This document shows, piece after piece, positions 1 through 64,000 of a stretch of 64,000 nucleotides of DNA. The stretch comes from a virus. The position numbers and the translations under genes were made by a program. The notes beneath the pieces were generated by a model. It did not search any database, was not told where the DNA came from, and worked only from the letters and a program-made list of their open reading frames with translations. Position 1 is the first letter of the stretch; each line of letters opens with the position of its first letter. The DNA lies in the IMG/VR virus record IMGVR_UViG_3300012039_000001. One strand, written 5' to 3'.

Positions 1-479
1 AGTGTGGCTATGACAAATCAACCAGAGCCTTAGAATTCCACCACAGAGATAAAAAAGAAAAATTGTTTAATGTAAGCGGAAGCCATTGTATTAAGTGGGA
101 AAAAATAAAGGTAGAATTGGATAAATGTGATCTAGTTTGCTCTAACTGTCATAAAGAAATAGAAGAGCTTGAAGATCTAAATAATCCTTTATCAAAAACA
201 AAAATAATAGAAGCATATTTTCAGCCAAGAAAACCAAGACAAAAAATAGTATGTATAGTATGTCAAAAAGAAATAGTAATTACTCATAAGGGTCAAATAT
301 ATTGTTCAAATGAATGTTCTCATAAAAACAAAATAAAAATAACAGCAACAAAAGAAGAACTAGAAGAAATGAGAAAAACAAAGACTATCACAGAAATATC
401 AAAAATATTTGGAGTCTCCTTCAATGCTGTTAAAAGAAAATGTAAAAAATTAGGTATCGTCAAATCTAAAAATAAATAA
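1..479 (+). CDS. HNH endonuclease with C-terminal HTH (5' end cut by window edge)
   Basis: Reading from nt 3 gives CGYDKSTRALEFHHRDKKEK...CDLVCSNCHKEIE (HNH-type Cys/His motif). C-terminal ITEISKIFGVSFNAVKRKCKKLGI looks like an HTH. The ORF is open to the window edge. Confidence 0.7.
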   Translation, partial: CGYDKSTRALEFHHRDKKEKLFNVSGSHCIKWEKIKVELDKCDLVCSNCHKEIEELEDLNNPLSKTKIIEAYFQPRKPRQKIVCIVCQKEIVITHKGQIYCSNECSHKNKIKITATKEELEEMRKTKTITEISKIFGVSFNAVKRKCKKLGIVKSKNK

Positions 480-492
480 TAGGACACTAGGT

Positions 493-565
493 GGGCTTGT
501 AGCTTAATGGTTAAAGCAAGGAACTCATAATTCCGAGATTCTGTGTTCGAGTCACAGCAGGCCCA
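493..565 (+). tRNA. tRNA with CAT anticodon (elongator Met or Ile2-lysidine type)
   Basis: Hand-folded cloverleaf: acceptor GGGCTTG/CAGGCCC, D stem GCTT/AAGC, anticodon loop CTCATAA, T arm CTGTG-TTCGAGT-CACAG, discriminator A. Pair 1-72 is G-C, so it is not a bacterial initiator. Confidence 0.85.
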
Positions 566-596
566 CCCTCTGCCCTATTCCCAATCAGGAGACAAT

Positions 597-821
597 ATGA
601 CAAGAAGAGAAAAAATACTTGCTGCATTAGACATACAAGAAAGTATAGAAGGTGGATCAGATGACATTGATTTACTTAGAAAAGTTGTGAATATTATGAG
701 AACCGAAGATCAATTTTATAGTCTTGTAAAGACTGCTCCTTTCAGATATGGCGTACTAAGCTATGAAGTCTATAAATTCTATTATCCTTCACCAGAATTG
801 CTAAAGTTATTGGCTTTATAA
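597..821 (+). CDS. hypothetical protein
   Basis: ATG at 597 is preceded by AGGAG (587-591). The longer ORF-track start at 543 would overlap the tRNA, so I trimmed it. Confidence 0.55.
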   Translation: MTRREKILAALDIQESIEGGSDDIDLLRKVVNIMRTEDQFYSLVKTAPFRYGVLSYEVYKFYYPSPELLKLLAL

Positions 822-833
822 GAAAGGAACAAA

Positions 834-1274
834 ATGAACAGACAGCAGTTACTTGACAATGTTGTTTCAAGAATAGGAAATAAAGGAAGGTCTGGCCGTG
901 CATATGAATGTAATGGAAAACAAGGCTTTACTTGTATGTATGTTCCTAGTATGTCTAATATAAAAGGAGTTTCAAAGGACCATCCTGGTTGCGGAATTGG
1001 TTGCCAACCATGTTTTGACGATCCTAATCTGAAAAAGGTGCTTCATAGTTACGAAGGATTAAGAATACATACCATTGTGGAACAGGATAAGACAATAGCA
1101 AAAGCTTTGGAAGTAGATACTGAAGATGAAGTAGCGTTTCTATTGCATATGCAAACAAACTTACACGATGACGAAAATAGTTGGAATGAAGATGGAACGC
1201 TGAGGCAATTAGCAGTAAATGATTTTGCAGATGTTTACGGATTAATACCTCCTATTGTTCCTTCGATTGGATAA
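834..1274 (+). CDS. hypothetical protein, HPGC(G/A)IGCQP family, copy 1
   Basis: 146-aa ORF. It shares N-terminal 'QQLLDN..R.GNKGRS' and 'HPGCGIGCQPCFDDP' blocks with 2669..3070 and the HPGCAIGCQP core with 21855..22265. Confidence 0.7.
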   Translation: MNRQQLLDNVVSRIGNKGRSGRAYECNGKQGFTCMYVPSMSNIKGVSKDHPGCGIGCQPCFDDPNLKKVLHSYEGLRIHTIVEQDKTIAKALEVDTEDEVAFLLHMQTNLHDDENSWNEDGTLRQLAVNDFADVYGLIPPIVPSIG

Positions 1275-1276
1275 AA

Positions 1277-1495
1277 ATGGCCCAAGAAAAATATGTTGCA
1301 ACGATTCAAGTATTGGTGAACGCTGATTGTTTAGGTGGAGCAGCAGATGGATTTTCAGAACTCTTATCTCATAATGAGTTTGTAATGGATTGGGGTTATC
1401 TTAAAATTGGTGGGCAAATGCTCGTACCGCAAAAAGTTTTGGTTAAAGATGATTATCAAGAAGGTGATATGTTTCTAAATGGAATGTATATTTAA
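1277..1495 (+). CDS. hypothetical protein
   Basis: 72-aa ORF abutting both neighbours in the + strand array. No motif recognised. Confidence 0.5.
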   Translation: MAQEKYVATIQVLVNADCLGGAADGFSELLSHNEFVMDWGYLKIGGQMLVPQKVLVKDDYQEGDMFLNGMYI

Positions 1496-1708
1496 ATGAA
1501 AACAAATTTGAAACAGCTTGAACAAACATTTTTCCGCGAACTTTACCAGGGCGATCTATTTTGGTATTCAGGATTTCTGTTTATGAAAATGGAAGTTGGA
1601 AATAATGGAGTAGAAGTGATAGGAAAACGGGCAGGAAGATTAGTTAGTTTTGCTAGAGAATCAGCAGTACAAAGAGAAGAAAACCTTGGCATTACTTTTG
1701 TGAGCTAA
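1496..1708 (+). CDS. hypothetical protein
   Basis: 70-aa ORF starting directly after the previous stop. No motif recognised. Confidence 0.5.
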   Translation: MKTNLKQLEQTFFRELYQGDLFWYSGFLFMKMEVGNNGVEVIGKRAGRLVSFARESAVQREENLGITFVS

Positions 1709-1710
1709 AA

Positions 1711-1935
1711 ATGGATAAAATTCAAGTTCAAAAGAAGATAGAAAATTTTCTACTAGAGTACATTGAAGAGAAAGATAATCGACTTTTGGTTGGAGCTTTG
1801 ATAGATTGTGCTGGTGAGATTTTGGATCAAGAGGCAAAAGAGAATCGTGATATTTGGGATGCTGTTCCAACAGATGATTATATTCTAGTAAATAGCAAGA
1901 GAAGTTCAGATGCTCTAGCTTGGAGGAATAATTAA
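1711..1935 (+). CDS. hypothetical protein
   Basis: 74-aa acidic ORF, tightly packed. No motif recognised. Confidence 0.5.
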   Translation: MDKIQVQKKIENFLLEYIEEKDNRLLVGALIDCAGEILDQEAKENRDIWDAVPTDDYILVNSKRSSDALAWRNN

Positions 1936-1941
1936 ATAATT

Positions 1942-2127
1942 ATGGTAATTCATGTAGTTTGCCGAACCAATTTAGACGAGTATAGAAAAGAAAAATGGCC
2001 AGAAGTTTTATATTGTCGTCCAATGATCGGAGAAAAAGTAATAGCAGTATCAGGAAAAAGGTTAAAAATTGTAGGTATAACTCATGGTATTGACTACCTA
2101 GAAATAGAGTTGGGAAAAATTCTATGA
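1942..2127 (+). CDS. hypothetical protein
   Basis: 61-aa ORF whose stop overlaps the next start (ATGA). Confidence 0.45.
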   Translation: MVIHVVCRTNLDEYRKEKWPEVLYCRPMIGEKVIAVSGKRLKIVGITHGIDYLEIELGKIL

Positions 2128-2321
2128 TAAATCCTCAACTACAAAACTTCAATACGTGTCCAATGTGTAGCCAAGTTTGGCAAGTAGGAATAGATGAATT
2201 AGTTACAATGACAACTCTTGATGATGGTAAAATGAAATGCCCTAAATGTTTAAGGGTTTGGAGTCCTCCTAAAGGGTTTAATCATGACAACGTGGGAGCT
2301 AGTACAACAGATAAAAAGTAA
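2124..2321 (+). CDS. small zinc-ribbon protein
   Basis: Two CxxC pairs (CPMCSQVW ... CPKCLRVW), 65 aa. Confidence 0.5.
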   Translation: MINPQLQNFNTCPMCSQVWQVGIDELVTMTTLDDGKMKCPKCLRVWSPPKGFNHDNVGASTTDKK

Positions 2322-2520
2322 AAAGGCACTTCCTCATTCTACTGAAAGTCCAGGAGAAGAATGCAGCAACTCGGAGTTGAAGAGATGGTTCATAAAAGGC
2401 TCTATCGTAATTAATAATAAACGAGTAACAAAAGACGAAGAAATTGAGTTTCCAGCCGAGTTAGTTTTCCATCCAAATGGGAATAGTAAATGTACATCTG
2501 GTTGTTTTATAGAGGATTAA
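2284..2520 (+). CDS. hypothetical protein (weak S4-like RNA-binding resemblance)
   Basis: 78-aa ORF. 'ELKRWFIKGSIVINNKRVTKDEEI' resembles an S4-domain helix-hairpin. It overlaps the previous ORF by 38 nt. Confidence 0.4.
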   Translation: MTTWELVQQIKSKKALPHSTESPGEECSNSELKRWFIKGSIVINNKRVTKDEEIEFPAELVFHPNGNSKCTSGCFIED

Positions 2521-2667
2521 ATGTTAAAAGATAATATTATGTATTTTAGTGGACTTTTTTGTTGTTTCCTGGGAGGAACCTTGATCCCGAAAAACAATAT
2601 ACTGGGTCCAGGATTGTTTATTTTTGGTATTTCATTAATGATTTATTGTAATTTTAGGAAGAAATAA
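2521..2667 (+). CDS. small membrane protein (48 aa, below ORF-track cutoff)
   Basis: ATG 2521 directly follows the previous stop. Translation is MLKDNIMYFSGLFCCFLGGTLIPKNNILGPGLFIFGISLMIYCNFRKK with two hydrophobic segments. It fills an otherwise empty gap. Confidence 0.45.
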   Translation: MLKDNIMYFSGLFCCFLGGTLIPKNNILGPGLFIFGISLMIYCNFRKK

Positions 2668-2668
2668 T

Positions 2669-3070
2669 ATGGATAGACAAGCATTATTGGATAATTTCGT
2701 AAAACGAGTTGGTAATAAGGGAAGAAGTGAAGTAATAGACCAAGACACAAATGATTTGGCTTGTCAGTACGTTCCTAATAATGGTCATCCCGGATGTGCT
2801 ATAGGTTGCCAACCTTGTTTTGATGATCCTCGTCTTAGGGAAATCCTAAAAGGCTACGAAGGCAGATTGATATATTATGTTCTCGAAAAACAATCAGAAA
2901 TAAAAGATGCTCTAGCAGTGCAAACTCAAGAGGAAGAGGATTTTTTGTGTTTCCTACAAAGTCTTAATGATAACATAGCAAACTGGGAAGGAAAACAACT
3001 AAAGCAGACTAGTGTAGATAGGTTTGCCAGAAGGCATGATCTGGTTTCTCCTAGAGTTCCCACTGTTTAA
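2669..3070 (+). CDS. hypothetical protein, HPGCAIGCQP family, copy 2
   Basis: Clear paralog of 834..1274 (MDRQALLDNFVKRVGNKGRS..., HPGCAIGCQPCFDDPRL, ...NWEG). Confidence 0.7.
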   Translation: MDRQALLDNFVKRVGNKGRSEVIDQDTNDLACQYVPNNGHPGCAIGCQPCFDDPRLREILKGYEGRLIYYVLEKQSEIKDALAVQTQEEEDFLCFLQSLNDNIANWEGKQLKQTSVDRFARRHDLVSPRVPTV

Positions 3071-3081
3071 GGAAAATTAGT

Positions 3082-3456
3082 ATGAGTTTGGCAAATGCAT
3101 GTGCTGAAATATATTGCCAATATTATCACCAAATAAGAAGAGAAACATGGGGACATTTAGCTCCTAAGCCAAATAAGAAATATAAACTAGAAATAGTAAT
3201 AGCTTGCTCTGAGTATTCTAGCGGGGAAGTTGTTGTTGTGAAAACAGAAGGAGACGTTCCAGACTCTCCTTGGTTCTTTGAAGATATGAATATTTGGATG
3301 CGTGATATAAGCAAAGAGCACTATGATAAAGAAGAAGGTGTTTTTATCTCTCCAAAGATAAAAGAAGGAACAGTTCATAGATTCATAGGGACTTATGTAA
3401 AATATAAAAACGGGAATTATAAGTTCTTAGGACAACTAACTGAAATAAAAATATAA
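3082..3456 (+). CDS. hypothetical protein
   Basis: 124-aa ORF whose stop overlaps the next ATG. The antisense ORFs 3126..3314 and 3187..3378 look spurious. Confidence 0.55.
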   Translation: MSLANACAEIYCQYYHQIRRETWGHLAPKPNKKYKLEIVIACSEYSSGEVVVVKTEGDVPDSPWFFEDMNIWMRDISKEHYDKEEGVFISPKIKEGTVHRFIGTYVKYKNGNYKFLGQLTEIKI

Positions 3457-3980
3457 TGAGAAACCCGAACGAGAACATCGTAGCAATAGACTTGGAGGTT
3501 AGTAATAATGAAATACTAGAAATAGGATTGGGCGTTGTTGATTTGAGAATGGATCAACTAAGTATTGAAAATTTCCAATCATGGATAATTAAAACAAATC
3601 AACCAGTAGAAGACAAAGTAGAAAAATTAACTGGCATTACTTCTGAAATGGCTAAAAAAGGAAGTATCTTTGAAGAAGTAATCAACAGCATAAGTAAAAG
3701 ATATAGCAAAAAGTTAGTCTGGACTGGTTGGGGAAACGATAGAGACATTTTCTTAGAACAATGTGAAGCAGCTAAAATAAATTCTCCTTTTGGTAAAGAC
3801 TATATTAACTGGGGATATATGTTTCATTGGAGGAACTATCCTCTAATAGAAAGAAAAATTATCTCTCTAGAGAAAGCATTGAATATTTATGGAATGAATT
3901 TCATAGGACAAAAGCATAGAGCAAAAGACGATGCCTTCAATCTAGGAAGATTGGTTTTGAAAATGATTAAAGTGAGCTAA
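3456..3980 (+). CDS. DEDDh-type 3'-5' exonuclease (DnaQ-like)
   Basis: Exo I 'VAIDLEVS' near the N-terminus and Exo III 'HRAKDDAFNLGRL' near the C-terminus. 174 aa. Confidence 0.75.
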   Translation: MRNPNENIVAIDLEVSNNEILEIGLGVVDLRMDQLSIENFQSWIIKTNQPVEDKVEKLTGITSEMAKKGSIFEEVINSISKRYSKKLVWTGWGNDRDIFLEQCEAAKINSPFGKDYINWGYMFHWRNYPLIERKIISLEKALNIYGMNFIGQKHRAKDDAFNLGRLVLKMIKVS

Positions 3981-3995
3981 TAGCTCACGAAGTGC

Positions 3996-4069
3996 GCCCT
4001 CGTAGCTCAATGGATTAGAGCGATCGGTTTCTACCCGATAGGTTGGGGGTTCGAGTCCCTCCGGGGGTA
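3996..4069 (+). tRNA. tRNA-Arg (TCT)
   Basis: Acceptor GCCCTCG/CGGGGGT (two G-U pairs), D arm GCTC-AATGGATTA-GAGC, anticodon stem ATCGG/CCGAT with loop TTTCTAC, T arm GGGGG-TTCGAGT-CCCTC. Confidence 0.9.
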
Positions 4070-4086
4070 TTTATTTGGAGAAAAAT

Positions 4087-4266
4087 ATGACATACAGAAA
4101 AATGCTAGAAGAAATGAAGAAACTCACAGACGAACAATTGGATTGTGATGTTACAATAGAATTAGAACATGCTGATGAATGTATAGCTGCTGAATTTCGT
4201 ATTTGCAATGAAAACCACTTCGCATTAGATGATAGTCATCCAGTAATTTTTACTAATCTTGCGTGA
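4087..4266 (+). CDS. hypothetical protein
   Basis: ATG 4087 with GGAG at 4077-4080. The TTG start at 4075 in the ORF track is less likely. Confidence 0.5.
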   Translation: MTYRKMLEEMKKLTDEQLDCDVTIELEHADECIAAEFRICNENHFALDDSHPVIFTNLA

Positions 4267-4274
4267 GATAAAAT

Positions 4275-5078
4275 ATGCAACTAAACATTGAAAAAATTAA
4301 AGACAAAATCCGTAAATTACTAGCTATCGCAGAGGACGATAAGGTAATTGATGGAGAGATAAATGCTGCTATGAAATTAGCCGAAAAGGCTATGAACGAA
4401 TATCATTTATCAGTTGCAGATATAGAAGCACAAGAGGTAAATTCAAACAATAACACAGTGTCTTATGGTAGTGTTTCATCCCCTGGACAATACAATGAAA
4501 AGATTACGGCCTGGGAACAAACACTAGCAATGGCTATTCAAAAGCTTATAGGCACAATAGGATGTTATACGGGCAGGGTAGAAGTAAAGTCGGCATTTGG
4601 AAATAAATCAAATAGAGGAATTATTTTTTACGGAAACTCAGAAGAGGCACAGTTAGGAAATGAGTTGTTTGTTGAATGGTCCCATGTAATTGCAACTATA
4701 GCTCAAGGCAAATACAGTAGCACATTTTCTGGAAAAGGAAGAAGCTATGCGGAAGGCTTCTCTATGGCACTTTATGAAAAATCTATTGCAATAGAAAAAC
4801 AAAGACAAACAATAGTAACGCCATCAACAACAGCTATTGTAAAAGTTGGGGGAGGAACTTTATCTCAGGTATTGGAAAAGAAAAGAAGTGAAGCCGAAAA
4901 TTGGCTTAAAACTACAACAGGAATAAAGCTTAGGCAAAAGAAGGGTCAACAAAGATACAATGACATAGACGCTTATTCAGATGGAAAAAATGATGGACAA
5001 AAGGCGGATTTTAATGCCTCGAAAAAGCCCAAGCTAGGAGCACAAAATGTATTTGGTAATACAAACTTGGCCGGATAA
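4275..5078 (+). CDS. DUF2786-like protein
   Basis: N-terminal 'KIKDKIRKLLAIAEDD...EINAAMKLAEKAMNEYHL' matches the DUF2786 helical-hairpin pattern from memory. 267 aa. Confidence 0.55.
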   Translation: MQLNIEKIKDKIRKLLAIAEDDKVIDGEINAAMKLAEKAMNEYHLSVADIEAQEVNSNNNTVSYGSVSSPGQYNEKITAWEQTLAMAIQKLIGTIGCYTGRVEVKSAFGNKSNRGIIFYGNSEEAQLGNELFVEWSHVIATIAQGKYSSTFSGKGRSYAEGFSMALYEKSIAIEKQRQTIVTPSTTAIVKVGGGTLSQVLEKKRSEAENWLKTTTGIKLRQKKGQQRYNDIDAYSDGKNDGQKADFNASKKPKLGAQNVFGNTNLAG

Positions 5079-5259
5079 TGAGTGCGGACATAGCATCATA
5101 TCTTTTTCTTCTTACGAAGAAGCTAGGTCTTTTTATGATCTTGAATTAGAAAAAAAGAATATGCCAAGAGAAAGTTTTAAAAAACAATTCGGAGTGTTTG
5201 CGGATCAATCCACAGATATTTGTTTGTGCGAAGTCTTAAGGGGAGAGGGAGTGTTTTAA
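5047..5259 (+). CDS. hypothetical protein
   Basis: 70-aa ORF. Its stop overlaps the next start (TAATG). Confidence 0.45.
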   Translation: MYLVIQTWPDNECGHSIISFSSYEEARSFYDLELEKKNMPRESFKKQFGVFADQSTDICLCEVLRGEGVF

Positions 5260-5744
5260 TGAAAAGAAAAGCAGTTTACGCTGGTAGTTTTGACCCACCG
5301 CACCTGGGCCATGAATGGATGATCCAAAGAGGTTCTGAGATATTCGATGAGTTGGTGATTCTAGTAGCAAAAAACCCAGAAAAAACAGAGTCGTTGCCTT
5401 TAAGTGTTAGGATAGAATTATTAGGAGATATAGCAGATCATCTTGAAAACGTGTTTGTAGCTTGTCTGCCTGTACATGAGTTTACAGTTAATTATGCATT
5501 TGAGAAGGGTTATAACTTCCTTCTAAGGGGAATAAGAGGAAGCAATGATTTCGAGTACGAAAGACAATTGATGATAGTAAACTCAGAGATAAATGATAGG
5601 GTGACTACAATCTTCCTTGTCCCGCCAAATGATTTAACAATTATTAGCTCTAGTCTTATTAAAGGGTTAATGAAAAATGGTACAGGAAGAAGTATCGTGG
5701 CTAAGATGGTAAATCCAAAAGTCTTAGGAGAAATGTATGAGTAA
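5259..5744 (+). CDS. coaD: phosphopantetheine adenylyltransferase-family nucleotidyltransferase (CoaD-like)
   Basis: Collinear with bacterial CoaD: 'AVYAGSFDPPHLGH' (HxGH motif), 'FDELVILVAKNPEK', 'LLRGIRGSNDFEYE', 'ISSSLIKG'. ATG 5259 chosen (MKRKAVY). Confidence 0.85.
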   Translation: MKRKAVYAGSFDPPHLGHEWMIQRGSEIFDELVILVAKNPEKTESLPLSVRIELLGDIADHLENVFVACLPVHEFTVNYAFEKGYNFLLRGIRGSNDFEYERQLMIVNSEINDRVTTIFLVPPNDLTIISSSLIKGLMKNGTGRSIVAKMVNPKVLGEMYE

Positions 5745-6348
5745 TTTAATGAAGAATTTAGAAGTCACCTATAGTTTTCTTAACAGATATAAAGAGTCTC
5801 ATAGAAAATATCATAATCTAGCTCATATCGAAGATTGTTTATGGAAGTTTGACTTAATCAGACATCTTTTACATAAACCAGACCTAGTGGAAATCGCTCT
5901 TATTGCACACGATTTAGTTTACGATCCTAGATCTAAATTAAATGAAAAGCAAAGCGCAACTTTAATAACAGACCATATGAGGTCTAGGAGAGATATTTGG
6001 ACCCAGACAGATATATTCTTTGTCGACCAATTAATTATGGCGACACAACATAATTGGCCTTACCCTCTAGGTCATGACGTTGCTTACATGGTTGATATTG
6101 ACTTGTCTAGTTTGGGAAGTAGCCGGGCAGAATTCTTCGAAGGTGGAAGGAATATTAGAGACGAGTATCATTTTGTACCAATCTACGAGTTCTGTCAAGC
6201 AAGGGCGAAATTTTTAAAGGATCTATTAACTAGGCCAAGTATTTTTCAAACAACAGTATTCAATAGATTATTTGAACTCAAGGCTAGAGAAAATATTAAA
6301 GAAGCTATTGGGTATCTGGAAAAGGGAGAAGATAAGCATTATGTCTAA
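5737..6348 (+). CDS. HD-superfamily metal-dependent phosphohydrolase (COG4339-like)
   Basis: 'YHNLAHIEDCL' and 'ALIAHDLVYD' give an H...HD pattern. 203 aa, overlapping the CoaD-like gene. Confidence 0.6.
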   Translation: MSNLMKNLEVTYSFLNRYKESHRKYHNLAHIEDCLWKFDLIRHLLHKPDLVEIALIAHDLVYDPRSKLNEKQSATLITDHMRSRRDIWTQTDIFFVDQLIMATQHNWPYPLGHDVAYMVDIDLSSLGSSRAEFFEGGRNIRDEYHFVPIYEFCQARAKFLKDLLTRPSIFQTTVFNRLFELKARENIKEAIGYLEKGEDKHYV

Positions 6349-6667
6349 TTTCAAAATCAGTATTGAATTGGAAGTGGACGATAGAATTGATGTTGTGTGT
6401 GGACTGGCGGAATTGATAGAGAAAATACCAAGATTTTTAAAGGGTGGTAGATATTTCGGCCAGAAGACGGCGTTTCAATCAGATATTTCTCCTTTTGCTA
6501 AAGGAAGTTTCATTATAAATGATAATTATACAGCAATTGAAGAAATAAAAGGAAGACTTCCGAGGGAATTATGTGAATGCGATATAATTGGAGAAAAACA
6601 TTGCCCCATGCACTGTATGCCTTGTGAGTGTACAGGAAATGGCGTTGTTTGTTGGCAGTGTAGATAA
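6341..6667 (+). CDS. hypothetical Cys-rich protein
   Basis: ATG 6341 overlaps the previous stop (ATGTCTAA). C-terminus is 'CECD..HCPMHCMPCECTGNGVVCWQC'. Confidence 0.5.
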   Translation: MSNFKISIELEVDDRIDVVCGLAELIEKIPRFLKGGRYFGQKTAFQSDISPFAKGSFIINDNYTAIEEIKGRLPRELCECDIIGEKHCPMHCMPCECTGNGVVCWQCR

Positions 6668-6710
6668 TTGGAGTATGGGTTGGTTGCAGTAGTTTTTTAA
6701 AGGAGAGGTT

Positions 6711-7379
6711 ATGAAGAAGTTTTTGTTTGGGTTGATGTTTGCTTGTATGTGTAGTTTAGCTTCGGCTAACGTAGTTGTGAGGGTTGACAATGGGATCGGA
6801 GATGGGCCAGGTGGTGAGTTTAATCTTACCCCAATTTCTGGTTGGGATTTTGCCCCATCTTCATTAACGCATGATGGTTATTTTGAATCTTTCTGTCTAG
6901 AGAGAGACGAACGAACCTTCTTTGATCGTGAATTCTATGGAGAATTCAATACGGGAGCAACTCTTGGAGGTGGTGGAGCCATTGATGGTTTCGATCCTCT
7001 AAGTAATCAAACGGCCTACCTATATCGTCAATTTATCGACGGTAATCTTTCAGATTACGACTATGCTCTAGGAAGTGGTAGGGTTGATTCGGCAAATGCT
7101 CTTCAAGATGTCATTTGGTTTATTGAGGAAGAGCAGGATAAGAATTGGACGGACGGAAACGGTTCTCTTCAAGATCTATTTTATCAAGATGCTCTTGCTA
7201 ACGCGGGTAATGATCTAGCTGGGGTACACGTTATTAACATGTACACTGGCTACGGAAAGGATTTCCGACATCGACAAGATATGTTAGTGGCAACAGCACA
7301 AGTTCCGCTTCCGGGAGCCGCTTTGCTTGGATTGATTGGTTTCGGAAGTGTTCGTTTCTTCCGACGTAAATTGTCTTAA
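6711..7379 (+). CDS. secreted protein with PEP-CTERM / VPLPA-CTERM-type sorting signal
   Basis: Signal peptide MKKFLFGLMFACMCSLASA. C-terminus 'VPLPGAALLGLIGFGSVRFFRRKLS' is motif, TM helix and basic tail. The gene is visibly more GC-rich than its neighbours. Confidence 0.75.
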   Translation: MKKFLFGLMFACMCSLASANVVVRVDNGIGDGPGGEFNLTPISGWDFAPSSLTHDGYFESFCLERDERTFFDREFYGEFNTGATLGGGGAIDGFDPLSNQTAYLYRQFIDGNLSDYDYALGSGRVDSANALQDVIWFIEEEQDKNWTDGNGSLQDLFYQDALANAGNDLAGVHVINMYTGYGKDFRHRQDMLVATAQVPLPGAALLGLIGFGSVRFFRRKLS

Positions 7380-7399
7380 TCTTTCGGGTTTGATTAGGT

Positions 7400-7473
7400 A
7401 TAGACGTAGTTTAAAGTTGGAAGAATACTTCATTGTCCTTGAAGCGATGCACGTTCGAATCGTGCCGTCTATA
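7400..7473 (+). tRNA. tRNA-Asp (GTC), atypical C at position 37
   Basis: Acceptor ATAGACG/CGTCTAT, D stem GTTT/GAAT, anticodon stem CTTCA/TGAAG with loop TTGTCCT, T arm GCACG-TTCGAAT-CGTGC, discriminator A. Confidence 0.75.
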
Positions 7474-7475
7474 TG

Positions 7476-7548
7476 GCGGGTGTAGCTCAACTGGTAGAGC
7501 ACTAGTTTTCCAAACTAGAGGTAGCAGGTTCAAGCCCTGTCACCCGCA
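7476..7548 (+). tRNA. tRNA-Gly (TCC)
   Basis: Acceptor GCGGGTG/CACCCGC, D arm GCTC-AACTGGTA-GAGC, anticodon stem CTAGT/ACTAG with loop TTTCCAA, T arm GCAGG-TTCAAGC-CCTGT. Confidence 0.9.
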
Positions 7549-7565
7549 ATATTGAAAGGAGTTGT

Positions 7566-7739
7566 ATGGCAACAATTTTTTGTATTATTTGGTTCAGTAT
7601 TTTTTCTGTAAGACTTTTAGGTTTTATGTTTCTAACGGAGGCAAAGGCAAGAGATTTTATTCGTCATCCAAGATTAGAATTTATTTTATGGACTGTGTGT
7701 CTATCGTGGTTAATTAATACATTGATTAATATAGGATAA
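7566..7739 (+). CDS. small membrane protein (57 aa, below ORF-track cutoff)
   Basis: ATG 7566 follows AAGGAG. Translation MATIFCIIWFSIFSVRLLGFMF...LWTVCLSWLINTLINIG has two hydrophobic helices. Confidence 0.45.
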   Translation: MATIFCIIWFSIFSVRLLGFMFLTEAKARDFIRHPRLEFILWTVCLSWLINTLINIG

Positions 7740-7743
7740 TAAA

Positions 7744-7920
7744 ATGTATAAAGTTTATTCAGGTGCTCTTCTCGTAATCTCTTCGTTACTTTTCTTTCTC
7801 AGTGGTTTTGTAGCACACATACGAGAAGGTAAATGCATTCCAATGTCCGTGGCGTTGTCAATACTTGGAGTTTTTGCGCTAATTGGTTCTATAGAGTTAT
7901 TTCATAAAAGCAGCGACTAA
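7744..7920 (+). CDS. small membrane protein (58 aa, below ORF-track cutoff)
   Basis: Translation MYKVYSGALLVISSLLFFLSGFVAHIREGKCIPMSVALSILGVFALIGSIELFHKSSD has two hydrophobic helices and fills the gap. Confidence 0.45.
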   Translation: MYKVYSGALLVISSLLFFLSGFVAHIREGKCIPMSVALSILGVFALIGSIELFHKSSD

Positions 7921-7935
7921 ACATGGAGCAATCAA

Positions 7936-8421
7936 ATGAAAATCTTAGCCCTATCAAGAGAGGCAGCAGAGGATTTCGTTGCCAATCATAGAGATAGAAA
8001 ACTGGCAGTTATATCAATAACTGATCCAAAAAGCAAATTGGCTAAAATTAGAGATTTGCCTATTTTGAGACTTCAGTTCCATGATATTGAGAAAAATTAT
8101 CCTATTAGCAGTGAGTGCGGTATAAAGTTTACGACTCTCATGGCCGAGGAAATAATTGGCTTTGTTGATAGAATAAAAGATATTTCTGAGATCTTGGTGA
8201 TTCATTGCGAGGCAGGTATTTCAAGAAGTGCAGCAACAGCAGCGGCTATTTCTAGAATACTTAATTTGGATGTATCAAGATATTTTAAATATCCTTATAT
8301 ACCAAATAAATTAGTTTATCAAACGATAATGAAGTGCCATCTTGGCACAGATAAAGATGTAGATATGCCAATAGTTGAGCCTTTAGTGAATAAGTTGCCA
8401 GACGATTATTTTGGAGTTTAA
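7936..8421 (+). CDS. Cys-based (PTP/DSP-superfamily) phosphatase
   Basis: Exact C-x5-R-S P-loop 'HCEAGISRS' in a 161-aa protein. The upstream 'LRLQFHDIE' is typical of small predicted tyrosine phosphatases. Confidence 0.7.
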   Translation: MKILALSREAAEDFVANHRDRKLAVISITDPKSKLAKIRDLPILRLQFHDIEKNYPISSECGIKFTTLMAEEIIGFVDRIKDISEILVIHCEAGISRSAATAAAISRILNLDVSRYFKYPYIPNKLVYQTIMKCHLGTDKDVDMPIVEPLVNKLPDDYFGV

Positions 8422-8433
8422 AGGAGAAATAAA

Positions 8434-8652
8434 ATGTTAGTAAAAGCTTACCAGAAAAGTTTCGAGACTAATTATAATAATGTTCATGTTGGAACCTGTT
8501 TTTGGTATGAGAAAAATCTGTATATGAAAACTATGGACGTATATGGGAGCCCTGGATACGCGGTTAGATTAAGCAGTGGCAAAGCGTTTTGGTTCAATAG
8601 TGTTACAATGGTAACTCCTGATTACGATGTTAATGTCGTTAATGGCAAATAA
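8434..8652 (+). CDS. hypothetical protein
   Basis: 72-aa ORF, tightly packed. No motif recognised. Confidence 0.5.
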   Translation: MLVKAYQKSFETNYNNVHVGTCFWYEKNLYMKTMDVYGSPGYAVRLSSGKAFWFNSVTMVTPDYDVNVVNGK

Positions 8653-8653
8653 A

Positions 8654-9556
8654 ATGAATATAATAACAATTCATAATACAGTGGATGACGAAATAGTTGA
8701 GTATCCTTATGAGTCCCTAATATTCCCAGGTGGGGAGCCTCATATTAAACTAGACCCAAAATGGTTTTCTGGTAAAGTGATTTGGATTAACGCTAGGATT
8801 GGTGATTGTAATGGGTTTATGACTTTGATGTGTCTAATTGACGCCATTAAAGCGTGCAAACCGAAAAAGCTGGGTTTATTTATCCCATATCTCCCAGGAG
8901 CGAGACAGGACAGAAGGGAGTTTGGGACGGCACATACTTTACGTGTCTATGCGGAAATGATAAAAGCCGCTAATTTGGATTTAGTTGTGGTTGTTGATCC
9001 ACACTCAAATGTTCTTGAAGGAATTTTAGATCCAAGAATAGTGGGACAAGAAGAAATTGTACCTAAAGTGCATTATGGTGGATATGACGCTATAATTTGT
9101 CCAGACGCAGGAGCAGAAAAGCGTGTAAGTAAAGTTGCAAATGAATTAAAAGTAACCAGTATTATACATGCAAGCAAAAAGAGGGATGTAGTAACTGGTA
9201 AGCTATCTGGTTTTTCCATCCAAAATCCTCTTATATTCCCAGACAATAATAAGGTCTACAAATATTTAATAGTAGATGACATTTGTGATGGTGGAGGCAC
9301 ATTTATTGGGTTGGCCAAAGAAATAAATAGAACTTTCCTTCAAAAGTATCAATTAGATTTATTTATCAGTCACGCCATCTTCTCTAAGGGAATTGATGAT
9401 TTATTGCAATGTTTCAATAGAATAATAACAACAGATTCATTTCCATTTGAGAATTTTGAATTAGCGAATGATTGGATTAAATATGGACAATCAAAAGTTT
9501 TAGTCAGTAGGTTGATTTTCTTGGCTCAGGATATAATGAAAAAGGAGTTAATATAA
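8654..9556 (+). CDS. prs: ribose-phosphate pyrophosphokinase-family protein (Prs-like; possible ADPR pyrophosphokinase)
   Basis: 'FPGGEPHIKL', 'IPYLPGARQDR', 'VVVDPHS' and the PRPP loop 'LIVDDICDGGGTF' are collinear with Prs. ATG 8654 follows the previous stop. Confidence 0.85.
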   Translation: MNIITIHNTVDDEIVEYPYESLIFPGGEPHIKLDPKWFSGKVIWINARIGDCNGFMTLMCLIDAIKACKPKKLGLFIPYLPGARQDRREFGTAHTLRVYAEMIKAANLDLVVVVDPHSNVLEGILDPRIVGQEEIVPKVHYGGYDAIICPDAGAEKRVSKVANELKVTSIIHASKKRDVVTGKLSGFSIQNPLIFPDNNKVYKYLIVDDICDGGGTFIGLAKEINRTFLQKYQLDLFISHAIFSKGIDDLLQCFNRIITTDSFPFENFELANDWIKYGQSKVLVSRLIFLAQDIMKKELI

Positions 9557-9744
9557 TGGAAAAGGCAAAGTATAAGTATTATGTTGTTGTAAAGGAAGTG
9601 TGGAATAATAACATTATAATAGAAAGCGATAATCCTCTAACGAGAGAAGATTTAATAAAAGAAGTTGAAAAAGACATAGAAGAAGGCGACTTGGCTTACA
9701 GCCATACGCTAGAATCAGATGAATGGGAAACAGGAGAACTATAA
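9556..9744 (+). CDS. hypothetical acidic protein
   Basis: 62-aa ORF bridging the Prs-like and NAMPT-like genes, with start and stop overlaps on both sides. Confidence 0.5.
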   Translation: MEKAKYKYYVVVKEVWNNNIIIESDNPLTREDLIKEVEKDIEEGDLAYSHTLESDEWETGEL

Positions 9745-11198
9745 TGAATCCAATAGAGCTTATTGACGGTTATAAAATAGGTCATAAAGATCAGTACCCA
9801 AAAGGAACTCAAAGGATCTATTCTAATTGGACCCCGCGTTCATCTAGAATCGAAGGACAAAAAGAAGTTGTAACATTTGGTCTTCAATACTTTTTAAAGC
9901 ACTACCTAAAGGATATTTTCCAAACTTTCTTCTTTGATAAGCCAAGACACGAAGTTGAAAGAGAATACGCAGATAGAATTAAAGCCTATCTAAACCTACA
10001 GGAATTTGATACGAGTCACATTGGCGAGCTTCACGAATTAGGTTATTTGCCACTAGAATTTCGTGCTTTGCCAGAAGGAACATTGTGTCCTCTCGGTGTT
10101 CCAATGTTTACTGTTGAAAATACAGATGATAGATTCTTTTGGTTAGTGAACTATATTGAAACACTTATTTCAAATAGTATTTGGATTGGGTCAACTTCTG
10201 CTACATCAGCGTATCGTTTAAGAAAACTATTAAATACAGCGTGTCTAATGACCGGAGGAGATCCTGGGTTTGTCCAGTGGCAAGGGCATGACTTTAGCAT
10301 GAGAGGTATGGCAGGACTAGACGCAGCTATATTGTCTGGAGCGGGACATTTACTTTCATTTACAGGCACGGATACTATTCCGGCTATTGGGTTTGTTGAG
10401 AAATATTATCCAGGAGAAAATGGTTTAATTGGAGGTAGTGTTCCGGCAACAGAACATTCAGTAATGTGTGCCGGAGGAGAAGAAACTGAACTTGAAACAT
10501 TTAATAGACTCTTGGACATTTATCCCACTGGAGTATTATCTGTGGTGAGCGATACATGGGATTTATGGAAAGTAATAACTGGAATTCTTCCACGCCTTGT
10601 AAATAAGATAATGAATAGAGACGGCAAAGTTGTAATTAGGCCTGACAGTGGAGACCCAGTTAAGATTATTTGCGGAAATCCAGATGGAAAATCCGAGGCA
10701 GAAATTAAGGGAGTTGTTCAACTGCTTTGGGAAATCTTTGGAGGAACAATAAGCTCTAATAGCGATGGTTCTTTTAAGCATCTTGACCCTCATATTGGAG
10801 TAATTTACGGAGATGCAATTACTTACGAAAGAGCACAAGCTATTTGTGAAGGATTGAGGCAAAAGGGATTTGCTTCAACTAATATTGTGTTTGGTGTTGG
10901 TAGTTATACTTACCAATATGTAACTAGAGATACTTATGGTTTCGCAATGAAGGCTACTTGGGCTAGAATTAACGATAAAGAGTTCAACCTATTCAAGAAA
11001 CCAGTGACAGATACAGGGGATAAATTCTCCGCTAAAGGACGACTGGCCGTCCTTAAAAATGATGAAGGCAAATTATATTTGGTAAATGAAGCTTCAGAAA
11101 AAGATCAACTGAAATCACAGCTACAATTGGTGTGGAGAAACGGGACTTTTACTAAAGCCCAATCGTTTAAAAATGTGAGGGAGACGTTATGGGGTTAA
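9744..11198 (+). CDS. nadV: nicotinamide phosphoribosyltransferase-family protein (NadV/NAMPT-like; possible Namat)
   Basis: 484 aa. N-terminal 'DGYKIGHKDQYP', then 'HDFSMRGM', 'SVPATEHSVM', 'VIRPDSGDP' and 'VIYGDAIT' are typical of the NAMPT family. Confidence 0.9.
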   Translation: MNPIELIDGYKIGHKDQYPKGTQRIYSNWTPRSSRIEGQKEVVTFGLQYFLKHYLKDIFQTFFFDKPRHEVEREYADRIKAYLNLQEFDTSHIGELHELGYLPLEFRALPEGTLCPLGVPMFTVENTDDRFFWLVNYIETLISNSIWIGSTSATSAYRLRKLLNTACLMTGGDPGFVQWQGHDFSMRGMAGLDAAILSGAGHLLSFTGTDTIPAIGFVEKYYPGENGLIGGSVPATEHSVMCAGGEETELETFNRLLDIYPTGVLSVVSDTWDLWKVITGILPRLVNKIMNRDGKVVIRPDSGDPVKIICGNPDGKSEAEIKGVVQLLWEIFGGTISSNSDGSFKHLDPHIGVIYGDAITYERAQAICEGLRQKGFASTNIVFGVGSYTYQYVTRDTYGFAMKATWARINDKEFNLFKKPVTDTGDKFSAKGRLAVLKNDEGKLYLVNEASEKDQLKSQLQLVWRNGTFTKAQSFKNVRETLWG

Positions 11199-11380
11199 AA
11201 GGTATTAGAAAATATTGCACATGGGGTTTCTATAAACCAGATTCGATTTTTGAACTTTTAAATCCTCTGATTTCTATATGGATAGAAAAAGAGGCAAACT
11301 ATTCTTTCGAAGTCCATTTTGGCCTTTTTGGATTTGCAATTTGTGTTATTTTTGATCCAAAGGGAAGACTCATCGTGTAG
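11189..11380 (+). CDS. hypothetical protein
   Basis: 63-aa ORF overlapping the nadV end by 10 nt. Weak similarity to the next ORF. Confidence 0.4.
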   Translation: MGLKGIRKYCTWGFYKPDSIFELLNPLISIWIEKEANYSFEVHFGLFGFAICVIFDPKGRLIV

Positions 11381-11390
11381 AGGAGAAAAA

Positions 11391-11636
11391 ATGAGGAATT
11401 ATTGGTGTCCGATAGAGAACAAATTTGTTCGTTTATTTTTTGAAAGACCAGATAGTTGGAGGACTGTTTTAAGTAGTTTTGTTTTTATAAAAGTAGGATT
11501 CGAGACGTATAGTCATATACCAAATAAGCAATTTGTGGTTGAACTAAGCTTTTTTGGTTTTGATTTTGCATTGGAAATAGATTTTCAGGGTGAGATTGAT
11601 CCTTATTATAAAGTTTGGGGAGAAAGAAATGTATAA
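11391..11636 (+). CDS. hypothetical protein
   Basis: ATG 11391 is preceded by AGGAG (11381-11385). 81 aa. Confidence 0.45.
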   Translation: MRNYWCPIENKFVRLFFERPDSWRTVLSSFVFIKVGFETYSHIPNKQFVVELSFFGFDFALEIDFQGEIDPYYKVWGERNV

Positions 11637-11958
11637 TGATATTTTATTTACTATCACTAATGCTTTACATGTTTTACAAAACGAAGTTGTTTTAAATAGG
11701 TGGGTATCTGGGATATCTTCTTTGGTCGTATCTGTTATTGGATCGTTTCTTTTATATCTATCTTTAAAATATCTGTTCAAGACTCCGTGGAGTGATTTAG
11801 ATGATGAAAAGGTAGTGCCTGGGGTTATATGTATTCTAGCTAGTGCGATATTAACTGTTTTACTGTTAATATGTGTAGCAAATACCGTAAGTAGTTTACA
11901 GGATATGCATAGCCCTAATCTGTATTTGTTGAGAGGTTTTATTAAAGTTGGAGGTTAG
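11629..11958 (+). CDS. membrane protein
   Basis: ATG 11629. Two long hydrophobic helices (ISSLVVSVIGSFLLYLSL, VICILASAILTVLLLICVA). Confidence 0.5.
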   Translation: MYNDILFTITNALHVLQNEVVLNRWVSGISSLVVSVIGSFLLYLSLKYLFKTPWSDLDDEKVVPGVICILASAILTVLLLICVANTVSSLQDMHSPNLYLLRGFIKVGG

Positions 11959-11963
11959 TATAA

Positions 11964-12383
11964 ATGTCTAGAATGAAGCCTTATAATCAATTAAATGGTC
12001 AAGAGGCTGAATTTGCAACTAAAAACAAATTAGGAACTAAGGAATGGTCAGTTAAAGTAAAGGGAATGCGGAAAAGGCCGGATAGCGATGTTTCTAAGGT
12101 GGCAGGAAATGGAGAATATGGCTTTCATGCTAGGAGACAAGGGAAAGACCCAGTAAAGTTTGTAGGAACTCCAGATGGAACTCTTAAAAAGGCAAGAAAA
12201 TCTGTAGTTAGGCCAAATCAGAGGAAGTCAAGATGCTTTGTGCCTAAAGAATATTTGGGCACTTTTAATATAATGCAGATTCTTATTAAAGAATCGAGTA
12301 AGCCCAAATCAGTAATTAAACTAGAGAGAAAGAAGAGGACAAGAAACAGGAGAGCTAATTATGGTAGAAACAAAGCTGTATAG
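11964..12383 (+). CDS. highly basic protein
   Basis: 139 aa, Lys/Arg-rich throughout (…KKRTRNRRANYGRNKAV). Function not assignable. Confidence 0.5.
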   Translation: MSRMKPYNQLNGQEAEFATKNKLGTKEWSVKVKGMRKRPDSDVSKVAGNGEYGFHARRQGKDPVKFVGTPDGTLKKARKSVVRPNQRKSRCFVPKEYLGTFNIMQILIKESSKPKSVIKLERKKRTRNRRANYGRNKAV

Positions 12384-12864
12384 AGAAGGTGATAGATTCT
12401 TAATTGATATTCCCTCATTAGGAGAGTTTAAGAGACTTTGTACATTAGTCCAAATATCGCCAAACAGATTTATGTTGATTTGCGAAGGTGGTAACAGGTT
12501 GGTTGATTTCCAAAAACAAGGATTATCTGTCAATAATGGACTAGTATTGTCAGAAGTATTAGAAATAATAGCCCACAAATATAAAGACGCTAAAATCTTA
12601 GAAATAAATGGAGTAAAATTAAATCCAATAAACTTCAAAAAGGGAGATGTTTTTGAAATATCTTATGGTACTTCTTTTGATAGAGCAATAATTTACTACG
12701 ACGAGACATGTTACAGATTAGTAGTTGTAGAAGCTACTAATAAAGAGAAGGTTGGAAGTTGTTTAATGATTTGTGGTAAAACTACATGGAGTCGTCTTGA
12801 TGATTTAAATGAAAATTTGAATTATGTGAGCAACATTGCTCCTATCAAAAAAGTGAGTATATGA
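12361..12864 (+). CDS. hypothetical protein
   Basis: 167-aa ORF overlapping the previous one by 23 nt. No motif recognised. Confidence 0.55.
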   Translation: MVETKLYREGDRFLIDIPSLGEFKRLCTLVQISPNRFMLICEGGNRLVDFQKQGLSVNNGLVLSEVLEIIAHKYKDAKILEINGVKLNPINFKKGDVFEISYGTSFDRAIIYYDETCYRLVVVEATNKEKVGSCLMICGKTTWSRLDDLNENLNYVSNIAPIKKVSI

Positions 12865-12865
12865 T

Positions 12866-13087
12866 ATGAAAAGTGCGTTTAAAATTAGTGTAAGGGATAA
12901 AAATGGAAAAATTCACGATTCTTTATTCACGAGATTAAATGAATTTATTGAGGCTTATCTTAAACTTAAAAATAATTTAAATTCCATTAAGGAGTATTGT
13001 ATTTGGTACGAGGACAAGATCATAGAAAATGTCATCAGGAAAGAAGTCTTATCGGGAATAGAAACGTGGGTCACTACATCAGCATAG
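12866..13087 (+). CDS. hypothetical protein
   Basis: 73-aa ORF starting 1 nt after the previous stop. Confidence 0.5.
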   Translation: MKSAFKISVRDKNGKIHDSLFTRLNEFIEAYLKLKNNLNSIKEYCIWYEDKIIENVIRKEVLSGIETWVTTSA

Positions 13088-13123
13088 CTTTCATTAGAAC
13101 ATGGCCGAGCGGGAGGATTAACA

Positions 13124-13321
13124 ATGCAAGGGAAAATTGTAGTGTTTATAGAGGGCGGGGTTTTACAAGGGATCGTTACAGAAACTCCGGGTCTGGAGTA
13201 CATGCTGGTCGATTATGATGACGAAAAAGAAAGTGGAGAAATAGATAGATCATTTTGTGACATAGAGTACAATCCAGAGGCGGTTGAGAAGGCGATCAAT
13301 GGAACGGAAAATGATAGTTAA
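13124..13321 (+). CDS. hypothetical protein
   Basis: 65-aa ORF with GGGAGG upstream. Preferred over the overlapping alternative-frame ORFs 12997..13218 and 12955..13203. Confidence 0.5.
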   Translation: MQGKIVVFIEGGVLQGIVTETPGLEYMLVDYDDEKESGEIDRSFCDIEYNPEAVEKAINGTENDS

Positions 13322-13673
13322 TGAAAATCATATAAAAACTGCAACAAAAATAGCAGAATACTCAAATGTAATCAAAGCCCGCATGTCCTGTCTAGCTCTC
13401 TCAAAAAGAGGTAAAATAATTTGTTGTGCAAATAATCGTCTTCTAACTGGTAATAGAATTGATTGGTCAGAACACACGGAAACTGCAATAATTAGAAAAT
13501 TGAATAGACTGAAAGCGTTTGATAGATACAAAGATATTACAATATTCGTCTTTAGAATTTCTTCATCTGGAATTTCTATGGCTCGCCCCTGCTCTCGCTG
13601 CCAAAAACTACTTAATAGGTATCCAGTAAAAGTTTTATATACAAATGAAAAGGGTAAAATAGTTGAACTTTAA
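13311..13673 (+). CDS. minimal CDA-fold zinc deaminase-like protein
   Basis: 'SEHTETAII' (H-x-E) and 'RPCSRCQKLL' (PCxxC) at the spacing typical of cytidine/deoxycytidylate deaminases. The start could instead be ATG 13299. Confidence 0.55.
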   Translation: MIVNENHIKTATKIAEYSNVIKARMSCLALSKRGKIICCANNRLLTGNRIDWSEHTETAIIRKLNRLKAFDRYKDITIFVFRISSSGISMARPCSRCQKLLNRYPVKVLYTNEKGKIVEL

Positions 13674-13675
13674 AG

Positions 13676-13876
13676 ATGAAACACATAGAACATATAAAAA
13701 CTACCCTGCAAAATTTACAGGAAAATACACATTATTTTTTTGGATATAGAGATGGTCAATTATTGTATCATGTCTCAAGCCTTCCATTTATAATACAGGG
13801 AGTATATGTGATAGCGGCTGGTTGGAAAATTTTTCAAGGAAATGGCAATATTAGAACAGTAATTTGGGAATCATAA
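13676..13876 (+). CDS. hypothetical protein
   Basis: 66-aa ORF, tightly packed. Confidence 0.45.
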   Translation: MKHIEHIKTTLQNLQENTHYFFGYRDGQLLYHVSSLPFIIQGVYVIAAGWKIFQGNGNIRTVIWES

Positions 13877-13878
13877 TA

Positions 13879-14337
13879 ATGAATAAAGCCTATTTAGTGG
13901 CCGAAGGATATGACGAATACTTCACTATTATTGGAGGGTTTTCTTCTAAAGAAAAATTAGATAAGTTTTTGATTAATAATCCATCTTGTTATAGTATTAT
14001 TATAGATTTAGATAAAAAGGAAGATCTTGTAACCATACCAGTATTTTGTTGTGAAATGCGTTTACATTCCGGGAGAATAATAAACCATTATGAAGGAAGA
14101 TTTACAACAAATGCTAACGAAAAACCAGATTTGATCTGTAGATTGTTTTACAATAATACTGCGCTAGAAATAAAATCAGTTTTTGTAATAAGTACAGTTT
14201 CTCTTGATCACGCAAAACAATCTGCTAAAGAAGCTAGAGAAATGTATCTTCAAAATAATAAGAAGTGGGATAATGAGAAAATGGATATTAAAATAGAGGA
14301 CAAACTCTACGAAGGCACTGAAAGAAGAGAGGAATAA
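13879..14337 (+). CDS. hypothetical protein
   Basis: ATG 13879 just after the previous stop (MNKAYLVAEGYDE...). 152 aa. Confidence 0.55.
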   Translation: MNKAYLVAEGYDEYFTIIGGFSSKEKLDKFLINNPSCYSIIIDLDKKEDLVTIPVFCCEMRLHSGRIINHYEGRFTTNANEKPDLICRLFYNNTALEIKSVFVISTVSLDHAKQSAKEAREMYLQNNKKWDNEKMDIKIEDKLYEGTERREE

Positions 14338-14408
14338 TAATGAGATATTTAATTTCTTGGTTAACAATGTTCAATTGGATAAGAAAATACGTTTAATAGG
14401 AGAAAAAA

Positions 14409-14942
14409 ATGATAAATAAGTCAATCTTAATAGGATTAGGGGTAACTTCTATGTTTGGCATAGCGTTGTTATCTGTGTTATTATACGCTGTTCAAATCTA
14501 CAATAGATCAGTTGGGTTAGAGAACCAATTCAAGGCTTCTCTCGAAAACAGAGAGGCTCTTTATGATAATATGGTAAAACAAATTACAGAAAAACTAGGA
14601 ATAGCTAAATATGAAAGAGCGACTGTAGTAGCTCTAATAGATAACGCAGTGAAAGGAAGAGATGGAGGAACATTGTTCAAATCAGTGAATGAACAATATC
14701 CACAAGTATCTCCGGCAGCTTTTATGGAAGTTATGGCCACAATAAGTGGGAAAAGAGACGAATTCACTAGGTCTCAACAGACTTTAATGCAGCTTCAAAA
14801 AGAGTTTAACGATATGAGGACACAATTCCCTTATTCTCTTATAGTTGGGGGAAAGCCAGAACTTAAATTTGACATTGTTTCATCTGACGCAACGAAAAAC
14901 ATCATGAAAACAGGTGTGGATAACTCTATAATAACTCCATAG
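14409..14942 (+). CDS. LemA-like membrane-anchored protein
   Basis: N-terminal TM helix followed by 'IYNRSVGLENQ...', 'EQYPQV' and 'EFNDMRTQFP', parallel to the LemA-family pattern (YN..V, E.YP.L, YN...FP). Confidence 0.55.
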   Translation: MINKSILIGLGVTSMFGIALLSVLLYAVQIYNRSVGLENQFKASLENREALYDNMVKQITEKLGIAKYERATVVALIDNAVKGRDGGTLFKSVNEQYPQVSPAAFMEVMATISGKRDEFTRSQQTLMQLQKEFNDMRTQFPYSLIVGGKPELKFDIVSSDATKNIMKTGVDNSIITP

Positions 14943-14950
14943 GAAAACTT

Positions 14951-16054
14951 ATGTTGCTAATAGTAGCCTGTTCTCTCATAATCACAATTCTATCATCAAT
15001 AGTCATTGTGAAATTATTGCATTATAATGTAGAAGAAATAAAGTTATTTTTCATAGTCTCTATCTTATCTTCTTTACTAATAAGTGGGACAATTCATTTT
15101 GTTAGCTATAGGTATTTGCACTTCTATTCAGAAGTCTGGAACTATCCAGCAATGGGAGTTTCATATTATGAAGAATGGACAGAAAGAGTAACCCACACAA
15201 CTACCGATAGTAAAGGAAATACTGAAACACACACGACATATGTTTATCATCCTCCATATTGGACAGCGCCGAATCAGTATGGAGAAGATAGCATATCTAA
15301 GGCAAGCTATAATAAATGGAAAAATATATGGGGGAACGAGAAAAAGGTTGGTGTGTTTAATTTAAATCAATCTTCATGGGGAGATGGAGATAAGTTTGTA
15401 TCTGAATGGACTGGTAAATTTGAAGAAATGTTGCCTTTGTCTTCTGTGCATTCTTATGAAAATAAAATAAGAAGTACCGATAATGTTTGGGCATACAAGG
15501 AAATAACAGATAAAGATCTCCTAGAGAAATTCAAAAGACCAGCAGACAGAGGAGATACCAGTCCTATACTGGGATTTGGGATTTCAATTAAAAATGAAGA
15601 TAGACTATTCTTGGAAAGAACTAATGCGAAGCTTGGGCCAATTTATGAGATTCATACAATAGCGATTCTTTTTAATTACGAAGAATATCCAAATAGAGAC
15701 ATAGTTGAGACTATATTAAATATTTGGAAGGGACCAAATAAAAATGAATTAGTGTCTTTTATAGGAATAGACAAAGACAATAATATAAAATGGGCAGAAA
15801 CAACGAGTTGGATGGATGACACATCTATTCATAGCTTGATAAGACAAGATTTAATAGCATTAAACAAGTGGGAAGTAAAAGGTTACGGAGACGTACTCTG
15901 GAACAGAGTACAAAGCAATTGGAAAAGAAAGGAGTTTGAAGATTTTAGCTATATAAAAACAAACTTGCCTATCGGTATTGTAATGATAGAAATCTTATCC
16001 ATAATAATAGTGTGTGTTTTAGTAGTCATTATTGTTAATAAAAATAGGATGTAA
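14951..16054 (+). CDS. membrane protein (2 N-terminal TM helices, 1 C-terminal)
   Basis: 367 aa. Hydrophobic helices at both ends flank a large soluble domain. Adjacent to the LemA-like gene. Confidence 0.6.
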   Translation: MLLIVACSLIITILSSIVIVKLLHYNVEEIKLFFIVSILSSLLISGTIHFVSYRYLHFYSEVWNYPAMGVSYYEEWTERVTHTTTDSKGNTETHTTYVYHPPYWTAPNQYGEDSISKASYNKWKNIWGNEKKVGVFNLNQSSWGDGDKFVSEWTGKFEEMLPLSSVHSYENKIRSTDNVWAYKEITDKDLLEKFKRPADRGDTSPILGFGISIKNEDRLFLERTNAKLGPIYEIHTIAILFNYEEYPNRDIVETILNIWKGPNKNELVSFIGIDKDNNIKWAETTSWMDDTSIHSLIRQDLIALNKWEVKGYGDVLWNRVQSNWKRKEFEDFSYIKTNLPIGIVMIEILSIIIVCVLVVIIVNKNRM

Positions 16055-16058
16055 ACAA

Positions 16059-16358
16059 ATGTTTGAATATCATAAAGAAACATTTTCTGATGAACATGTT
16101 GTAATTACTATAGATAAATATACAGGAGGAAGAATATCTAATTTATGTGGGAATTATATTTTATTAGAAGTGGAAATACTTCAGGAACATGTATCTGAAG
16201 GCAAAATAATAAGAGATAATACATCAAGGGGGGCATCACCAAGCAGGGTGGGACAAAGAATATTGTTTGATTGTAGTGGTATTGATATAAGTAAATTTAG
16301 TCCTTACAAGACGTATTTAATAATAAAAGAGAATCGTTTTATCGCTAATTTAGATTAA
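16059..16358 (+). CDS. hypothetical protein
   Basis: ATG 16059 (MFEYHKE...). 99 aa. Confidence 0.5.
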   Translation: MFEYHKETFSDEHVVITIDKYTGGRISNLCGNYILLEVEILQEHVSEGKIIRDNTSRGASPSRVGQRILFDCSGIDISKFSPYKTYLIIKENRFIANLD

Positions 16359-16366
16359 GGGAAAAT

Positions 16367-16711
16367 ATGAAGTACGGAGATATTGATAACTACGATGACG
16401 ACTCGCCAAGATTTGAAAAGTTCTCTAAGAACAGGAAAAAAGAGAAAAAACAGTACTCCCAAATTCCAAAAAATGAGTATATTGGAGTAGAAATAGACAC
16501 AGACAAGGGGGTAGATGTATTGTATGTCGTCACTATCGAATTGGTTAGAAAATACCACACGCAAAGAGAGATAGAACATTTTTGTGATTGGATTAGTGGT
16601 CAAACAACAATTATGTTGGACGATGGAGAAAGTGGTATATACGTTGATGATTATGAAAGATGGTTAAGACAAGGAAAAAAGCATCGTCAAAATTCTGGTG
16701 ATTGGGATTAA
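16367..16711 (+). CDS. hypothetical protein
   Basis: 114-aa ORF, tightly packed. Confidence 0.5.
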   Translation: MKYGDIDNYDDDSPRFEKFSKNRKKEKKQYSQIPKNEYIGVEIDTDKGVDVLYVVTIELVRKYHTQREIEHFCDWISGQTTIMLDDGESGIYVDDYERWLRQGKKHRQNSGDWD

Positions 16712-16712
16712 T

Positions 16713-16922
16713 ATGTTAGACTACAAAACAAAAATAGAAACAGTGCATCGTTTCACCGTATCTAATAGCGATGGTCTTAATTTAGAAGCAGCTCTTCCAA
16801 AAGATTTACCAATAATTAGAATAGATGATCATTATACAAAAGGATATGTTGAAATACCTATTAAAGTTTTATTTGATATGTGTGAATGGGCAAAAAAGAT
16901 AGAAGGAGAAAATTTATGTTAG
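16713..16922 (+). CDS. hypothetical protein
   Basis: ATG 16713 lies 1 nt after the previous stop. Confidence 0.45.
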   Translation: MLDYKTKIETVHRFTVSNSDGLNLEAALPKDLPIIRIDDHYTKGYVEIPIKVLFDMCEWAKKIEGENLC

Positions 16923-17113
16923 CTGTTTATAATAATGACGAAGAAATATTGGTCTTCGAAGTAAATTCGGAAGGCAAGCCTATCGGAGATAAACCATATT
17001 TTGGGAAAAACAATAGAGATAAAAAAGATTATTATTTTCAATTAGTTGAAGGAGCCATATGTATCGGCGCTAGATTAAAGCCAGATTTCGATAAAATATT
17101 AACAAGGGAATGA
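16916..17113 (+). CDS. hypothetical protein
   Basis: ATG 16916 with AGGAG at 16903-16907. Confidence 0.45.
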   Translation: MLAVYNNDEEILVFEVNSEGKPIGDKPYFGKNNRDKKDYYFQLVEGAICIGARLKPDFDKILTRE

Positions 17114-17114
17114 G

Positions 17115-17366
17115 ATGAAAATAAGAACAGATAAAGTACACACTTTTGTCTGGCTCTCTAAAAGAGATACGTTTAGATGGGCACATAGGCCGCATAAATC
17201 GTGGCCATGTTCTACTATAAGCGACAAGAGGATTTTCGTAAAAATGAAAAAGAAGGGAGGGGATCTAGTAGATCTGAGAGTAAATGGTAAATATCCAAAA
17301 AGCTTGGATATGGAAGAGTTGAGGTATTGTTTGAAGGATTTGTTGAAAGGAAAAGGAAATGATTGA
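17115..17366 (+). CDS. hypothetical protein
   Basis: 83-aa ORF. Its stop overlaps the start of the Ubl gene. Confidence 0.5.
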   Translation: MKIRTDKVHTFVWLSKRDTFRWAHRPHKSWPCSTISDKRIFVKMKKKGGDLVDLRVNGKYPKSLDMEELRYCLKDLLKGKGND

Positions 17367-17610
17367 CGTAACATTGGTCAGTAATAGTGGTGATGGTCGT
17401 ACTCGTAGTTTGTCTGCAAGAGACGGAGTTCTTCTAGAGGATTTTCTAGAGGTAAACTTCGATGGTGACGTTAGTGACTTTTCTATCTCGGTTCGTCGAG
17501 ATGGAGACAATATGCGAGTTGGAACTGACTTTGAATTGTCAGAGTCACTTGAGGACGGCGATCGCGTATCCCTCGCACCGAAGAAGGTAGAGGGGGCTGT
17601 AACTCTTTAA
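17359..17610 (+). CDS. ubiquitin-like beta-grasp protein (ThiS/MoaD-like Ubl), non-GG C-terminus
   Basis: 83 aa. 'MIDVTLV' first strand, 'LEDFLE' helix region and 'LEDGDRVSLAPKKVEGAVTL' (compare ThiS/MoaD 'L.DGD.V.i.P.v.GG'). Hand count gives ~46% G+C versus ~28% at the start of the next gene. Confidence 0.6.
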   Translation: MIDVTLVSNSGDGRTRSLSARDGVLLEDFLEVNFDGDVSDFSISVRRDGDNMRVGTDFELSESLEDGDRVSLAPKKVEGAVTL

Positions 17611-17631
17611 TTAGTAAGGAGTTATGAAAAT

Positions 17632-17669
17632 GGGGTGGATCTCGAAAGGGGTCCACCCCTATTTTTTTT
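17632..17669 (+). terminator. rho-independent terminator after the Ubl gene
   Basis: 12-bp stem GGGGTGGATCTC / GGGGTCCACCCC (two G-U pairs) closed by a GAAA tetraloop and followed by TATTTTTTTT. Confidence 0.8.
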
Positions 17670-17693
17670 ATCAACTTCTCTCTAGGGGAGTAA

Positions 17694-18896
17694 ATGAGTA
17701 AAAGACAGGAAAATAAAGAAAGATTAATCCAAAAAATAACCGACAAAATTGTACACGATCTTGAATCAAAGCGTTATTACTTACAAAAGACTAACGGAGT
17801 AGAGACACTATATAGGCATTTTGATCTTTATTTTTATAGAGATCAAATAAGAAAAATAGAAAAAGCAGAGTTAAGAAAGTTTCCGTTAAAACTTGCTGCA
17901 AAGAAAATATTTAATGTTATAAAATCTAGACTAGAAGATATTTCAGCTTCAACGTCTAATATACTTAAAGGAATGACAGAAGAAATAAAGGTAGACAAAA
18001 AACAAATTTCAGAAGAAATAAAATGTCTATTTGAATTATTTGATAAAGTAAGATATAACAATGGAATCTTAACCGCTGTAACTAGATCGGATATCATTCT
18101 AGAAGAAGGTGGGGATTATGAAACAAACTTTGGGAAATTCACGATTGTATTTAACTTTGAATCTCCAGACGTAGGTGCCGAAGCCTTGACTCCAAAACCA
18201 TGCCCTGGCGACTCATCAATAACTCACCCACATGTGAAAAATGACTGTATATGCACAGGAGATGGATATGACATTATACATACAGCAAAAGACGAGAACA
18301 GATTCTCAGATATATTCATAATATGTGAACGCATATTACAAACGTACTCCCCGGACAGTCCACATGCTCAAATAGAAAGTTGGCATGAGGAACAATGTAG
18401 ATGTAGTGAGTGTGGAGATTATATAGGTTCTGAAGATGTATATGATTGTTATAATTGTGGGGATTTATTATGCCATAGTTGCTGCATATCATGTTCTGTT
18501 TGCGACCGCTTGTCGTGCGGTAATTGTTATGAGTTTTGTGAGACGTGTGAAAATTCTTATTGCAATAATCACACTTGCAAAGAAGAGTGCAAGAACTGTA
18601 ATAAGGAAATATGTAGAGAAACTCAGGAAAAATGCAACACATGCGATAAAGAATGTTGTGAAGAGTGCCTTCGTATTTGCGATTTATGTCAATCGGTAAA
18701 TTGCACTGATTGTTGTTCTTCTTGTGGGTCATGCGACCAATTAACGTGCGAAAATTGCATAGATGATTGCGTAGAATGCGAGAAGAAATTATGTTCTGAT
18801 TGTGGTAAAGATTGCGATTATTGTGGCGAAAAAGTTTGCGAAAATTGCGAAACCATTTGTTGTCTTTTTAAGGAAAAAGAAAATGCCGGAACCTAG
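17694..18896 (+). CDS. E2 (UBC)-like protein fused to a C-terminal tandem CxxC zinc-knuckle-like array
   Basis: aa 177-192 'THPHVKNDCICTGDGY' resembles the UBC 'HPN...G.ICL' active site (candidate Cys187). aa 235-390 contain ~43 Cys in a 15-aa periodic C-x2-C-x4-C-x2-C pattern. The N-terminal ~230 aa are paralogous to 19816..20532. Confidence 0.65.
   Translation: MSKRQENKERLIQKITDKIVHDLESKRYYLQKTNGVETLYRHFDLYFYRDQIRKIEKAELRKFPLKLAAKKIFNVIKSRLEDISASTSNILKGMTEEIKVDKKQISEEIKCLFELFDKVRYNNGILTAVTRSDIILEEGGDYETNFGKFTIVFNFESPDVGAEALTPKPCPGDSSITHPHVKNDCICTGDGYDIIHTAKDENRFSDIFIICERILQTYSPDSPHAQIESWHEEQCRCSECGDYIGSEDVYDCYNCGDLLCHSCCISCSVCDRLSCGNCYEFCETCENSYCNNHTCKEECKNCNKEICRETQEKCNTCDKECCEECLRICDLCQSVNCTDCCSSCGSCDQLTCENCIDDCVECEKKLCSDCGKDCDYCGEKVCENCETICCLFKEKENAGT
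18447..18863 (+). repeat. degenerate 45-nt (15-codon) tandem coding repeat, ~9 units
   Basis: TGY codons recur in phase: Cys at aa 252/255/260/263, 267/270/275/278, 282/285/290, 299/302/307, 314/317/322/325, 329/332/337/340, 344/347/352/355, 359/362/367/370 and 374/377/382/385. Confidence 0.75.
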
Positions 18897-19812
18897 ATTA
18901 AGATTTACACCATATTCCTGGGCAAAAATTTTATATATGCGAGACGCCGGAGATACAGAAATAGGTGGGTTCGCAATTTTAGATAAAGAAGATCCATTGC
19001 TTGTTATAGATTTTCACTTAATAAAACAAAAATGCTGTTCTGTAACCGTTGAACTAGATGAAGAAGATACTATTAAGTTTGCTGAAGAAATGTCAGACTT
19101 AGGTTATGAACCTTTTCAATATCAAAATTGCTGGATACATACGCATCCTGGCAATTGTGCAAAGCCGAGCATGAATGATGAAGAAAATTTTGAAAAGAAT
19201 TTTAGCCACCCTCACTGGGCTATATTTGTTATAGTGGCAAAAGGTGGAGACAAATACTGTAGAGTTAAATATAATGTAGGGCCAAAGATAGATGTAGACA
19301 TAGATTGTGTAATTGACTATTCCACAGAATTTGATGCGGCAAATTTTGAAGAGTGGCAAAAGGAATACGAAGATAAGGTAACAAAGGAAGAGATAGTAAG
19401 AATATTATCAGATGGAAGTGCTTTTAACAAGTTCCATCCTTGCAGTAACTTAGTTAACGATAACGAAAAAGATTTCAATTACGAGTATGATGAAATAGGA
19501 AGATCTCCAAATAAAGATATTGGAAGACCATTAGACAATGATTATTGGAAATCAATGTATTCTGGATATAAAGACAGAAAAGAAGAAGCTATAGAAATGC
19601 ATTTGCAAGATGGTGCAATATGGTTCTGGATAGACGATGAAGATGATATTTATAAATATGATATATTAACTGAGACGTTCTATAACGATGCGGGAGAAGA
19701 GATTGACGAAGACGATGATCTTGAGAAAAACGTAATAAGACAAGTAAAAAGAAAAGCTAAAGCAGAATTAAAAAATGGCTTGGTAGAAGTTGGCCAAAAG
19801 ACAATGGAGTAA
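18883..19812 (+). CDS. JAB/MPN (JAMM) metallopeptidase with acidic C-terminal extension
   Basis: Exact JAMM motif: E26 (DTEIGGF) ... H86-T-H88-PGNCAKP-S96-MN-D99. ATG 18883 overlaps the upstream gene by 14 nt. 309 aa. Confidence 0.8.
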   Translation: MPEPRLRFTPYSWAKILYMRDAGDTEIGGFAILDKEDPLLVIDFHLIKQKCCSVTVELDEEDTIKFAEEMSDLGYEPFQYQNCWIHTHPGNCAKPSMNDEENFEKNFSHPHWAIFVIVAKGGDKYCRVKYNVGPKIDVDIDCVIDYSTEFDAANFEEWQKEYEDKVTKEEIVRILSDGSAFNKFHPCSNLVNDNEKDFNYEYDEIGRSPNKDIGRPLDNDYWKSMYSGYKDRKEEAIEMHLQDGAIWFWIDDEDDIYKYDILTETFYNDAGEEIDEDDDLEKNVIRQVKRKAKAELKNGLVEVGQKTME

Positions 19813-19815
19813 ACT

Positions 19816-20532
19816 ATGACAAAAGATAAAAATATCGAAGATATAGCAAAAAAAATATTTAAATTAATTAAAAAATACTGCTTTTCAAGAGGAGAATTGA
19901 CAAAGATCCTTGATAAAGCTTCGTATGCTGTGTCTAAAAATTTTACAACAACTTTAGATAAAATTAAAAGCAAAAAAAGTAACGCAGTCAAAGAGTTGAA
20001 TAAAGATATAAATGATGCAAAAAGTTTATTCTTACTATTCTCAAATGAAATGTCTGAATATCTTCGAGATGTAGAAGATATAAGAACTAACTTTAATTTA
20101 GACCATTTTCTAGCAGAGATAAAATATTTATTTTCAATTTTTGATAAAGTTGAAATCAAAGGCACAGAAATAATGGCCTCTACAAAGGAAGATGTAATTC
20201 TTCAATGCGGTGAACAAGATATAAATATAAATCTTGGAAAATTTAGAATATGTTTTGATATAGAAATTTATTATGAGACAAAAGAGTTAAATAAAGCTAT
20301 ATTAGCAAAAGCAATAACTCCAAGATTAGATTATAGTAGAAATTATACACATCCACATGTAAATTGTAACGGAGCAATATGTCTGGGAGATGGATATTCA
20401 TTGATACAGTCAGCTATAAAAGAATATAGAATATCTGACATTTTTCAAATAGTACAATCTATTTTAAAAACATATGGCGAAGATCCAATGGTGTATTTAG
20501 ATGATTTTAGAAAAGGAGATGATGATGAATAA
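19816..20532 (+). CDS. E2 (UBC)-like protein, second paralog (no Cys array)
   Basis: 'THPHVNCNGAICLGDGY...ISDIFQIVQSILKTY' aligns with 17694..18896. Candidate catalytic Cys189. GGAG RBS at 19806-19809. Confidence 0.6.
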   Translation: MTKDKNIEDIAKKIFKLIKKYCFSRGELTKILDKASYAVSKNFTTTLDKIKSKKSNAVKELNKDINDAKSLFLLFSNEMSEYLRDVEDIRTNFNLDHFLAEIKYLFSIFDKVEIKGTEIMASTKEDVILQCGEQDININLGKFRICFDIEIYYETKELNKAILAKAITPRLDYSRNYTHPHVNCNGAICLGDGYSLIQSAIKEYRISDIFQIVQSILKTYGEDPMVYLDDFRKGDDDE

Positions 20533-21184
20533 TAGATATGCAAGACAAAAAGATTTAGTCCCAGGCGATAAAATTAAAGACATACAAATTACAGTAATAG
20601 GAACAGGAGCAATAGGTAGACAGTGTTCAATACAATTAGCAACAATGGGCGCAGTAAATTTAAATATAATAGATTTTGACACCGTAGAAGAAGCAAATTT
20701 AGGAGCACAAGGATTTTATGAACAGGATCTTAAAAAGCAAAAAGTAGAAGCAGTCAAAGAGGTTTGTCAACAAATAAATTCGTCGTGCGTTATAAATGCA
20801 ATAAATGCAAAATTCAATAAATTTATGGACCTTGGAATAAATAATGTAGTCTTTTGTTGCGTAGATTCTATTGATACGCGCAAACAAATATTTGAAGCAA
20901 TAGGCAATCAGGTAAGATTATTTATAGATGGTAGAATGTCTGCCGAATTTGGCAGAGTATTCTGTGTTTTTGATGAAAAATCTAACGATTTCTATAAGAC
21001 GCAACTCTTCCCACAAAGAGAGGCATTTAATGGAAGTTGCACGGCAAAGACAACGATTTACGCAAGTAATATAATTTCGGGGTGGATGGTCTCTCAATTT
21101 GCGAAGTGGTTAAGAGGAATTGAGCTAGATAGCGGAGTAGATATCAATATACTTACAAATGAAATAAAGGCTTATAACAAATGA
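20525..21184 (+). CDS. minimal ThiF/MoeB/E1-like adenylation enzyme
   Basis: 'RYARQ', Rossmann loop 'VIGTGAIGRQ' and 'IDFDTVEEANLGAQ' (D.D.V...NL.RQ pattern). The start is one of three tandem ATGs (20519, 20522, 20525) after AAGGAG, overlapping the upstream stop. Confidence 0.8.
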   Translation: MNNRYARQKDLVPGDKIKDIQITVIGTGAIGRQCSIQLATMGAVNLNIIDFDTVEEANLGAQGFYEQDLKKQKVEAVKEVCQQINSSCVINAINAKFNKFMDLGINNVVFCCVDSIDTRKQIFEAIGNQVRLFIDGRMSAEFGRVFCVFDEKSNDFYKTQLFPQREAFNGSCTAKTTIYASNIISGWMVSQFAKWLRGIELDSGVDINILTNEIKAYNK

Positions 21185-21492
21185 AAAACATCATCATAGT
21201 GTTTCTTTCCTTCTGGTTTTTTACTGACTTAGTGGCGACTCTATCTCAACTTGATAGTCCATATTTTTACGAGCTAAACCCAATAGCTAATTATTTTATA
21301 GTAAATTATGGAGCATTTGGTCTTTGTTGTTTTAAAACCACAATTAGTTTTATTTCTCTATTGATTTTAAATTATTGTTTTCCACGAATAAATGATTTTG
21401 GAAAAAATTGTATATTTTACTCTTGTTTTATTATAATTTCTATTTGGACTATTAGTTGGTGTCACTATATTTATTTGTCGGTGAATCAATGA
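21181..21492 (+). CDS. small multi-pass membrane protein (DUF5658-like)
   Basis: ATGA overlap with the E1 stop. 'FTDLVATLSQL....YELNPIANYF' (D..T...E.NP pattern) plus 3-4 hydrophobic helices. Confidence 0.55.
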   Translation: MKNIIIVFLSFWFFTDLVATLSQLDSPYFYELNPIANYFIVNYGAFGLCCFKTTISFISLLILNYCFPRINDFGKNCIFYSCFIIISIWTISWCHYIYLSVNQ

Positions 21493-21719
21493 CAAAAGAA
21501 AAAATGATAGAAGCCGCCAGAATAATGAATTTACAAGGAATAAGTGATGAGCAGTTAGATTTAGCGATAGAAGCTATGGAGTTGGTATTAGCCTTCTATC
21601 ATGAAAGAGGTCTATATTTTGGCATTATAAGTTCCGCGGTTAGACAAGAACTAGAGGTTTACAGGGGTTTCAAATGGGCAAGAAGTTTAAATCGCTCGAA
21701 GAAGTGCCAAAATGGATAA
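21489..21719 (+). CDS. hypothetical protein
   Basis: ATG 21489 overlaps the previous stop (ATGA). 76 aa. Confidence 0.5.
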   Translation: MTKEKMIEAARIMNLQGISDEQLDLAIEAMELVLAFYHERGLYFGIISSAVRQELEVYRGFKWARSLNRSKKCQNG

Positions 21720-21853
21720 AATACTTATATGAACACGGTGAATATTATTTCAATCCTCCTCCTGTTTGTACGGCATATTGGACAGACTTGAGTTGGATCA
21801 ATTATATATATTGGGATAAAGAAAAATTTAAAATCTTAATTAGAAGGAGCTAA
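21674..21853 (+). CDS. hypothetical protein (59 aa, below ORF-track cutoff)
   Basis: ATG 21674 gives MGKKFKSLEEVPKWIKYLYEHGEYYFNPPPVCTAYWTDLSWINYIYWDKEKFKILIRRS. It fills the 21720-21854 gap and its stop abuts the next start. Confidence 0.35.
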   Translation: MGKKFKSLEEVPKWIKYLYEHGEYYFNPPPVCTAYWTDLSWINYIYWDKEKFKILIRRS

Positions 21854-21854
21854 A

Positions 21855-22265
21855 ATGCTAAGTCAATCTACTAAACGAGAAATTTTTGATACATTTCTTA
21901 AAGAAGTTGATGGTAAAGGAAGATGCTTTTCAACAAGAGGAATCTGTGCTTATGCTATGGTAGGCCATCCTGGCTGTGCTATTGGTTGTCAGCCAAAATT
22001 CCAAAAAGCGTGCAAGGAACTTGGTATAAATATGCTTGACCAAGAGGGTTCTATATCTACTTTCGTAGAGGAACCATCAATATATAAAAAACAAATAGAC
22101 GCAATTAAATTAGCATGGCCAGAATTTGATCCTATGACTGATGACTTTCTTAACGAACTACAAAAATTACATGATTTAAGAGAAAACTGGGAAGGCCTTA
22201 AATTAAAGAAAGAGAAAATAAAAGAATTTGCAATCAGAACACATTTATCATTCGAGGACAAATAA
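21855..22265 (+). CDS. hypothetical protein, HPGCAIGCQP family, copy 3
   Basis: 'GHPGCAIGCQP' and the C-terminal 'LHDLRENWEG' are shared with 834..1274 and 2669..3070. Confidence 0.65.
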   Translation: MLSQSTKREIFDTFLKEVDGKGRCFSTRGICAYAMVGHPGCAIGCQPKFQKACKELGINMLDQEGSISTFVEEPSIYKKQIDAIKLAWPEFDPMTDDFLNELQKLHDLRENWEGLKLKKEKIKEFAIRTHLSFEDK

Positions 22266-22706
22266 ATGTCATATATAAGGTGTACTTCAAACCCAGAAGG
22301 TCTATATGTAATACAAGAAGCTAGAGATATTGTTTTTTGGTGGCGTCCCTCTGGGTCAAAAGAGGCAGAAATTTGCACTTACGAAGCTAGATATAATGGC
22401 AAAGCTTTTAAGTCATTTATGAAGAAAATGAAAAAGAGCGATGGCTTTATTTACCATAAAGGGATAAAATATAAAGATATATCTATCAGAGAAGTAACGG
22501 CTCTATATAAAAAGAGAGATAGATATCAAAATAAAATAGTGAATATTCTTGAAGAAGATGAGTTCCCTGATGATTATAATGAAATTTATGATAAATATAC
22601 TACAAAACATCTTGTCTGTCTTCAAATAAAAGATAAACAAATTCTAATGTATGATGTTACCTGGAAATACTTTTATAATAGCTATATAGAACAAAATGAT
22701 TTATAG
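22266..22706 (+). CDS. hypothetical protein
   Basis: 146-aa ORF starting directly after the previous stop. Confidence 0.55.
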   Translation: MSYIRCTSNPEGLYVIQEARDIVFWWRPSGSKEAEICTYEARYNGKAFKSFMKKMKKSDGFIYHKGIKYKDISIREVTALYKKRDRYQNKIVNILEEDEFPDDYNEIYDKYTTKHLVCLQIKDKQILMYDVTWKYFYNSYIEQNDL

Positions 22707-23589
22707 ATTAGAAGAAATAATACCATTAATAGGTAGTGCGAATTCTAAAAGAAAGAAAATAGTTGCCTTCAAAAACGAAAATGGAGAAGCTGTCAATGTA
22801 TTAATGAATCATAAAATAAAATATGCTTCTTTCAAAAAAAGTATATCTTGTGCCTGTTGCGGTAAAAATGGAGAATATTTTCAATTAGAATATAATAAAG
22901 AAGAAAGTTCTCATTTCTTCAATCTTTATGCAGAAGATGGTACATTAATGACGGTAGACCATATAAAGCCAGTAAGTATGGGCGGGCCAAAGAAGTCTAT
23001 GTCAAATGTGCAGACGCTATGTAAAGATTGTAATGAACTAAAGGACGACAAGCTATTATCAATAGAAAAACTAAGACAAGCAAAAAAGGAGTATGATAAA
23101 CTTAAAATACAAAATCCTCATATAACAAAAACAATCTTTCATAAAAAATTCAACAATATATCTCTTAGCAAGGAGCCAAAATTGATTAAAAGACTTAATG
23201 GTACTTTGAGAATGTCTAGGGTTTCCTCTACTATAGAAGGTGATTACATCAATATAGTTGTTACAGATAAAAATAGTAAACTAATAATATTAGAGGTAAA
23301 AATACCTGAAAAGGAATGTATGAATTTTCTGTCAAGTATGATTACAGAAATTCAGATGGATTATTTTCAAAATACCGATATTGGAAAGAGAAGAGAAATA
23401 AAGATTATTGAAGTAGCTATTCCTTCAAGTCCAACCGAAGAAGAGCTAGAAGATATCTTATCTGGTATAGAAAAAACTGGGTGGAAAGCTAGTATTTATA
23501 ATTTAAAAAATGCTAAAGCGGTTAAATACGTTGAGCATCATGCCATAAAAAATATAGTGGTAGAAAGGTGGGTAGACAATGAAAGTTGA
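22696..23589 (+). CDS. HNH endonuclease
   Basis: 'CACCGKNG...MTVDHIKPVSMGGPKKSMSNVQTLCKDCNELKDD' is a canonical HNH (C..C...DH...N...C..CN) motif. Confidence 0.7.
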   Translation: MIYRLEEIIPLIGSANSKRKKIVAFKNENGEAVNVLMNHKIKYASFKKSISCACCGKNGEYFQLEYNKEESSHFFNLYAEDGTLMTVDHIKPVSMGGPKKSMSNVQTLCKDCNELKDDKLLSIEKLRQAKKEYDKLKIQNPHITKTIFHKKFNNISLSKEPKLIKRLNGTLRMSRVSSTIEGDYINIVVTDKNSKLIILEVKIPEKECMNFLSSMITEIQMDYFQNTDIGKRREIKIIEVAIPSSPTEEELEDILSGIEKTGWKASIYNLKNAKAVKYVEHHAIKNIVVERWVDNES

Positions 23590-23854
23590 TTTTGATTGCC
23601 CAACATGTGGCTCTAAAAATCTCATTGAAGTAAGAAATAATATCCAAACTGAGTCCTCTGTTGTAGAAATAGATAAAATAGGGGAAGAAATAGATATATG
23701 TTCTGATATGGTAGACATGGATTTTGGTGATCTTGTTTGTTATATGTGCGAAAACTGTGAAGACAAAATAGAAGACGAAAATGGAAATGCTGTACTAAGC
23801 GCAGAAGAATTATTTAACTGGTTAGACAAAAATAAAATGTTGAAAGGAGCATGA
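23579..23854 (+). CDS. zinc-ribbon protein
   Basis: 'CPTCGS' and 'CYMCENCED' Cys pairs. 91 aa. Confidence 0.5.
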   Translation: MKVDFDCPTCGSKNLIEVRNNIQTESSVVEIDKIGEEIDICSDMVDMDFGDLVCYMCENCEDKIEDENGNAVLSAEELFNWLDKNKMLKGA

Positions 23855-23855
23855 A

Positions 23856-24062
23856 ATGGAAAAGAATAAGACTGTAATTCATACATACCAGGAGCCATAC
23901 GTTGACGAAGATGGCAAGATTGTGGTTAAATTTGATAAAAGAATATCCAGAGCTATTATAAACCAGTTAATAAGAACGCCGGATTTTGTTAAAAGAAATA
24001 AGTCTTTATTCCGATTAGGGAAAGATCTAGAGAGATTGACAAACCAACTATATGGAAAATAA
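23856..24062 (+). CDS. hypothetical protein
   Basis: 68-aa ORF, tightly packed. Confidence 0.5.
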   Translation: MEKNKTVIHTYQEPYVDEDGKIVVKFDKRISRAIINQLIRTPDFVKRNKSLFRLGKDLERLTNQLYGK

Positions 24063-24063
24063 T

Positions 24064-25590
24064 ATGAATCAGTTTCAAACAGATTTAGAGAACTATTTGT
24101 TAAGCGGACACATATTATTGCATGTAAATACATATGAAAAAGAAAGAGGCATTGAACAGATAGCTGAAGTGTGCAAAAATAATAGCAAAAAAATATATGT
24201 TTGGAATATAGCTAATGGTTGGGGAAATTCAAATAGCGAAGGCTCCCCAGAAGAAGCTATTAAAGAAGTAGTATCAATGGAGAAAGATTCAGTTTTTATC
24301 TTGAATAATTTCCATTACTATTTAAATCAACAAACATACAACAAGTTCGATATAGTGATCTCTTTAATAGAATGTATAAAAGGTTCTTTATATAAAGATA
24401 GTAAAACAATCATATTTTTATCTGGAGAATTTCAAATACCAGAAGTTTTAAGAAATGATGTCACAACTATAAATTTCCCATTACCGGACGAAGAACATAT
24501 AAAAGAAAGTATAAATAATGTTTGTAAGGGAATTACTCGTGAAGGTGAGCCTTTTAATCCAAATATGGATTTATTACCAGAAATAATAAATGCTTGTAGA
24601 GGCATGTGTTCTCATCAAATATCTGATAGAACGGCTCTGGCTATAAGGAAAAATAAGGATTTTAATAAAGAGGCGGTTAAGACCCTGTATCGGGAAAAAT
24701 CAAACGTAATAAAACTATCTGGTCTATTAAATTATATAGAACCAAAAAGTGGAGGACTAGAAAACATAGGTGGGTATGAGCCATTAAAAAGGCATATATT
24801 GCTAGATAAGCCCTGTTTTAGCAAAGAGGCTATAGAGTTTGGTATAAGTCCGCCAAAAGGATTATTGCTGGCAGGAATACCTGGTTGTGGAAAAACAGTT
24901 TTTTGCGAAGCAATAGCATCTGAATTTGGCTTAGCTCTATTGGAATTAAGTGTAGAAAATTTAATGGGTGGTATAGTCGGTGAAAGCGAGAAGAACACTA
25001 GAGAAGCTATAAAATTAATAGAAGCAATATCTCCAGTTGTTGTAAAAATTGACGAAGTAGAAAAGGCGTTTGGTGGAAAGGGGGATTTAGATGGTGGTAC
25101 GAGTAAAAGACTACTTGGCATGTTTTTAAAATGGTTAAATGATAGAAAATCACAAGTCTATGTTGTAATGACAGCCAATGATGTATCATCTCTTCCTCCA
25201 GAATTCACCAGAAAGGGAAGAATAGACGAGGTGTACGGTATGGGTCTCCCGAATAATGAAGAAAGAAAACAAATATTTAATATACATATATTAAATAAGA
25301 AAAGAGATCCAATCAATTTTGACTTAGACAAACTTTCTTTGTCGTGCGAAGGGTATACTGGGGCAGATATACAAACATCAATAGAAATGGGGCTTAAAAT
25401 AGCTTTTAGGTCAAAGCAAGAACTAAATGATAATTTCATATTGACTGGTTTAGATAGTATCAAGCCTCTTTCTAAAACACAACCTGAAAAAATAGAAGAA
25501 CTCAAGAAATGGATAGAAACTAGGGCGAAATTTGCTAATTCCCAAGAGACTACCATAAAAACACCATCAAGGAGAAATGTAAAAGTATGA
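24064..25590 (+). CDS. AAA+ ATPase (Ycf46-like architecture)
   Basis: Walker A 'GIPGCGKT', Walker B 'VVKIDEVEKAF' and 'MTANDVSSLPPEFTRKGRIDE' (sensor/Arg finger region). ~250-aa N-terminal domain followed by a classic-clade AAA module. ATG 24052 is an alternative start. Confidence 0.85.
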   Translation: MNQFQTDLENYLLSGHILLHVNTYEKERGIEQIAEVCKNNSKKIYVWNIANGWGNSNSEGSPEEAIKEVVSMEKDSVFILNNFHYYLNQQTYNKFDIVISLIECIKGSLYKDSKTIIFLSGEFQIPEVLRNDVTTINFPLPDEEHIKESINNVCKGITREGEPFNPNMDLLPEIINACRGMCSHQISDRTALAIRKNKDFNKEAVKTLYREKSNVIKLSGLLNYIEPKSGGLENIGGYEPLKRHILLDKPCFSKEAIEFGISPPKGLLLAGIPGCGKTVFCEAIASEFGLALLELSVENLMGGIVGESEKNTREAIKLIEAISPVVVKIDEVEKAFGGKGDLDGGTSKRLLGMFLKWLNDRKSQVYVVMTANDVSSLPPEFTRKGRIDEVYGMGLPNNEERKQIFNIHILNKKRDPINFDLDKLSLSCEGYTGADIQTSIEMGLKIAFRSKQELNDNFILTGLDSIKPLSKTQPEKIEELKKWIETRAKFANSQETTIKTPSRRNVKV

Positions 25591-25841
25591 GCAATAAAAA
25601 CAGAATTTTATTAAATGAAATTGATTTCTTTTTTGGCACACATTACAACATATCAAAATATCTGTCTAGATTCACAAGCTGGTGGAATAATATAGAATTT
25701 AACGATAAAGATACTATTTATATCACCCCAAAACGTGGCAAAAGAGACGAGCTTAATTTGCTTGGTCATGCTCTTGGGGCAGATGAAGTTGATTGGGTAA
25801 TTAGAGATAATAAAGAAGTATTAAGGGTTTGGTGGGATTAA
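25587..25841 (+). CDS. hypothetical protein
   Basis: 84-aa ORF with ATGA overlap to the AAA+ gene. Confidence 0.5.
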   Translation: MSNKNRILLNEIDFFFGTHYNISKYLSRFTSWWNNIEFNDKDTIYITPKRGKRDELNLLGHALGADEVDWVIRDNKEVLRVWWD

Positions 25842-25853
25842 AAGGATAAGATA

Positions 25854-26783
25854 ATGGAAAAAACAAATCTATTCGATTTAGGTTATTTAATGTCTTTAAG
25901 AGTAGGCTCATGGTCTGGTCGCCGAATGGTTTCAAAAGAAGATATGGAAGCTATGGGGGTAAATGTAGAAAACATTCCAGAAAATTTAGTGAATTATGGT
26001 CGTAAGTTATTAGTACCAAAAGAGACGCTAGATGTTTTACGTCGCATTGAACAACGTTCGAGAAAGTTTTTAAATAACTGGTCGAAAGATTTCGGCATTA
26101 CAAACACCCATTTCGTACCGGTAAAAAACTTAGAGAATATAGAAAATGAATTAGTGAAGATGAGAAAAGAGTTTTATTATGAAGTAGATGGATTCATAAA
26201 TAAGTTCGAATCTCTTAAAGAAGAGATGGAAAAACAATATCCAGAATTTTGGAATAAATGCCTTAAGGATTTATATCCTTCTCCAGAATCTCTGAGAGAA
26301 AGATTTCATTTTAACTGGTCTCTGTTCAAAATAGGAAGTTTATCGTATACAGATACGGAAAAAGAAATTGAGCTAAGACAAAAACTTCAAGAAGAAGTAA
26401 CTGTATTCGTTGGAGAGTATGTAGAAGGAATGCGGTCAGAAGTTCTTAAGTTCTGCGAACTAATAACTTGTAGAATTAATGAAACACCATTCGGAGATGA
26501 AGAAGAACCAAAGAAATTAACAAAAAAGACCCTTGGCGCTTTTAAGAAATGTATAGAAAAATTTAGGGTAATGAATATCTTTGAGGACACACAGATAGAA
26601 AAGTCTTTATTAGAATTCAAGCAACAATTCTTGGATATTGACATAGACTCAAAAGCCTGTCAAACAGAAGGATTCCAGAATTCAGTCAAATCAGCAATCG
26701 GAAAGATAACTAAGCAAGCTGCTATTAGTGGACAGGAATATGAATCATATGTAAATGAAGTAAAAAGGAAAATTGTTATATGA
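25854..26783 (+). CDS. hypothetical protein (DUF3150-like pattern)
   Basis: 'LRVGSWSGRRMVSKEDM...NLVNYGRKLLVPKETL' resembles the DUF3150 N-terminus from memory. 309 aa. Family assignment is tentative. Confidence 0.5.
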   Translation: MEKTNLFDLGYLMSLRVGSWSGRRMVSKEDMEAMGVNVENIPENLVNYGRKLLVPKETLDVLRRIEQRSRKFLNNWSKDFGITNTHFVPVKNLENIENELVKMRKEFYYEVDGFINKFESLKEEMEKQYPEFWNKCLKDLYPSPESLRERFHFNWSLFKIGSLSYTDTEKEIELRQKLQEEVTVFVGEYVEGMRSEVLKFCELITCRINETPFGDEEEPKKLTKKTLGAFKKCIEKFRVMNIFEDTQIEKSLLEFKQQFLDIDIDSKACQTEGFQNSVKSAIGKITKQAAISGQEYESYVNEVKRKIVI

Positions 26784-27049
26784 CAAATTCTTTATGGATT
26801 TATTTTAACGGAGATTATAGCTCAAATAGAGATAAAATAGAAAATTTTGTACAAAAATATTTTCCAAAAGTAGAGACAGAAGGTTCTGGTTGTGGATTCG
26901 GAAGCAACGATATCAGTTTCAAAGATTTAGATAAAAAATTAGCTTTATCAATAATAAATAAGATACGAAAAAGTAAAAGATTAATGAAGATAATAACTTC
27001 TTTTGATATATTTGATCATAATAGAAAAGAGTTTATTTATGAAAAGTAA
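26780..27049 (+). CDS. hypothetical protein
   Basis: 89-aa ORF overlapping the previous stop. Confidence 0.5.
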   Translation: MTNSLWIYFNGDYSSNRDKIENFVQKYFPKVETEGSGCGFGSNDISFKDLDKKLALSIINKIRKSKRLMKIITSFDIFDHNRKEFIYEK

Positions 27050-27129
27050 AATACCAAATAAGTTTCAATGATGGAGCCAGTTAGAGGTTATTTTGGTGCG
27101 GCTTTATTCGATCCAAATTGGAGATAAGA

Positions 27130-27558
27130 ATGAGTATGTATTGTTTAATAAAAACAGAATTTAGATCACAAGAAGCTTTATTATGCGCCCTAGTAGAAAC
27201 AAAAAATAGAAATGGTAAATTTTGGTCTCCTGGCCAGATAAAAATCTGTGAAGAACCACAACCTTTGGTTGGATACGAAGGTTCTTTTCGTAAAGAAAAG
27301 GCGCATATTATAATCCCAAGAACATTTGTTGGTGGTTCGGCAAATGATTTAGGCTTCATTCGCAATGAAGCTGGGGTTTATGAAGCTATTATATCAGAAT
27401 ACGATAAAAGTTTTTATAATGAGAGTTGGCTTTGCCAACTCAAACAAAACTATAGCTATCACGCTATAAAACTTCAGCAAGAACAAAAAGGAAGAAAAGT
27501 TACTAGAGAACGTTTAGACAATGGTAAACAAAGAGTAACTGTTTCAAACATTAGGTAA
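27130..27558 (+). CDS. DUF1257 (Ycf35-like) protein
   Basis: 'MSMYCLIKTEFRSQEALLCAL...VGYEG...AHIII...DLGF...YEAIISEYD' follows the DUF1257 pattern. GGAG at 27120-27123 precedes ATG 27130. Confidence 0.65.
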   Translation: MSMYCLIKTEFRSQEALLCALVETKNRNGKFWSPGQIKICEEPQPLVGYEGSFRKEKAHIIIPRTFVGGSANDLGFIRNEAGVYEAIISEYDKSFYNESWLCQLKQNYSYHAIKLQQEQKGRKVTRERLDNGKQRVTVSNIR

Positions 27559-27565
27559 TATAACT

Positions 27566-27814
27566 ATGATACTTGAAATTCAAGAAGATGGTAATGTAAA
27601 GTGTCTATATACCGATGAGATTGATCTATATAAAATTGGAGCAATAACAAATATCGAAAGAGCAAGTCACATAGTATTTTACGAAGATGACCAGTGCTGG
27701 GTTGTTGTTGACGCTGATACTCACGAAAAAGTATATAATAACAAGGTGAGAGAAAAATGCGTCATATGGGAAGTTGAGAATTTCGGGTGCGGTGGAAAAT
27801 ATTATAGGGGATAA
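27566..27814 (+). CDS. hypothetical protein
   Basis: 82-aa ORF, tightly packed. Confidence 0.5.
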   Translation: MILEIQEDGNVKCLYTDEIDLYKIGAITNIERASHIVFYEDDQCWVVVDADTHEKVYNNKVREKCVIWEVENFGCGGKYYRG

Positions 27815-27816
27815 AT

Positions 27817-28098
27817 ATGCCTTGTGGATATAATGAAGATCATACAAGTGATTATATAAGAGAAATAGATACTCTTACAAGATTATTGTGTTATGTATGT
27901 GGTAGATTTAAATCTCAGGAACAATTTAGAAAAGCTTTATCAGAAAATAAAGAATTAAAAGAGTGGTGGAAAAATCATCAAAAAGAAGATGAAGAAAGAG
28001 TCAAAAAGGAAGCTGAAGACAAAAAAATATCTTTTATAAGAGAAAAGGCGCTGAAAAAACTAACAGTCAAAGAAAGAAAAGCTTTATTAGGAAAATAA
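27817..28098 (+). CDS. hypothetical protein
   Basis: 93-aa ORF with a Lys/Glu-rich C-terminal helix. Confidence 0.5.
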   Translation: MPCGYNEDHTSDYIREIDTLTRLLCYVCGRFKSQEQFRKALSENKELKEWWKNHQKEDEERVKKEAEDKKISFIREKALKKLTVKERKALLGK

Positions 28099-28099
28099 T

Positions 28100-28375
28100 G
28101 TGGCAAAAAATAAAATATATGGAGTATTGAAAAATATTCATGGCGTTAGTCAGATTAAAGAAGCATTTTGGGACGAAGAATTAAAATGCTATAGTAGTAA
28201 AGATGGTCGTATTTTCGTAGAAGAAACTGGTCCACATTACCATTATGGTGGGATGCAAGCGTTTTGTTCTGAATCAATTCACGATGTTGAATTGTGGCAT
28301 GACACTAAAAGATGTACGATGAGGGTAGTAGAAAAATGGTTTGGTTTGAGAAAGGGTTTTCCAAATGTCTGCTAG
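28100..28375 (+). CDS. hypothetical protein
   Basis: GTG start at 28100, with no in-frame ATG near the 5' end. 91 aa. Confidence 0.45.
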   Translation: MAKNKIYGVLKNIHGVSQIKEAFWDEELKCYSSKDGRIFVEETGPHYHYGGMQAFCSESIHDVELWHDTKRCTMRVVEKWFGLRKGFPNVC

Positions 28376-28568
28376 AGATAAAAAAGTAATTATAAATATT
28401 GACGAATCTGGTAACGCCTCTATTGAAGGTCACGGGTTTGAAGGAGTTGAGTGTGAGAAGTTAATAAAAGAAATCAATTCGGCTTTAGGCGTTGAAGTGT
28501 CAACGCAAAAGAAGAGAGAATACAACCAAACGGTTTCTGTTAACAGAAACCAAAAAATTGGGAGATAA
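28365..28568 (+). CDS. DUF2997 protein
   Basis: 'KKVIINIDESGNASIEGHGFEGVECEKLIKEINSALG' matches the DUF2997 pattern (I.v.i..dG.v...v.G..G..C......le..lG). Confidence 0.65.
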   Translation: MSARDKKVIINIDESGNASIEGHGFEGVECEKLIKEINSALGVEVSTQKKREYNQTVSVNRNQKIGR

Positions 28569-28570
28569 AT

Positions 28571-28867
28571 ATGGAGATTACAAGAGAGTTTGCTTATAAA
28601 GTATGGGAAGTGCTAGTTAAAAATGCTAATGCGACAGGAAATGGAGATGGATTTGTCAGGGCTTTGATGGCTCACAATACAAAAAGACCATTCGAGTTTC
28701 GCTTTATCGGGAGTCTCGATTTTGGTGGCAAGGTGTGGCTTGATGATAATAAATTTTCTGTAAACTATTATCGTGAAGATTTTAGCGAGCTAAGAGAAGC
28801 TATAGTTAAAAAGACTAACGAAGAGCTAGATAAGCTAATGGAGGAAAATAATGTTAAAGCCCAATAA
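28571..28867 (+). CDS. hypothetical protein
   Basis: 98-aa ORF, tightly packed. Confidence 0.5.
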   Translation: MEITREFAYKVWEVLVKNANATGNGDGFVRALMAHNTKRPFEFRFIGSLDFGGKVWLDDNKFSVNYYREDFSELREAIVKKTNEELDKLMEENNVKAQ

Positions 28868-29225
28868 GAAAAGAATTAAATTGTGGTACGATGCGCTTAT
28901 GAGATCAAAAAAACAAACAACTGGTTGCCTTAAGGATAAGGATGGTAGATGTTGTCTTGGGGTTGCTTGTGATGTTTTTAAAAATAGTACAGGAAAAGGA
29001 AAATGGATTAAAGGTGGTCCAGACAATACGGAAAAAACCTATTTCAATATCGGAAAAGAAACAAGATCAACATCACTACCAAATAAAGTGGTAAAATGGT
29101 TCGGTCTTTCTGGTAATGATCCACTTATAACAACCATGAACGAATACGCTTCCTATCTTAACGATACAGAAGGTTTCTCTTTTAAACATATAGCAAAAAA
29201 GATCAAAGAAAGATTTCTAAATTAA
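28851..29225 (+). CDS. hypothetical protein, 'CCLGV' family, copy 1
   Basis: 'W.DAL.S..QTTGCLKDKDGRCCLGVACDVF' is shared with 33840..34262. Confidence 0.55.
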   Translation: MLKPNKKRIKLWYDALMRSKKQTTGCLKDKDGRCCLGVACDVFKNSTGKGKWIKGGPDNTEKTYFNIGKETRSTSLPNKVVKWFGLSGNDPLITTMNEYASYLNDTEGFSFKHIAKKIKERFLN

Positions 29226-29237
29226 TTGGAGAATAAA

Positions 29238-30281
29238 ATGGAGTATTGTTTTGATGACATCCTTCTTCTGCCCCGATATTCAGAACTAGAATCACGTAAA
29301 TCACCAAATATTTCAACTAAAATTGGGAATATAGAATTAGGTATACCACTGATCTCTAGTCCTATGGATACTATAACTGAACATGAAATGGCGGCAACAA
29401 TGCATAAGTCTGGCGGACTAGGTATTCTTACTAGATATGTTGGAAAAAATACATGGGATAGTGTTATATTACAGGAATATCAACTTAAAAAATCTATTAG
29501 TAAACATATATCTACTCCTCACAACACATTAAACATAGGAATAGCAATTGGGCTAAATGACCATCGCATAATAGAAAATCTAATTGGAATTCTTGATTTA
29601 AAGAAAAATCCAAATTATTCTATAGAATTTGTTGTGTGCATTGATGTTGCCCATGCAGACCATAAGAAGGTTCATCAGGTCATAAGAGAAATAAATAAGA
29701 TAAGAAAAGATAATAAATTCGTTTTAATGGTTGGCAATGTTTGTACATACAACGCTACTTTATCATTAGCTGATTTAGGAGTTGATGCTATTCGAGTTGG
29801 CATTGGAAGTGGGAGTATTTGTTCTACTAGATTGGTAACAGGATTTGGCCGTCCACAATTGTCTGCAATACAAGATTGTGCAAGAGTAAAGAAATTATAT
29901 CCAAATATAGCTATTATAAGTGACGGAGGCTGTAGGCGCACGGATCATGTTATAAAAGCTTTGTGGGCAGGGGCAGATGCGGTTATGTTAGGATATATGT
30001 TTGCTAATAGTTCCGCTTGCCCAAAAATTAATGGGGAAAGAATTTATAGAGGAATGAGCAGCCATGAAGCTTCGGGGAGAACAGACATAGCCTCAGAAGG
30101 GGTAAGAATACCAGTAAAAGATAAGGGTAATACTGGAGAGTTACTACAAAAATACATATCTGGAATTAAAGCTGGCTTAGCAATGGCCGGAGCAAGAAAC
30201 ATTGAAGAGTTAAGAAGATGTGAATTTGTTCATGTCTCTCCGTTGTCAATTAAAGAAACTAACCCATATTTAGAAGGATAA
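29238..30281 (+). CDS. GMP reductase / IMP dehydrogenase-family enzyme (no CBS insert)
   Basis: 'FDDILLLPR', 'PLISSPMDTIT', catalytic-Cys loop 'GIGSGSICSTR', 'ISDGGCR' and 'GADAVMLG'. The ~347-aa size fits GuaC, but I cannot separate GuaC from a CBS-less IMPDH by eye. Confidence 0.85.
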   Translation: MEYCFDDILLLPRYSELESRKSPNISTKIGNIELGIPLISSPMDTITEHEMAATMHKSGGLGILTRYVGKNTWDSVILQEYQLKKSISKHISTPHNTLNIGIAIGLNDHRIIENLIGILDLKKNPNYSIEFVVCIDVAHADHKKVHQVIREINKIRKDNKFVLMVGNVCTYNATLSLADLGVDAIRVGIGSGSICSTRLVTGFGRPQLSAIQDCARVKKLYPNIAIISDGGCRRTDHVIKALWAGADAVMLGYMFANSSACPKINGERIYRGMSSHEASGRTDIASEGVRIPVKDKGNTGELLQKYISGIKAGLAMAGARNIEELRRCEFVHVSPLSIKETNPYLEG

Positions 30282-30284
30282 ATC

Positions 30285-30710
30285 ATGGAACCATGCAATA
30301 ATTGTCCATTTAGTCCTAAATCTTTACCCTACGTTAATCCTGATGTTTTTCAAAATATGTTAAATGCAACATATCCAACTGAAGTCATTAGAAAACTTGG
30401 AATACCAAACGGTAAAAAACTAGGATTAAAATTGCCCTGTGAACATCCCGATGAGCCAAAAAAATGTCATGGTAACTTTAGATGCCACAAAGATAATGAC
30501 AAACCATGTAATGGATATTTATTGACACTGATGAAAAGCAGCATAATGAATGGATTCGAATTACCATTACATATTAAAAAACTAATAAAAGAGGATCAAT
30601 CTTCTTTTAAATCGTTTGAAGAAGCGGCTAAACATCATGAAAAAGATATTGATAGTAATATAGAGTTGGAATATGATAACGCTTTAATCCCTATGGAGAA
30701 AAATAAATGA
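30285..30710 (+). CDS. hypothetical Cys/His-rich protein
   Basis: N-terminal 'CNNCPF' and 'CEHPDEPKKCHGNFRCH...PCNGY'. 141 aa. Confidence 0.5.
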   Translation: MEPCNNCPFSPKSLPYVNPDVFQNMLNATYPTEVIRKLGIPNGKKLGLKLPCEHPDEPKKCHGNFRCHKDNDKPCNGYLLTLMKSSIMNGFELPLHIKKLIKEDQSSFKSFEEAAKHHEKDIDSNIELEYDNALIPMEKNK

Positions 30711-30883
30711 TAAAACTATTTTTTAAGCAAAATTGCAAATGTGATCCTATATTAGACGATGGGATAATATGTCTTAAGAGACATGATGATATTATAGATA
30801 TATTAAATAGTGGTTGGCCAATCTGTTCCGAATGTGACCTTGAATTAGAATTCATTAAAGGAGAAGGAAATTGTCTACAATAA
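30707..30883 (+). CDS. small Cys-containing protein (58 aa, below ORF-track cutoff)
   Basis: ATG 30707 overlaps the previous stop (TAAATGA). Translation is MIKLFFKQNCKCDP...WPICSECDLELEF..., giving a CxC ... CxxC pattern. Confidence 0.35.
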   Translation: MIKLFFKQNCKCDPILDDGIICLKRHDDIIDILNSGWPICSECDLELEFIKGEGNCLQ

Positions 30884-31257
30884 AACCTCCCCAAATAGAA
30901 CCAGCAATTAAAACATTGATGATGCCATGTGATACAAACATAGAAGGAACTATTTTTGGCGGATTCATTCTGTCTTTAATGGACAAAGCAGCTTATATAG
31001 AGGCAATGAGACAAGCACAGAATAGATATGTAACAGTTTGTTTCAAAGAAGTTCAATTCCATAAGCCAATACATGTGGGAGACATAGTTAGTATTTACGC
31101 CAATACAACTAAAATAGGCAACACATCTATTACTATTCATCTTACGGTCTTCTCGCAAAGAAGAGATAATACTTATGAACAAATAAAAGTTACAGAAGGG
31201 GAAATAGTATTCGTAGCTATAAATGAGAAAGGGGAAAAGGTAAATATTTATGAGTAA
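30871..31257 (+). CDS. hotdog-fold acyl-CoA thioesterase (YciA-like)
   Basis: 'MPCDTNIEGTIFGGFILSLMDKAAYIEA' matches the YciA/acyl-CoA hydrolase N-terminal pattern. TTG start at 30871 follows AGGAGAAGG; ATG 30919 is an alternative. Confidence 0.7.
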   Translation: MSTIKPPQIEPAIKTLMMPCDTNIEGTIFGGFILSLMDKAAYIEAMRQAQNRYVTVCFKEVQFHKPIHVGDIVSIYANTTKIGNTSITIHLTVFSQRRDNTYEQIKVTEGEIVFVAINEKGEKVNIYE

Positions 31258-31696
31258 ATTAAAAGACAAAACAGGATACGGTGCAGACAATTACAAACAA
31301 ATAGTGGAAATATTAGAGGAAGCGGAAAAAGTAAGAAAAGATGAACGAAATCAAGAATTATTAATGAGCTACTGTTTAAGTGATTTGTACCCTCTAGAAG
31401 AAAGATTTGATATTTGGAAGAGATTCTGTAATAAAGTAGAAAGTGCCTGGGTTATACATAAAGGTGATTTTGGGATCATAGGTGAAATGGTAGATAATTG
31501 TTTTCCTTATGATTATGATAAATACAGAGAATATGATTTTGAATGCTTTTTAGACTGGATAGAAGAGGCTAATAAAGACGTAGAAGATTTTACTTACGGT
31601 TGGCCCAGTATAATGAAGATAGATTTGCCTACGGTAGATCAATTTAAAGAAATGTTGATGAAGGTTAATTTTGGTAGTTTTGTTATGGATTGGTAG
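31250..31696 (+). CDS. hypothetical protein
   Basis: 148-aa ORF overlapping the previous stop. Confidence 0.55.
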   Translation: MSKLKDKTGYGADNYKQIVEILEEAEKVRKDERNQELLMSYCLSDLYPLEERFDIWKRFCNKVESAWVIHKGDFGIIGEMVDNCFPYDYDKYREYDFECFLDWIEEANKDVEDFTYGWPSIMKIDLPTVDQFKEMLMKVNFGSFVMDW

Positions 31697-31711
31697 ACTT
31701 AGGAGAAAATA

Positions 31712-32245
31712 ATGTCAAAACCGCTTATACATGCACAATCATCAGTAAAAAAGTTTGGGGGCGAGATAAAAGACTATATAGAGATTCATAACTTAATGGA
31801 CTCTAGTAAAGGAGCAATAGCAGACTCACGCCACAGATGCCTCACGCATACAAGTTGGTTCCTTTCTGTTATCTTAGAAAGAATATTTGGTGTTTTTATA
31901 GTTAACAGCGAAGGAAGGCAAGTATCGGTTAGAGATATTGGAGAGCAACACATACTAGAAGATTTTAGAGGAAAATTCATTCCGACAGCACAAGATTATC
32001 TCCAAGAAATGGAGATTAGAGACTGGATGAATAATGGTAACGGAACACCCCCTTCCTCCGAGAGGCTGTATAGACATAAAAGAAAAGAAACAGAAGAACT
32101 ACCAGTAGTTCCTGACAATACTCTTCCTGCTCCTCCTCCTTGGGAATTACCAAAAAAAGAAGGACCATTATATCCCTGGGAACAACCTTTCCCACAAAAA
32201 CGTGATCCTCATTGGCCACATAATAGACCGTACATTATAGATTAA
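31712..32245 (+). CDS. hypothetical protein with Pro-rich C-terminus
   Basis: 177 aa. 'HAQSSVKKFGG...YIEIHNLMDSSK...HRCLTHTSW' is a conserved-looking N-terminal domain. The family could not be named with confidence. Confidence 0.55.
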   Translation: MSKPLIHAQSSVKKFGGEIKDYIEIHNLMDSSKGAIADSRHRCLTHTSWFLSVILERIFGVFIVNSEGRQVSVRDIGEQHILEDFRGKFIPTAQDYLQEMEIRDWMNNGNGTPPSSERLYRHKRKETEELPVVPDNTLPAPPPWELPKKEGPLYPWEQPFPQKRDPHWPHNRPYIID

Positions 32246-32260
32246 AAGAAAGGAAAATTT

Positions 32261-32653
32261 ATGACGAATTCACAGAAGTTTAGAGATGCAAAAGAAAAAG
32301 TAAATGCAGCAAGAAAAGAAGCTAAGTTAGTAATGAAACAAGCTTTTAAAGAAATAACCGATCAACTATTCATAGAAAATCCATTGTTAACTCAATTTTC
32401 TTTCACTTGTTACACGCCGTATTTTAATGACGGGGACACTTGCACATATAGAGTGGGGGTAGATTATCCTGGTATAAATGAAGAAGATGAAGAAATTTGG
32501 GGTAAAGATAATCCTCTATATATGGTAAGCGAAAAAGTTAAAGATTGTTTAAATAACTTTGATGAAGAAGATTATATGGAAATGTTCGGTGATCATTGTA
32601 AAGTTATAGTGAAAAAAGATAGTGTAGAAGTAGAGGAATATCAACATGACTAG
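32261..32653 (+). CDS. hypothetical protein
   Basis: 130-aa ORF, tightly packed. Confidence 0.55.
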   Translation: MTNSQKFRDAKEKVNAARKEAKLVMKQAFKEITDQLFIENPLLTQFSFTCYTPYFNDGDTCTYRVGVDYPGINEEDEEIWGKDNPLYMVSEKVKDCLNNFDEEDYMEMFGDHCKVIVKKDSVEVEEYQHD

Positions 32654-32855
32654 AATGACGCCAGAAGAATATAACAAGAAACATAAGGAACTTTTAGACA
32701 AAATTCCAGAGGAGTTCAGAGGTTGGCTTTCTTGGTATTCTTATGATAAGGGGCATTCTGCCGGATATGAAGAAGTTCTTTTAGTGTTAGATGATATGGT
32801 CAGAGGCTTTTTGGAACCACTAAATAATTATAAAAAAGCACATGGAATAAAATAA
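32646..32855 (+). CDS. hypothetical protein
   Basis: 69-aa ORF overlapping the previous stop. Confidence 0.5.
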   Translation: MTRMTPEEYNKKHKELLDKIPEEFRGWLSWYSYDKGHSAGYEEVLLVLDDMVRGFLEPLNNYKKAHGIK

Positions 32856-32856
32856 T

Positions 32857-33288
32857 ATGCTAGAAATTTTAAAATACCCAAATGATCTTCTTAAAAAGAT
32901 TTGTGAACCAGTTACCAATTTTGATCAAGAGCTAGAAGACTTAATTGTTCAATTAATGGAGACTTGTAGTCATCATAACGGACTAGGACTTGCGGCTCCG
33001 CAGGTTGGCATTCTTAAACAAATCTTCATAGCAAGACCCAATATAAAGAAAGATTTTGAAATTTATATAAACCCAATTTTTACAAAAGCATCGAAAAATT
33101 TAGTAAAATCTTACGAAAGTTGCCTATCTATTCCAGGATTTATCCGTGAAGTGGAGAGGCATAAAAAAGTTAAGATTAAATTCCAAAATATGCAAGGCAA
33201 TATACTTTGGAGAGAGGGAGAGGGTTTACTTGCAACAGTGCTTCAGCACGAAGAAAATCATCTCAGAGGAATTCTAATTAATGACTAG
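32857..33288 (+). CDS. def: peptide deformylase
   Basis: All three PDF motifs are present: 'GLGLAAPQVG', 'ESCLSIPG' and 'QHEENHL' (HExxH). Confidence 0.9.
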   Translation: MLEILKYPNDLLKKICEPVTNFDQELEDLIVQLMETCSHHNGLGLAAPQVGILKQIFIARPNIKKDFEIYINPIFTKASKNLVKSYESCLSIPGFIREVERHKKVKIKFQNMQGNILWREGEGLLATVLQHEENHLRGILIND

Positions 33289-33296
33289 GAGATATT

Positions 33297-33839
33297 ATGA
33301 AAGAGATTAGAAATAAATGGTTTCTATTTAAAGATTCCTATAGAAATTTTATTTGGGCCACAAAAACCCATATAAGGTTCTGGCTACTAGAAAACCTATA
33401 CATGAACGAACCAATAGAAGTTTATGATTGGCACGATCACTCAGCTAGACCCGAAGGTTGTGGTTATTTAGATATCAGAATCAAATTACCCAGCCTTATC
33501 CCGTTTGGAAGATGGTATCAAAGATGGATATTCACGGTGGAGAGTTTAAATATAGTTATAGAAGATCAGTCTCCTTCTAATTTGTATACATTAATTTTTC
33601 ATCATAAAAGAGAGTGGCAATCAAATAAAGAATTTATGAAGTGCTGGGACGAAAGAATTGCTGGTTTCGTAAGAAAAAATAAGAAAAAGATTTTTAAGAA
33701 GCCTATAGTTGAATTCGATCATGTCTATACAGGAGAAGAAGGATTTAAAGAGAAAGATGTTGTCAAATATACCAAAGTATGGTTGTCAAAATTCTATCCC
33801 AATTTAGCGAAAAGAAAAATAATTTTTAAGGAATCATAA
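33297..33839 (+). CDS. hypothetical protein
   Basis: 180-aa ORF. The next start abuts its stop. Confidence 0.55.
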   Translation: MKEIRNKWFLFKDSYRNFIWATKTHIRFWLLENLYMNEPIEVYDWHDHSARPEGCGYLDIRIKLPSLIPFGRWYQRWIFTVESLNIVIEDQSPSNLYTLIFHHKREWQSNKEFMKCWDERIAGFVRKNKKKIFKKPIVEFDHVYTGEEGFKEKDVVKYTKVWLSKFYPNLAKRKIIFKES

Positions 33840-34262
33840 ATGAATAAAGAAAACATGATAAAATGGATTGAAGATCTAGAATCTGGAAAATTTGATCAAA
33901 TAAAAGGAGCTATGTGCGACAATGAAGATAGATATTGCTGTCTTGGCGTTGCTTCGTGCATAACCTGCCCACTGTCAAACAGAATTGATCCATATAGTCT
34001 TTTTGATGAGCTAGAAACAGATGGTCTCCCAGAAGCTACGGCAAATTGGTTGGAAATACGATTAGAACAAGGGGCTTTAGCTTCATTGAATGATATTGGA
34101 CTATCTTTTAACGAAATTGCTTATTTTCTGAGAAAAGATATTGAATCATATCCTGCAACAAGGTTTCTAGACAAAGACAATCTAGAGCATATAAAACTAG
34201 ATATGACTGAAAATAATGATTCATTATTAAAGAGACTTAAAAGGGAGATAGCAAATGTATAA
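33840..34262 (+). CDS. hypothetical protein, 'CCLGV' family, copy 2
   Basis: 'WIEDLESGKFDQIKGAMCDNEDRYCCLGVASCI' is paralogous to 28851..29225. Confidence 0.55.
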   Translation: MNKENMIKWIEDLESGKFDQIKGAMCDNEDRYCCLGVASCITCPLSNRIDPYSLFDELETDGLPEATANWLEIRLEQGALASLNDIGLSFNEIAYFLRKDIESYPATRFLDKDNLEHIKLDMTENNDSLLKRLKREIANV

Positions 34263-34917
34263 TTTTAATACAAAAGAAATAGAATATCTCCCGATGGACG
34301 GCGTTTTACCAAACGAGAATTATGGTAAATGGTTGATAGAAAGAGAGCCTATGCTTTTCCAATCAAATGCAGAGTTCTCCTTTAACGCTGGTGGACCCAT
34401 AACAAAAGACGTATTAGATAGGTTAAGAGCTTGCACACCAAGCAAGGTTTTTAATAAATTAAGAATAGATACAAGATCTCATATGTTAATGCCTGGATTC
34501 TTCCCATGTATCCCTGGTTATCATTGCGATTTTATGCAAACCACCGAGAGCGGGAAACAAATGATGTCCACTCATGACGAGGATATTGAACATTACATGT
34601 TTTTGTCTGGTCCTCCATCTACTGAATTTATTAAAGACAGAAATATTGTCTGGGATAAAGATATATTCACATGGAAAGAAGTTTCTAACGAAATGAATTC
34701 TAGAAAATTGGAGACTTTTAAAGTACCAACTGGCCAATTAATCAAATTCAATGCCAGAGAATTACATAGAGGAACACCACATGAAGGCCCACCTGGTCAT
34801 TGGAGATACTTTTTTAGAGCTACCAGTTTGCCAGAATGGCATCAAGATTATGGTAAATTTACAAATAAGATAAGGCATCAAGTTCAAGTATATTGCGATT
34901 TAAACGAAGGATGGTAA
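34255..34917 (+). CDS. hypothetical protein (possible cupin/2OG-Fe(II) oxygenase-like)
   Basis: 'PGYHCDF' (HxD) and a distal 'ELHRGTPH' could form a facial triad. This is only a weak motif-level guess. Confidence 0.5.
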   Translation: MYNFNTKEIEYLPMDGVLPNENYGKWLIEREPMLFQSNAEFSFNAGGPITKDVLDRLRACTPSKVFNKLRIDTRSHMLMPGFFPCIPGYHCDFMQTTESGKQMMSTHDEDIEHYMFLSGPPSTEFIKDRNIVWDKDIFTWKEVSNEMNSRKLETFKVPTGQLIKFNARELHRGTPHEGPPGHWRYFFRATSLPEWHQDYGKFTNKIRHQVQVYCDLNEGW

Positions 34918-34918
34918 C

Positions 34919-35104
34919 ATGAAAACAGTTAAAGAAACAATGACAAGAGAAGAGGTTATTGAATTAGTAAAAAGTAGTATTACAGATTTACACAACGAGA
35001 CATTATGCGATTTAATAAACGAGCAAATAGTGTGTGATATAATGAATATAGAGTATAATTACGATTCAGATAAATTTGAGGCATTAGTAGAAAAGCTTGA
35101 TTAA
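34919..35104 (+). CDS. hypothetical protein
   Basis: 61-aa acidic ORF, tightly packed. Confidence 0.45.
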   Translation: MKTVKETMTREEVIELVKSSITDLHNETLCDLINEQIVCDIMNIEYNYDSDKFEALVEKLD

Positions 35105-35120
35105 TATATGGAGAAAACAA

Positions 35121-35429
35121 ATGGCATTAAAGACTAGTATTGGAGATTTTTATTTCTATCACCCAAATCTGCCAGCGGAAGAATTGCTGCGAGAGTTCAA
35201 TATAGATGTGGGGGATAATGAATGGAGACGAACAACAGTTGTGAAGCTAATAGATAGATTCAATAGATCAGAAATTTGTAACGCTGTTAGCGTGTGCCAT
35301 AGAAAAGACAATTTCAACAAGAAAATTGGAAGAAAAATGGCATTAACAAATGCTTTAAAAATGTTAAAACTACCAAAACAAAAGAAAACAGAGATTTGGG
35401 AAAATTATAAGAAACAATTTGGGCTATAA
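35121..35429 (+). CDS. hypothetical protein
   Basis: ATG 35121 with GGAG at 35110-35113. 'CHRKDNFNKKIGRKMALTNALK' resembles a motif common in phage proteins. Confidence 0.5.
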   Translation: MALKTSIGDFYFYHPNLPAEELLREFNIDVGDNEWRRTTVVKLIDRFNRSEICNAVSVCHRKDNFNKKIGRKMALTNALKMLKLPKQKKTEIWENYKKQFGL

Positions 35430-35888
35430 ATGAAAAAAAAAGATAATAACAAAAATAAAACTAAAGGACAAAAAATTCTAGCAGTTTTAATTGGACCACC
35501 GGGTTCTGCTAAAACAACATACGCTTGTAACACATTAAATAATTTTATGCATATAAATCAAGATCTCCAAGGTAGGTCTGGGCATTATTTAAAATTTCTA
35601 AAAGCATTATTAGATGGCGAACCTAAAATTGTAATAGATCGTTTAAATTTCAATATTTTTCAAAGATCAAAATATGTTATACCAGCACGCTATTTGAATT
35701 ACAAAATATCTTATTATCTGTTTAACGTAGATCCTAGTGTTTGTTCAAAAAGAATGCGTGAGAGGACAAATCACCCAACGATCAAACAAAAAGATTACAA
35801 AACACAGAAAAAGGTTTTAGAATTTTATTATAAAGAGTTCGAGGAGCCGAAACCATTTGAGTATAATGAAATAATAACTGTCTTGTAA
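35430..35888 (+). CDS. P-loop kinase (AAA_33 / polynucleotide-kinase-like)
   Basis: Walker A 'LIGPPGSAKTT' close to the N-terminus of a 152-aa protein. It lies upstream of the RNA-ligase genes. Confidence 0.65.
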   Translation: MKKKDNNKNKTKGQKILAVLIGPPGSAKTTYACNTLNNFMHINQDLQGRSGHYLKFLKALLDGEPKIVIDRLNFNIFQRSKYVIPARYLNYKISYYLFNVDPSVCSKRMRERTNHPTIKQKDYKTQKKVLEFYYKEFEEPKPFEYNEIITVL

Positions 35889-35897
35889 AGGGAAAAT

Positions 35898-36167
35898 ATG
35901 AAAGATCCAGTCTATATAGTAAGAACAAAATTCATTGATATAATGACAGACAAGCTGACTATGGGGTACAGAATATATGATGATAACTATAGTGAATATT
36001 GCAATTCTTTAGAAGATATGCCAGAAGATGACATGGAACTTTTAAAAATAGTAAATGATAATTCACACGAAATATTATCTAATGTATTATATCTAAAAAT
36101 ACCAGTAGATATAGATGGAAATTTGTATCAATATAATGATATATCTGATGTTTTTGTTTTAAAATAA
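35898..36167 (+). CDS. hypothetical protein
   Basis: 89-aa ORF. Confidence 0.5.
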   Translation: MKDPVYIVRTKFIDIMTDKLTMGYRIYDDNYSEYCNSLEDMPEDDMELLKIVNDNSHEILSNVLYLKIPVDIDGNLYQYNDISDVFVLK

Positions 36168-36177
36168 GGATAGTAAA

Positions 36178-36558
36178 ATGGAAGAAAAATTTGACGATAT
36201 AATCCTATTTCTTAAAAATGTTTATGAAGTATTCCAGTTAGAAATAAAAGAGAATAGAGGAACTTCTACTATCCATAAAGGAGAAGAACCTCCAGTTTCG
36301 AAAACTGAGACGTGTTTTACCTGGAAGCTTAAGGGAATGATGAGCAAATTAAATCCAAATGACTATACAAAAGAAGACAAATCATGGGTAAATGATCAAA
36401 AAATACAATATTTAGAAATTAAAAGTGACCATTATGATTTTGGTTTTTGGGGATATAAAACAAGAGAAAAAGCTATAGAAGAAGCTCTAGAATTCGCTAA
36501 ACAACATGGGATAGAAGTTGATGGGTACACAATAAATGAACATATTACAAAAGCTTGA
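36178..36558 (+). CDS. hypothetical protein
   Basis: 126-aa ORF. Confidence 0.5.
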   Translation: MEEKFDDIILFLKNVYEVFQLEIKENRGTSTIHKGEEPPVSKTETCFTWKLKGMMSKLNPNDYTKEDKSWVNDQKIQYLEIKSDHYDFGFWGYKTREKAIEEALEFAKQHGIEVDGYTINEHITKA

Positions 36559-37450
36559 CAATCAGAAAGTAATACAACCTCCTAAATGGTTATTAAATAA
36601 TATATGTTACTCTACTTATATGGGTTCTGTTATTTACGGAGTCAGTAGCGATTTGTCTGACTGTGATATATACGGTTTCTGTATTCCACCAAAAGAAGAA
36701 GTATTTCCCCATCTTAGGGGAGAAATATCGGGGTTTGGTAGACAAATAAAACGATTTGAACAGTATCAACAGTCTCATATTAAATTTAATGATAGAGTAT
36801 ATGATATAAATATATATAATATCGTGAAGTTTTTCAATCTATGTATGGAAAATAATCCAAATATGATAGACTGTTTGTTCGTTCCATTAAATTGTATAGT
36901 ATCATCAACACAAGTGGGCAACTTGGTCAGAGAAAATAGAAAAATATTCCTTCATAAGGGTTGCTGGCATAAATTTAAAGGGTATTCATACGCACAATTA
37001 AATAAACTAAATTCAAAAGAACCAATAGGAAAAAGAAAAGAGACTATAGATAAGTATGGATGGGACACAAAATTTGGATATCACGTTGCCAGATTGTTAG
37101 ATGAGTGCGAACAAATATTATTATTTGGAGATTTAGATCTACAAAGAAGTAAAGAATATTTAAAAGCAATTCGCAGGGGGGAAGTCTCTAAAGAAAGTTT
37201 AATACAGTGGTTCCAAGACAAAGAAAAACAACTAGAAAAGATATATCATGAAAGTCAAACAATACCATATTCTCCTGATGAAGAAAAAATAAAAGCATTA
37301 TTATTTCAGTGTTTAGAGATACATTATGGTAATATAGACAATTGTGTTAAAAAAGAACAAATAAAAGAAACAGATATAATAGAGGCTTTAGAAAAAGCAA
37401 TAGAAATTATAAGGAATAAAAGTGAAAGAAATATGGAAACCAATTCCTAA
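36536..37450 (+). CDS. Pol-beta-superfamily nucleotidyltransferase (RlaP-like, RNA-ligase-associated)
   Basis: 'YMGSVIYGVSSDLSDCDIYGFCIPP' is the G-S...D-x-D nucleotidyltransferase motif in the arrangement typical of the RlaP family. 304 aa. Confidence 0.6.
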   Translation: MNILQKLDNQKVIQPPKWLLNNICYSTYMGSVIYGVSSDLSDCDIYGFCIPPKEEVFPHLRGEISGFGRQIKRFEQYQQSHIKFNDRVYDINIYNIVKFFNLCMENNPNMIDCLFVPLNCIVSSTQVGNLVRENRKIFLHKGCWHKFKGYSYAQLNKLNSKEPIGKRKETIDKYGWDTKFGYHVARLLDECEQILLFGDLDLQRSKEYLKAIRRGEVSKESLIQWFQDKEKQLEKIYHESQTIPYSPDEEKIKALLFQCLEIHYGNIDNCVKKEQIKETDIIEALEKAIEIIRNKSERNMETNS

Positions 37451-37928
37451 TTACGAAGAATTATATAAAATATCTAATTATGGAAAAATAATAAATAAAT
37501 TTAAAAAAATATTATGTCTAAATATCCATAAAAGTGGACATCTTTATATTAAATTATGTAAAAATAGCAAATATAAATCCTTCCAGATACATAGATTGGT
37601 CTTAGAAACTTTTGTCAGCCCATGTCCTCTGAATATGGAATGTCGTCACCTTAATGGAAATCCAGCAGATAATAGATTAGAAAATTTAAAATGGGGAACG
37701 AGATCTGAAAATGTTAGAGACGCTATTAAGCATAAAACACATAGCAATCCACCAACATACACAGGGTCTAATCATCCAATGTCTGTAATAAATGAAAAAC
37801 AGGCTAGGATAATTAAATGGTTATTGAAAGATGGGTATTTAAAACAAAGTGAAATGGCAAGAATATTCAATATTAATAAATCTATAGTATCTGATATAAA
37901 ATTTAAAAGAACATGGATAAATGTATAA
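37422..37928 (+). CDS. HNH homing endonuclease (NUMOD4 + HNH_3 type)
   Basis: 'EIWKPIPNYEELYKISNYGKI' (NUMOD4-like) and 'HRLVLETF...HLNGNPADNRLENLKWGTRSEN' (HNH_3). GTG start overlaps the upstream gene end. Confidence 0.8.
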   Translation: MKEIWKPIPNYEELYKISNYGKIINKFKKILCLNIHKSGHLYIKLCKNSKYKSFQIHRLVLETFVSPCPLNMECRHLNGNPADNRLENLKWGTRSENVRDAIKHKTHSNPPTYTGSNHPMSVINEKQARIIKWLLKDGYLKQSEMARIFNINKSIVSDIKFKRTWINV

Positions 37929-37956
37929 ATAAAATCTATAATAAGGAACAAGCAAA

Positions 37957-38319
37957 ATGAGCGAATGGCAAGAAGTAGGGCGAATAGGAGTTGATGCTGG
38001 TTGTATAATGATCTCGGACCCTTGTTACTCTGCTACTCCTGATTGTAACAGTCATCCCGCTAAGACTTGGCAAGAATTCTGCGAGTTATTAGATAAAGGA
38101 GAATTTTATAAAAATGGGTTTCAACAATTAAACTACAAAGGAGGACACTCTGGACTGGGAGTAGTTGTCGAAAGTGGTTATGGAGATGGTTGCTATCCTG
38201 TTTTTGTTAAAAAGAATAAAGAAGGAAGAGTAATAGAAGCTAAGGTCGTTTTTGATGATATAAATGAAGAAGAAAATTATGAAGAAGATAATGATCCATA
38301 CGGTAGAGACGAGATATGA
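37957..38319 (+). CDS. hypothetical protein (DUF4241-like pattern)
   Basis: 'GVDAGCIMISDP' and 'GYGDGCYPVFV' motifs. Family assignment is tentative. Confidence 0.5.
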   Translation: MSEWQEVGRIGVDAGCIMISDPCYSATPDCNSHPAKTWQEFCELLDKGEFYKNGFQQLNYKGGHSGLGVVVESGYGDGCYPVFVKKNKEGRVIEAKVVFDDINEEENYEEDNDPYGRDEI

Positions 38320-38573
38320 AAAATAAAATCAAAATAGAGATCGAAAAATTAAGTAATCAATTAGATATATATCCAATAGAGTTAAGGTTGGCAAAATATT
38401 ATTCTAAAATTATTAATTCAAGAGAATTACTAGATCTGTTTGATAAAACAGAATTCACTCCATTTTTAATAAAACTTTATTACGCAATGTGGTCTTTCAA
38501 TATAGATTTAACCGATGAAGAAAGGCAAAAAATTCCCGTTATTAATCCTTACCAAATAATTGGAGAAAATTAA
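38316..38573 (+). CDS. hypothetical protein
   Basis: 85-aa ORF with overlapping start and stop on both sides. Confidence 0.5.
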   Translation: MKNKIKIEIEKLSNQLDIYPIELRLAKYYSKIINSRELLDLFDKTEFTPFLIKLYYAMWSFNIDLTDEERQKIPVINPYQIIGEN

Positions 38574-39526
38574 TGTCTACTCATGAATGCAAAGTAATAA
38601 AAATAAAACTTGAGCCTTTTCCAGAGACGGAAAAACTTGCAAAAGTAATTGTAAACGGAGAACAGATAATAGTTAGAAGAGATCAATGGCAAGAAAATCA
38701 ACTTGCTATTTATATTGAAGCAGATTATGTTTGCCCAGATACAGAAATGTTTAAGTTTTTAAGTGGACACATGAGAATAAAACCGAGAAGATTTTGTGGA
38801 GAATGGTCTAATGGATTGTTGATTCCAGCGCCGGAAGGAGCTAAAGAGGGCGAAGACTGGATGGAAAAGCTTGGTATAGTGAGATACGATCCTGAAATGC
38901 ACTTCTCTACTCGAACTGATGGAATTTCTGGACCGCCAGGACTTATTTCTCCAAAATATGACATAGAAAATTTTAGAAAATACAAAAATCTATTTCAAGA
39001 AGGAGAAGAAGTAGTAGTTACGGAAAAAATACATGGAGCAAGTAGTAAATTCACTTGCGTAAATGAAACTATGTATATAGGCTCAAGAAATGGGTGGAAA
39101 AAAGAAGATCCAAAAAGCACATTTTGGAGAGCATATGAGCAGAATAAATCAATTGAAGGTTGGTGCAGACATAACGAAGGATTAATATTATACGGGGAAG
39201 TATTTGGATCGTCTGTGCAAAATATGAAATATGGAGCATTGCCTGGACAAATATTTTTCAATTGTTTTGATATAATGAAAAATGGTAATTGGTTAAATTA
39301 TGACGAGGCCAGAACAATTTCTCCTGGAATAGATTGGGTGCCTGTTTTATATAGAGGACCATACATTGAAGAAAAAATAATGTCTTTAAGAAGTGGGCCA
39401 AGTACAATTTTAGGATCAGATAATATTCGTGAGGGAATTGTTATTAGACCAATTACAGAAAGAAGATGTGAGAAAATTGGGAGAGTTCAGTTTAAACTAG
39501 TTAGTGAAGAATATCTTAGCAAGTAA
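38573..39526 (+). CDS. RNA ligase (N-terminal OB-fold + nucleotidyltransferase, DraRnl/Rnl5-like)
   Basis: Motif I 'EKIHGAS' (KxxG), motif III-like 'ILYGEVFG', motif V-like 'REGIVIRP...VQFKLVS'. An N-terminal OB-like 'HECKVIKI...' segment precedes the catalytic domain. Confidence 0.75.
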   Translation: MSTHECKVIKIKLEPFPETEKLAKVIVNGEQIIVRRDQWQENQLAIYIEADYVCPDTEMFKFLSGHMRIKPRRFCGEWSNGLLIPAPEGAKEGEDWMEKLGIVRYDPEMHFSTRTDGISGPPGLISPKYDIENFRKYKNLFQEGEEVVVTEKIHGASSKFTCVNETMYIGSRNGWKKEDPKSTFWRAYEQNKSIEGWCRHNEGLILYGEVFGSSVQNMKYGALPGQIFFNCFDIMKNGNWLNYDEARTISPGIDWVPVLYRGPYIEEKIMSLRSGPSTILGSDNIREGIVIRPITERRCEKIGRVQFKLVSEEYLSK

Positions 39527-39535
39527 GGAATAAAA

Positions 39536-40039
39536 ATGAATATATGTATGGGATCTACAATTGAGTTTTTCTCAAATAAAAATAAAACAATTTTAAAAGT
39601 TTTTCAGGTTGATGCAAATATTGGTCAACTTTTTGATATGGAGCTACACAATAGATGGAATGAGAAAAAATTCGCACTGCCTTGTAATCAAGGAGATATT
39701 TTAGAAGCAATAGGAGAAAAAGTATCAAAATTGACCATAAATTCAATTCCAGTAGAAACAGAAGAAGAAAAAATAGGTATTTATTGTATAATAACAATTG
39801 ACGGTGACATTCTTGCAAATAAAGATTATCTGACAATTTCAGTATTAGCAGAAAAAATGTCTATGTGTATTGGATATACCAACACAGAAATAGAAGTAGC
39901 TTATATTCCAGATGTTCCAAAATCAAAACTATCCCGGATATTATTGAATGATTATTTAATAAATATTCCAAAAAACAGAATAAAAGATGAATCAATAAAA
40001 GAAGTGTGGTTAAATGGAAAGTCGCGTAAAGGAAAATAA
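39536..40039 (+). CDS. hypothetical protein
   Basis: 167-aa ORF. Confidence 0.5.
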   Translation: MNICMGSTIEFFSNKNKTILKVFQVDANIGQLFDMELHNRWNEKKFALPCNQGDILEAIGEKVSKLTINSIPVETEEEKIGIYCIITIDGDILANKDYLTISVLAEKMSMCIGYTNTEIEVAYIPDVPKSKLSRILLNDYLINIPKNRIKDESIKEVWLNGKSRKGK

Positions 40040-40040
40040 A

Positions 40041-41270
40041 ATGATAAAATCATTAATTGTATTTTTATGTATTCTGTGTACGAGAATAAATGCAGCTACA
40101 TACTTCGTTTCAAAAAATGATATCAACGCTAGTGATTTAAACAATGGATCTATAAATAGCCCCTGGAAAACACTTGGAAAGGCTCAAAAAATAGCTTCTC
40201 CAGGAGATACAGTATTCGTTAGGTCTGGAACATACAATGAAATGCTCAAACCAGTAAAGTCTGGAACGCCGGAAGCTAAAATAGCTTATAAAGCATATAA
40301 TGGAGAACCAGTTACTCTAGATGGACAAAATAGCAAGTCAACTGGAATAAGTTTTTCAACTCCAGCTTCCTATATAGTTATTGAAGGGTTTGAAGTAAAG
40401 AATTTTACTAGCACTGGCGTTTACTTCCAAGACTGGGGAGTTCAGTCTGTTAAAGGAATAGAAATTTCAAAATGTAAAATACGAGACAACGGAGGAGATG
40501 CTATCTCTTGTAGAAATTCTATTGATTCATTGATTGAAAATAATGAAATTTCAAACAATGGCTCTACCGCTGTCTCTATCGGTGGAAAATTAGGGTCCAC
40601 AAATTTAGTTGTTAGAGGAAATAATATTTTTCATAATGGGAAAGATGGAGTTCAAGGTGGCGGGAATGGAGTGATTATAGAAAAGAACACTATCTATGAT
40701 CAGTTTCATACAAATCAACATCAGGATGGTCTTGATCTAAGTAATATAAGTAATGTAACTATTAGATATAACACCATTTATGATACAACACAAGAAGTTT
40801 ACATACATAATCAAGAAGGACCATGCTCCAATATAAAAGTTTATGGAAATATTTTCTACACTAATAGATATGCTACAGTAAAGGGCGGACAATCTCCAGG
40901 AGTTTTCGTTGATTCTCGTTTCGCTGGGCCAGGAATTAATGGGGTAGAAATTAGCTCAAATACATTTGGTTGGACAGGCTATACTGGCGTTCGTATATTC
41001 GGGGTAGTAGATAGAATAATAATAATGAATAATATCTTCTTCGAATCAGGTATTGCTCTTGGTACAACTGGAATAACAAATGTAACATCTAATTGGAACC
41101 TATTCTATAGGTCGGTTTTACCTTCAATGGAAGGTCAAAATTCTATTCAAGGAGATCCACAATTCGTTAATTATTCTCGTCATGAAAGTTGGAACTTTAA
41201 TTTATTACCAAATAGTCCAGCTATAATAAAGGATATAGGAGCTTTAGATTATTGTAATAAGAGAGATTAA
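40041..41270 (+). CDS. secreted right-handed parallel beta-helix protein (pectate-lyase-fold, possible polysaccharide depolymerase)
   Basis: Signal peptide MIKSLIVFLCILCTRINA. 'SPWKTLGKAQKIASPGDTVFVRSGTYNE' followed by repeated '..I.N/GN.I..N...G' beta-helix turns. Confidence 0.7.
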   Translation: MIKSLIVFLCILCTRINAATYFVSKNDINASDLNNGSINSPWKTLGKAQKIASPGDTVFVRSGTYNEMLKPVKSGTPEAKIAYKAYNGEPVTLDGQNSKSTGISFSTPASYIVIEGFEVKNFTSTGVYFQDWGVQSVKGIEISKCKIRDNGGDAISCRNSIDSLIENNEISNNGSTAVSIGGKLGSTNLVVRGNNIFHNGKDGVQGGGNGVIIEKNTIYDQFHTNQHQDGLDLSNISNVTIRYNTIYDTTQEVYIHNQEGPCSNIKVYGNIFYTNRYATVKGGQSPGVFVDSRFAGPGINGVEISSNTFGWTGYTGVRIFGVVDRIIIMNNIFFESGIALGTTGITNVTSNWNLFYRSVLPSMEGQNSIQGDPQFVNYSRHESWNFNLLPNSPAIIKDIGALDYCNKRD

Positions 41271-41271
41271 A

Positions 41272-41487
41272 ATGAAAAAAGAAAAAATAAAAGTTAAGGA
41301 TTTAATTAATATATTAAAAGACTTAGACCAAGATGCTCTAATAATAATATCTCAAGACGCAGAAGGAAATGCATTTTCACCACTCTATAGTGTGGAAGAA
41401 TTATGTTACGAAGGAAGCAATGGAGATATATTTCTATTAGATGAAAAAGAAGAAGGGGAAAGAGGAATATTTTTATTTAGGCAATAA
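41272..41487 (+). CDS. hypothetical protein
   Basis: 71-aa ORF. Confidence 0.5.
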   Translation: MKKEKIKVKDLINILKDLDQDALIIISQDAEGNAFSPLYSVEELCYEGSNGDIFLLDEKEEGERGIFLFRQ

Positions 41488-41488
41488 A

Positions 41489-41746
41489 ATGACAAAATAC
41501 GAACATGAATTATATTTATCAGCAAAACATTTATTAATAGATATAGATGGGTCTCTATATAAGTTCAAGTGTCCGAAAAAATTTCGATCAATAAGATTTG
41601 AAGACATACTAGATCTAAGGAAAGTATTATATGCCTTCAAATTAGAAGAATTCAAAAAAGCTAAAAAATTAGCCTTAAATTTAGATAGTCATATTTGTGA
41701 ACTTTTACCAAAATGTATATTAGAATATGTGGATTATTTAAAATGA
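41489..41746 (+). CDS. hypothetical protein
   Basis: ATG 41489 lies 1 nt after the previous stop. Confidence 0.45.
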   Translation: MTKYEHELYLSAKHLLIDIDGSLYKFKCPKKFRSIRFEDILDLRKVLYAFKLEEFKKAKKLALNLDSHICELLPKCILEYVDYLK

Positions 41747-42495
41747 AAGATATAGCAAAAATTTTAGATTTATTTTATATAAAAGGTAGAATTATTTGTA
41801 TTGGAGATATACATTCTCAATATGACGCCTTAATGAATCTTTTAAAGAAAGTTCAATACGATGAAAAAACAGACTATTTAATAGCTTGTGGAGACCTCAT
41901 AGATAGAGGTGTCCAGCCAAAAGAAGTTCTTGGATTTTTCATGCCCGATAATCCACAAGAAGATAATAAGAGATATTCGGTATGTGGGAACCACGATTTC
42001 AAGTTGATGAGATATTTACATGGAGCCAAAATAAAAGCAGGTGAAGCTCTAAAACAAACAATAGATATACTAGAATATCAATGTAATCCAATAGAATTAG
42101 CCGTTATAGGATTATTCTTGAAGGGTCTTCCGAATATTATAAGATTACCAGACTTAAAGGGAAAACCGCTTTATTTAACTCATGCTGGAGTAGACGCTAA
42201 ATATCCAATAGACCAGCAAAAAATTCAGACGACATTGTTTGTAAGGGGAATAAATCCTAAAAATTATTTTGACGAAAGCCAAGGGGTGTGGTATGATTTC
42301 CTAGATGGCTCTTATAGAGTGGTTTCTGGACATATCGTTTCTCCAATCGTCCAGCCCAATGATAACGTGTTCTGCTTGGATAATGGGGCGTGTCACGGTG
42401 GCTCTTTAAGAGCCATGATAATTGAAAAAGACAATTTTGAAATAATAGAGATTAATTGTGCGCAGACTCCTGGTAAAACAATATCAAATTCATAG
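41743..42495 (+). CDS. PPP-family metallophosphoesterase (lambda-phosphatase/PrpE/ApaH-like)
   Basis: 'CIGDIHSQ', 'ACGDLIDRG', 'CGNHDF', 'LTHAG' and 'VSGH' form the full calcineurin-like motif set. ATGA overlap with the upstream ORF. Confidence 0.85.
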   Translation: MKDIAKILDLFYIKGRIICIGDIHSQYDALMNLLKKVQYDEKTDYLIACGDLIDRGVQPKEVLGFFMPDNPQEDNKRYSVCGNHDFKLMRYLHGAKIKAGEALKQTIDILEYQCNPIELAVIGLFLKGLPNIIRLPDLKGKPLYLTHAGVDAKYPIDQQKIQTTLFVRGINPKNYFDESQGVWYDFLDGSYRVVSGHIVSPIVQPNDNVFCLDNGACHGGSLRAMIIEKDNFEIIEINCAQTPGKTISNS

Positions 42496-42695
42496 TTGGG
42501 TAATAGGAGGATAAGATGCGAGACGAGAAAATATATATTAGATAACTTATGATTGACACCAGCGCGACATATAAATTTAAGGTAACTAATAATAGCTGGT
42601 GATAACGAGTTGAGCTTAATAAGACGATGTAATCAACTTATATACCTGAAAAGTGATTTTACGTTTTACAAAAACATGATAAAAATGGAGAAAAT

Positions 42696-42917
42696 TTGAA
42701 AAAAGATCAGATTTGCACGATATGTGGGGAGAAAATAGTGTGCATGGTTCCTGTATACAAAATGTTTAAAGCAGAACTTTTAGCCAGTGGTGACTTAATA
42801 TATGATTTTAAAGAGAACCATCTAGTCCACCTTACATGTTTTAGTCCTCCACTTTTTGTTAAAAAAGAAATAAATAAGCCAGACAACGATTGGTTAGATG
42901 GAGTAGTTAATGAATAA
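42696..42917 (+). CDS. small Cys/His protein
   Basis: TTG start follows GGAG. 'CTICGEKIVC ... HLVHLTC' is a possible zinc site. It overlaps the start of the BrxL-like gene. Confidence 0.45.
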   Translation: MKKDQICTICGEKIVCMVPVYKMFKAELLASGDLIYDFKENHLVHLTCFSPPLFVKKEINKPDNDWLDGVVNE

Positions 42918-44325
42918 AGAAATTATTAATGATCTTGTATTAAGAAAAATATTAATAGATAAATCTCTTTTAAGAATATCAGATAATTTTAAAAAATTAC
43001 CAAGATACGTTGTAGAATATTTAATTTCTAATTTTGTAGACAAAAATAATAAACAACAAGGAATTGAAAGAATCAACAAAATCATAAACGAAAATCATAT
43101 AGAATCTGATAAAAAAGAGTGGGTCAAAAATAAAATAAAAATAAATGGAAAATATAATTTAATAGGCGACTTAAAATGCTCTTATGACCAATATAGCAAT
43201 GAGTATATAGCACACACAACTGTTCTGTCTGGTAACAAGGTAAGAGTGTCTAAAAGTGTCATAGATCAATTTGGTGACGTTTTACTCAGCGGAGGTTGTT
43301 TCGGCAACTGTTTAATAGAATTCGTCAATCCAGGCCTAATGTCAAAAAAACAAGATCCATATCACCTTACTTCCTTTATACCGTTTAAAATAACAAAGAT
43401 AACAATTCAAGAGTGGTTAAAAATAAGAGAGAAGTTTTCCTTAGACGAATGGATTAATCTAATTATCAATACGCTTGGATTTAATCCAGAAAAATTATCA
43501 GAAAATGAAAAATGGTTGTATTTATTTAGATTAATACCATTAGTTGAATCAAATATTAATTTTATAGAACTTTCTAGTCCTGAGACAGGAAAGACATATT
43601 TTTATAGATCAATAAGTAATAATAGTCTCATTCTATCTGGTTCCGATATAACCGTAGCTTCATTATTTTATAATAAAGTATCTAAAAGAGCGGGAGTATT
43701 AGGGAATAAAGACTGTGTAATATTTGACGAAATAGTAACCGCTAATTGGAATAATAAAAAAGATCTTCAAAATATATTAAAAGATTATTTAGAAAATGGA
43801 AAGTTCAATAGAGATAATGTAGAAATATCTAGTGATTGTTCTATTGTATTTTTAGGAAATATAGTTTGCGACAGAGGAAACAAGAAACCATTAGATATAT
43901 ATAAACATCTCCTCGATCCTCTTCCAGAGATAATTAAAAATGATACCGCTTTTCTCGATAGGATAAATGGATTTATCCCAGGATGGGAAGCGCCTCAAAT
44001 ATCTTCTTCTAATTTTTCTGAAGACTATGGATTTTCTAGTGATTACTTTAGTGAAATATTACATAAATTAAGAACAGTTTCTTTTTCAGAATTGATAAAA
44101 TCAAAAATAGATTTTCAAGATACTTCATTTAGGAATGAAAGATCAGTTATAAAAATTACGTCGGGGTTAATCAAGGTCTTATTCCCATCTGGTCGAATTA
44201 ATAATGATGAGTTAGAAATATTAGTTGAAAAGTCAGTTGAGTTAAGAGAAAGAGTTCTACAACAACTACACGTAATAAATCCCAATGAATTTAACGGAGA
44301 AATAAAATGGCAATTAAAAAATTAA
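42910..44325 (+). CDS. BrxL-like ATPase (N-terminal domain + ATPase, no Lon protease domain)
   Basis: 'LPRYVVEYLISNF', 'INFIELSSPETGKTYFY' (Walker A), 'ITVASLFYN', 'CVIFDEI' (Walker B) and 'LKDYLENGKFNR...IVFLGNI' are collinear with BREX BrxL as I recall it. 471 aa, ending before where the Lon-like domain would be. Confidence 0.7.
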   Translation: MNKEIINDLVLRKILIDKSLLRISDNFKKLPRYVVEYLISNFVDKNNKQQGIERINKIINENHIESDKKEWVKNKIKINGKYNLIGDLKCSYDQYSNEYIAHTTVLSGNKVRVSKSVIDQFGDVLLSGGCFGNCLIEFVNPGLMSKKQDPYHLTSFIPFKITKITIQEWLKIREKFSLDEWINLIINTLGFNPEKLSENEKWLYLFRLIPLVESNINFIELSSPETGKTYFYRSISNNSLILSGSDITVASLFYNKVSKRAGVLGNKDCVIFDEIVTANWNNKKDLQNILKDYLENGKFNRDNVEISSDCSIVFLGNIVCDRGNKKPLDIYKHLLDPLPEIIKNDTAFLDRINGFIPGWEAPQISSSNFSEDYGFSSDYFSEILHKLRTVSFSELIKSKIDFQDTSFRNERSVIKITSGLIKVLFPSGRINNDELEILVEKSVELRERVLQQLHVINPNEFNGEIKWQLKN

Positions 44326-44741
44326 AATTAGTCGAACAATTAGATAAAGATGGTTGCACTACAGCATGTTTAGCTATGCTTTTAAATAAATCATATTTTG
44401 ATATGAGAAAATATATTCATTTAAATGTGGAAAGATTTAAGAATCATTATAATTGCTATTCGTGCTGTTTATATTTTTTTGAAATAAAAGAAATTTTAGA
44501 TAAACTTAAAATAAAAAATGAATTTATAAAATTCGAATCCTTTGACAAGTTAAAAGGCCATAATATATTATCAGCTTCTATTATTGGGCCAGTACATTCT
44601 GCTCACTCTATTATTTTTGATGGTAAAACGAGAAAAATTCTTGATCCAAGTAGAAAGTCAGAATATGATCATATAAAACATAATTACAATATATATAAAT
44701 GTATACAAATTGGAGATCAAAATGCCAGAAGAAGTAAATAA
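44307..44741 (+). CDS. papain-fold cysteine peptidase (C39-like)
   Basis: 'EQLDKDGCTTACLAMLL' (Gln and catalytic Cys context) and 'HSIIFDG...ILDPS' (His/Asp). Overlaps the BrxL-like gene by 19 nt. Confidence 0.55.
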   Translation: MAIKKLKLVEQLDKDGCTTACLAMLLNKSYFDMRKYIHLNVERFKNHYNCYSCCLYFFEIKEILDKLKIKNEFIKFESFDKLKGHNILSASIIGPVHSAHSIIFDGKTRKILDPSRKSEYDHIKHNYNIYKCIQIGDQNARRSK

Positions 44742-44832
44742 CAAGAAACTTGCAATAATAGCTTTTATATTACTGGGATTAATTTTTGCCACGCCTTTAA
44801 TAAATATAATTATTCCATTAATAAGAGGATAA
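44722..44832 (+). CDS. small membrane protein (36 aa)
   Basis: MPEEVNNKKLAIIAFILLGLIFATPLINIIIPLIRG has a single TM helix and fills the gap before 44834. Confidence 0.35.
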   Translation: MPEEVNNKKLAIIAFILLGLIFATPLINIIIPLIRG

Positions 44833-44833
44833 T

Positions 44834-45043
44834 ATGGAAATTAAAGTAAAACCATTTATAAAAAGAGACGAAAAAATTTGTGGTATAATAGATAAGTATG
44901 TAAAAATATATACTGAAATTAGATTTGCTATAATAGAAGCAGCTTTGAAAGTTGCTTTAAAATATGATTTAGATAAAATTAGAATAGATGATTACGAATA
45001 TATATTAAAAGAATATTTTGTTGACGAAGGAGTAGGTATATGA
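44834..45043 (+). CDS. hypothetical protein
   Basis: 69-aa ORF. Confidence 0.45.
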   Translation: MEIKVKPFIKRDEKICGIIDKYVKIYTEIRFAIIEAALKVALKYDLDKIRIDDYEYILKEYFVDEGVGI

Positions 45044-45471
45044 GTTCTCATTGCCAAGTAATAAATTATAGACTAGAAGAACTATGCAAAAAAGCTTTAA
45101 AGAATATAGACCGAAGAAGGGAAATAGAAGCACAAAATCATTTATTAGAATTTCAAAATAGATATAATAAGAAGAGACAGTGGTTTAGAAAAATGCTTTT
45201 CTTTGGAATTCCAAAGCTTGAAAATATATCAAAAGAAGAAGCTCATGCAATAATCTTATTCAGAAAAGAAAATGGAACAACATGGGATAGAATAGAACAT
45301 ATGGATTATCCAAAATATAAACATGTTTGGAAGGATAATGAACTAGTAATTTTAAGATTAACGTCTTTATTAGAAGTATGTTTTGCGGATATGACAATAA
45401 CAGCAGAAGACGCTGGTTATTTGATGGCGGTGGTTGATTGGAAGGAAGAAAATGAAGCACTATTTAATTAG
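45040..45471 (+). CDS. hypothetical protein
   Basis: 143-aa ORF with ATGA overlap. Confidence 0.5.
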   Translation: MSSHCQVINYRLEELCKKALKNIDRRREIEAQNHLLEFQNRYNKKRQWFRKMLFFGIPKLENISKEEAHAIILFRKENGTTWDRIEHMDYPKYKHVWKDNELVILRLTSLLEVCFADMTITAEDAGYLMAVVDWKEENEALFN

Positions 45472-45670
45472 ATATTCTATTTCACAAGATAGGGTTACAG
45501 AAATAAAAGCTGACAGTCCAGAAGAAGCTAGAAAAATATTTGAAAAAGACAATTATAAATATCCAACTACTCGTTGCGATATTGTGTTTTCCGAAGGAGC
45601 TAATTTTAATTATTTAACAGAATTAGATGTAAATGGAGACGACATAGAAGGAAGTGAATTCTATGGTTGA
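45452..45670 (+). CDS. hypothetical protein
   Basis: ATG 45452 (MKHYLIRYS...). 72 aa. Confidence 0.45.
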   Translation: MKHYLIRYSISQDRVTEIKADSPEEARKIFEKDNYKYPTTRCDIVFSEGANFNYLTELDVNGDDIEGSEFYG

Positions 45671-45878
45671 CACAATTCCTAATTGGGTTATCATATTTTT
45701 TATTATTGGCTTACTAGGAAGTCCTTTAATGGGAATAAATATAATTGCTGTATACACAGAAAAAGATCAACCTATTGAGCATAAGATAATATCGTTTATA
45801 CTTTTTATTGTTCCTGTTATAATGTTTTTAAAATCAATGTTTTATTTATTTAATAAAGCTATGGGGGAATTACCTTGA
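45663..45878 (+). CDS. small membrane protein
   Basis: ATG 45663. Two hydrophobic helices. Confidence 0.45.
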   Translation: MVDTIPNWVIIFFIIGLLGSPLMGINIIAVYTEKDQPIEHKIISFILFIVPVIMFLKSMFYLFNKAMGELP

Positions 45879-46579
45879 GGTATCTTGGCGGAAAGGCAAA
45901 AGTAGCTACTAAGTTAACAACTTTTTTAGAATCTGTTCGTAAACCTAATCAAATGTTCGTAGATGGAATGGTTGGTGGTTGTAGCATAGTAAGAAAAATG
46001 ACAGGAGAAAGAATAGCGGCAGACTCATGCCCCTATTTAATTACTTTTTTAAAATGTCTCCAAGATGGATGGACGCCACCGGAAACTATTTCAGAACAGA
46101 GATATTATGAAATAAGAAAAATGTATAAAGAAGGATATCATGCTCCAGTAATAGGATTTGCTGCCTATTTCTGTTCTTTCGGAGGAAAATTTTGGGGAGG
46201 GTTCGCAAGAGATCCAAAGACAGCAAGAGATTTTGCTAACGAAGCATATAGAGATGCCTTAAAACTAATGGAAGAAATTAGAGAAGTAAAATTATTTTGT
46301 TGCGATTATTCAGATCTTTTAATTAATATAATTCCTGAAAAATCTTTAGTTTATTTTGACATTCCTTATGAAGGAACAACTGGTTATAAAAACAAGTTTT
46401 ATAATTCCCTTTTTTGGCAAGTAATAAGGATTTTTTCAAATAAACATGATATTTATATCTCGGAATACCAAGCACCAGAAGACTTTGAATGCGTTTGGTC
46501 TTTAAAACGCAAAACGGAATTAAACACTAAAAATGGAAAAGACACGAGGATAGAAAAGCTCTTCAAATATAAAGGATAA
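45875..46579 (+). CDS. DNA N6-adenine methyltransferase (Dam/D12-class)
   Basis: N-terminal 'RYLGGKAK' and catalytic 'FDIPYEGTTGY' (DPPY variant). TTG start overlaps the previous stop. Confidence 0.75.
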   Translation: MRYLGGKAKVATKLTTFLESVRKPNQMFVDGMVGGCSIVRKMTGERIAADSCPYLITFLKCLQDGWTPPETISEQRYYEIRKMYKEGYHAPVIGFAAYFCSFGGKFWGGFARDPKTARDFANEAYRDALKLMEEIREVKLFCCDYSDLLINIIPEKSLVYFDIPYEGTTGYKNKFYNSLFWQVIRIFSNKHDIYISEYQAPEDFECVWSLKRKTELNTKNGKDTRIEKLFKYKG

Positions 46580-46580
46580 T

Positions 46581-46709
46581 ATGAATAAAATAGAAAGATT
46601 TTTAAACAATATTACTGGTTTTATTAATGATTATTTGGATACTTTCTTATTTGTCTGTATGATTTTATTTGTTTTACTTATGTTTATTATTTCTAAATCT
46701 TTACCTTAA
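46581..46709 (+). CDS. small membrane protein (42 aa)
   Basis: MNKIERFLNNITGFINDYLDTFLFVCMILFVLLMFIISKSLP has a single TM helix and fills the gap. Confidence 0.35.
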   Translation: MNKIERFLNNITGFINDYLDTFLFVCMILFVLLMFIISKSLP

Positions 46710-46723
46710 AAAAGGAAAAATAA

Positions 46724-47011
46724 ATGACAAAATTTCCAAAAGAATTTATGTTGCAAGTATTAGAAGAAGAAGTGGGAGAAATCATATCTAATAAAATAAT
46801 AGAACAAGGAAGATGGGATATTTTACATCAATTGATATGGAAACACCCGGACGGAAGAGTTTTTCAATGTGGATACAGACAGGGAGCAACTGAACAACAG
46901 GATCAGGGTCCGTGGGAATATGACAAGGAAGTTCACTGCGTAGAAATGGAAAAGAAGATAGTTGAAGTAGAACAATGGGTAATAAAAATGCCGGAAATTA
47001 AAAATGAATAA
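46724..47011 (+). CDS. hypothetical protein
   Basis: 95-aa ORF. Confidence 0.5.
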   Translation: MTKFPKEFMLQVLEEEVGEIISNKIIEQGRWDILHQLIWKHPDGRVFQCGYRQGATEQQDQGPWEYDKEVHCVEMEKKIVEVEQWVIKMPEIKNE

Positions 47012-47207
47012 AAGAATAAAGAATTTAATAGAAGATATGCTTATAGTTGAGTTAAGACAAGTTTTTGAGAAATTAAACAAAGATCAAAAGGAAATGTTTA
47101 AAAAAGTTTTTGGTTCTGAAATAGGTAAATTTTCACAAGAAAAATTATGTCAAGCAATTGATTTGTGTGATAGAACAATAGCCAAAAATACTAAAGAGAG
47201 AAGATGA
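47004..47207 (+). CDS. hypothetical protein
   Basis: 67-aa ORF. Confidence 0.45.
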   Translation: MNKRIKNLIEDMLIVELRQVFEKLNKDQKEMFKKVFGSEIGKFSQEKLCQAIDLCDRTIAKNTKERR

Positions 47208-47208
47208 T

Positions 47209-48036
47209 ATGTCATTAGGATTTTTGATCCAAGATAAAATTTTTGAAGATGATCAAATTACTTTAATAAAAATTCTTCAAGACAATAATATCCCATATAT
47301 TATTCACAAGGAAAAAGATTTTTGGCTATATGTATTTCCTATTTACAATTATGATAATAGATTTTCTATTCAAGGACGACAAGAAATAGACAAAGTATTT
47401 TGTTATGGATCTCTAGAATGGATATTTCAAATTCAAAAAATAAATAATCCAAACTATAAAACTATATGTACTATAGACAATTATGATTGTAAAAATTATT
47501 ATCATCATTATAAAAATCTTTTATTCAACAAAGACGCCAAAATATGGCCAGTCGAATATTTTTTAGATGATTGGGACGGAGAGCAAATTTTTATTAGACC
47601 GTGCGTAGGATATAAACCAAAAGGATTTACCGGGGGAGTATACAAAGAACAAGATAGAAACTATATAAAAGAATGTTTTAGTAAAAGTAAAGATATTTTA
47701 ATAGCTCCTGTCAAACATATAGACTACGAATATAGATTTATAGTTAATGATAAAAATAAATATATAACTGGTTGTCAATATAAATCATTTTGCCATGAAA
47801 CTAAAAAATTAGGTTTTGACCCTTCTCCAATAGTTCCACTTGAGATTCAAGAAAGATTTATTGATAATATTCTAAGTAAATTAGAATGGCACCCAGATCC
47901 AATTTATGTGATAGACGTAGCGGAGAGTGACGCAGAATTATTTATTCTAGAAATAAATGCTTTAAGCACATCTGGATGGTATGATTGTGACTATGGAAAA
48001 ATAGTAAAGGAGATAATAAAATATTATGGCATTTGA
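47209..48036 (+). CDS. ATP-grasp-like protein (R2K-clade/DUF4343-like)
   Basis: 'IFIRP...KGFTGGVY', 'EYRFIV' and 'YVIDVAESDAELFILEINALSTSGWY' fit the ATP-grasp C-terminal half. Family assignment is moderate. Confidence 0.55.
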   Translation: MSLGFLIQDKIFEDDQITLIKILQDNNIPYIIHKEKDFWLYVFPIYNYDNRFSIQGRQEIDKVFCYGSLEWIFQIQKINNPNYKTICTIDNYDCKNYYHHYKNLLFNKDAKIWPVEYFLDDWDGEQIFIRPCVGYKPKGFTGGVYKEQDRNYIKECFSKSKDILIAPVKHIDYEYRFIVNDKNKYITGCQYKSFCHETKKLGFDPSPIVPLEIQERFIDNILSKLEWHPDPIYVIDVAESDAELFILEINALSTSGWYDCDYGKIVKEIIKYYGI

Positions 48037-48319
48037 TCCAAAGAAAATAAAATTTCCAAGCGAAAAAGAAATATTAGAAAGATTAGAGAAGATTATAGAT
48101 AAAGAAATAAAAGGTGATATAGATTATGATCCAATGAAAATTAGACAACAGTGTTGTTTTGATATAATGATTCCAGAAGGCTTATTCACTGTGTTAAAAA
48201 ACAATCAAATGATTTATGACAAATTGAATAATATGTACAAAAATAAGGGGTGGGAAGATATTGAAATAAACGAAAATTCATGTCTTCATAATATAAAGCT
48301 GAAGTATTATTTTGATTGA
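48026..48319 (+). CDS. hypothetical protein
   Basis: 97-aa ORF. Confidence 0.5.
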   Translation: MAFDPKKIKFPSEKEILERLEKIIDKEIKGDIDYDPMKIRQQCCFDIMIPEGLFTVLKNNQMIYDKLNNMYKNKGWEDIEINENSCLHNIKLKYYFD

Positions 48320-48326
48320 GGAAAAT

Positions 48327-48575
48327 ATGTTTATCGAGTGTAATTGTAATAGTCCCGAACATGTATTTAAATTTACTCTAGAAAAAGAAGATAATTGGAT
48401 TATAATGGAACCATTTCTCTGTCATTATAATTCTTTCCTAAAAAGAATTTGGCTAGGTTTGAAATATATTCTTGGATATAAAAGCAAGACTGGACATTTT
48501 GATACTGTTCTAATAGGCGTAGAAAAAGCAAAATTAATAAGAGATATATGCGAGGAACTGATCAATGAAGCTTAA
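48327..48575 (+). CDS. hypothetical protein
   Basis: ATG 48327 follows GAGGA (MFIECNCNSPEH...). Confidence 0.45.
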   Translation: MFIECNCNSPEHVFKFTLEKEDNWIIMEPFLCHYNSFLKRIWLGLKYILGYKSKTGHFDTVLIGVEKAKLIRDICEELINEA

Positions 48576-48756
48576 TAAAGAATTATACGCAGCGGTACTT
48601 AACGATGCGGTTATAGGAAATTACGAAAGCGCAATAATGAGTCTTGATAAAGAATTAGTACAACATGATATAGATTTCATGACAAAAGAAGGTATGCCGT
48701 ACTTTGAAGAAAAAAATAATATTAAAATAGTAAAGGTTAAAATTGTACCATGTTAA
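48565..48756 (+). CDS. hypothetical protein
   Basis: 63-aa ORF. Confidence 0.45.
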   Translation: MKLNKELYAAVLNDAVIGNYESAIMSLDKELVQHDIDFMTKEGMPYFEEKNNIKIVKVKIVPC

Positions 48757-49931
48757 AAATACCAGAAGAATTTCTTATAAAAGATGGAGAGGACGGAGAA
48801 AAACTAATAATTCCAGGGTATGGAGTTGGGAATAAATGTTGGCAAGACTATAAATTAAGATGGTTGAGATCTTTACACATAGATAAATACGATAGAATAG
48901 TCTCCACGGGTTTCCCGAAGTTCATGAACCTCGGAATTGGAATAGACAAGTTCAAAGTTACATTAGAAGACATTATGTCTTCTTTTGGCAAATCACAAAA
49001 TGTATTATCAACAGAAAAGATAGATGGATCTTTGTTAATCAGGTATATCCAAAACGATACAGTGAAATGGAGAACAAGAGGTTCTTTAGGGATTGAATTA
49101 GATAATGGTTATGAAATACAAGAATTTTGTGAAAAATATCCATTACTTAATGATCCAAATTATTGTTCTCGTTTGTCTTTATTTTTTGAGTGGGTGTCTC
49201 CATTAAATCAAATAGTTATAAAATATAACGAACCAGATTTGATTCTTATAGGAGGGTCCACTTATGAAATGAATATTCCGTGGTACGAAGCAAACATATC
49301 TCTTTTAAATATAAATCATTTAAAAACAATATCAAAACAACTGGAAACAAGATTGACCAATAACTGGACGATAAATAATAGACATGGACTAGACAAACTT
49401 ATGTCTGTTGTAGAAGATAAAAAAACAATGAATTTAGAGGGATACGTTTTAAGGATAGAAGGAGAACAAAGACTAGTAAGAATAAAGACTCCACAGTATA
49501 CTCTTCTCCATGCGATGAGATCTAATTTGACGACAGAGCTACTTATTGGTTTATGGTTAGAATGGGATAAGCCCGATTTTGCACAGTACAAAGAAAAATT
49601 TATTAACTATTATGATTATGAGAGTTTCCAGTATGCTCTACCGGCTGTTTCCTCTATGTTTGATGGAATTAAAGTAGCTGAAAATATATTAAATCACATA
49701 GAGATATTAGTTCTAGAATTCAAAAATGGATTTTTGCCAGAAAAATCCAGAAGCGAGTTTGCCTTACTGGCTAAGCAAAGATATCAAGATATAAAGTTGT
49801 CTACTTGTTTTAGTTTATTAGATGGAAAACAACCTTCAGAGAAATTTTGGACAACTATGATTTTTCAAAACTCGAAAAAATTTGAGTTAAGAATGTTCAA
49901 TAAAAATACGGAGGACGAAAATGAGGGGTAG
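48750..49931 (+). CDS. RNA ligase (T4 Rnl1-like)
   Basis: Motif I 'TEKIDGSLL', motif III 'LFFEWVSP', motif IV 'LILIGG', motif V 'EGYVLRIE...VRIKTPQY'. Confidence 0.75.
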   Translation: MLKIPEEFLIKDGEDGEKLIIPGYGVGNKCWQDYKLRWLRSLHIDKYDRIVSTGFPKFMNLGIGIDKFKVTLEDIMSSFGKSQNVLSTEKIDGSLLIRYIQNDTVKWRTRGSLGIELDNGYEIQEFCEKYPLLNDPNYCSRLSLFFEWVSPLNQIVIKYNEPDLILIGGSTYEMNIPWYEANISLLNINHLKTISKQLETRLTNNWTINNRHGLDKLMSVVEDKKTMNLEGYVLRIEGEQRLVRIKTPQYTLLHAMRSNLTTELLIGLWLEWDKPDFAQYKEKFINYYDYESFQYALPAVSSMFDGIKVAENILNHIEILVLEFKNGFLPEKSRSEFALLAKQRYQDIKLSTCFSLLDGKQPSEKFWTTMIFQNSKKFELRMFNKNTEDENEG

Positions 49932-50184
49932 TTGGTATGCTCAATTAACAAAAGATGGAAGCAAGATAAAAAATCCTATACCAAATAAAGGATATATAGA
50001 TGTTAAAAATAAGAAATTGAATTGTTTTGATCATAATGATTATTTTTTATTAGAAATGGATGTTTTAGATTTTACTATATCTGCTGATGGGATTTTGTTT
50101 AAAGGAATAGAGGACAATAACGGAAGAAAACAATATAACGAAATTTGGTTTACAACTTCTTCTTTTTATAAGGAAAACAAATGA
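49921..50184 (+). CDS. hypothetical protein
   Basis: 87-aa ORF. Confidence 0.45.
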   Translation: MRGSWYAQLTKDGSKIKNPIPNKGYIDVKNKKLNCFDHNDYFLLEMDVLDFTISADGILFKGIEDNNGRKQYNEIWFTTSSFYKENK

Positions 50185-50747
50185 CAAGATTTTTCCTAGA
50201 TCTTGACGGCGTATTGGTGGACCTATTAACAGGGATAAAGTCTCATGAAATATTAAAAGGGATAGATACAATAAATAAAAACTCACACTATGAATTACAT
50301 GAAATATTTAATATGGGAGAGGAAGAATTTTGGTGCCAATTTAATGATGTAAATTTTTGGGAAAATCTTCCTAAATATGAACATTCAGATGAGTTATTTA
50401 ATCGTTTATCAGATAAATTTAAAGAAAACCTTTTCATATTGACGGCTCCTTCAAAATGGGCAACAGCTTGCGCAACTGGTAAAATAAATTGGATGAAGAA
50501 AAATTATCCAGATTTTCCTGTTGGTAGAATAATATTATGTAACAAAAAATATCTATTGGCTAAGTTCGGTAATGTATTGTTAGATGACAGTAAAGATAAA
50601 TTAATGGATTTCACCGCATGTGACGGAGACGGAATTTTATTCCCACAAGAATACAATAGAGAATTTAGTAAGTCAATTATGTTTGAAAGAAATATACTAA
50701 CACCAGAAAATATAAATCAAGTTTATAATATTATAAATAAATATTAA
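50181..50747 (+). CDS. HAD-superfamily phosphatase (5'(3')-deoxyribonucleotidase-like)
   Basis: N-terminal 'FFLDLDGVLVDL' (DxDxV motif I), 'ILTAPS' (motif II) and 'LLDDS' (motif IV-like). Confidence 0.7.
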   Translation: MTRFFLDLDGVLVDLLTGIKSHEILKGIDTINKNSHYELHEIFNMGEEEFWCQFNDVNFWENLPKYEHSDELFNRLSDKFKENLFILTAPSKWATACATGKINWMKKNYPDFPVGRIILCNKKYLLAKFGNVLLDDSKDKLMDFTACDGDGILFPQEYNREFSKSIMFERNILTPENINQVYNIINKY

Positions 50748-50758
50748 TTAGGATAAAA

Positions 50759-51352
50759 ATGTTTATAGATATTTCGAATGAAAGATTTGGGAAATTGATT
50801 GTAATAAAATATGTTGGAAAAAATAAATATGGATCTTCTGAGTGGTTATGTTTATGTGATTGTGGTAATTATCACATAGTAACAACGAGCCATTTAAGAG
50901 GAGGACATACCAAAAGTTGTGGGTGTTTGAGTCCTGGATTTAGTGATTCTAAAATATATGGTGTATGGGTTTCAATGGTTCAAAGATGTACTAATCCAAA
51001 CGACAGAGCATATAAAAATTACGGAGGAAGAGGAATAAAAGTTTGTGAGAGATGGTTAAAATTTGAGAATTTCTATAAAGACGTTGGAGATCCTCCTACA
51101 AAAAACCATCAATTAGATAGAATAAATAATGATGGTAATTACTGTCCTGAGAATTGGAAATGGTCCACAAGAAAAGAACAAAATAGAAATAAAAGTAATA
51201 ATAGAATGGTGCCACTAAATGGTAAAATCTTGTGTTTGAAAGATTATTGTGAACAATTTAACATTAGATACAATACCATTCTTGGAAGAATATTAAGAGG
51301 ATGGTCTGTTAATAAGGCTTTAAATACACCTATTAAAAAAAGGAGAAAATAA
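50759..51352 (+). CDS. HNH_3-like DNA-binding / homing-endonuclease-like protein
   Basis: 'WLCLCDCGN...SCGCL' zinc-like N-terminus, 'YKNYGGRGIKVCERW' and 'LDRINNDGNYCPENWKWSTRKEQNRN'. It lies immediately upstream of thyX. Confidence 0.55.
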   Translation: MFIDISNERFGKLIVIKYVGKNKYGSSEWLCLCDCGNYHIVTTSHLRGGHTKSCGCLSPGFSDSKIYGVWVSMVQRCTNPNDRAYKNYGGRGIKVCERWLKFENFYKDVGDPPTKNHQLDRINNDGNYCPENWKWSTRKEQNRNKSNNRMVPLNGKILCLKDYCEQFNIRYNTILGRILRGWSVNKALNTPIKKRRK

Positions 51353-52182
51353 TGACGGAATTTTTGACTAAACCTAGAATTGAGTTAATAGGAAAATCTG
51401 TGTTTGATATAGATGGTTTAATGAAATTTCTTGATTCATCTGGATTTGAATGGCCAGAATTTCAAAAAAAATTAGATAGCAATATGGATCTGGGGGACCA
51501 TGACAACGAATACTTAATAGAATTCGGAGGACGAAACTGCTACCAAAGCTGGCCCAAAAAAGGAGGAGAACTTAAAGGTCGAACACACGAACAGCACATA
51601 AAACATTTAATAGAGGTAGGCCACGGAAGCTGTCTTGAGCATTCCACATTCAACTTCCAAATCTGGAACGTCTCCCGTAGCCTAACCCACGAACTTGTAA
51701 GAACGAGGGTTGGCGTCGCGTATAGCCAGCTTAGTCAGAGGTACGTAGATTCTTCTAATATCAATTTTATTGTCCCCCCGGCTATTCTAGAACTAGAAAA
51801 AGTAAACCAGCAAGCTGTAGAAAAATGGAAGCAATTCTGCTTACAATCAAGAGATTTATACGAAGAACTTACTTCTGACTTAATGGAATTATATAAAGAT
51901 ATTGAAGATAAAACGGAGAAAAGGAAAAGAAGTAGAGAATCAGCAAGAAGTGTACTTCCAAACTGCGCGGAAACCAAAATCATGGTCACTCTAAATGGTA
52001 GATCGGTAAGAACATTAATGGAATTGCGTGGATCACAGGGGGCAGACAGAGAGATAAGAATGTTGGCAGTAGAAATGTTTAAAATAATGGAAAGAGATTT
52101 TCCTTTAATAGTTCATGGTATGTCTATTATTAAATTGCCAGATGGCTCAGAAGGTATTGAGAGTAAATTTAGAAAGGTATAA
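51352..52182 (+). CDS. thyX: FAD-dependent thymidylate synthase ThyX
   Basis: 'HGSCLEH' and the ThyX signature region 'THELVRTRVGVAYSQLSQRY' (a variant of RHRxxSxxxxSxRY). 276 aa. Confidence 0.85.
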   Translation: MTEFLTKPRIELIGKSVFDIDGLMKFLDSSGFEWPEFQKKLDSNMDLGDHDNEYLIEFGGRNCYQSWPKKGGELKGRTHEQHIKHLIEVGHGSCLEHSTFNFQIWNVSRSLTHELVRTRVGVAYSQLSQRYVDSSNINFIVPPAILELEKVNQQAVEKWKQFCLQSRDLYEELTSDLMELYKDIEDKTEKRKRSRESARSVLPNCAETKIMVTLNGRSVRTLMELRGSQGADREIRMLAVEMFKIMERDFPLIVHGMSIIKLPDGSEGIESKFRKV

Positions 52183-52187
52183 TTAAA

Positions 52188-52400
52188 ATGGAAAACAAAT
52201 ATTTAACATGCGGTATTTCTAGCAATTGTAAATTAAAGGTAAATTTAATTTCAAAAGAAACAAATATGATAGGATTTAATTTTACTTCAGGAGATAATCA
52301 AGACATTCACACATCTATTACGATTCACGGAATGAATAAAAAGACTATAGCACAGCTACAAGAGCAGTTAGAATATGTCAAATCAGAATTAACGTGTTGA
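52188..52400 (+). CDS. hypothetical protein
   Basis: 70-aa ORF. Confidence 0.45.
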   Translation: MENKYLTCGISSNCKLKVNLISKETNMIGFNFTSGDNQDIHTSITIHGMNKKTIAQLQEQLEYVKSELTC

Positions 52401-52409
52401 AAGGTATTT

Positions 52410-52667
52410 ATGAAAATCGACAAAAAAGATTGTATAACAATAAAACAATTTAAAGCAATGTTATCTTTGTTTGACGAGAACTTACCAGTTATAGTAAGTA
52501 AATTTGTAGATAGGCACCCTTTTGACGGAGAGGGAACAGACATGTCTGGAAATGAGCCAATTCCTTTTGTGAGAGATATGTTAACGGCAAGAAAGATAGA
52601 TCATGGAATGGATAATAGAGTTGATTTTGAACACTTAAATATTGATACTGGAAGTGGGTATTTTTAA
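52410..52667 (+). CDS. hypothetical protein
   Basis: 85-aa ORF. Confidence 0.45.
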   Translation: MKIDKKDCITIKQFKAMLSLFDENLPVIVSKFVDRHPFDGEGTDMSGNEPIPFVRDMLTARKIDHGMDNRVDFEHLNIDTGSGYF

Positions 52668-52684
52668 AACAAAGGATCTCCTAT

Positions 52685-52942
52685 ATGATGACGGAAGATA
52701 TTAGAAAAGTTGATACTTTTAATTCTTTGAAAAAGGAATTGAATAAAAATGGTTTATTTATAGATATTGATGATATGGGGCATAGATTTGTTGTTGGCCA
52801 GAATAAATATAAAGACAAGTGGGAAAATCTTATAGAGAAATTAGAAGAAGAAGCTCCGGTAGCTCTTTTTGATACTACACAAGAAGTAAAAGCTTTCGCT
52901 ATTGGCTTTACCGTGGGTAACAATAAAAAGTGGAAATACTAA
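52685..52942 (+). CDS. hypothetical protein
   Basis: 85-aa ORF. Confidence 0.45.
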   Translation: MMTEDIRKVDTFNSLKKELNKNGLFIDIDDMGHRFVVGQNKYKDKWENLIEKLEEEAPVALFDTTQEVKAFAIGFTVGNNKKWKY

Positions 52943-52943
52943 A

Positions 52944-53330
52944 ATGTTAAAATTTGGAAGTTTTCCGTTTTTGGAGTGTAGTTCAAAAGGAGATAAAAGA
53001 TTCTCTGCTTTCTATGCTAAAATAAGATCTAGAGAAAATAAGTCAATAGAAGAAATTTATCAAAGTAGCAAGATATTTAAAACCAGACATGGAAATAATT
53101 TTAGATATATTGAGTATTGGAGAGACGCAAAAGGGCTAGAACCCATTAATAAAATAGAGATACGAAAACTATATTCAAATCTTTGGGATGAATATTTTGA
53201 AGAAAATTCTCAACTATTAGATATTATCAAAGAGTTCAATGGATTTAGTGATATATTCGGTCAGAAAGGACATTGTTGTCAAGCAGAAGAAATTTGGAGG
53301 ATAAAAAATGAAAAAGAAAATAATGTTTGA
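52944..53330 (+). CDS. hypothetical protein
   Basis: ATG 52944 lies 1 nt after the previous stop (MLKFGSFPFLECSSKGDKRFS...). Confidence 0.5.
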   Translation: MLKFGSFPFLECSSKGDKRFSAFYAKIRSRENKSIEEIYQSSKIFKTRHGNNFRYIEYWRDAKGLEPINKIEIRKLYSNLWDEYFEENSQLLDIIKEFNGFSDIFGQKGHCCQAEEIWRIKNEKENNV

Positions 53331-53619
53331 TGATGAAATATATCAAGAATATAAAAGAGGATCTTCTGTCAAAGAGATAATGAAAGAATATGGTATAAGT
53401 CTAAAAAAGTTTTTGAAGGAAGTCCATAAAGAAGGAAAATATTGGTTTTGTCCTTTTCTTTTTAACCAAAAAAAATTATCATACACAGCAGTAGAAGAAA
53501 TAGAAGATTTTATAAAGAAAAAATTAGATAAAAATGTTAATATAAGTAAAATTTATTATAAAAATGGCAAAAAAAAGATATGTATGGAGTTTGAAATAAA
53601 TGAAAAAAATAATTGTTAG
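53308..53619 (+). CDS. hypothetical protein
   Basis: 103-aa ORF. 'SVKEIMKEYGISLKKF' is possibly an HTH. Confidence 0.5.
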   Translation: MKKKIMFDDEIYQEYKRGSSVKEIMKEYGISLKKFLKEVHKEGKYWFCPFLFNQKKLSYTAVEEIEDFIKKKLDKNVNISKIYYKNGKKKICMEFEINEKNNC

Positions 53620-53857
53620 TTTAATAATGATGTGTTTTATTGTTGGATGCGCAGAAAAAACAGAAGAAAAAGCTCTCTTTAAAGAAGGAGATGTTCTAAA
53701 ATTTAAAATTAGTGGCGAAACTTGTCAAGTTATAAATTGTGATTATTATTCTAAATATCCATACAGAATTAGATGTTCTTCAAAAGAATTAATACCGTCA
53801 TTATTTTGGGTAAGAGAATTTGAAATAGAAAAAATAAATGAAGACAACAGTCGTTAA
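53600..53857 (+). CDS. putative lipoprotein
   Basis: 'MKKIIVSLIMMCFIVGC' is a signal peptide with a lipobox-like IVGC. Confidence 0.55.
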   Translation: MKKIIVSLIMMCFIVGCAEKTEEKALFKEGDVLKFKISGETCQVINCDYYSKYPYRIRCSSKELIPSLFWVREFEIEKINEDNSR

Positions 53858-54428
53858 TCTAAAATACGAAAAGGGAGACATTAATTGTGGCCGTCCTAGT
53901 AAATGGGGGAATCCTTATATAATAGGTAAAGATGGCGATAGAGAAGAAGTATTACAAAAATATAAAAAATATCTATTTAACGATCCTGATTTAATAATAG
54001 AAGCAAGAAAAGAATTAAAAGACAAGGTTCTTGAGTGTTATTGTAAACCGTTAAAGTGTCACTGTGATTTACTAGCCTATTTGTGCGACATAAAAATATA
54101 TGCGGTTGTTGGATCTAGAAATTTTAATAGTTTTGATATACTAGAAAATGAGTTAAATAAATATAAAATAAAGTTAGTAGTAAGTGGTGGTTGTAAAGGC
54201 GCAGATATATTAGCTAAGAAATATTGTGAAAAATATAAGATTCCAATAATAGAAATATTACCTAAGTGGGATAAGTACGGGAAAAGAGCAGGTTTGATTA
54301 GAAACCAAAAAATAATAGATTTATGCGATACGTGTATAGCGTTTTGGGACGGTAAATCTAAGGGAACAAAACATGATATAGATTTGTGTAAAACAAATAA
54401 TAAAGAATTAGAAATAGTGTATATATAA
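53838..54428 (+). CDS. DUF4326 - SLOG (DUF2493/YspA-like) fusion protein
   Basis: N-terminal 'CGRPSKWGNPY...YKKYL...CYCKPLKCHCD' (DUF4326 pattern). C-terminal 'VVGSRNF...VVSGGCKGADILAKKY...WDKYGKRAGLIRNQKI...AFWDGKSKGT' (SLOG/DUF2493 pattern). Confidence 0.65.
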   Translation: MKTTVVNLKYEKGDINCGRPSKWGNPYIIGKDGDREEVLQKYKKYLFNDPDLIIEARKELKDKVLECYCKPLKCHCDLLAYLCDIKIYAVVGSRNFNSFDILENELNKYKIKLVVSGGCKGADILAKKYCEKYKIPIIEILPKWDKYGKRAGLIRNQKIIDLCDTCIAFWDGKSKGTKHDIDLCKTNNKELEIVYI

Positions 54429-54447
54429 CTAACGCTAGGGGCTTAAT

Positions 54448-55062
54448 TTGATCAGAAAAAACGAAAATTGTTGTGAAAGATCGTGCGATCCTGAAATATA
54501 TATTGATCAAAATGATCAATTACTATCTAATAGAAAATTACTCATATCGGGCGAAATAAATGATCAAATAGCAGATTATATCAATACAAGTCTTCAAGTG
54601 TTAGCATCGTCGGACGAACCAGTATATATTTACATTAATTCCCCAGGAGGGGAAGTGTCTGCGGGATATAGCATAATAGACCAAATGGAGCTTTCCCCTT
54701 TTGACGTTGTAACAATAGTAAGAGGTCAAGCTGGTTCTATGGGAGCAATAATAGCAATATACGGAGATAAGAGATATATAACAAGAAACTCGACAGTAAT
54801 GATTCATTCAATGATTATTGAAAATATATCTTCAGATATAAATAGCTGTGAAAAAATAATTAAGCATCTTAAAAAAACATATGATAGACAAATCAATGAT
54901 ATATGTAAAAGGATAAAAATATCAAAATCAAAATTGTTAAAATTATTAAAAGATACACATTGGATGGAAGCGGAAGAGGCTATAAAAATAGGTTTAACAC
55001 ACGGAATATGGACCAAGGAAATGGAAAAAATATCTAATGATAAAAAGAAGGATAACACGTAG
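54448..55062 (+). CDS. clpP: ClpP-family serine protease
   Basis: 'IYINSPGGEVSAGYSIIDQM' and 'GQAGSMGAIIA' (catalytic Ser context), then 'VMIHS' (His). TTG start, with no in-frame ATG near the 5' end. Confidence 0.8.
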   Translation: MIRKNENCCERSCDPEIYIDQNDQLLSNRKLLISGEINDQIADYINTSLQVLASSDEPVYIYINSPGGEVSAGYSIIDQMELSPFDVVTIVRGQAGSMGAIIAIYGDKRYITRNSTVMIHSMIIENISSDINSCEKIIKHLKKTYDRQINDICKRIKISKSKLLKLLKDTHWMEAEEAIKIGLTHGIWTKEMEKISNDKKKDNT

Positions 55063-55534
55063 TTATTATAATTATTTTTACAACAACACATTTAAAATGA
55101 TAAAATCTATATCTAGAAAATTCTCTAAAAATCCCTTTCAATATAATTCTTATTTTAATATAGGAATAAGCGAGCTAATGTATTCTATGATACATTTTGA
55201 CCCAAGAATAGCATCTTTTAATACATATTTATATAATAGAGTATCTGGGAAGATAAAACATTTGATAAGAAAAGAAACTATAATAAAAGATAGAGAAGGT
55301 AATATAGAAAAAAACTATACTGAACATAGAGAAAAAAATGATGATAAAATTCTTATAGAAGAGATATTTAACTTGTTAAACAACGAAGAAAAAATGGTTT
55401 TAAAAATGTATTATATAGAAAATAACACTCTTCAGGAGGTGTGTGACAAGACAAATATTTCTGTATCTAATATTTATAATATAAAAAACAGAGCTATAAA
55501 TAGAGTCAGAGAAAAACTTGGAATATCATTATGA
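55037..55534 (+). CDS. sigma-70-family RNA polymerase sigma factor (group 4-like)
   Basis: Region 2-like 'FNIGISELMYSMIHFDP...FNTYLYNRVSGKIKHLIRKE' and region 4 HTH 'LQEVCDKTNISVSNIYNIKNRAINRVREKL'. The longer start at 55037 is kept because the region 2.1-like segment lies upstream of ATG 55097. Confidence 0.7.
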   Translation: MIKRRITRSYYNYFYNNTFKMIKSISRKFSKNPFQYNSYFNIGISELMYSMIHFDPRIASFNTYLYNRVSGKIKHLIRKETIIKDREGNIEKNYTEHREKNDDKILIEEIFNLLNNEEKMVLKMYYIENNTLQEVCDKTNISVSNIYNIKNRAINRVREKLGISL

Positions 55535-55737
55535 AAGAAAAAATATTTAATGCAATAGAAGAACTAGCCAAAGAAAATCAATCTAAGGCTATAGTCAGAA
55601 AAGATGGACCTAGTGATAAGCCATATTGTATATATTCTAAAGATGGTAAAAATTTAGGTTGTTATTCCTCTAAAGACAGTGCTGAAAAAAGATTAAAAGA
55701 AATAGAAATGTTCAAGCATATGAAAGAAAACAAGTAA
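55531..55737 (+). CDS. hypothetical protein
   Basis: 68-aa ORF with ATGA overlap to the sigma gene. Confidence 0.5.
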   Translation: MKEKIFNAIEELAKENQSKAIVRKDGPSDKPYCIYSKDGKNLGCYSSKDSAEKRLKEIEMFKHMKENK

Positions 55738-55755
55738 TTTTATAAAGGTGTATTT

Positions 55756-56271
55756 ATGAAGAAAATTTTAACATGCGTATTGGTATTATTAAGTTGTACG
55801 GACTGTGTAATGTTACAACCGCCTCAAGATGCCGCTAAACTAAGTAATCCATCATTGGTTTTTGAAAAAACTAGTAGAGGAGTTAAATTTCTTGCTGGAA
55901 CTGATTTCCAAGGAAAGCTAAAAGCTGATTATTTACCAGCAACAGGAGAATTACATATAGACACTGAAGTTAAATCAGATCCAAGTCCAGTCGTAGAAGC
56001 AGAAACTAAAAGAGCGGCAGAGATGTTCAAGTTTTATGAAGTTAATGCAGCGGCTCACGTAGCAGATACTCAAGCAGTTACGGGAATGATGAACTCTTTG
56101 ATATCAAGTATTCCAAACTTAATTGGAGCTATTTCTAAACCACAATCACAATCTGCTCCGTCTGACGGCGGATTAGGAGCCATAATTTCCAAAAACCAAA
56201 CGTCTATATTTGACGGATTAACAGAAGAACAAAAACAAGCTTTGGCTAAGATTTTATTAAATACAAAATAA
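55756..56271 (+). CDS. putative lipoprotein
   Basis: 'MKKILTCVLVLLSCTDC' is a signal peptide with a lipobox-like LLSC. Confidence 0.55.
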   Translation: MKKILTCVLVLLSCTDCVMLQPPQDAAKLSNPSLVFEKTSRGVKFLAGTDFQGKLKADYLPATGELHIDTEVKSDPSPVVEAETKRAAEMFKFYEVNAAAHVADTQAVTGMMNSLISSIPNLIGAISKPQSQSAPSDGGLGAIISKNQTSIFDGLTEEQKQALAKILLNTK

Positions 56272-56283
56272 TTGGAGTAAAAT

Positions 56284-56700
56284 ATGAGAAATTTTATATT
56301 AGTATGTATGATGTTGTTATCATTCACCGGATGCTCTACTTTAAAGTCTTTTTCAAATGAAAATCCAGAAACTACAAAATTCGTAGTAAAAACTACCGTT
56401 AAACTTATTTTGGAAGCTAACGAGGATAAAAATCTTAACTTAGTAGAAATAGAAAGTAATTTAAAATTAGCTAGATTGATAGTTTCTAATAGCGAGAATT
56501 TCGATGCCTCAAAATTAAAAGAAATGCTAGGAAACAGAATTGATGATAAAAATGTTAAGTTTGTAACAAATTTATTAATTGATTATGTTAATGATAAAGC
56601 TAACCAATTTAAAGATAAGACTTCGGCTATGATAATATCTATTATAGATGGAGTGCTATATGCCATAAGAGATTATCAATTAACACACATTAAAACATAA
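56284..56700 (+). CDS. putative lipoprotein
   Basis: 'MRNFILVCMMLLSFTGCST' is a signal peptide with lipobox FTGC. Confidence 0.6.
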   Translation: MRNFILVCMMLLSFTGCSTLKSFSNENPETTKFVVKTTVKLILEANEDKNLNLVEIESNLKLARLIVSNSENFDASKLKEMLGNRIDDKNVKFVTNLLIDYVNDKANQFKDKTSAMIISIIDGVLYAIRDYQLTHIKT

Positions 56701-56709
56701 GGACAAAAA

Positions 56710-57480
56710 ATGAGATATAAATCGCCTGGGTTTAAAAGAAAATTTTCTATAAAAGAAAATATGGTTTTGATATGTTTCTCATTAGCAGCATGTTTCTCTC
56801 TTCTTTCTTCTATTTGTATGCTTCCAATTTTTAATCATTATGAACCAGATATATATAAAGAAATAATATCTCCAACAGTTAAAATAACCACAGATGGAGA
56901 AGGAACTGGAGTAATAATAAAGAAAGAGAAGATATTTGAAGACAAAGAAACTGGAACATCATATACAGATCCAAAGTTTATATATTTTATACTTACAGCA
57001 AAACATATTCCAGAAGATGGTTATTTAAATATTGTATCGTTCTTAGACAAAAACAACAATATGCATAATATAGAATTGGCCGAAGTATATGCAACCTCTG
57101 AAGATGAAGATATTTCAATCTTGAAGCTAAAATCAAATATAGATATAGGTGAAGAAGTCTTGATTCCTGAAGATGATAATAGAGATATCATTAAAATAGG
57201 AGAAGAAGTATTTTCTTATGGTTGTCAAAACGGGTTTTATCCCTTTTTGACTACTGGAGTTGTTTCTCAATTTGATAAACATGGAAACATATTAGCTTCT
57301 CCTCCAATAACACCTGGAACAAGTGGTTCTGGTCTTTTTATAAAACATAATAACAAATATTACTTGATAGGAATAGCTAGTAAAATAGCTTGTATTGAAG
57401 AATTTATACCGATATATCATATGGGGGTTTATTCTCCTTTAGATAAAATCAAACAGTTTTTAAAGGATAGTGGAATTTAA
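56710..57480 (+). CDS. membrane-anchored trypsin-like (S1-type) serine protease
   Basis: N-terminal TM helix. 'LTAKHI' (His), 'DISILKL' (Asp) and 'TPGTSGSGLF' (Ser) lie in chymotrypsin-fold order. Confidence 0.65.
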   Translation: MRYKSPGFKRKFSIKENMVLICFSLAACFSLLSSICMLPIFNHYEPDIYKEIISPTVKITTDGEGTGVIIKKEKIFEDKETGTSYTDPKFIYFILTAKHIPEDGYLNIVSFLDKNNNMHNIELAEVYATSEDEDISILKLKSNIDIGEEVLIPEDDNRDIIKIGEEVFSYGCQNGFYPFLTTGVVSQFDKHGNILASPPITPGTSGSGLFIKHNNKYYLIGIASKIACIEEFIPIYHMGVYSPLDKIKQFLKDSGI

Positions 57481-57481
57481 T

Positions 57482-58024
57482 ATGGATAGATTATGTTGGG
57501 AAGACTACTTCATGATACAGGCTTTATGGGCAAGAACTAGAAGTCCTGATTCTAGCACACGTCATGGAGCTATTTTAGTAGACAAATACAATAGAATAAT
57601 AGGACAAGGATATAATGGTTGGGCAAGAGGAGTAGATCACAAGAAAATGCCCAAAGATAGACCAGAAAAATATCCACCCATACTTCATAGCGAAGAAAAT
57701 TGTATAGCTAATTCAACAGGAGATTTGGAGGGATCAACTCTTTATGTAAGTGGCCCTCCCTGCACGCATTGTTGGGCGAATATTATTCAACATAGAATCA
57801 AAAAAGTTGTTTATGGTCCAATTGGTTTTCCAGAAGATAGCGCTTATGCAGATATAAATAACGGAAATTTTCCACAAGTTGTATTAGATATGCTTGAAAA
57901 TCAAAACATTGAAGTGGTAAGATGGATACCTGGAGATATTGATTTGATTAGGAAACAGTTTAAACATACAGACGCAATGTTAAAATCAGTTTTCTGTTTA
58001 GAAAATGAAGAAAGAGAAGAATAA
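57482..58024 (+). CDS. dCMP deaminase
   Basis: 'WEDYFM..A...A.RS.D..T..GA.LV', 'HSEENCI' (HxE) and 'PCTHCWANI' (PCxxC). 180 aa. Confidence 0.85.
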   Translation: MDRLCWEDYFMIQALWARTRSPDSSTRHGAILVDKYNRIIGQGYNGWARGVDHKKMPKDRPEKYPPILHSEENCIANSTGDLEGSTLYVSGPPCTHCWANIIQHRIKKVVYGPIGFPEDSAYADINNGNFPQVVLDMLENQNIEVVRWIPGDIDLIRKQFKHTDAMLKSVFCLENEEREE

Positions 58025-58034
58025 GGAGAAAAGA

Positions 58035-58685
58035 ATGAAGATCAATAAAATTATACTTCCAATCATTGCAGCATTAGGTCTAGTTACATTTTCTATAGGA
58101 CAAGTCATTCCAGGAGATTCTTCTAGTTATCCATCAATAAGAATTAATAACTCACCACATAATCTTAATAATTATCCTGGTATCAATATACCTGGAAACC
58201 AAATATGCTTACCATGCCATATTCCACATAATGCACAAGCTCCAGAAGCAGGACAGAGAAATCTTTTATGGAATCACGCTGCCACGAATCAAACATTTGT
58301 CATGTTTAGTAGTTCAGCAGGACAACCACAGGGAACAAGCAAATTATGTTTAAGCTGTCATGATGGTGTAACAGCTATTGATAGTTATGGTGGTACTATT
58401 GGGAATACAACTATCACAGGAACAGCTAATCTTGGAACAGATCTTTCAAACGATCATCCAATTGGAGTTGAATATCCTACAACTCGCATTGGTCAAAGCT
58501 GGAATAGTCCAGATACTTTCGGCCCTGGAATTAATGGAAGTTCTGGGATTAGATTAGTAACAGTTAATGGAGTAAAAAGAGTGGAATGTAATTCTTGTCA
58601 CAATCCACATAATAATGGTTTGGGAAATTTTTTAAGAGTACCTATCCAACAAAGCTATCTCTGTCTACAATGTCATATTAAATAA
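58035..58685 (+). CDS. secreted tetraheme c-type cytochrome
   Basis: AAGGAG RBS followed by signal peptide MKINKIILPIIAALGLVTFSIGQ. Four CxxCH motifs (CLPCH aa 58-62, CLSCH 105-109, CNSCH 185-189, CLQCH 210-214) in 216 aa. Confidence 0.8.
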   Translation: MKINKIILPIIAALGLVTFSIGQVIPGDSSSYPSIRINNSPHNLNNYPGINIPGNQICLPCHIPHNAQAPEAGQRNLLWNHAATNQTFVMFSSSAGQPQGTSKLCLSCHDGVTAIDSYGGTIGNTTITGTANLGTDLSNDHPIGVEYPTTRIGQSWNSPDTFGPGINGSSGIRLVTVNGVKRVECNSCHNPHNNGLGNFLRVPIQQSYLCLQCHIK

Positions 58686-58701
58686 CTATTGAAAGAAAAT
58701 T

Positions 58702-60474
58702 ATGTCAGAAATTAAGAAATACAATCCAGATGGTTTCTCTTTACAGATTTTTAAAGATAGATACGCCCTTCATCCAAACGAAACATTTGATCAAGCATGT
58801 AAAAGAGTATCTGATTTTATAGCTAGTGCAGAAGAAGGGGAAAAAATAAAACACTTCTCTGACAGGTTTTATGATATACTTTCTACTAATCGTTTTTCTC
58901 CAGGTGGTAGAATATGGAGAGGTTCTGGTAGAAAGAAAAGTGCGTGCATGAATTGTTTTGTTTTGCCATCAGAAGACTCTAGAGAAGGATGGGGAGAATT
59001 AATAAAGAATGTAACAATTATTAGTGGACTAGGCGGTGGGATAGGAATATCTTTTGATAATATAAGACCAAGAGGAACAGAGATAAAAGGCACTGGTGGA
59101 GTAGCTACTGGTGCTGTTTCTCTTATGAAAATAATCAATGGTGTATGTAATGAATTAAGAGAAGGAGGTGGTCGTCGCAGCGCTCTACTATTCAGTCTCT
59201 CTTATCATCATCCAGACATAGAAGAATTCCTTTCAGTTAAATTAGACAAACACGAGTTAAACAATGCTAATATAAGTGTTCTTGTAGATAATAAATTTTT
59301 CAGCTTAGTAGAGCAAGATAAGGATATAGAACTTAAATGGCAGGATAAAACAATAAAATCAATAAGAGCAAAAGCAATATATGAAAAAGTAATAGAAAAT
59401 TCTCTAATAACTGGAGATCCTGGTTTCCTTAACATAGGTAATGCAGAAGATCATAATAATCTATATTCTTGTCGAAAATTTACATCAACAAATCCTTGCG
59501 GAGAACAATTCTTAGCTCCATATTCAGTTTGTTGCCTAGGAGCATTAGTTCTTAGCTCGCACGTAAAAGATAATGGAGAAATGGACTGGTCTCTTTTAGA
59601 CGATACAGTTAGACTTGGTGTTAGATTTTTAGATAATGTAATAGATAAAAATGAATATCCGTTGCCAATAATAAAAGATTCTTCTCAGAAAGAAAGAAGA
59701 ATAGGTCTTGGCATAATGGGTCTACATCATATGTTAATAAAAATGGGCATAAAATATAGCTCAGAAAAAGCATTAGAAATAACAGAAGAAGTAATGTCTT
59801 TTATAAAAAAGAAAGCCTATGATGCTAGTATATTTTTATCAGTAGAAAAGGGACAATTCCAACTTCTAGATAGGCAAAAATTTGTGGAAAGTGGATTTTG
59901 CAAAAAATCTTTAACTCCATCTATAAGAAAAAAGATAATAGAGTACGGAATAAGAAATTCTTTCTTATTGACAATTGCACCTACTGGTACAACTTCTATA
60001 GTAGCAGGTTGTAGTTCAGGAATTGAGCCAATATTTGCTCCAGTGTACGAGAGAAGATTTAATCAACATAAAGATTTTCATTCAACCATGACGAATAAAT
60101 CTAAAGAAATAGTTATTGATCCATTGTTAAAACAGTTTATAGAACGCAAAGAAGATATAACTAATTTCGAAGGAAGTCATGATATAAAACCAGAAAGACA
60201 TTGTGAAATCCAGGTAGCGTGCCAAAAACATCTGGATAACGCCGTGTCAAAAACAATAAATCTTCCTTCATCATCCAACGAAAAAGATTTATCGGATATT
60301 ATCCTAAAATATATTAGAAATTTAAAAGGCATGACAATATACAGAGACACTTCTAAAGGAGAAAGTCCGCTAATGCCTTTGCCAAAAGAAGAGGCGGAAA
60401 AATATATAAATCAAATAGGGACTTCGGTACAATCTACGGACAACTCGTGTCCTGGTGGTCGTTGTGAGGTCTAA
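58702..60474 (+). CDS. nrdJ: class II (adenosylcobalamin-dependent) ribonucleotide reductase
   Basis: 590 aa. 'STNPCGEQ' active-site Cys loop, 'TIAPTGTTS', 'VSKTINLP' and the C-terminal redox pair 'CPGGRCEV'. No R2 subunit or NrdG gene nearby. Confidence 0.9.
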   Translation: MSEIKKYNPDGFSLQIFKDRYALHPNETFDQACKRVSDFIASAEEGEKIKHFSDRFYDILSTNRFSPGGRIWRGSGRKKSACMNCFVLPSEDSREGWGELIKNVTIISGLGGGIGISFDNIRPRGTEIKGTGGVATGAVSLMKIINGVCNELREGGGRRSALLFSLSYHHPDIEEFLSVKLDKHELNNANISVLVDNKFFSLVEQDKDIELKWQDKTIKSIRAKAIYEKVIENSLITGDPGFLNIGNAEDHNNLYSCRKFTSTNPCGEQFLAPYSVCCLGALVLSSHVKDNGEMDWSLLDDTVRLGVRFLDNVIDKNEYPLPIIKDSSQKERRIGLGIMGLHHMLIKMGIKYSSEKALEITEEVMSFIKKKAYDASIFLSVEKGQFQLLDRQKFVESGFCKKSLTPSIRKKIIEYGIRNSFLLTIAPTGTTSIVAGCSSGIEPIFAPVYERRFNQHKDFHSTMTNKSKEIVIDPLLKQFIERKEDITNFEGSHDIKPERHCEIQVACQKHLDNAVSKTINLPSSSNEKDLSDIILKYIRNLKGMTIYRDTSKGESPLMPLPKEEAEKYINQIGTSVQSTDNSCPGGRCEV

Positions 60475-60490
60475 TTGAAAGTAGTTATAG

Positions 60491-61666
60491 ATGAGTGAAT
60501 CAGTAAAATTGCAAGAAGCTGTAGATTCTGTTGAAAAATACGGAAGCGTAGCCGCAGCTTCTAAGGCTCTTGGAGTTCCAAGGAAAACTCTTAGCGGTAG
60601 ATATCATAAAGCTATTGACAAAGGATATGTTGCTGGGGTTAAACCATTGTCTCCAGACCAAGAAATTCATTTAGATTCTAAGTTAAAAAGTGTAGTCAAA
60701 GAAAAAAGAGAGTTACAAAAGAAATATGATGAATTACTTAAGTTGTTTGAAAATAAAACTGGACAATCAGACGTTATTGAAAAGTTCAACGAAAATATAC
60801 AATCATTAGATTATGAAAAAATACAAATAATCTCTGACAAGTCCCCATCAGAGTCAACCGCTATAATGCTTTGTTCTGATCTGCATTACGAAGAAACAAT
60901 AGATCCAGACACAATAGACAATCTGAACGAATATAATACAAAAATAGCCACACAAAGATTTCATAAACTTTTTCAAAATGGCTTAAAACTGATAGATATG
61001 TGTAGAAGTAAATCTAACATAAAAAAGCTTGTTTTGTGGCTCGGCGGTGACTTAATAAATGGATATATTCACGACGAATTTATAGAAAACAATCAAATGA
61101 GTCCAATAGAGTCATCAATAGATGTTTATGGGCTTTGTGTTTCCGCAATTAATTTTCTGGTAGAAAATGGAGACTTTGACGAAATAGTTGTTGTAAGCAA
61201 TATAGGCAACCACGGACGCACAACAGCTAAAATGGGCGTCACCACAGCATACGAAAACAGCTACGAATGGTTAATATATAACTTCTTATCATCACACTAT
61301 AAAGAATCTAATGTAGTAAAATTCAAATTATCAAAAGGTTATTTTAATTGGTTGAGCGTTTATGGGTACGATCTAAGATTTCATCATGGACATTCAGTCA
61401 AATACGGAGGCGGGATTGGTGGGATTACAGTACCACTTAACAAGGCTATAGCCCAATGGAATCAGGCTCGCACGGCATACCTAGATATAATGGGACATTA
61501 TCATCAGTTAATGTCTAGTAAAAACTTTATAGTTAATGGAAGTATCGTTGGCTATAATGCTTATGCACAGTCTATAAAAGCAGCTTTCGAGAAACCACAA
61601 CAGGGTTTATTTTTAATGCATCCTCGTTATGGCAGGACAATAGAAGCTCCAATATTTTTAGAGTAG
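60491..61666 (+). CDS. HTH + calcineurin-like metallophosphoesterase domain protein
   Basis: N-terminal 'GSVAAASKALGVPRKTLSGRYHKA' HTH, then 'CSDLHYEE', 'LGGDLINGY', 'IGNHGR' and 'HHGH' phosphoesterase motifs. Confidence 0.65.
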   Translation: MSESVKLQEAVDSVEKYGSVAAASKALGVPRKTLSGRYHKAIDKGYVAGVKPLSPDQEIHLDSKLKSVVKEKRELQKKYDELLKLFENKTGQSDVIEKFNENIQSLDYEKIQIISDKSPSESTAIMLCSDLHYEETIDPDTIDNLNEYNTKIATQRFHKLFQNGLKLIDMCRSKSNIKKLVLWLGGDLINGYIHDEFIENNQMSPIESSIDVYGLCVSAINFLVENGDFDEIVVVSNIGNHGRTTAKMGVTTAYENSYEWLIYNFLSSHYKESNVVKFKLSKGYFNWLSVYGYDLRFHHGHSVKYGGGIGGITVPLNKAIAQWNQARTAYLDIMGHYHQLMSSKNFIVNGSIVGYNAYAQSIKAAFEKPQQGLFLMHPRYGRTIEAPIFLE

Positions 61667-61669
61667 ATC

Positions 61670-61813
61670 GTGTCAAAAATAGACAAATTAAAAAAAGATT
61701 TAGATGATTTGGTTGACCAATATATTTCAACACCAATGAAACATGATGTCTTTATGAAAAAGGCAAAAATAATAAGAGACCAAATCAAAGAACTTTCAAA
61801 GGATATTAAATGA
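61670..61813 (+). CDS. small coiled-coil protein (47 aa, GTG start)
   Basis: (M)SKIDKLKKDLDDLVDQYISTPMKHDVFMKKAKIIRDQIKELSKDIK fills the gap. Its stop overlaps the galE start (ATGA). Confidence 0.3.
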   Translation: MSKIDKLKKDLDDLVDQYISTPMKHDVFMKKAKIIRDQIKELSKDIK

Positions 61814-62853
61814 ATAATTGTCTTGTTACTGGCGGTGCTGGATACATCGGATCACACTTAACAAAAAAACTCTGCGATCTAGGCCACGAAGTAACAGTTA
61901 TAGACAACCTATCAACAGGAAATAAAAAAGGCAAAGACGAAAGAGCAAAATTCAACGCCCTATATGATCACGTATCAATTAAAGACCTTAACTACGCAAT
62001 AGATGACCTTATTGACGAAAGAATAGACACAGTTTTTCATCTAGCCGCCTCTCTAGAAGTTGGCGAATCTATGGAAAATCCATTGAAATATTATCAAAAT
62101 AATGTTGCAGAATTAATCAATTTACTAAATTGGATACGAGGGCCAAAATGGTTCGGACAAAAAGATAGATCAAGAATTAAAAGACTTATATTTAGTTCAT
62201 CATGTTCTGTTTACGGTGAGTCTAAAAATCACTTTAAATTGACAGAATTAAACAAAACAAATCCAATAAGCCCTTATGCTAAAACTAAATTAATGTGCGA
62301 CCAAATACTAGAAGATTTCAGTAAAGTAACTGATGTCCAAGTAATATCATTAAGATATTTCAATGTAGCTGGTGCGTCACTAGATGGTAAATTAGGTAAT
62401 TTTAATGAAAAATGCGAGAGTCTAATACCTAAAATTATTCGTCTTGCACTGAAAAATCAACCAATTGAAATATATGGAAATGATTATTTAACAGAAGATG
62501 GGACAGCAATAAGAGATTATATCCATGTCGAAGATGTGGTTGATGCTAATACAAGGTGTTTAGGAAAATTTCCAGATCATATTGATAGCTTCAATCCAAA
62601 TAAAAATTTCAAAATATACAACATAGGATCTGGTAAGGGATTTTCTGTATTAGAAGTAGTGAGAGAATTAGAGAGAGTTCTTAATAAAAACATAGAAATA
62701 ATCTATAAAAATAGAAGATCTGGAGATCCACAATTTGCTGTGGCGGATAATACTTCTTTCTCAAATTATTTTGACTGGAAACCAAAATATAGCGATCTAA
62801 GAACTATGATAGAAACAGAACTTAATTGGATTAAAACATGCAATATAGTGTAG
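61810..62853 (+). CDS. galE: UDP-glucose 4-epimerase (SDR family)
   Basis: 'LVTGGAGYIGSH', 'SSSCSVYG', 'YAKTKL' (YxxxK) and 'LRYFNVAG' are typical of GalE. Confidence 0.85.
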   Translation: MNNCLVTGGAGYIGSHLTKKLCDLGHEVTVIDNLSTGNKKGKDERAKFNALYDHVSIKDLNYAIDDLIDERIDTVFHLAASLEVGESMENPLKYYQNNVAELINLLNWIRGPKWFGQKDRSRIKRLIFSSSCSVYGESKNHFKLTELNKTNPISPYAKTKLMCDQILEDFSKVTDVQVISLRYFNVAGASLDGKLGNFNEKCESLIPKIIRLALKNQPIEIYGNDYLTEDGTAIRDYIHVEDVVDANTRCLGKFPDHIDSFNPNKNFKIYNIGSGKGFSVLEVVRELERVLNKNIEIIYKNRRSGDPQFAVADNTSFSNYFDWKPKYSDLRTMIETELNWIKTCNIV

Positions 62854-63599
62854 TTTGTTATTGTACTACTCCTTATATTCAATTTCTAAAAAAAACTATT
62901 AAATCATGGGGTACTAGAAAAAATGTAAAAAATATATTTGTGTTGATGGATAGTGATAATAATCAAGAAATTTCATATATAAGTAAAAAAATAATTCCAA
63001 TAAGCATATTTGATCCTTCTACTGACATAGGGATTAACTGTGCAAGAAAAGCAGAAGCTTTACAATATATATTAGAAAATACAGAGCAAGAAAATTTACT
63101 CCTCTTAGATGTTGATTGTCTTATAATGAAAGATGTTAATGAATTATTTAAATCAGACTTTGATATAGCTGCTACTGGATATGGGTATTCTACAAATATT
63201 AGTTCTGGATTTTTAGCTATTAAAAATAATCTAAGAAGTAAGATTTTTGTTAAACAATGGGTTAATGCACAAATACAATGTCATGAGACTGAGAGGTCTA
63301 GAGACCAAAAAACACTTTCTAGTTTATTTAAGAAATATTATAAACAGGAAAATCAAAAAAGAGTTCCATCAGATGGAATAAACATATATGATCCTTCAGA
63401 TTTTAAAGATAAAAAGTTTATGCTTTTAGATCATGTTGATTATAACTTCCATCCAGATGGCAATCAAAAATATCAGATAGAAGAATGGATAAAGCAGATA
63501 AAATTATGGAAAAATAAAATACATATTTTACATTTTGCTTTCAAAACTATAGTTGATGATAGTATAATAAATAGGGCCATAGAATCATATAAGGTATAA
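62838..63599 (+). CDS. putative nucleotide-diphospho-sugar glycosyltransferase
   Basis: GT-A-like layout with 'LLLLDVDCLI' (DxD). It follows galE with an overlap. Family not resolved. Confidence 0.5.
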   Translation: MQYSVVCYCTTPYIQFLKKTIKSWGTRKNVKNIFVLMDSDNNQEISYISKKIIPISIFDPSTDIGINCARKAEALQYILENTEQENLLLLDVDCLIMKDVNELFKSDFDIAATGYGYSTNISSGFLAIKNNLRSKIFVKQWVNAQIQCHETERSRDQKTLSSLFKKYYKQENQKRVPSDGINIYDPSDFKDKKFMLLDHVDYNFHPDGNQKYQIEEWIKQIKLWKNKIHILHFAFKTIVDDSIINRAIESYKV

Positions 63600-63600
63600 A

Positions 63601-63768
63601 ATGAAAATTGATCAAATAAAGATATCTAAAGAGCAATTAGAATATTTGTCAGGAGGTAATCCTATTATAGTAAAATATTCTTCAACAGAAAATAATACAA
63701 TAGGTGGAGGTGGTTATGAAGCGACTAAATGCGTAGAAATAATATTGTCATCTGGAGGGTCACAATAA
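63601..63768 (+). CDS. hypothetical protein (55 aa, below ORF-track cutoff)
   Basis: ATG 63601 lies 1 nt after the previous stop. TAATG overlap with the next gene. Confidence 0.35.
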   Translation: MKIDQIKISKEQLEYLSGGNPIIVKYSSTENNTIGGGGYEATKCVEIILSSGGSQ

Positions 63769-64000
63769 TGGAACCGACTTTCGCTTGGTCTAACTCTCGC
63801 GCTAAACTTCTTAATGATTGTGCCTATAAATATTTCCTTAACTACTATGCTTCCTGGAACGGTTGGTTAAAAAATGCTCCAGAGGAAACAAAAAAACTAT
63901 ATCTTCTAAAACAAATGACAAATTGGCCGATGCATTTGGGTACTATTGTTCACTCAATTATAGAAAATGTTATAAATAATTACAAGAACACTGGTAAAAT
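63768..64000 (+). CDS. PD-(D/E)XK (Cas4/RecB-like) nuclease-family protein, 3' end cut by window edge
   Basis: N-terminal 'FAWSNSRAKLLNDCAYKYFLNYY' matches the usual 'S.S.l..f..C..kyyl.y' start of this family. The ORF is open to the window end. Confidence 0.5.
   Translation, partial: MEPTFAWSNSRAKLLNDCAYKYFLNYYASWNGWLKNAPEETKKLYLLKQMTNWPMHLGTIVHSIIENVINNYKNTGK

Follow-up and report, generated by a model that had tools for sequence, protein, structure and literature searches.

A divergent Adps-Namat gene pair on a large uncultivated phage is a probable NARP1 operon

Three co-directional, translationally coupled genes on an uncultivated phage of ~169 kb very probably make up an operon of the NARP1 pathway. 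NARP1, which pairs Adps with Namat and regenerates NAD+ from the products of NAD-destroying bacterial defences, was described by Osterman et al. (bioRxiv 10.1101/2024.02.11.579819) in SPbetaL1 and FADO, two phages of Bacillus, and has already been reported in ~4% of sequenced phages. The window analysed here, a stretch of 64 kb, is part of a 168.7-kb uncultivated phage contig with 32% GC. We consider the locus a divergent but ordinary new example, with an activity predicted by homology, and it leaves the understanding of the NARP1 pathway unchanged. Its features are collected in Table 1.

Table 1. Genes of the putative NARP1 operon and two upstream genes considered alongside it
Feature	Position	Strand	Remarks
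Nucleotidyltransferase, CoaD-type	5259..5744		Cytidylyltransferase fold; 3 kb upstream of the operon
DUSP-fold Cys-phosphatase	7936..8421		Two genes upstream of adps
adps, predicted Prs-fold ADP-ribose pyrophosphokinase	8654..9556	+	300 aa from ATG 8654
62-aa acidic ORF	9556..9744	+	Between adps and namat
namat, predicted NAMPT-fold nicotinamide ADP-ribose transferase	9744..11198	+	484 aa from ATG 9744

The open reading frames of the two enzymes extend over 8627..9556 (+) for the Prs-like gene and 9723..11198 for the NAMPT-like gene. The start of the former is ambiguous among 8627, 8633, 8642 and 8654, with a clear Shine-Dalgarno sequence at none of these; public gene callers place it at 8642 (304 aa). 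Its stop codon (TAA, 9554-9556) has one base in common with the ATG of the 62-aa ORF, and the stop of this ORF (TAA, 9742-9744) overlaps the NAMPT-like start codon, ATG, by one base in the same way. These TAATG junctions, each with an AGGAG ribosome-binding site 8-10 nt 5' of the ATG, couple the small ORF to both of its neighbours. An earlier note on this DNA had placed a lone 62-aa ORF between the two genes, which the ORF coordinates bear out, and had stated that all junctions overlap; the statement holds for the two internal junctions and fails upstream of the Prs-like gene, where a start at 8654 leaves a 1-nt gap and only a start at 8642 produces an overlap. A scan of 7300..12000 gave fewer promoter-like sites than shuffled sequence did, and it revealed a convincing terminator on neither side of the operon. 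The Prs-like gene precedes the NAMPT-like gene in all six related metagenomic loci examined, our own contig counted. With a single ORF between them here, the two genes fall within the distance expected of a NARP1 operon (adps and namat at most ten genes apart on a phage genome).

As judged from its sequence, the NAMPT-like protein is a Namat, far nearer to the solved Namat than to any NAMPT. It is full length, as had been claimed: its residues 6-482 align with 11-489 in a chain of 491 aa from a crystal structure. It matches PF04095 (8e-42) and PF18127 (1e-9) in Pfam and phrog_448 (4e-188) in PHROGs. The best matches among solved structures are those of SPbetaL1 Namat (9W5X/9W5W; 556.9 bits, E 3e-166), whereas mammalian NAMPT structures score at most 245 bits and 7yqo scores 203 bits. 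Sequence identity amounts to 53.7% with the Namat of SPbetaL1, 53.8% with that of FADO and ~53-54% with that of phage DyoEdafos, against 29% with the NMNAT-associated Nampt of phage CcrSC, a partial sequence that served in place of the full KVP40 Nampt. The PDB entries 9ke8/9keo align to the protein at 441 bits.

The residues that distinguish Namat from NAMPT are present as well. Namat enzymes carry a selectivity-clamp (SCH) signature, GS-X-Phi1-X-Phi2-X-Phi3-TRD, in which the X at positions 3 and 7 is aromatic, and an SCL loop that supplies a stacking Arg, Lys or Tyr (R40 in SPbetaL1; PMC12774641). Residues 386-396 of the protein read GSYTYQYVTRD (X = Y, Y, Y; Phi = T, Q, V), while the NMNAT-associated CcrSC Nampt has GGGMATADMDRD at this site; R35 aligns with R40 in a loop that reads TPRSSR-IEG here and TPRTSR-VED in SPbetaL1. 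All 21 NAD+-contact residues of SPbetaL1 Namat are kept, with one conservative substitution (F392 to Y388), their counterparts including D8, Y10, R35, F184, S185, R187, D210, A235, R299 and D301, followed by G356, D357, A358, G386, S387, Y388, Y392, T394, R395 and D396. The NAMPT-type catalytic core of SPbetaL1 Namat (F189, D215, R306, D308 and the catalytic His) corresponds to F184, D210, R299, D301 and the motif ATEHSVMCA. Cellular NadV/NAMPT enzymes share with this protein their fold and core (R299, D210, F184 and the TEHS histidine) but lack the adenine clamp found here.

The Prs-like protein is, on the same kind of evidence, a predicted Adps that groups with the Namat-associated clade of Osterman et al. 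(Fig. 3C) and apart from cellular Prs. The hallmarks IPYLPGARQDR, VVVDPHS and LIVDDICDGGGTF occur in it exactly as the earlier note had quoted them, and it matches PF00156 (8e-8) and PF13793 (1e-5) in Pfam and phrog_619 (4e-67) in PHROGs. It falls far below the cut-off of every NCBIfam Prs model that it matches (11 of 11), the best score being 84.5 bits for TIGR01251 (cut-off 113), with the NF00xxxx Prs equivalogs at 40-67 bits against cut-offs of 296-536; FADO Adps, which has been validated in vivo, behaves alike. An Adps profile gives the protein 224.5 bits compared with 65.3 for a Prs profile, and the same Adps profile gives true Prs just 86-143 bits. In a neighbour-joining tree, a distance method applied to a small sample (18 sequences from the Adps clade and 7 of Prs, namely that of E. 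coli and six actinobacterial ones), the protein lies inside the Adps clade, the split between Adps and Prs being recovered in 200/200 bootstraps, and its neighbours are the proteins of mycobacteriophages Archie and Myrna and a Namat-linked protein of Frondihabitans. The nearest homologues in isolated phages, those of PAK_P1, PaGz-1 and Archie, are Namat-associated in Table S1 of Osterman et al. (10.1101/2024.02.11.579819). Identity to Adps proteins is 36% for Archie, 31% for DyoEdafos, 26% for SPbetaL1 and 25% for FADO, and the locus adds a divergent lineage, 25-36% identical to the compared Adps, from large uncultivated low-GC phages.

Clade motifs are present in the protein (DPHS, PDxGA, KxRD..TG and DDICDGGxTF), and its active site can be read against the structures of ICP1 Adps with ADPR/ATP and with ADPR-PP/AMP, in which the PP loop spans C215-S220 (PMC13586617). 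The catalytic lysine K175, in the motif SKKRDVVTG, corresponds to K162 of SPbetaL1 and K185 of ICP1. The PP loop is of the Adps type, DDICDGGGTF, comprising C211-D-G-G-G-T216 followed by F217. Acceptor residues R84, H117, D151, D208 and D209 are kept, as is F24: ICP1 residues F18, R87, H121, D161 and K185 become F24, R84, H117, D151 and K175 here, and D212, D213, C215-S220 and F221 become D208, D209, C211-T216 and F217. Of the adenine-stacking residues, F24 matches ICP1 F18, and F92 of ICP1 falls in a variable RF loop or gap without an alignable counterpart, as it does in the Adps of SPbetaL1 and FADO. The protein differs from ICP1 Adps in that F92 and F223 are not kept and the C-terminal tail is longer. 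Cellular Prs share the fold and the catalytic Lys/Asp residues but have the PP loop DDMIDTGGT (then L/I) where this protein has DDICDGGGTF with F217, and DLH(A/T) where it has DPHS. Loss of the Prs C-terminal alpha11-alpha12 module has been described as an Adps signature. The SVSxLF segment of the Prs C terminus is missing here, and ~35 residues follow TTDSFP, partly aligning with Prs helix alpha11; it is KVLVSRLIFLAQDIMK of this tail that aligns with the alpha11 region. The tail behaves in the same way in the Archie, Myrna and Frondihabitans proteins.

Taken against the characterised NARP1 of SPbetaL1 and FADO, the locus has the same order on one strand, adps upstream of namat, with the Adps catalytic lysine kept and a Namat that is ~54% identical and retains both the clamp (R35 for R40) and the NAD+-contact residues. 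It differs in its Adps, which at 25-26% identity belongs to another subclade and has DDICDGGGTF where theirs has DDLSS(F/Y)GGTF, in the 62-aa gene between the enzymes, and in its setting on a ~169-kb uncultivated contig of 32% GC. The earlier note had proposed the Adps and Namat pairing of NARP1, had held that these enzymes could not be told from ordinary Prs and NadV by eye, and had suggested that they be placed against characterised relatives. Its proposal is supported, since the published sequence discriminators with a clear outcome all agree with NARP1, including the placement among Adps and bacterial Prs (200/200 bootstraps) and the comparison with the SPbetaL1 Namat structure sequences (557 bits, with NAD+-contact residues kept). 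What could not be separated by eye, the sequence tests do tell apart (557 versus at most 245 bits for Namat; 224 versus 65 bits for Adps). Published rules, namely the Namat clamp motif and the Adps PP loop and clade, suffice to assign a raw metagenomic Prs/NAMPT pair to NARP1 by sequence.

Family and clade membership, the conserved catalytic and specificity residues and the conserved adjacency are established here; the reactions and the anti-defence benefit of the locus would follow by homology with characterised members. A host NADase defence of the SIR2, TIR or SEFIR type would cleave NAD+ into ADP-ribose and nicotinamide. The predicted Adps would then pyrophosphorylate ADP-ribose at its 1'' hydroxyl, with the beta-gamma pyrophosphate coming from ATP, to yield ADPR-PP; the residues at work would be K175 and those of the remodelled PP loop (C211-D-G-G-G-T216). 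In the second step, nicotinamide would displace the pyrophosphate of ADPR-PP on the predicted Namat, giving NAD+ directly. The preference of the latter enzyme for ADPR-PP over PRPP would reside in an adenine clamp formed by R35 (SCL) and Y388/Y392 (SCH, GSYTYQYVTRD). Such an operon would imply that the host possesses NAD+-depleting immunity.

The only unusual feature of the operon is the 62-aa orphan that occupies the slot used elsewhere by accessory enzymes. In the Vibrio phage Gary, NARP1-AP has the Macro phosphatase Adpp, which acts on ADPR-1''-P, between Adps and Namat (bioRxiv 10.64898/2026.01.28.702374), and in the Mycobacterium phage DyoEdafos the slot holds RyDEP, an RyR-domain cADPR glycosidase (bioRxiv 10.64898/2026.05.28.727677). 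The present locus resembles Gary in having an extra gene at this position, and DyoEdafos in its layout of adps, small gene and namat, in its Adps, for which the DyoEdafos subclade is the nearest, and in a Namat of ~53% identity. The middle genes are unlike, however: gene 78 of DyoEdafos encodes 138 aa and matches PF02026, whereas the 62-aa product has no RyR-domain match, and neither a Macro nor an RyR domain was found in the operon by Pfam or among the census families listed (25 of 51 in the second half of the window). Since no Macro domain was found, nothing predicts that the operon handles ADPR-1''-phosphate.

We considered whether the 62-aa protein could assist NARP1 as a new accessory or anti-defence factor, perhaps as a small inhibitor or sponge directed against an NADase effector or its signal. 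This is improbable, and if true it would make the operon a third kind of extended NARP1. The 62-aa sequence has no match in Pfam (even at E <= 1), PHROGs or NCBIfam and none in 50,697 phage records, and a search of 5.8 billion proteins returned only the sequence itself (a 98% variant). A single-sequence AF2 model (pLDDT 65) consists of a beta-hairpin, a helix and a disordered acidic tail. Quite doubtful, too, is the related explanation that this ORF, or the phosphatase encoded upstream, makes non-standard products of NAD+ breakdown available to the pathway. It draws on the precedents of Adpp and RyDEP, on the translational coupling of the 62-aa ORF to both enzymes, and on the recurrence of a Cys-phosphatase 1.4 kb upstream in one relative, L009. 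Against it, the small protein lacks both a homologue in the databases searched and a confident fold, and the slot is empty in four of the six related loci; L009 carries there a 106-aa ORF that has no family match and is unrelated to the 62-aa ORF. As for the phosphatase, its model (pLDDT 91.6) has a generic DUSP fold, and the idea that it serves NARP1 specifically, as Adpp does, is unsupported. It lies near NARP1 in close relatives only, being absent from the loci L010-L012, and the more distant members of its family occur in regions without NARP1 in all three cases checked. The protein has no match in isolated phages, and a weak DUSP-like match to Rit1 (E 0.044) is not significant.

Standard annotation would mislabel the pair as a PRPP synthetase and a nicotinate/nicotinamide phosphoribosyltransferase. 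Were these labels correct, PRPP would come from a genuine Prs and NMN from a genuine NadV/NAMPT, raising nucleotide and NAD+ salvage during infection, with NAD+ completed by host NadR/PncC; such an ordinary metabolic role is very unlikely. The family names in Pfam, PHROGs and NCBIfam (Prs-like and NAMPT/NAPRT-like) and the Prs-like ARQDR motif suit this explanation. Because Namat enzymes retain NMN-forming activity from PRPP in vitro, some contribution of the PRPP route is possible. Nevertheless, the Prs-like protein lies below every Prs family cut-off and within the Adps clade, of which SPbetaL1 Adps forms no product from ribose-5-phosphate and ATP in the canonical Prs assay (Fig. 2D of the published work), and the NAMPT-like protein has the adenine clamp in full, a feature that true NAMPTs lack.

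The NARP1 assignment also has to be weighed against the other phage routes to NAD+ restoration under NADase defence, NARP2 (Nampt and Nmnat, Vibrio phage KVP40) and NARP3 (PnuC and NadR; PMC13464706), the first of which likewise uses a NAMPT-fold enzyme. An arrangement of the NARP2 type, in which the Prs-like protein supplies PRPP, the NAMPT-like protein makes NMN and an NMNAT from another part of the 168.7-kb genome completes NAD+, is barely credible even though the window covers 64 of the 168.7 kb and the cytidylyltransferase-fold gene upstream has weak NMNAT-family matches, given that this sole HxGH nucleotidyltransferase of the window is a CoaD equivalog, that the NAMPT-like protein groups with Adps-associated Namat and not with NMNAT-associated Nampt, and that Osterman et al. 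(10.1101/2024.02.11.579819) found both pathways in no phage. The NMNAT reading of that upstream gene was rejected: it passes the CoaD equivalog model (138.5 > 103.3), its PDB matches are PPATs in 34 of 34 cases, and it reaches 21-36 bits on NMNAT/NaMNAT models with cut-offs of 112-341. No other HxGH motif and no Nudix box occur in the 64-kb window, and NMNAT, NadR and PnuC were not detected in it, unlike in NARP2 and NARP3; the clamp sequence is that of Namat and not of Nampt.

The surroundings of the operon are those of a phage. The window encodes a phage-family RNR, an RNA ligase, an exonuclease and four tRNAs, and one strand carries nearly all of its long ORFs together with every gene that received a family assignment. 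The operon itself sits in an early, nucleotide-metabolism region.

The Prs-like and NAMPT-like genes flanking a 62-aa ORF in the window are as an earlier note described them: the ORFs and the motifs it quoted (IPYLPGARQDR, VVVDPHS and LIVDDICDGGGTF, all in the Prs-like ORF) are present, and the folds agree, with matches to PF00156, PF13793 and phrog_619 (4e-67) for the Prs-like protein and to PF04095, PF18127 and phrog_448 (4e-188) for the NAMPT-like protein. Overlap had been claimed for every junction; this holds for the two inside the operon, each a TAATG overlap with AGGAG ahead of it, but the upstream junction overlaps only with the start used in public assemblies, at 8642.

Features of the operon and of the rest of the window
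Feature	Coordinates	Strand	Details
tRNA genes Met-CAT, Arg-TCT, Asp-GTC, Gly-TCC	492..568, 3996..4069, 7399..7548		four genes
Predicted CoaD-type phosphopantetheine adenylyltransferase	5259..5744		TIGR01510 equivalog, 138.5 bits against a cut-off of 103.3
Protein with signal-like N-terminal segment	6711..7379		222 aa
DUSP-fold cysteine phosphatase	7936..8421		two genes upstream of adps; HCEAGISRS motif; AF2 pLDDT 91.6
Prs-like ORF (predicted adps)	8627..9556	+	300 aa with ATG at 8654; 304 aa with start at 8642
Small ORF	9556..9744	+	62 aa
NAMPT-like ORF (predicted namat)	9744..11198	+	ATG at 9744; 484 aa
ThiF/E1-like adenylyltransferase	20501..21184		
IMPDH/GMP-reductase-fold protein	29226..30281		PF00478 at 1e-73; below every NCBIfam equivalog cut-off
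BREX Lon-like BrxL homologue	42910..44325		full-length; TIGR02688, 410 bits against a cut-off of 329; Pfam BrxL_N and BrxL_ATPase

The earlier note had proposed placing the two proteins against Adps and Namat, the ADP-ribose pyrophosphokinase and nicotinamide ADP-ribose transferase of the NARP1 pathway, and against bacterial Prs and NadV. The Prs-like protein falls below every NCBIfam ribose-phosphate diphosphokinase cut-off (best 84.5 versus 113), as does FADO Adps (96.5 versus 113). On profiles built from Osterman Table S1 sequences flagged Namat-associated 'Yes' or 'No', with the query left out of the Adps profile, it scored 224.5 bits as Adps and 65.3 as Prs; genuine Prs scored 86–143 on the Adps profile and genuine Adps 30–116 on the Prs profile. 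A neighbour-joining tree (25 sequences, 292 columns, with a small Prs outgroup of E. coli and six actinobacterial sequences) placed it inside the Adps clade, adjoining mycobacteriophages Archie and Myrna and a Namat-linked Frondihabitans protein, with the Adps–Prs split in 200/200 bootstraps. All the motifs that mark the clade have the Adps form: DPHS (DLH[AT] in Prs), PDAGAEKR (PDxG[GR]), DDICDGGGTF (DDMIDTGGT[LI]) and KKRDVVTGK.

Structures of ICP1 Adps single out F18, R87, H121, D161, K185, D212/D213, a remodelled PP loop (C215-S220) and F221 (PMC13586617), whose counterparts in the window protein are F24, R84, H117, D151, K175, D208/D209, C211-T216 and F217. The same lysine, K175, corresponds to K162 in SPbetaL1 Adps, mutation of which abolishes the pathway (bioRxiv 10.1101/2024.02.11.579819). 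ICP1 F92, a variable-loop position, has no counterpart in the window protein, SPbetaL1 or FADO. The C-terminal tail of about 35 residues partly aligns with Prs alpha11, and the terminal SVSxLF segment is absent.

The structures of SPbetaL1 Namat (9W5X, 9W5W) define an adenine 'selectivity clamp', consisting of the SCL loop residue R40 and the SCH motif GS-X-Phi1-X-Phi2-X-Phi3-TRD, where X is aromatic; the clamp is absent from true Nampts and is required for NAD+ synthesis driven by ADPR-PP but not for NMN synthesis (PMC12774641). The window NAMPT-like protein carries GSYTYQYVTRD at the SCH site, with N397 replaced by V within the published consensus, and R35 aligned to R40. Of the 21 residues through which SPbetaL1 Namat contacts NAD+, 20 are identical here and one differs only conservatively (F392 to Y). 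The NMNAT-associated, NARP2-type Nampt of phage CcrSC, known from a partial sequence, has GGGMATADMDRD at this site. Against all PDB sequences the window protein scored 557 bits with Namat, at most 245 with mammalian NAMPTs and 203 with 7yqo. It shares 53.7% of its residues with SPbetaL1 Namat, 53.8% with FADO Namat and 53% with the Namat of DyoEdafos, all from NARP1 operons validated by experiment (bioRxiv 10.1101/2024.02.11.579819; bioRxiv 10.64898/2026.05.28.727677). A solved 'nicotinamide phosphoribosyltransferase' (9ke8, 9keo) lies between the Namat and NAMPT scores at 441 bits and may be another Namat-like enzyme.

The nearest isolated-phage homologues of the Prs-like protein (37–40% identity) belong to PAK_P1-like Pseudomonas phages and cluster-L-like mycobacteriophages, and those looked up in Osterman Table S1 (PAK_P1, PaGz-1 and Archie) are Namat-associated. 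The nearest metagenomic homologues (43–52%) lie on phage-sized contigs. A NAMPT-like gene directly follows the Prs-like gene in 6/6 related loci inspected, this phage's contig counted; four pairs are adjacent and two, in the window and in the metagenomic phage locus L009, have a small ORF between. Tenacibaculum chromosomal 'ribose-phosphate diphosphokinase' proteins (P0103, P0106, P0108) are, at 42% identity, nearer to the window Adps than any isolated-phage Adps found; they could be NARP1 copies of bacterial or prophage origin, and could point to the host phylum.

The window encodes a linked predicted Adps and Namat with the specificity residues of these families; the Namat clamp, the Adps profile and clade placement, and gene linkage support the NARP1 reading that the earlier note gave of the pair, and sequence comparison supports a new, moderately divergent member. 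By homology, Adps would pyrophosphorylate ADP-ribose at the 1'' hydroxyl in an ATP-dependent manner and Namat would then put nicotinamide in place of pyrophosphate, giving NAD+. SIR2, TIR or SEFIR NADases would supply both substrates, as they yield ADP-ribose and nicotinamide, and we infer both these reactions and an anti-defence benefit. NARP1 has already been reported in ~4% of sequenced phages (bioRxiv 10.1101/2024.02.11.579819); what is new beyond that is the middle gene, an orphan, and the divergent Adps subclade.

A Macro phosphatase is required for NARP1-AP, and a RyR domain for the RyDEP variant (bioRxiv 10.64898/2026.01.28.702374; bioRxiv 10.64898/2026.05.28.727677), and neither was found among the window families listed or in a Pfam search of the 62-aa ORF. 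NARP3 consists of PnuC and NadR (PMC13464706), neither of which was seen among the same families. NARP2 needs an NMNAT, and the cytidylyltransferase-fold gene of the window is a CoaD equivalog matching PPAT structures only; the window holds no other HxGH motif and no Nudix box. The CoaD-type gene overlaps an HD-like phosphohydrolase gene (phrog_19425) by 8 nt, the pair spanning 5259..6348. A CoA-pathway enzyme is unusual on a phage.

Where the window has its acidic 62-aa ORF, DyoEdafos has RyDEP (gene 78) and Vibrio phage Gary the Macro phosphatase Adpp. The ORF has a good ribosome-binding site and is coupled translationally to adps on one side and to namat on the other. Searches of 50,697 phage records and of 5.8 billion proteins turned up no homologue, Pfam, PHROGs and NCBIfam gave no family match, and the AF2 model is of low confidence. 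The gene could encode an accessory or anti-defence factor restricted to this lineage, or be no more than a small phage ORF. In L009 (JGI 3300007351 contig, 172.5 kb) the slot, apparently a hotspot of variable small genes, holds an unrelated 106-aa ORF (6914..7234) without family match. A role of the upstream phosphatase as a dedicated NARP1 partner is not supported: its model is confident but the fold is generic (Foldseek: DUSP8/16/12, TM about 0.56), and its proximity to NARP1 is confined to close relatives, with inconsistent linkage. Its family comprises ~160 metagenomic proteins, mostly on phage contigs.

The window matches a metagenomic contig of 168,682 bp (ENA ERZ27267676 k141_601989), and the operon region, with an identical Prs-like protein, also occurs on shorter contigs of two further ENA assemblies and of JGI sample 3300012173. 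GC content is 29–39%. The + strand carries almost every long ORF and all genes assigned to a family. Phage-type auxiliary genes are abundant (RNR, ThyX, dCMP deaminase, T4-type RNA ligases, an Mre11-like exonuclease, HNH endonucleases, ClpP and peptide deformylase), and the window looks like the early part of a large uncultivated phage, concerned with nucleotide metabolism. The tRNA Asp/Gly pair lies ~1.1 kb upstream of the operon. The C-terminal tail of the 222-aa protein, VPLPGAALLGLIGFG...RRK, resembles a PEP-CTERM sorting signal, a reading with no supporting family match; a true signal would suggest a Gram-negative host that has an exosortase. The BrxL homologue is phage-encoded, and an IMPDH/GMP-reductase-fold protein is also present. 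The 1..32 kb set includes a weak match to the anti-phage 6A-MBL cap2_3 model, and a Prok-JAB match in this half could be the partner of the ThiF/E1-like protein in ubiquitin-like conjugation or deconjugation.

What the first reader, a model, noticed from the sequence alone, without database searches (positions are those of the whole stretch)
17359..21492. Virus-encoded complete ubiquitin-like conjugation cassette: Ubl / E2+Cys-array / JAB / second E2 / E1 / membrane protein
Seen in the sequence: six consecutive + strand genes; the last five, downstream of the terminator at 17632..17669, are close-packed or overlapping. (i) 17359..17610 is an 83-aa ThiS/MoaD-like beta-grasp candidate ('MIDVTLV', 'LEDGDRVSLAP'). 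(ii) 17694..18896 and (iv) 19816..20532 share a domain with 'THPHV-x3-5-IC(T/L)GDGY...SDIF...IL(Q/K)TY'. That mirrors the UBC/E2 active-site 'HPN(I/V)...G.ICL', giving candidate catalytic Cys187 and Cys189. (iii) 18883..19812 carries an exact JAMM motif (E26 ... H86-x-H88-x7-S96-x2-D99). (v) 20525..21184 is a minimal ThiF/E1 adenylation domain ('RYARQ', 'VIGTGAIGRQ', 'IDFDTVEEANLGAQ'). (vi) 21181..21492 is a small multi-pass membrane protein whose start overlaps the E1 stop. Established: Ubl+E1+E2+JAB operons are known as host or mobile-element systems. Examples are Bil/ISG15-like antiphage systems reported to tag phage tail proteins, PRTRC cassettes, and CBASS Cap2/Cap3. Inference: here the whole cascade sits in a co-directional viral gene array next to tRNAs, RNR, ThyX and homing endonucleases. 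No CD-NTase or recognisable effector is nearby, and it carries two E2s and a unique Cys array. It may therefore be a viral protein-tagging system, for example marking host defence or other host proteins. It could also intercept or reverse host Bil-type conjugation. The window also encodes ClpP and an AAA+ ATPase. I know of no characterised phage system with this architecture.
Basis: partly seen in the sequence, partly recalled or inferred. Interest (0 to 1): 0.95.

Follow-up and report, generated by a model that had tools for sequence, protein, structure and literature searches.

The report
Phage-borne ubiquitin-like protein-tagging cassette
A large uncultivated phage carries a compact gene set for ubiquitin-like protein tagging that belongs to a big, uncharacterised family shared by many uncultivated phages and mobile elements of Planctomycetota bacteria.

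Summary
All six co-directional genes exist and overlap or abut.

- E1 is a solid ThiF-type adenylation domain.
- JAB has an intact JAMM motif, conserved 96-99% in 101 homologs.
- The small first protein belongs to a family whose members hit Pfam ThiS. It ends in an invariant Gly-Ala followed by a variable tail.
- The two "E2s" are paralogs in a large family (1,451 cluster representatives) with invariant H-P-x...C. They match canonical E2s only weakly by sequence, and a confident model found no significant PDB fold match.

The cassette is not unique. Ubl-E2-JAB-E1 in this order occurs in 22 IMG/VR viral contigs and in more than 120 genome loci, 112 of them labelled Planctomycetota, in mobile-element contexts. 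The Cys array is a feature of the whole family. Particular to this phage are the second E2, a local duplicate without the array, and, shared with its closest relatives, the small membrane protein.

A Cdc48-like AAA ATPase plus DUF3150/DUF1257/DUF2997 block is recurrently linked to the cassette.

It is not Bil, Bub, CBASS or PRTRC. Targets and biological role are unknown. Verdict: a new variant of a known kind.

The parts
17359..17610 (+). Ubl precursor (83 aa), ThiS/MoaD-like. The conserved C-terminus is ...K-V-E-G79-A80, followed by a 3-residue tail (VTL).
   Evidence: The ORF is. Of 33 family members, 28 hit Pfam ThiS (best E=4.6e-6), and others hit Ub-Mut7C, TGS, ThiS-like and SAMP2. Weak PDB profile hits are to MoaD and ThiS. 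G79 and A80 are 98% conserved, followed by tails of mostly 1-17 residues. The window protein's own AF2 model is poor (pLDDT 48.7).
17632..17669 (+). Intrinsic-terminator-like hairpin plus T-run between the Ubl gene and E2a.
   Evidence: 12-bp stem, 8 G-C pairs, 4-nt loop, then TATTTTTTTT.
17694..18896 (+). E2a (400 aa). It has an N-terminal helical region, a UBC-like domain (aa ~107-232, nt 18012-18389; H178-P-H, C187), and a C-terminal CxxC zinc-finger array (aa 233-400, nt 18390-18893; 43 Cys, 19 CxxC).
   Evidence: The array gives weak PDB profile hits to the TFIIH p44 C4C4 RING-like finger and to FYVE, B-box and RING domains (E=0.003-0.5).
18883..19812 (+). JAB/JAMM metallopeptidase (309 aa; E26, H86, H88, S96, D99) with a C-terminal extension.
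   Evidence: Pfam Prok-JAB E=2e-4. Nine PADLOC JAB models hit, best E=5.7e-6. NCBIfam Cap3 E=0.0029. The motif is 96-99% conserved in 101 homologs. A weak PDB match to an archaeal Rpn11-like protein is in register.
19816..20532 (+). E2b (238 aa): a second UBC-like protein (domain aa ~100-232, nt 20113-20511; H179-P-H, C189) with no Cys array. It is a lineage-specific duplicate of E2a.
   Evidence: 43.9% identity to E2a against 36% or less to any other homolog. The AF2 model has pLDDT 93.9. hhalign against canonical E2s gives P=4e-4. No second E2 occurs in 122 + 22 related loci.
20525..21184 (+). Minimal single-domain ThiF/MoeB-type E1 (219 aa). It has GxGxxGR, D50/D52, K73 and a conserved C172, and lacks the CxxC zinc motifs.
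   Evidence: Pfam ThiF E=2.1e-27. PDB hits are MoeB, MccB and ThiF. C172 aligns with ThiF C184, using a ThiF sequence recalled from memory.
21181..21492 (+). Small multi-pass membrane protein (103 aa, DUF5658). Its start overlaps the E1 stop. It is an accessory gene, not part of the core.
   Evidence: Pfam DUF5658 E=5e-6, above the cutoff. Homologs follow E1 only in the closest viral relatives L132, L134 and L135. None occurs in the 122 loci.
24052..25590 (+). Cdc48/p97/VAT-like AAA+ ATPase (512 aa), recurrently linked to the cassette.
   Evidence: Pfam AAA E=2.8e-26. PDB hits to Cdc48/p97/VAT at E~3e-53. It is 41.5% identical over 518 aa to the gene just upstream of the cassette in Planctomycetota loci. 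A homolog lies in the flank of 8 of 22 viral loci.
25854..26783 (+). DUF3150 protein, the partner of the AAA gene in the linked block.
   Evidence: Pfam E=3.7e-23. Homologs are next to AAA in bacterial and viral loci.
27118..28568 (+). The rest of the linked block: DUF1257 (27118-27558), a conserved 82-aa ORF (27566-27814), further small ORFs, and DUF2997 (28365-28568).
   Evidence: Pfam hits are.

Best explanation
This is a functional ubiquitin-like protein-conjugation module carried by a large phage. It belongs to a distinct, previously uncharacterised family of Ubl-E2-JAB-E1 operons that circulate among phages and integrated or mobile elements, mainly of Planctomycetota.

Proposed mechanism:
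1. The 83-aa ThiS/MoaD-like Ubl is made as a precursor. It is probably expressed in excess, because a terminator follows its gene.
2. The JAB peptidase trims the variable tail after the invariant Gly79-Ala80.
3. The minimal ThiF-type E1, probably a homodimer, adenylates the exposed C-terminus. It may form a covalent intermediate on the conserved crossover-loop Cys172.
4. The Ubl passes to the invariant Cys of the UBC-like E2 (C187 in E2a).
5. The fused multi-zinc-finger CxxC array acts as a built-in E3-like or substrate-binding module that directs transfer to target lysines.
6. JAB can also reverse conjugation.

This phage has also duplicated the E2. The array-less E2b (C189) probably gives a second specificity or a chain-building or priming activity. 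A small membrane protein is translationally coupled to E1.

What is shown: the gene set, its order, its conservation, the catalytic residues and the family relationships. What is inferred: every biochemical step and the role of the zinc array.

Biological role (inference): tagging of host, competitor or element proteins during infection or establishment, possibly together with the recurrently linked Cdc48-like AAA+ block.
For: The ORFs are real and packed like an operon.

E1 is solid: Pfam ThiF E=2.1e-27, with PDB hits to MoeB and ThiF.

The JAMM, E1 nucleotide-binding and Cys172 residues and the Ubl ...EG-A end are 90-100% conserved across 71-101 homologs.

Ubl family members hit Pfam ThiS in 28 of 33 cases.

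The E2 family is large, with 1,451 representatives at E<=1e-3, and has invariant G, H, P, C and G. Some members carry a literal HPN. All 29 weak PDB hits for E2b are UbcH5-type E2s at HPN...C. hhalign against verified canonical E2s gives P=4e-4 over 78 columns, matching HPH to HPN, Cys to Cys and TYNPDSPYV to PNPDDPL. The AF2 model is confident and has a helix, beta-meander, loop, two-helix order.

The order Ubl-E2-JAB-E1 occurs in 69 of 122 loci found through the E2 motif alone, and all other patterns fit truncation at a locus edge. Every one of the 22 viral loci found through JAB carries the cassette in the same order; two are cut at a locus edge.

Synteny survives down to 29-59% identity in the phage relative L008.

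The cassette GC of 32.9% equals the phage background of 32.3%, against a median of 55.6% in the related loci.

Precedents for Ubl pre-processing by JAB exist in Caldiarchaeum (PMC5654768) and Bil (PMC10557695).
Against: Foldseek against the PDB found no significant match for the confident E2 model. The best full-length hits are Knl1 RWD domains at E~0.8-2.7 and TMq 0.36-0.42.

Pfam UQ_con is far below its gathering score (E=0.028). Only 1 of 80 family members hits it at E<0.01. The domain profile finds nothing in the PDB by sequence.

The window Ubl has no direct profile hit and its model is poor.

The JAB profile finds no PDB JAB by sequence.

The E1 lacks any E2-binding UFD or CYS domain, so how the E2 docks is unknown.

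No target, conjugate or activity has been observed. The RING-like reading of the Cys array rests on weak hits from a Cys-biased profile.
Confidence: 0.7

Rival explanations
1. The biochemistry is the same, but the role is defence. The cassette would be a Bil-like anti-phage or superinfection-exclusion system carried as cargo by phages and mobile elements. It would tag structural proteins of competing phages.
For: Bil has the same four components in the same order, bilA-bilB-bilC-bilD (PMC10557695). [quoted passage not shown] The bacterial copies sit in mobile-element contexts with DUF932, DUF2958 and integrases. Uncharacterised Ubl/E1/E2/RING/DUB operons are generally predicted to be antiviral.
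Against: No PADLOC model hits the E2 or the Ubl. The E1 is a 219-aa single domain, unlike BilD's tandem IAD-AAD-CYS. The cassette is a fixed, GC-ameliorated part of large, lytic-looking phage genomes. It lies among auxiliary and likely counter-defence genes: NAMPT with PRPP synthetase, RNA ligases and tRNAs. No CapH/CapP or BrxR-type regulators were seen nearby.
Confidence: 0.25
2. This is not a conjugation system but a ThiS/ThiF-type sulfur-carrier or peptide or cofactor biosynthesis pathway. JAB would only mature the carrier, and the Cys-rich protein would serve as a redox or metal partner.
For: The Ubl is closest to ThiS/MoaD. The E1 is closest to MoeB, ThiF and MccB. E2 fold membership is not confirmed by Foldseek. 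JAB plus ThiS/MoaD plus E1 sulfur-assimilation clusters exist (PMC1779556).
Against: No rhodanese, cysteine desulfurase, sulfate-assimilation or biosynthetic enzymes occur in the window neighbourhood or in any conserved flank family. The E1 has no rhodanese domain. The invariant HP[HN]-x(n)-C plus NPxxP-like signature aligns in register with the E2 active site. The setting is mobile elements and phages.
Confidence: 0.06
3. The contig is a bacterial (Planctomycetota) mobile element or defence island rather than a virus.
For: 112 of the 120 genome loci with the cassette are labelled Planctomycetota, and some lie on Mb-scale contigs and complete chromosomes. No virion structural gene lies within the 64-kb window.
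Against: The window has 4 tRNAs, all large ORFs on one strand, ~32% GC, HNH homing endonucleases, ThyX, RNR, T4-type RNA ligases and NAMPT with PRPP synthetase. One gene has relatives only in jumbo phages of 199-462 kb. The identical cassette lies on a 168.7-kb contig. The closest relatives of the cassette are on IMG/VR viral contigs of 56-181 kb with the same downstream genes.
Confidence: 0.07

Closest known systems
Bil (BilABCD, bacterial ISG15-like; Iyer 2006 class 6d)
   Same: It has four separate genes for Ubl, E2, a JAB DUB and E1 in the same order. JAB pre-processes the Ubl C-terminus. It is carried on mobile DNA (PMC10557695; PMC1779556).
   Different: BilD is a large tandem IAD-AAD-CYS E1 that binds zinc, whereas this E1 is a 219-aa single domain without CxxC motifs. 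Class 6d E2s lack the classical His, whereas this family has an invariant H-P-(H/N). There is no zinc-finger array in Bil. No PADLOC hit was found for the E2 or the Ubl. This Ubl is a single ThiS-like domain ending in Gly-Ala plus a tail.
Caldiarchaeum/Asgard-type Ub-E1-E2-small RING-Rpn11 operons, and the bacterial RING-containing Ubl operons of Burroughs, Iyer & Aravind 2011 (the 2011 paper was not readable here and is cited from memory and through)
   Same: The pro-Ubl has a C-terminal extension removed by a JAMM peptidase. The E2 has a classical HPN-type active site. A zinc-finger (RING-type) component is present. The JAB's only meaningful weak PDB hit is the Caldiarchaeum Rpn11 homolog.
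   Different: Here the zinc-finger module is fused to the E2 and is a long, variable CxxC repeat of 13-72 Cys, not a small separate RING. The Ubl ends in G-A rather than G-G and is ThiS-like rather than ubiquitin-like. The E1 is minimal, with no UFD. The hosts are phages and Planctomycetota elements.
Type II CBASS Cap2/Cap3
   Same: It combines E1, E2 and JAB chemistry. The best PADLOC and NCBIfam hits for the window's E1 and JAB are Cap2-type E1-E2 and Cap3 models.
   Different: Cap2 is an E2-E1 fusion and the conjugated moiety is the CD-NTase. No CD-NTase, effector or fusion is present here, and all scores are far below the family cutoffs.
Bub (6E/DUF6527) systems
   Same: It has a minimal homodimeric-type E1 and JAB processing of a Ubl precursor (PMC11601596).
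   Different: Bub uses Ubl-E2 and JAB-E1 fusions or E2-E1 fusions, a catalytic Ser in the E2, an E1 without a catalytic Cys, and the BubE serine protease. None of these features is present here.
PRTRC cassettes (ParB-related, ThiF-related) of conjugative elements
   Same: It is a mobile-element-borne ThiF plus JAB-like plus E2-like plus small Ubl-like set. The neighbours are similar (DUF932, DUF2958), as far as I recall.
   Different: NCBIfam PRTRC_ThiF scores 38.4 bits against a cutoff of 144.75. No other PRTRC model hits any cassette protein. No ParB was seen.
crAss-like (Kahnovirus cr85_1) and Flavobacterium phage FpV4 'hypothetical / metalloprotease / ThiF' triad
   Same: It is phage-encoded. 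Its ThiF is 29-31% identical to the window E1. The neighbouring protein has a JAMM motif, and the protein upstream carries YMHSH...C.G...GGPY, resembling THPHV...CxGDG...SPYV. The E2 model hits such phage proteins in BFVD at E=7e-5 to 1e-2.
   Different: There is no detectable sequence homology for the E2-like and JAB proteins. There is no obvious small Ubl and no Cys array. The triad sits in the replication module.

Membership tests
E1-like adenylation domain (Pfam ThiF, PF00899) | Rossmann-type ThiF domain scoring above the Pfam gathering score, with the GxGxxG nucleotide loop and conserved Arg and Asp. | tested here: met
   96.3 bits against a cutoff of 28.1. G26/G28/G31/R32, D50/D52, K73 and R137 are 100% conserved in 71 sequences.
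E1-like adenylation domain (Pfam ThiF, PF00899) | Crossover-loop cysteine able to form a covalent intermediate. | tested here: inconclusive
   C172 is 97% conserved.
JAB/JAMM metallopeptidase (Pfam Prok-JAB, PF14464) | E...HxH-x7-S-x2-D metal-binding and catalytic motif. | tested here: met
   E26, H86, H88, S96 and D99 are present and 96-99% conserved in 101 homologs.
JAB/JAMM metallopeptidase (Pfam Prok-JAB, PF14464) | Profile score at or above the curated cutoff. | tested here: not met
   21.6 bits against a cutoff of 25, E=2e-4. Support comes from nine PADLOC JAB models (best E=5.7e-6) and NCBIfam Cap3 at E=0.0029. The family profile finds no PDB JAB.
UBC/E2 superfamily (Pfam UQ_con and the UBC-like clan) | HPN-type motif with the catalytic Cys about 10 residues downstream. 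| tested here: met
   H and P are invariant, the third position is H (some members N), and the Cys is invariant 9-10 residues after the His. hhalign places these on the HPN and Cys85 of canonical E2s.
UBC/E2 superfamily (Pfam UQ_con and the UBC-like clan) | Significant profile or fold similarity to known E2s. | tested here: inconclusive
   UQ_con E=0.028. 1 of 80 members hits it at E=0.0018. hhalign gives Prob 35%, P=4e-4. Foldseek against the PDB gives nothing with E<0.7, and the best full-length hits are RWD domains at TMq 0.36-0.42.
ThiS/MoaD-like beta-grasp Ubl (Pfam ThiS, PF02597) | Beta-grasp domain recognisable by profile. | tested here: inconclusive
   The window protein has no hit and its model has pLDDT 48.7. 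However, 28 of 33 homologs hit ThiS (best E=4.6e-6) and other Ubl families, and the profile gives weak hits to MoaD and ThiS in the PDB.
ThiS/MoaD-like beta-grasp Ubl (Pfam ThiS, PF02597) | Conserved small residue (Gly) at or near the C-terminus for adenylation. | tested here: met
   G79 and A80 are 98% conserved, followed by variable tails. 15 sequences end directly in ...EGA.
Bil (BilABCD) | Gene order Ubl-E2-JAB-E1. | tested here: met
   The Bil order is taken from PMC10557695.
Bil (BilABCD) | [quoted passage not shown] | tested here: not met
   The E1 is 219 aa with a single ThiF domain covering residues 15-199.
Type II CBASS (Cap2/Cap3) | E2-E1 fusion protein and a CD-NTase in the operon. 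| tested here: not met
   E1 and E2 are separate genes. No CD-NTase was found among the window or flank proteins that were scanned. NCBIfam Cap3 scores 17.9 bits against a cutoff of 200.
Bub (6E/DUF6527) | DUF6527/BubE protease, and Ubl-E2 or E2-E1 fusions with a catalytic Ser in the E2. | tested here: not met
   No DUF6527 hit. The genes are separate. The E2 nucleophile position holds an invariant Cys. The definition comes from PMC11601596.
PRTRC system | NCBIfam PRTRC ThiF and partner proteins A-F above their cutoffs. | tested here: not met
   TIGR03736 scores 38.4 bits against 144.75. No other PRTRC model is listed for any of the six proteins.
Caldiarchaeum-type Ub/E1/E2/srfp/Rpn11 system | A ubiquitin with a GG end, an E1 with a C-terminal Ubl/UFD domain, and a separate small RING protein. 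| tested here: not met
   The Ubl ends in G-A and is ThiS-like. The E1 has no extra domain. The zinc fingers are fused to the E2. Pre-processing logic is shared.

The most novel reading that the evidence does not exclude
Phages and mobile elements of Planctomycetota encode their own ubiquitin-like tagging pathway, and it works together with the recurrently linked Cdc48/p97-like AAA+ unfoldase block (AAA, DUF3150, DUF1257, DUF2997). The E2's zinc-finger array would select host proteins such as defence factors, the Ubl would mark them, and the unfoldase would extract or unfold them, possibly for proteolysis. This would be a viral, bacterial-world analogue of the ubiquitin-Cdc48 axis. In this phage the duplicated E2 would widen or split the substrate range.
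Probability: 0.15. Interest if true: 0.9.

Novelty: new variant of a known kind. Interest (0 to 1): 0.7.

Why it matters
All characterised prokaryotic Ubl-conjugation systems (Bil, Bub, type II CBASS) are host defences. This finding shows a complete cascade as a stable part of many large phage genomes.

It defines a large, unannotated protein family. The E2-like domain fused to a zinc-finger array has 1,451 cluster representatives and no Pfam model. The family offers a possible natural E2-E3 fusion, a minimal E1, and a recurrent link to a Cdc48-like ATPase.

If the cascade is active, it would give phages a programmable way to modify proteins. It would also add a data point on how E2-E3 and ubiquitin-unfoldase partnerships arose.

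A cultured isolate, Planctomicrobium sp. SH527, carries the core operon, so the system can be tested experimentally.

Tried and rejected
- The nucleotide search of the cassette against GenBank phages found no match.
- Word-indexed protein searches with E2b and with the E2a N-terminus found only the proteins themselves. Only the exhaustive HMMER profile search worked.
- Pairwise BLAST to the crAss and FpV4 neighbours linked only the E1s, and the family HMMs did not detect their E2-like or JAB proteins.
- The Ubl AF2 model built from 4 sequences was unusable.
- The full-length E2 profile against the PDB was dominated by coiled-coil and zinc-finger hits, and the domain-only profile found nothing.
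- Foldseek against the PDB was not significant.
A fixed-gap back-translated motif worked.
- The JAB profile against the PDB found nothing.
- JAB, E2b and DUF3150 are absent from deposited phages, and JAB is absent from plasmids.
- hmmalign of ThiF to the E1 HMM did not cover the C-terminal half. A half-sequence alignment did.
- The key Aravind-lab papers on prokaryotic RING fingers (PMC5938088, PMC5881585) are not held in the library.
- A functional link to ClpP was considered. It lies 33 kb away and has no conserved association, so I did not adopt it.
- Rfam found only tRNAs.

Full report
**1. The observation**

The six + strand ORFs are present exactly as described: 17359-17610 (83 aa), 17694-18896 (400 aa), 18883-19812 (309 aa), 19816-20532 (238 aa), 20525-21184 (219 aa) and 21181-21492 (103 aa). 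The last five overlap or abut: a 14-nt overlap, a 3-nt gap, an 8-nt overlap and a 4-nt overlap.

A strong terminator-like hairpin lies between the first gene and the rest. It has a 12-bp stem with 8 G-C pairs, followed by TATTTTTTTT, at 17632-17669. The region has 7 such sites against 1.8 expected from shuffles.

The - strand ORFs in the region are short overlapping ORFs with no hits, and Rfam finds only the four tRNAs in the window.

**2. What each gene is**

- **E1.** This is solid. Pfam ThiF scores 96 bits, E=2.1e-27. Its nearest solved relatives are MoeB, MccB and ThiF. It is a minimal single domain. In 71 homologs the nucleotide-binding residues are 100% conserved and Cys172 is 97% conserved. 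Cys172 aligns with ThiF Cys184 in a half-sequence alignment.
- **JAB.** Pfam Prok-JAB gives E=2e-4, just below the gathering score. Nine PADLOC JAB models hit, the best at E=5.7e-6. The JAMM residues are 96-99% conserved in 101 homologs. The family profile does not reach any PDB JAB by sequence. The single-sequence search gives a weak, in-register match to the Caldiarchaeum Rpn11-like protein.
- **Ubl.** The window protein has no profile hit, and its 4-sequence AlphaFold model is unusable at pLDDT 48.7. But it has clear homologs, and 28 of 33 members of that family hit Pfam ThiS (best E=4.6e-6). Others hit Ub-Mut7C, TGS, ThiS-like, SAMP2 and RnfH. The profile gives weak hits to MoaD and ThiS in the PDB. 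The C-terminus is P-x-K-(I/V)-E-G79-A80, with G79 and A80 98% conserved, followed by a variable tail of mostly 1-17 residues. That is the signature of a precursor that needs trimming.
- **E2a and E2b.** They are paralogs: 40% identity over 135 aa, E=1e-23. Word-indexed searches found nothing. An exhaustive HMMER search with a two-sequence profile found 1,451 cluster representatives at E<=1e-3 and 365 at E<=1e-10. The family has invariant G, H, P, C and G. The third position of the H-P-x motif is usually H and sometimes N.
- **E2 evidence in favour.** Pfam UQ_con gives E=0.028 at the active-site region. All 29 weak PDB hits are UbcH5-type E2s aligned at HPN...C. hhalign against four canonical E2s, whose sequences were verified, gives P=4e-4 over 78 columns. 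It matches HPH to HPN, Cys to Cys, and TYNPDSPYV to PNPDDPL.
- **E2 fold evidence, mixed.** A high-confidence model (pLDDT 93.9, pTM 0.88) has the order helix, beta-meander, loop, two helices. However, Foldseek against the PDB gives nothing significant. The best full-length matches are Knl1 RWD domains at TMq 0.36-0.42. To my knowledge RWD belongs to the UBC-like superfold. I therefore treat the protein as a divergent UBC-like E2. That is probable but not proven.
- **Cys array.** In E2a it has 43 Cys and 19 CxxC motifs. It is a feature of the whole family, with a median of 22 Cys and a range of 0-72, and 5 of 80 members lack it. Its profile weakly matches the TFIIH p44 C4C4 RING-like finger and FYVE, B-box and RING domains (E=0.003-0.5).
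- **Membrane protein.** It matches DUF5658 at E=5e-6, above the cutoff.

**3. The cassette is a conserved, widespread system**

I back-translated the invariant motif T-H-P-H-V-x5-C-x-G-D-G and scanned the public collections.

Of the 120 genome loci, 112 are labelled as Planctomycetota lineages. These include complete chromosomes and one cultured isolate, Planctomicrobium sp. SH527, and some genomes carry 2-3 copies.

These loci were selected through the E2 motif alone. Even so, 107 encode a close JAB homolog, 81 an E1 (E down to 1e-74) and 101 a Ubl. The order Ubl-E2-JAB-E1 occurs in 69 loci, and every other pattern fits truncation at a locus edge.

A second scan, with a JAB alignment, found 22 IMG/VR viral contigs of 10-208 kb and GC 0.33-0.61. 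All carry the cassette in the same order; two are cut at a locus edge. A diverged phage relative, L008, keeps the synteny at 59% (Ubl), 29% (E2) and 40% (JAB) identity, with an extra gene inserted between E2 and JAB.

None of these 144 loci has a second E2. E2a and E2b are each other's closest relatives, at 43.9% identity against 36% or less to any other homolog. E2b is therefore a duplication specific to this phage lineage.

The membrane protein follows E1 only in the three closest viral relatives and is absent from the 122 loci.

The family's E2 and JAB are absent from 50,697 deposited phage records, and JAB is absent from 72,556 plasmids. No paper in the searched library describes this family or a phage-borne cassette of this type.

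**4. Virus or bacterial island?**

The window has about 32% GC, all large ORFs on one strand and 4 tRNAs. It encodes RNR, ThyX, HNH endonucleases, T4-type RNA ligases with a phosphatase, NAMPT with PRPP synthetase, a dCMP deaminase and ClpP. One gene has relatives only in jumbo phages of 199-462 kb.

The identical cassette lies on a 168,682-bp ENA contig and on four shorter contigs. From the coordinates, the window itself comes from another assembly of the same or a near-identical phage.

The cassette GC of 32.9% equals the window GC of 32.3%, whereas the related loci have a median of 55.6%. The window's E1 is sister to that of a viral contig. No structural gene lies in these 64 kb, so a viral origin is very likely but not formally proven.

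The bacterial copies sit in two mutually exclusive, co-directional contexts:

| Context | Upstream genes | Loci with at least 4.5 kb upstream (of 45) |
|---|---|---|
| Type A | TM protein, DUF1257-like, AAA, DUF3150-like | 17 |
| Type B | f394, DUF2958, tandem f148 copies | 18 |
| Neither | - | 10 |

DUF932 and phage-type integrases are nearby in some loci. This points to integrated or mobile elements.

**5. A recurrent partner block**

The window's AAA ATPase (24052-25590) is Cdc48/p97/VAT-like, with PDB hits at E~3e-53. It is followed by DUF3150, DUF1257, a conserved 82-aa ORF and DUF2997.

Homologs lie directly upstream of the cassette in the type-A bacterial loci; the AAA protein is 41.5% identical over 518 aa. 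Homologs also lie within the 8-kb flank of 8 of the 22 viral loci, downstream in seven and upstream in one.

The linkage persists although the order is inverted, which suggests a functional connection. Shared ancestry of the carrier elements is not excluded.

**6. How it most likely works**

- **Shown:** the gene set, its order, the conservation of catalytic residues and the family relationships.
- **Inferred:** JAB trims the Ubl tail. The E1 adenylates the exposed end and may use Cys172. The Ubl moves to the E2 Cys. The fused zinc-finger array acts as a built-in E3-like or substrate-binding module. JAB can also reverse conjugation. The terminator after the Ubl gene would let the substrate protein be made in excess over the enzymes.

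Precedents for JAB pre-processing exist in Caldiarchaeum (PMC5654768), Bil (PMC10557695) and Bub (PMC11601596).

The biological role is open. The cassette may tag host or competitor proteins during infection, as counter-defence or takeover, or it may be a Bil-like exclusion system carried as cargo. The neighbouring genes in the phage are mostly auxiliary and, from my own knowledge of NAD-salvage and tRNA-repair modules, plausibly counter-defence. This is guilt by association only.

**7. Comparison with known systems**

- **Bil.** The gene order is the same. But the E1 is not BilD-like, the E2 keeps the classical His that class 6d E2s lack, and no PADLOC model hits the E2 or the Ubl.
- **CBASS type II.** It is not a member: there is no E2-E1 fusion and no CD-NTase.
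- **Bub.** It is not a member: there is no DUF6527, no fusions, and the E2 has a Cys rather than a Ser.
- **PRTRC.** It is not a member: TIGR03736 scores 38 bits against a cutoff of 145.
- **Closest in logic.** It is closest to the Ub/E1/E2/RING/JAMM operons of Caldiarchaeum and to the RING-containing bacterial operons noted by the Aravind laboratory. It differs in having the zinc fingers fused to the E2 as a long repeat, a ThiS-like Ubl ending in Gly-Ala, and a minimal E1.

**8. Verdict**

This is a real, conserved and probably active system.

It is a new variant of a known kind. Its interest comes from being a fixed part of many large phage genomes, from defining a large unannotated E2-zinc-finger family, from the possible E2-E3 fusion and the Cdc48-like partner, and from the lineage-specific second E2. 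Interest 0.7.

Noticed in passing
L001 (crAss-like phage cr85_1, MT774390.1) 1996-5711; L002 (Flavobacterium phage FpV4, KT876724.1) 1667-5678: Both phages have a triad. It comprises a 371/420-aa hypothetical protein with YMHSH...C.G...GGPY, a 'metalloprotease' with a JAMM motif (HSHN...FFSGxD), and a ThiF 29-31% identical to the window E1. The window E2 model hits about 10 uncharacterised phage proteins in BFVD (E=7e-5 to 1e-2), including a 420-aa one. The gene upstream of the triad ends in a C-terminal Gly in both phages. This may be a distant, unrecognised E2-like/JAB/E1 module in Crassvirales and Fipvunavirus replication regions.
   Followed up: partly
window 24052-28568: A Cdc48/p97-like AAA ATPase, DUF3150, DUF1257, a conserved 82-aa ORF and DUF2997 form a block. 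The block is recurrently linked to the Ubl cassette in bacterial loci (upstream) and viral loci (mostly downstream). DUF3150 has no match in deposited phages.
   Followed up: partly
window 8627-11198: Adjacent PRPP-synthetase-like (phrog_619) and NAMPT genes form an NAD-salvage pair of the kind that, from memory, has been reported in phages as a counter to NAD-depleting defences.
   Followed up: no
window 38573-42495 and 48750-49931: Two RNA-ligase genes (phrog_968 and Pfam RNA_lig_T4_1) and a NinI-like phosphoesterase suggest a tRNA-repair set. A beta-helix protein lies at 40014-41270.
   Followed up: no
window 42910-44325: A BrxL-like Lon-related ATPase (BrxL_ATPase E=7.9e-103 plus BrxL_N) is encoded in a phage context.
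   Followed up: no
window 58005-58685: A 226-aa protein has a doubled CXXCH motif (Paired_CXXCH_1 E=9.6e-11; cytochrome c7/c3-like). A multihaem-cytochrome-like gene is unusual in a phage.
   Followed up: no
window 54448-55062: ClpP-family protease (E=7.7e-33). It lies 33 kb from the cassette and shows no conserved association with it.
   Followed up: partly
L008 2858-3511; L010/L132 between Ubl-E2 and E2-JAB and at 4137-4823: Phage copies of the cassette are interrupted by extra genes. L008 has a 217-aa gene between E2 and JAB. In L010/L132 an HNH endonuclease 43% identical to window 50759-51352 follows JAB. The window itself has an HNH gene at 22696-23589 between the cassette and the AAA block.
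   Followed up: partly
Planctomycetota loci of type B (e.g. L028, L069, L081, L085): One to four tandem copies of a ~148-aa protein of unknown function lie immediately upstream of the Ubl gene, preceded by DUF2958 and a ~394-aa protein. Small conserved genes f88, f218 and f101 follow E1.
   Followed up: partly
window 31712-32245: A DUF6915 protein (E=1.2e-37) has homologs (50% identity over 74 aa) in two cassette-bearing bacterial loci.
   Followed up: no
L047 and L090 (Phycisphaerae MAG24 contigs): These are two cassette-bearing contigs of 19-20 kb with assembly coverage of about 1,170-1,400x and GC of 0.35-0.40. They may be phage or plasmid contigs binned into a MAG.
   Followed up: no
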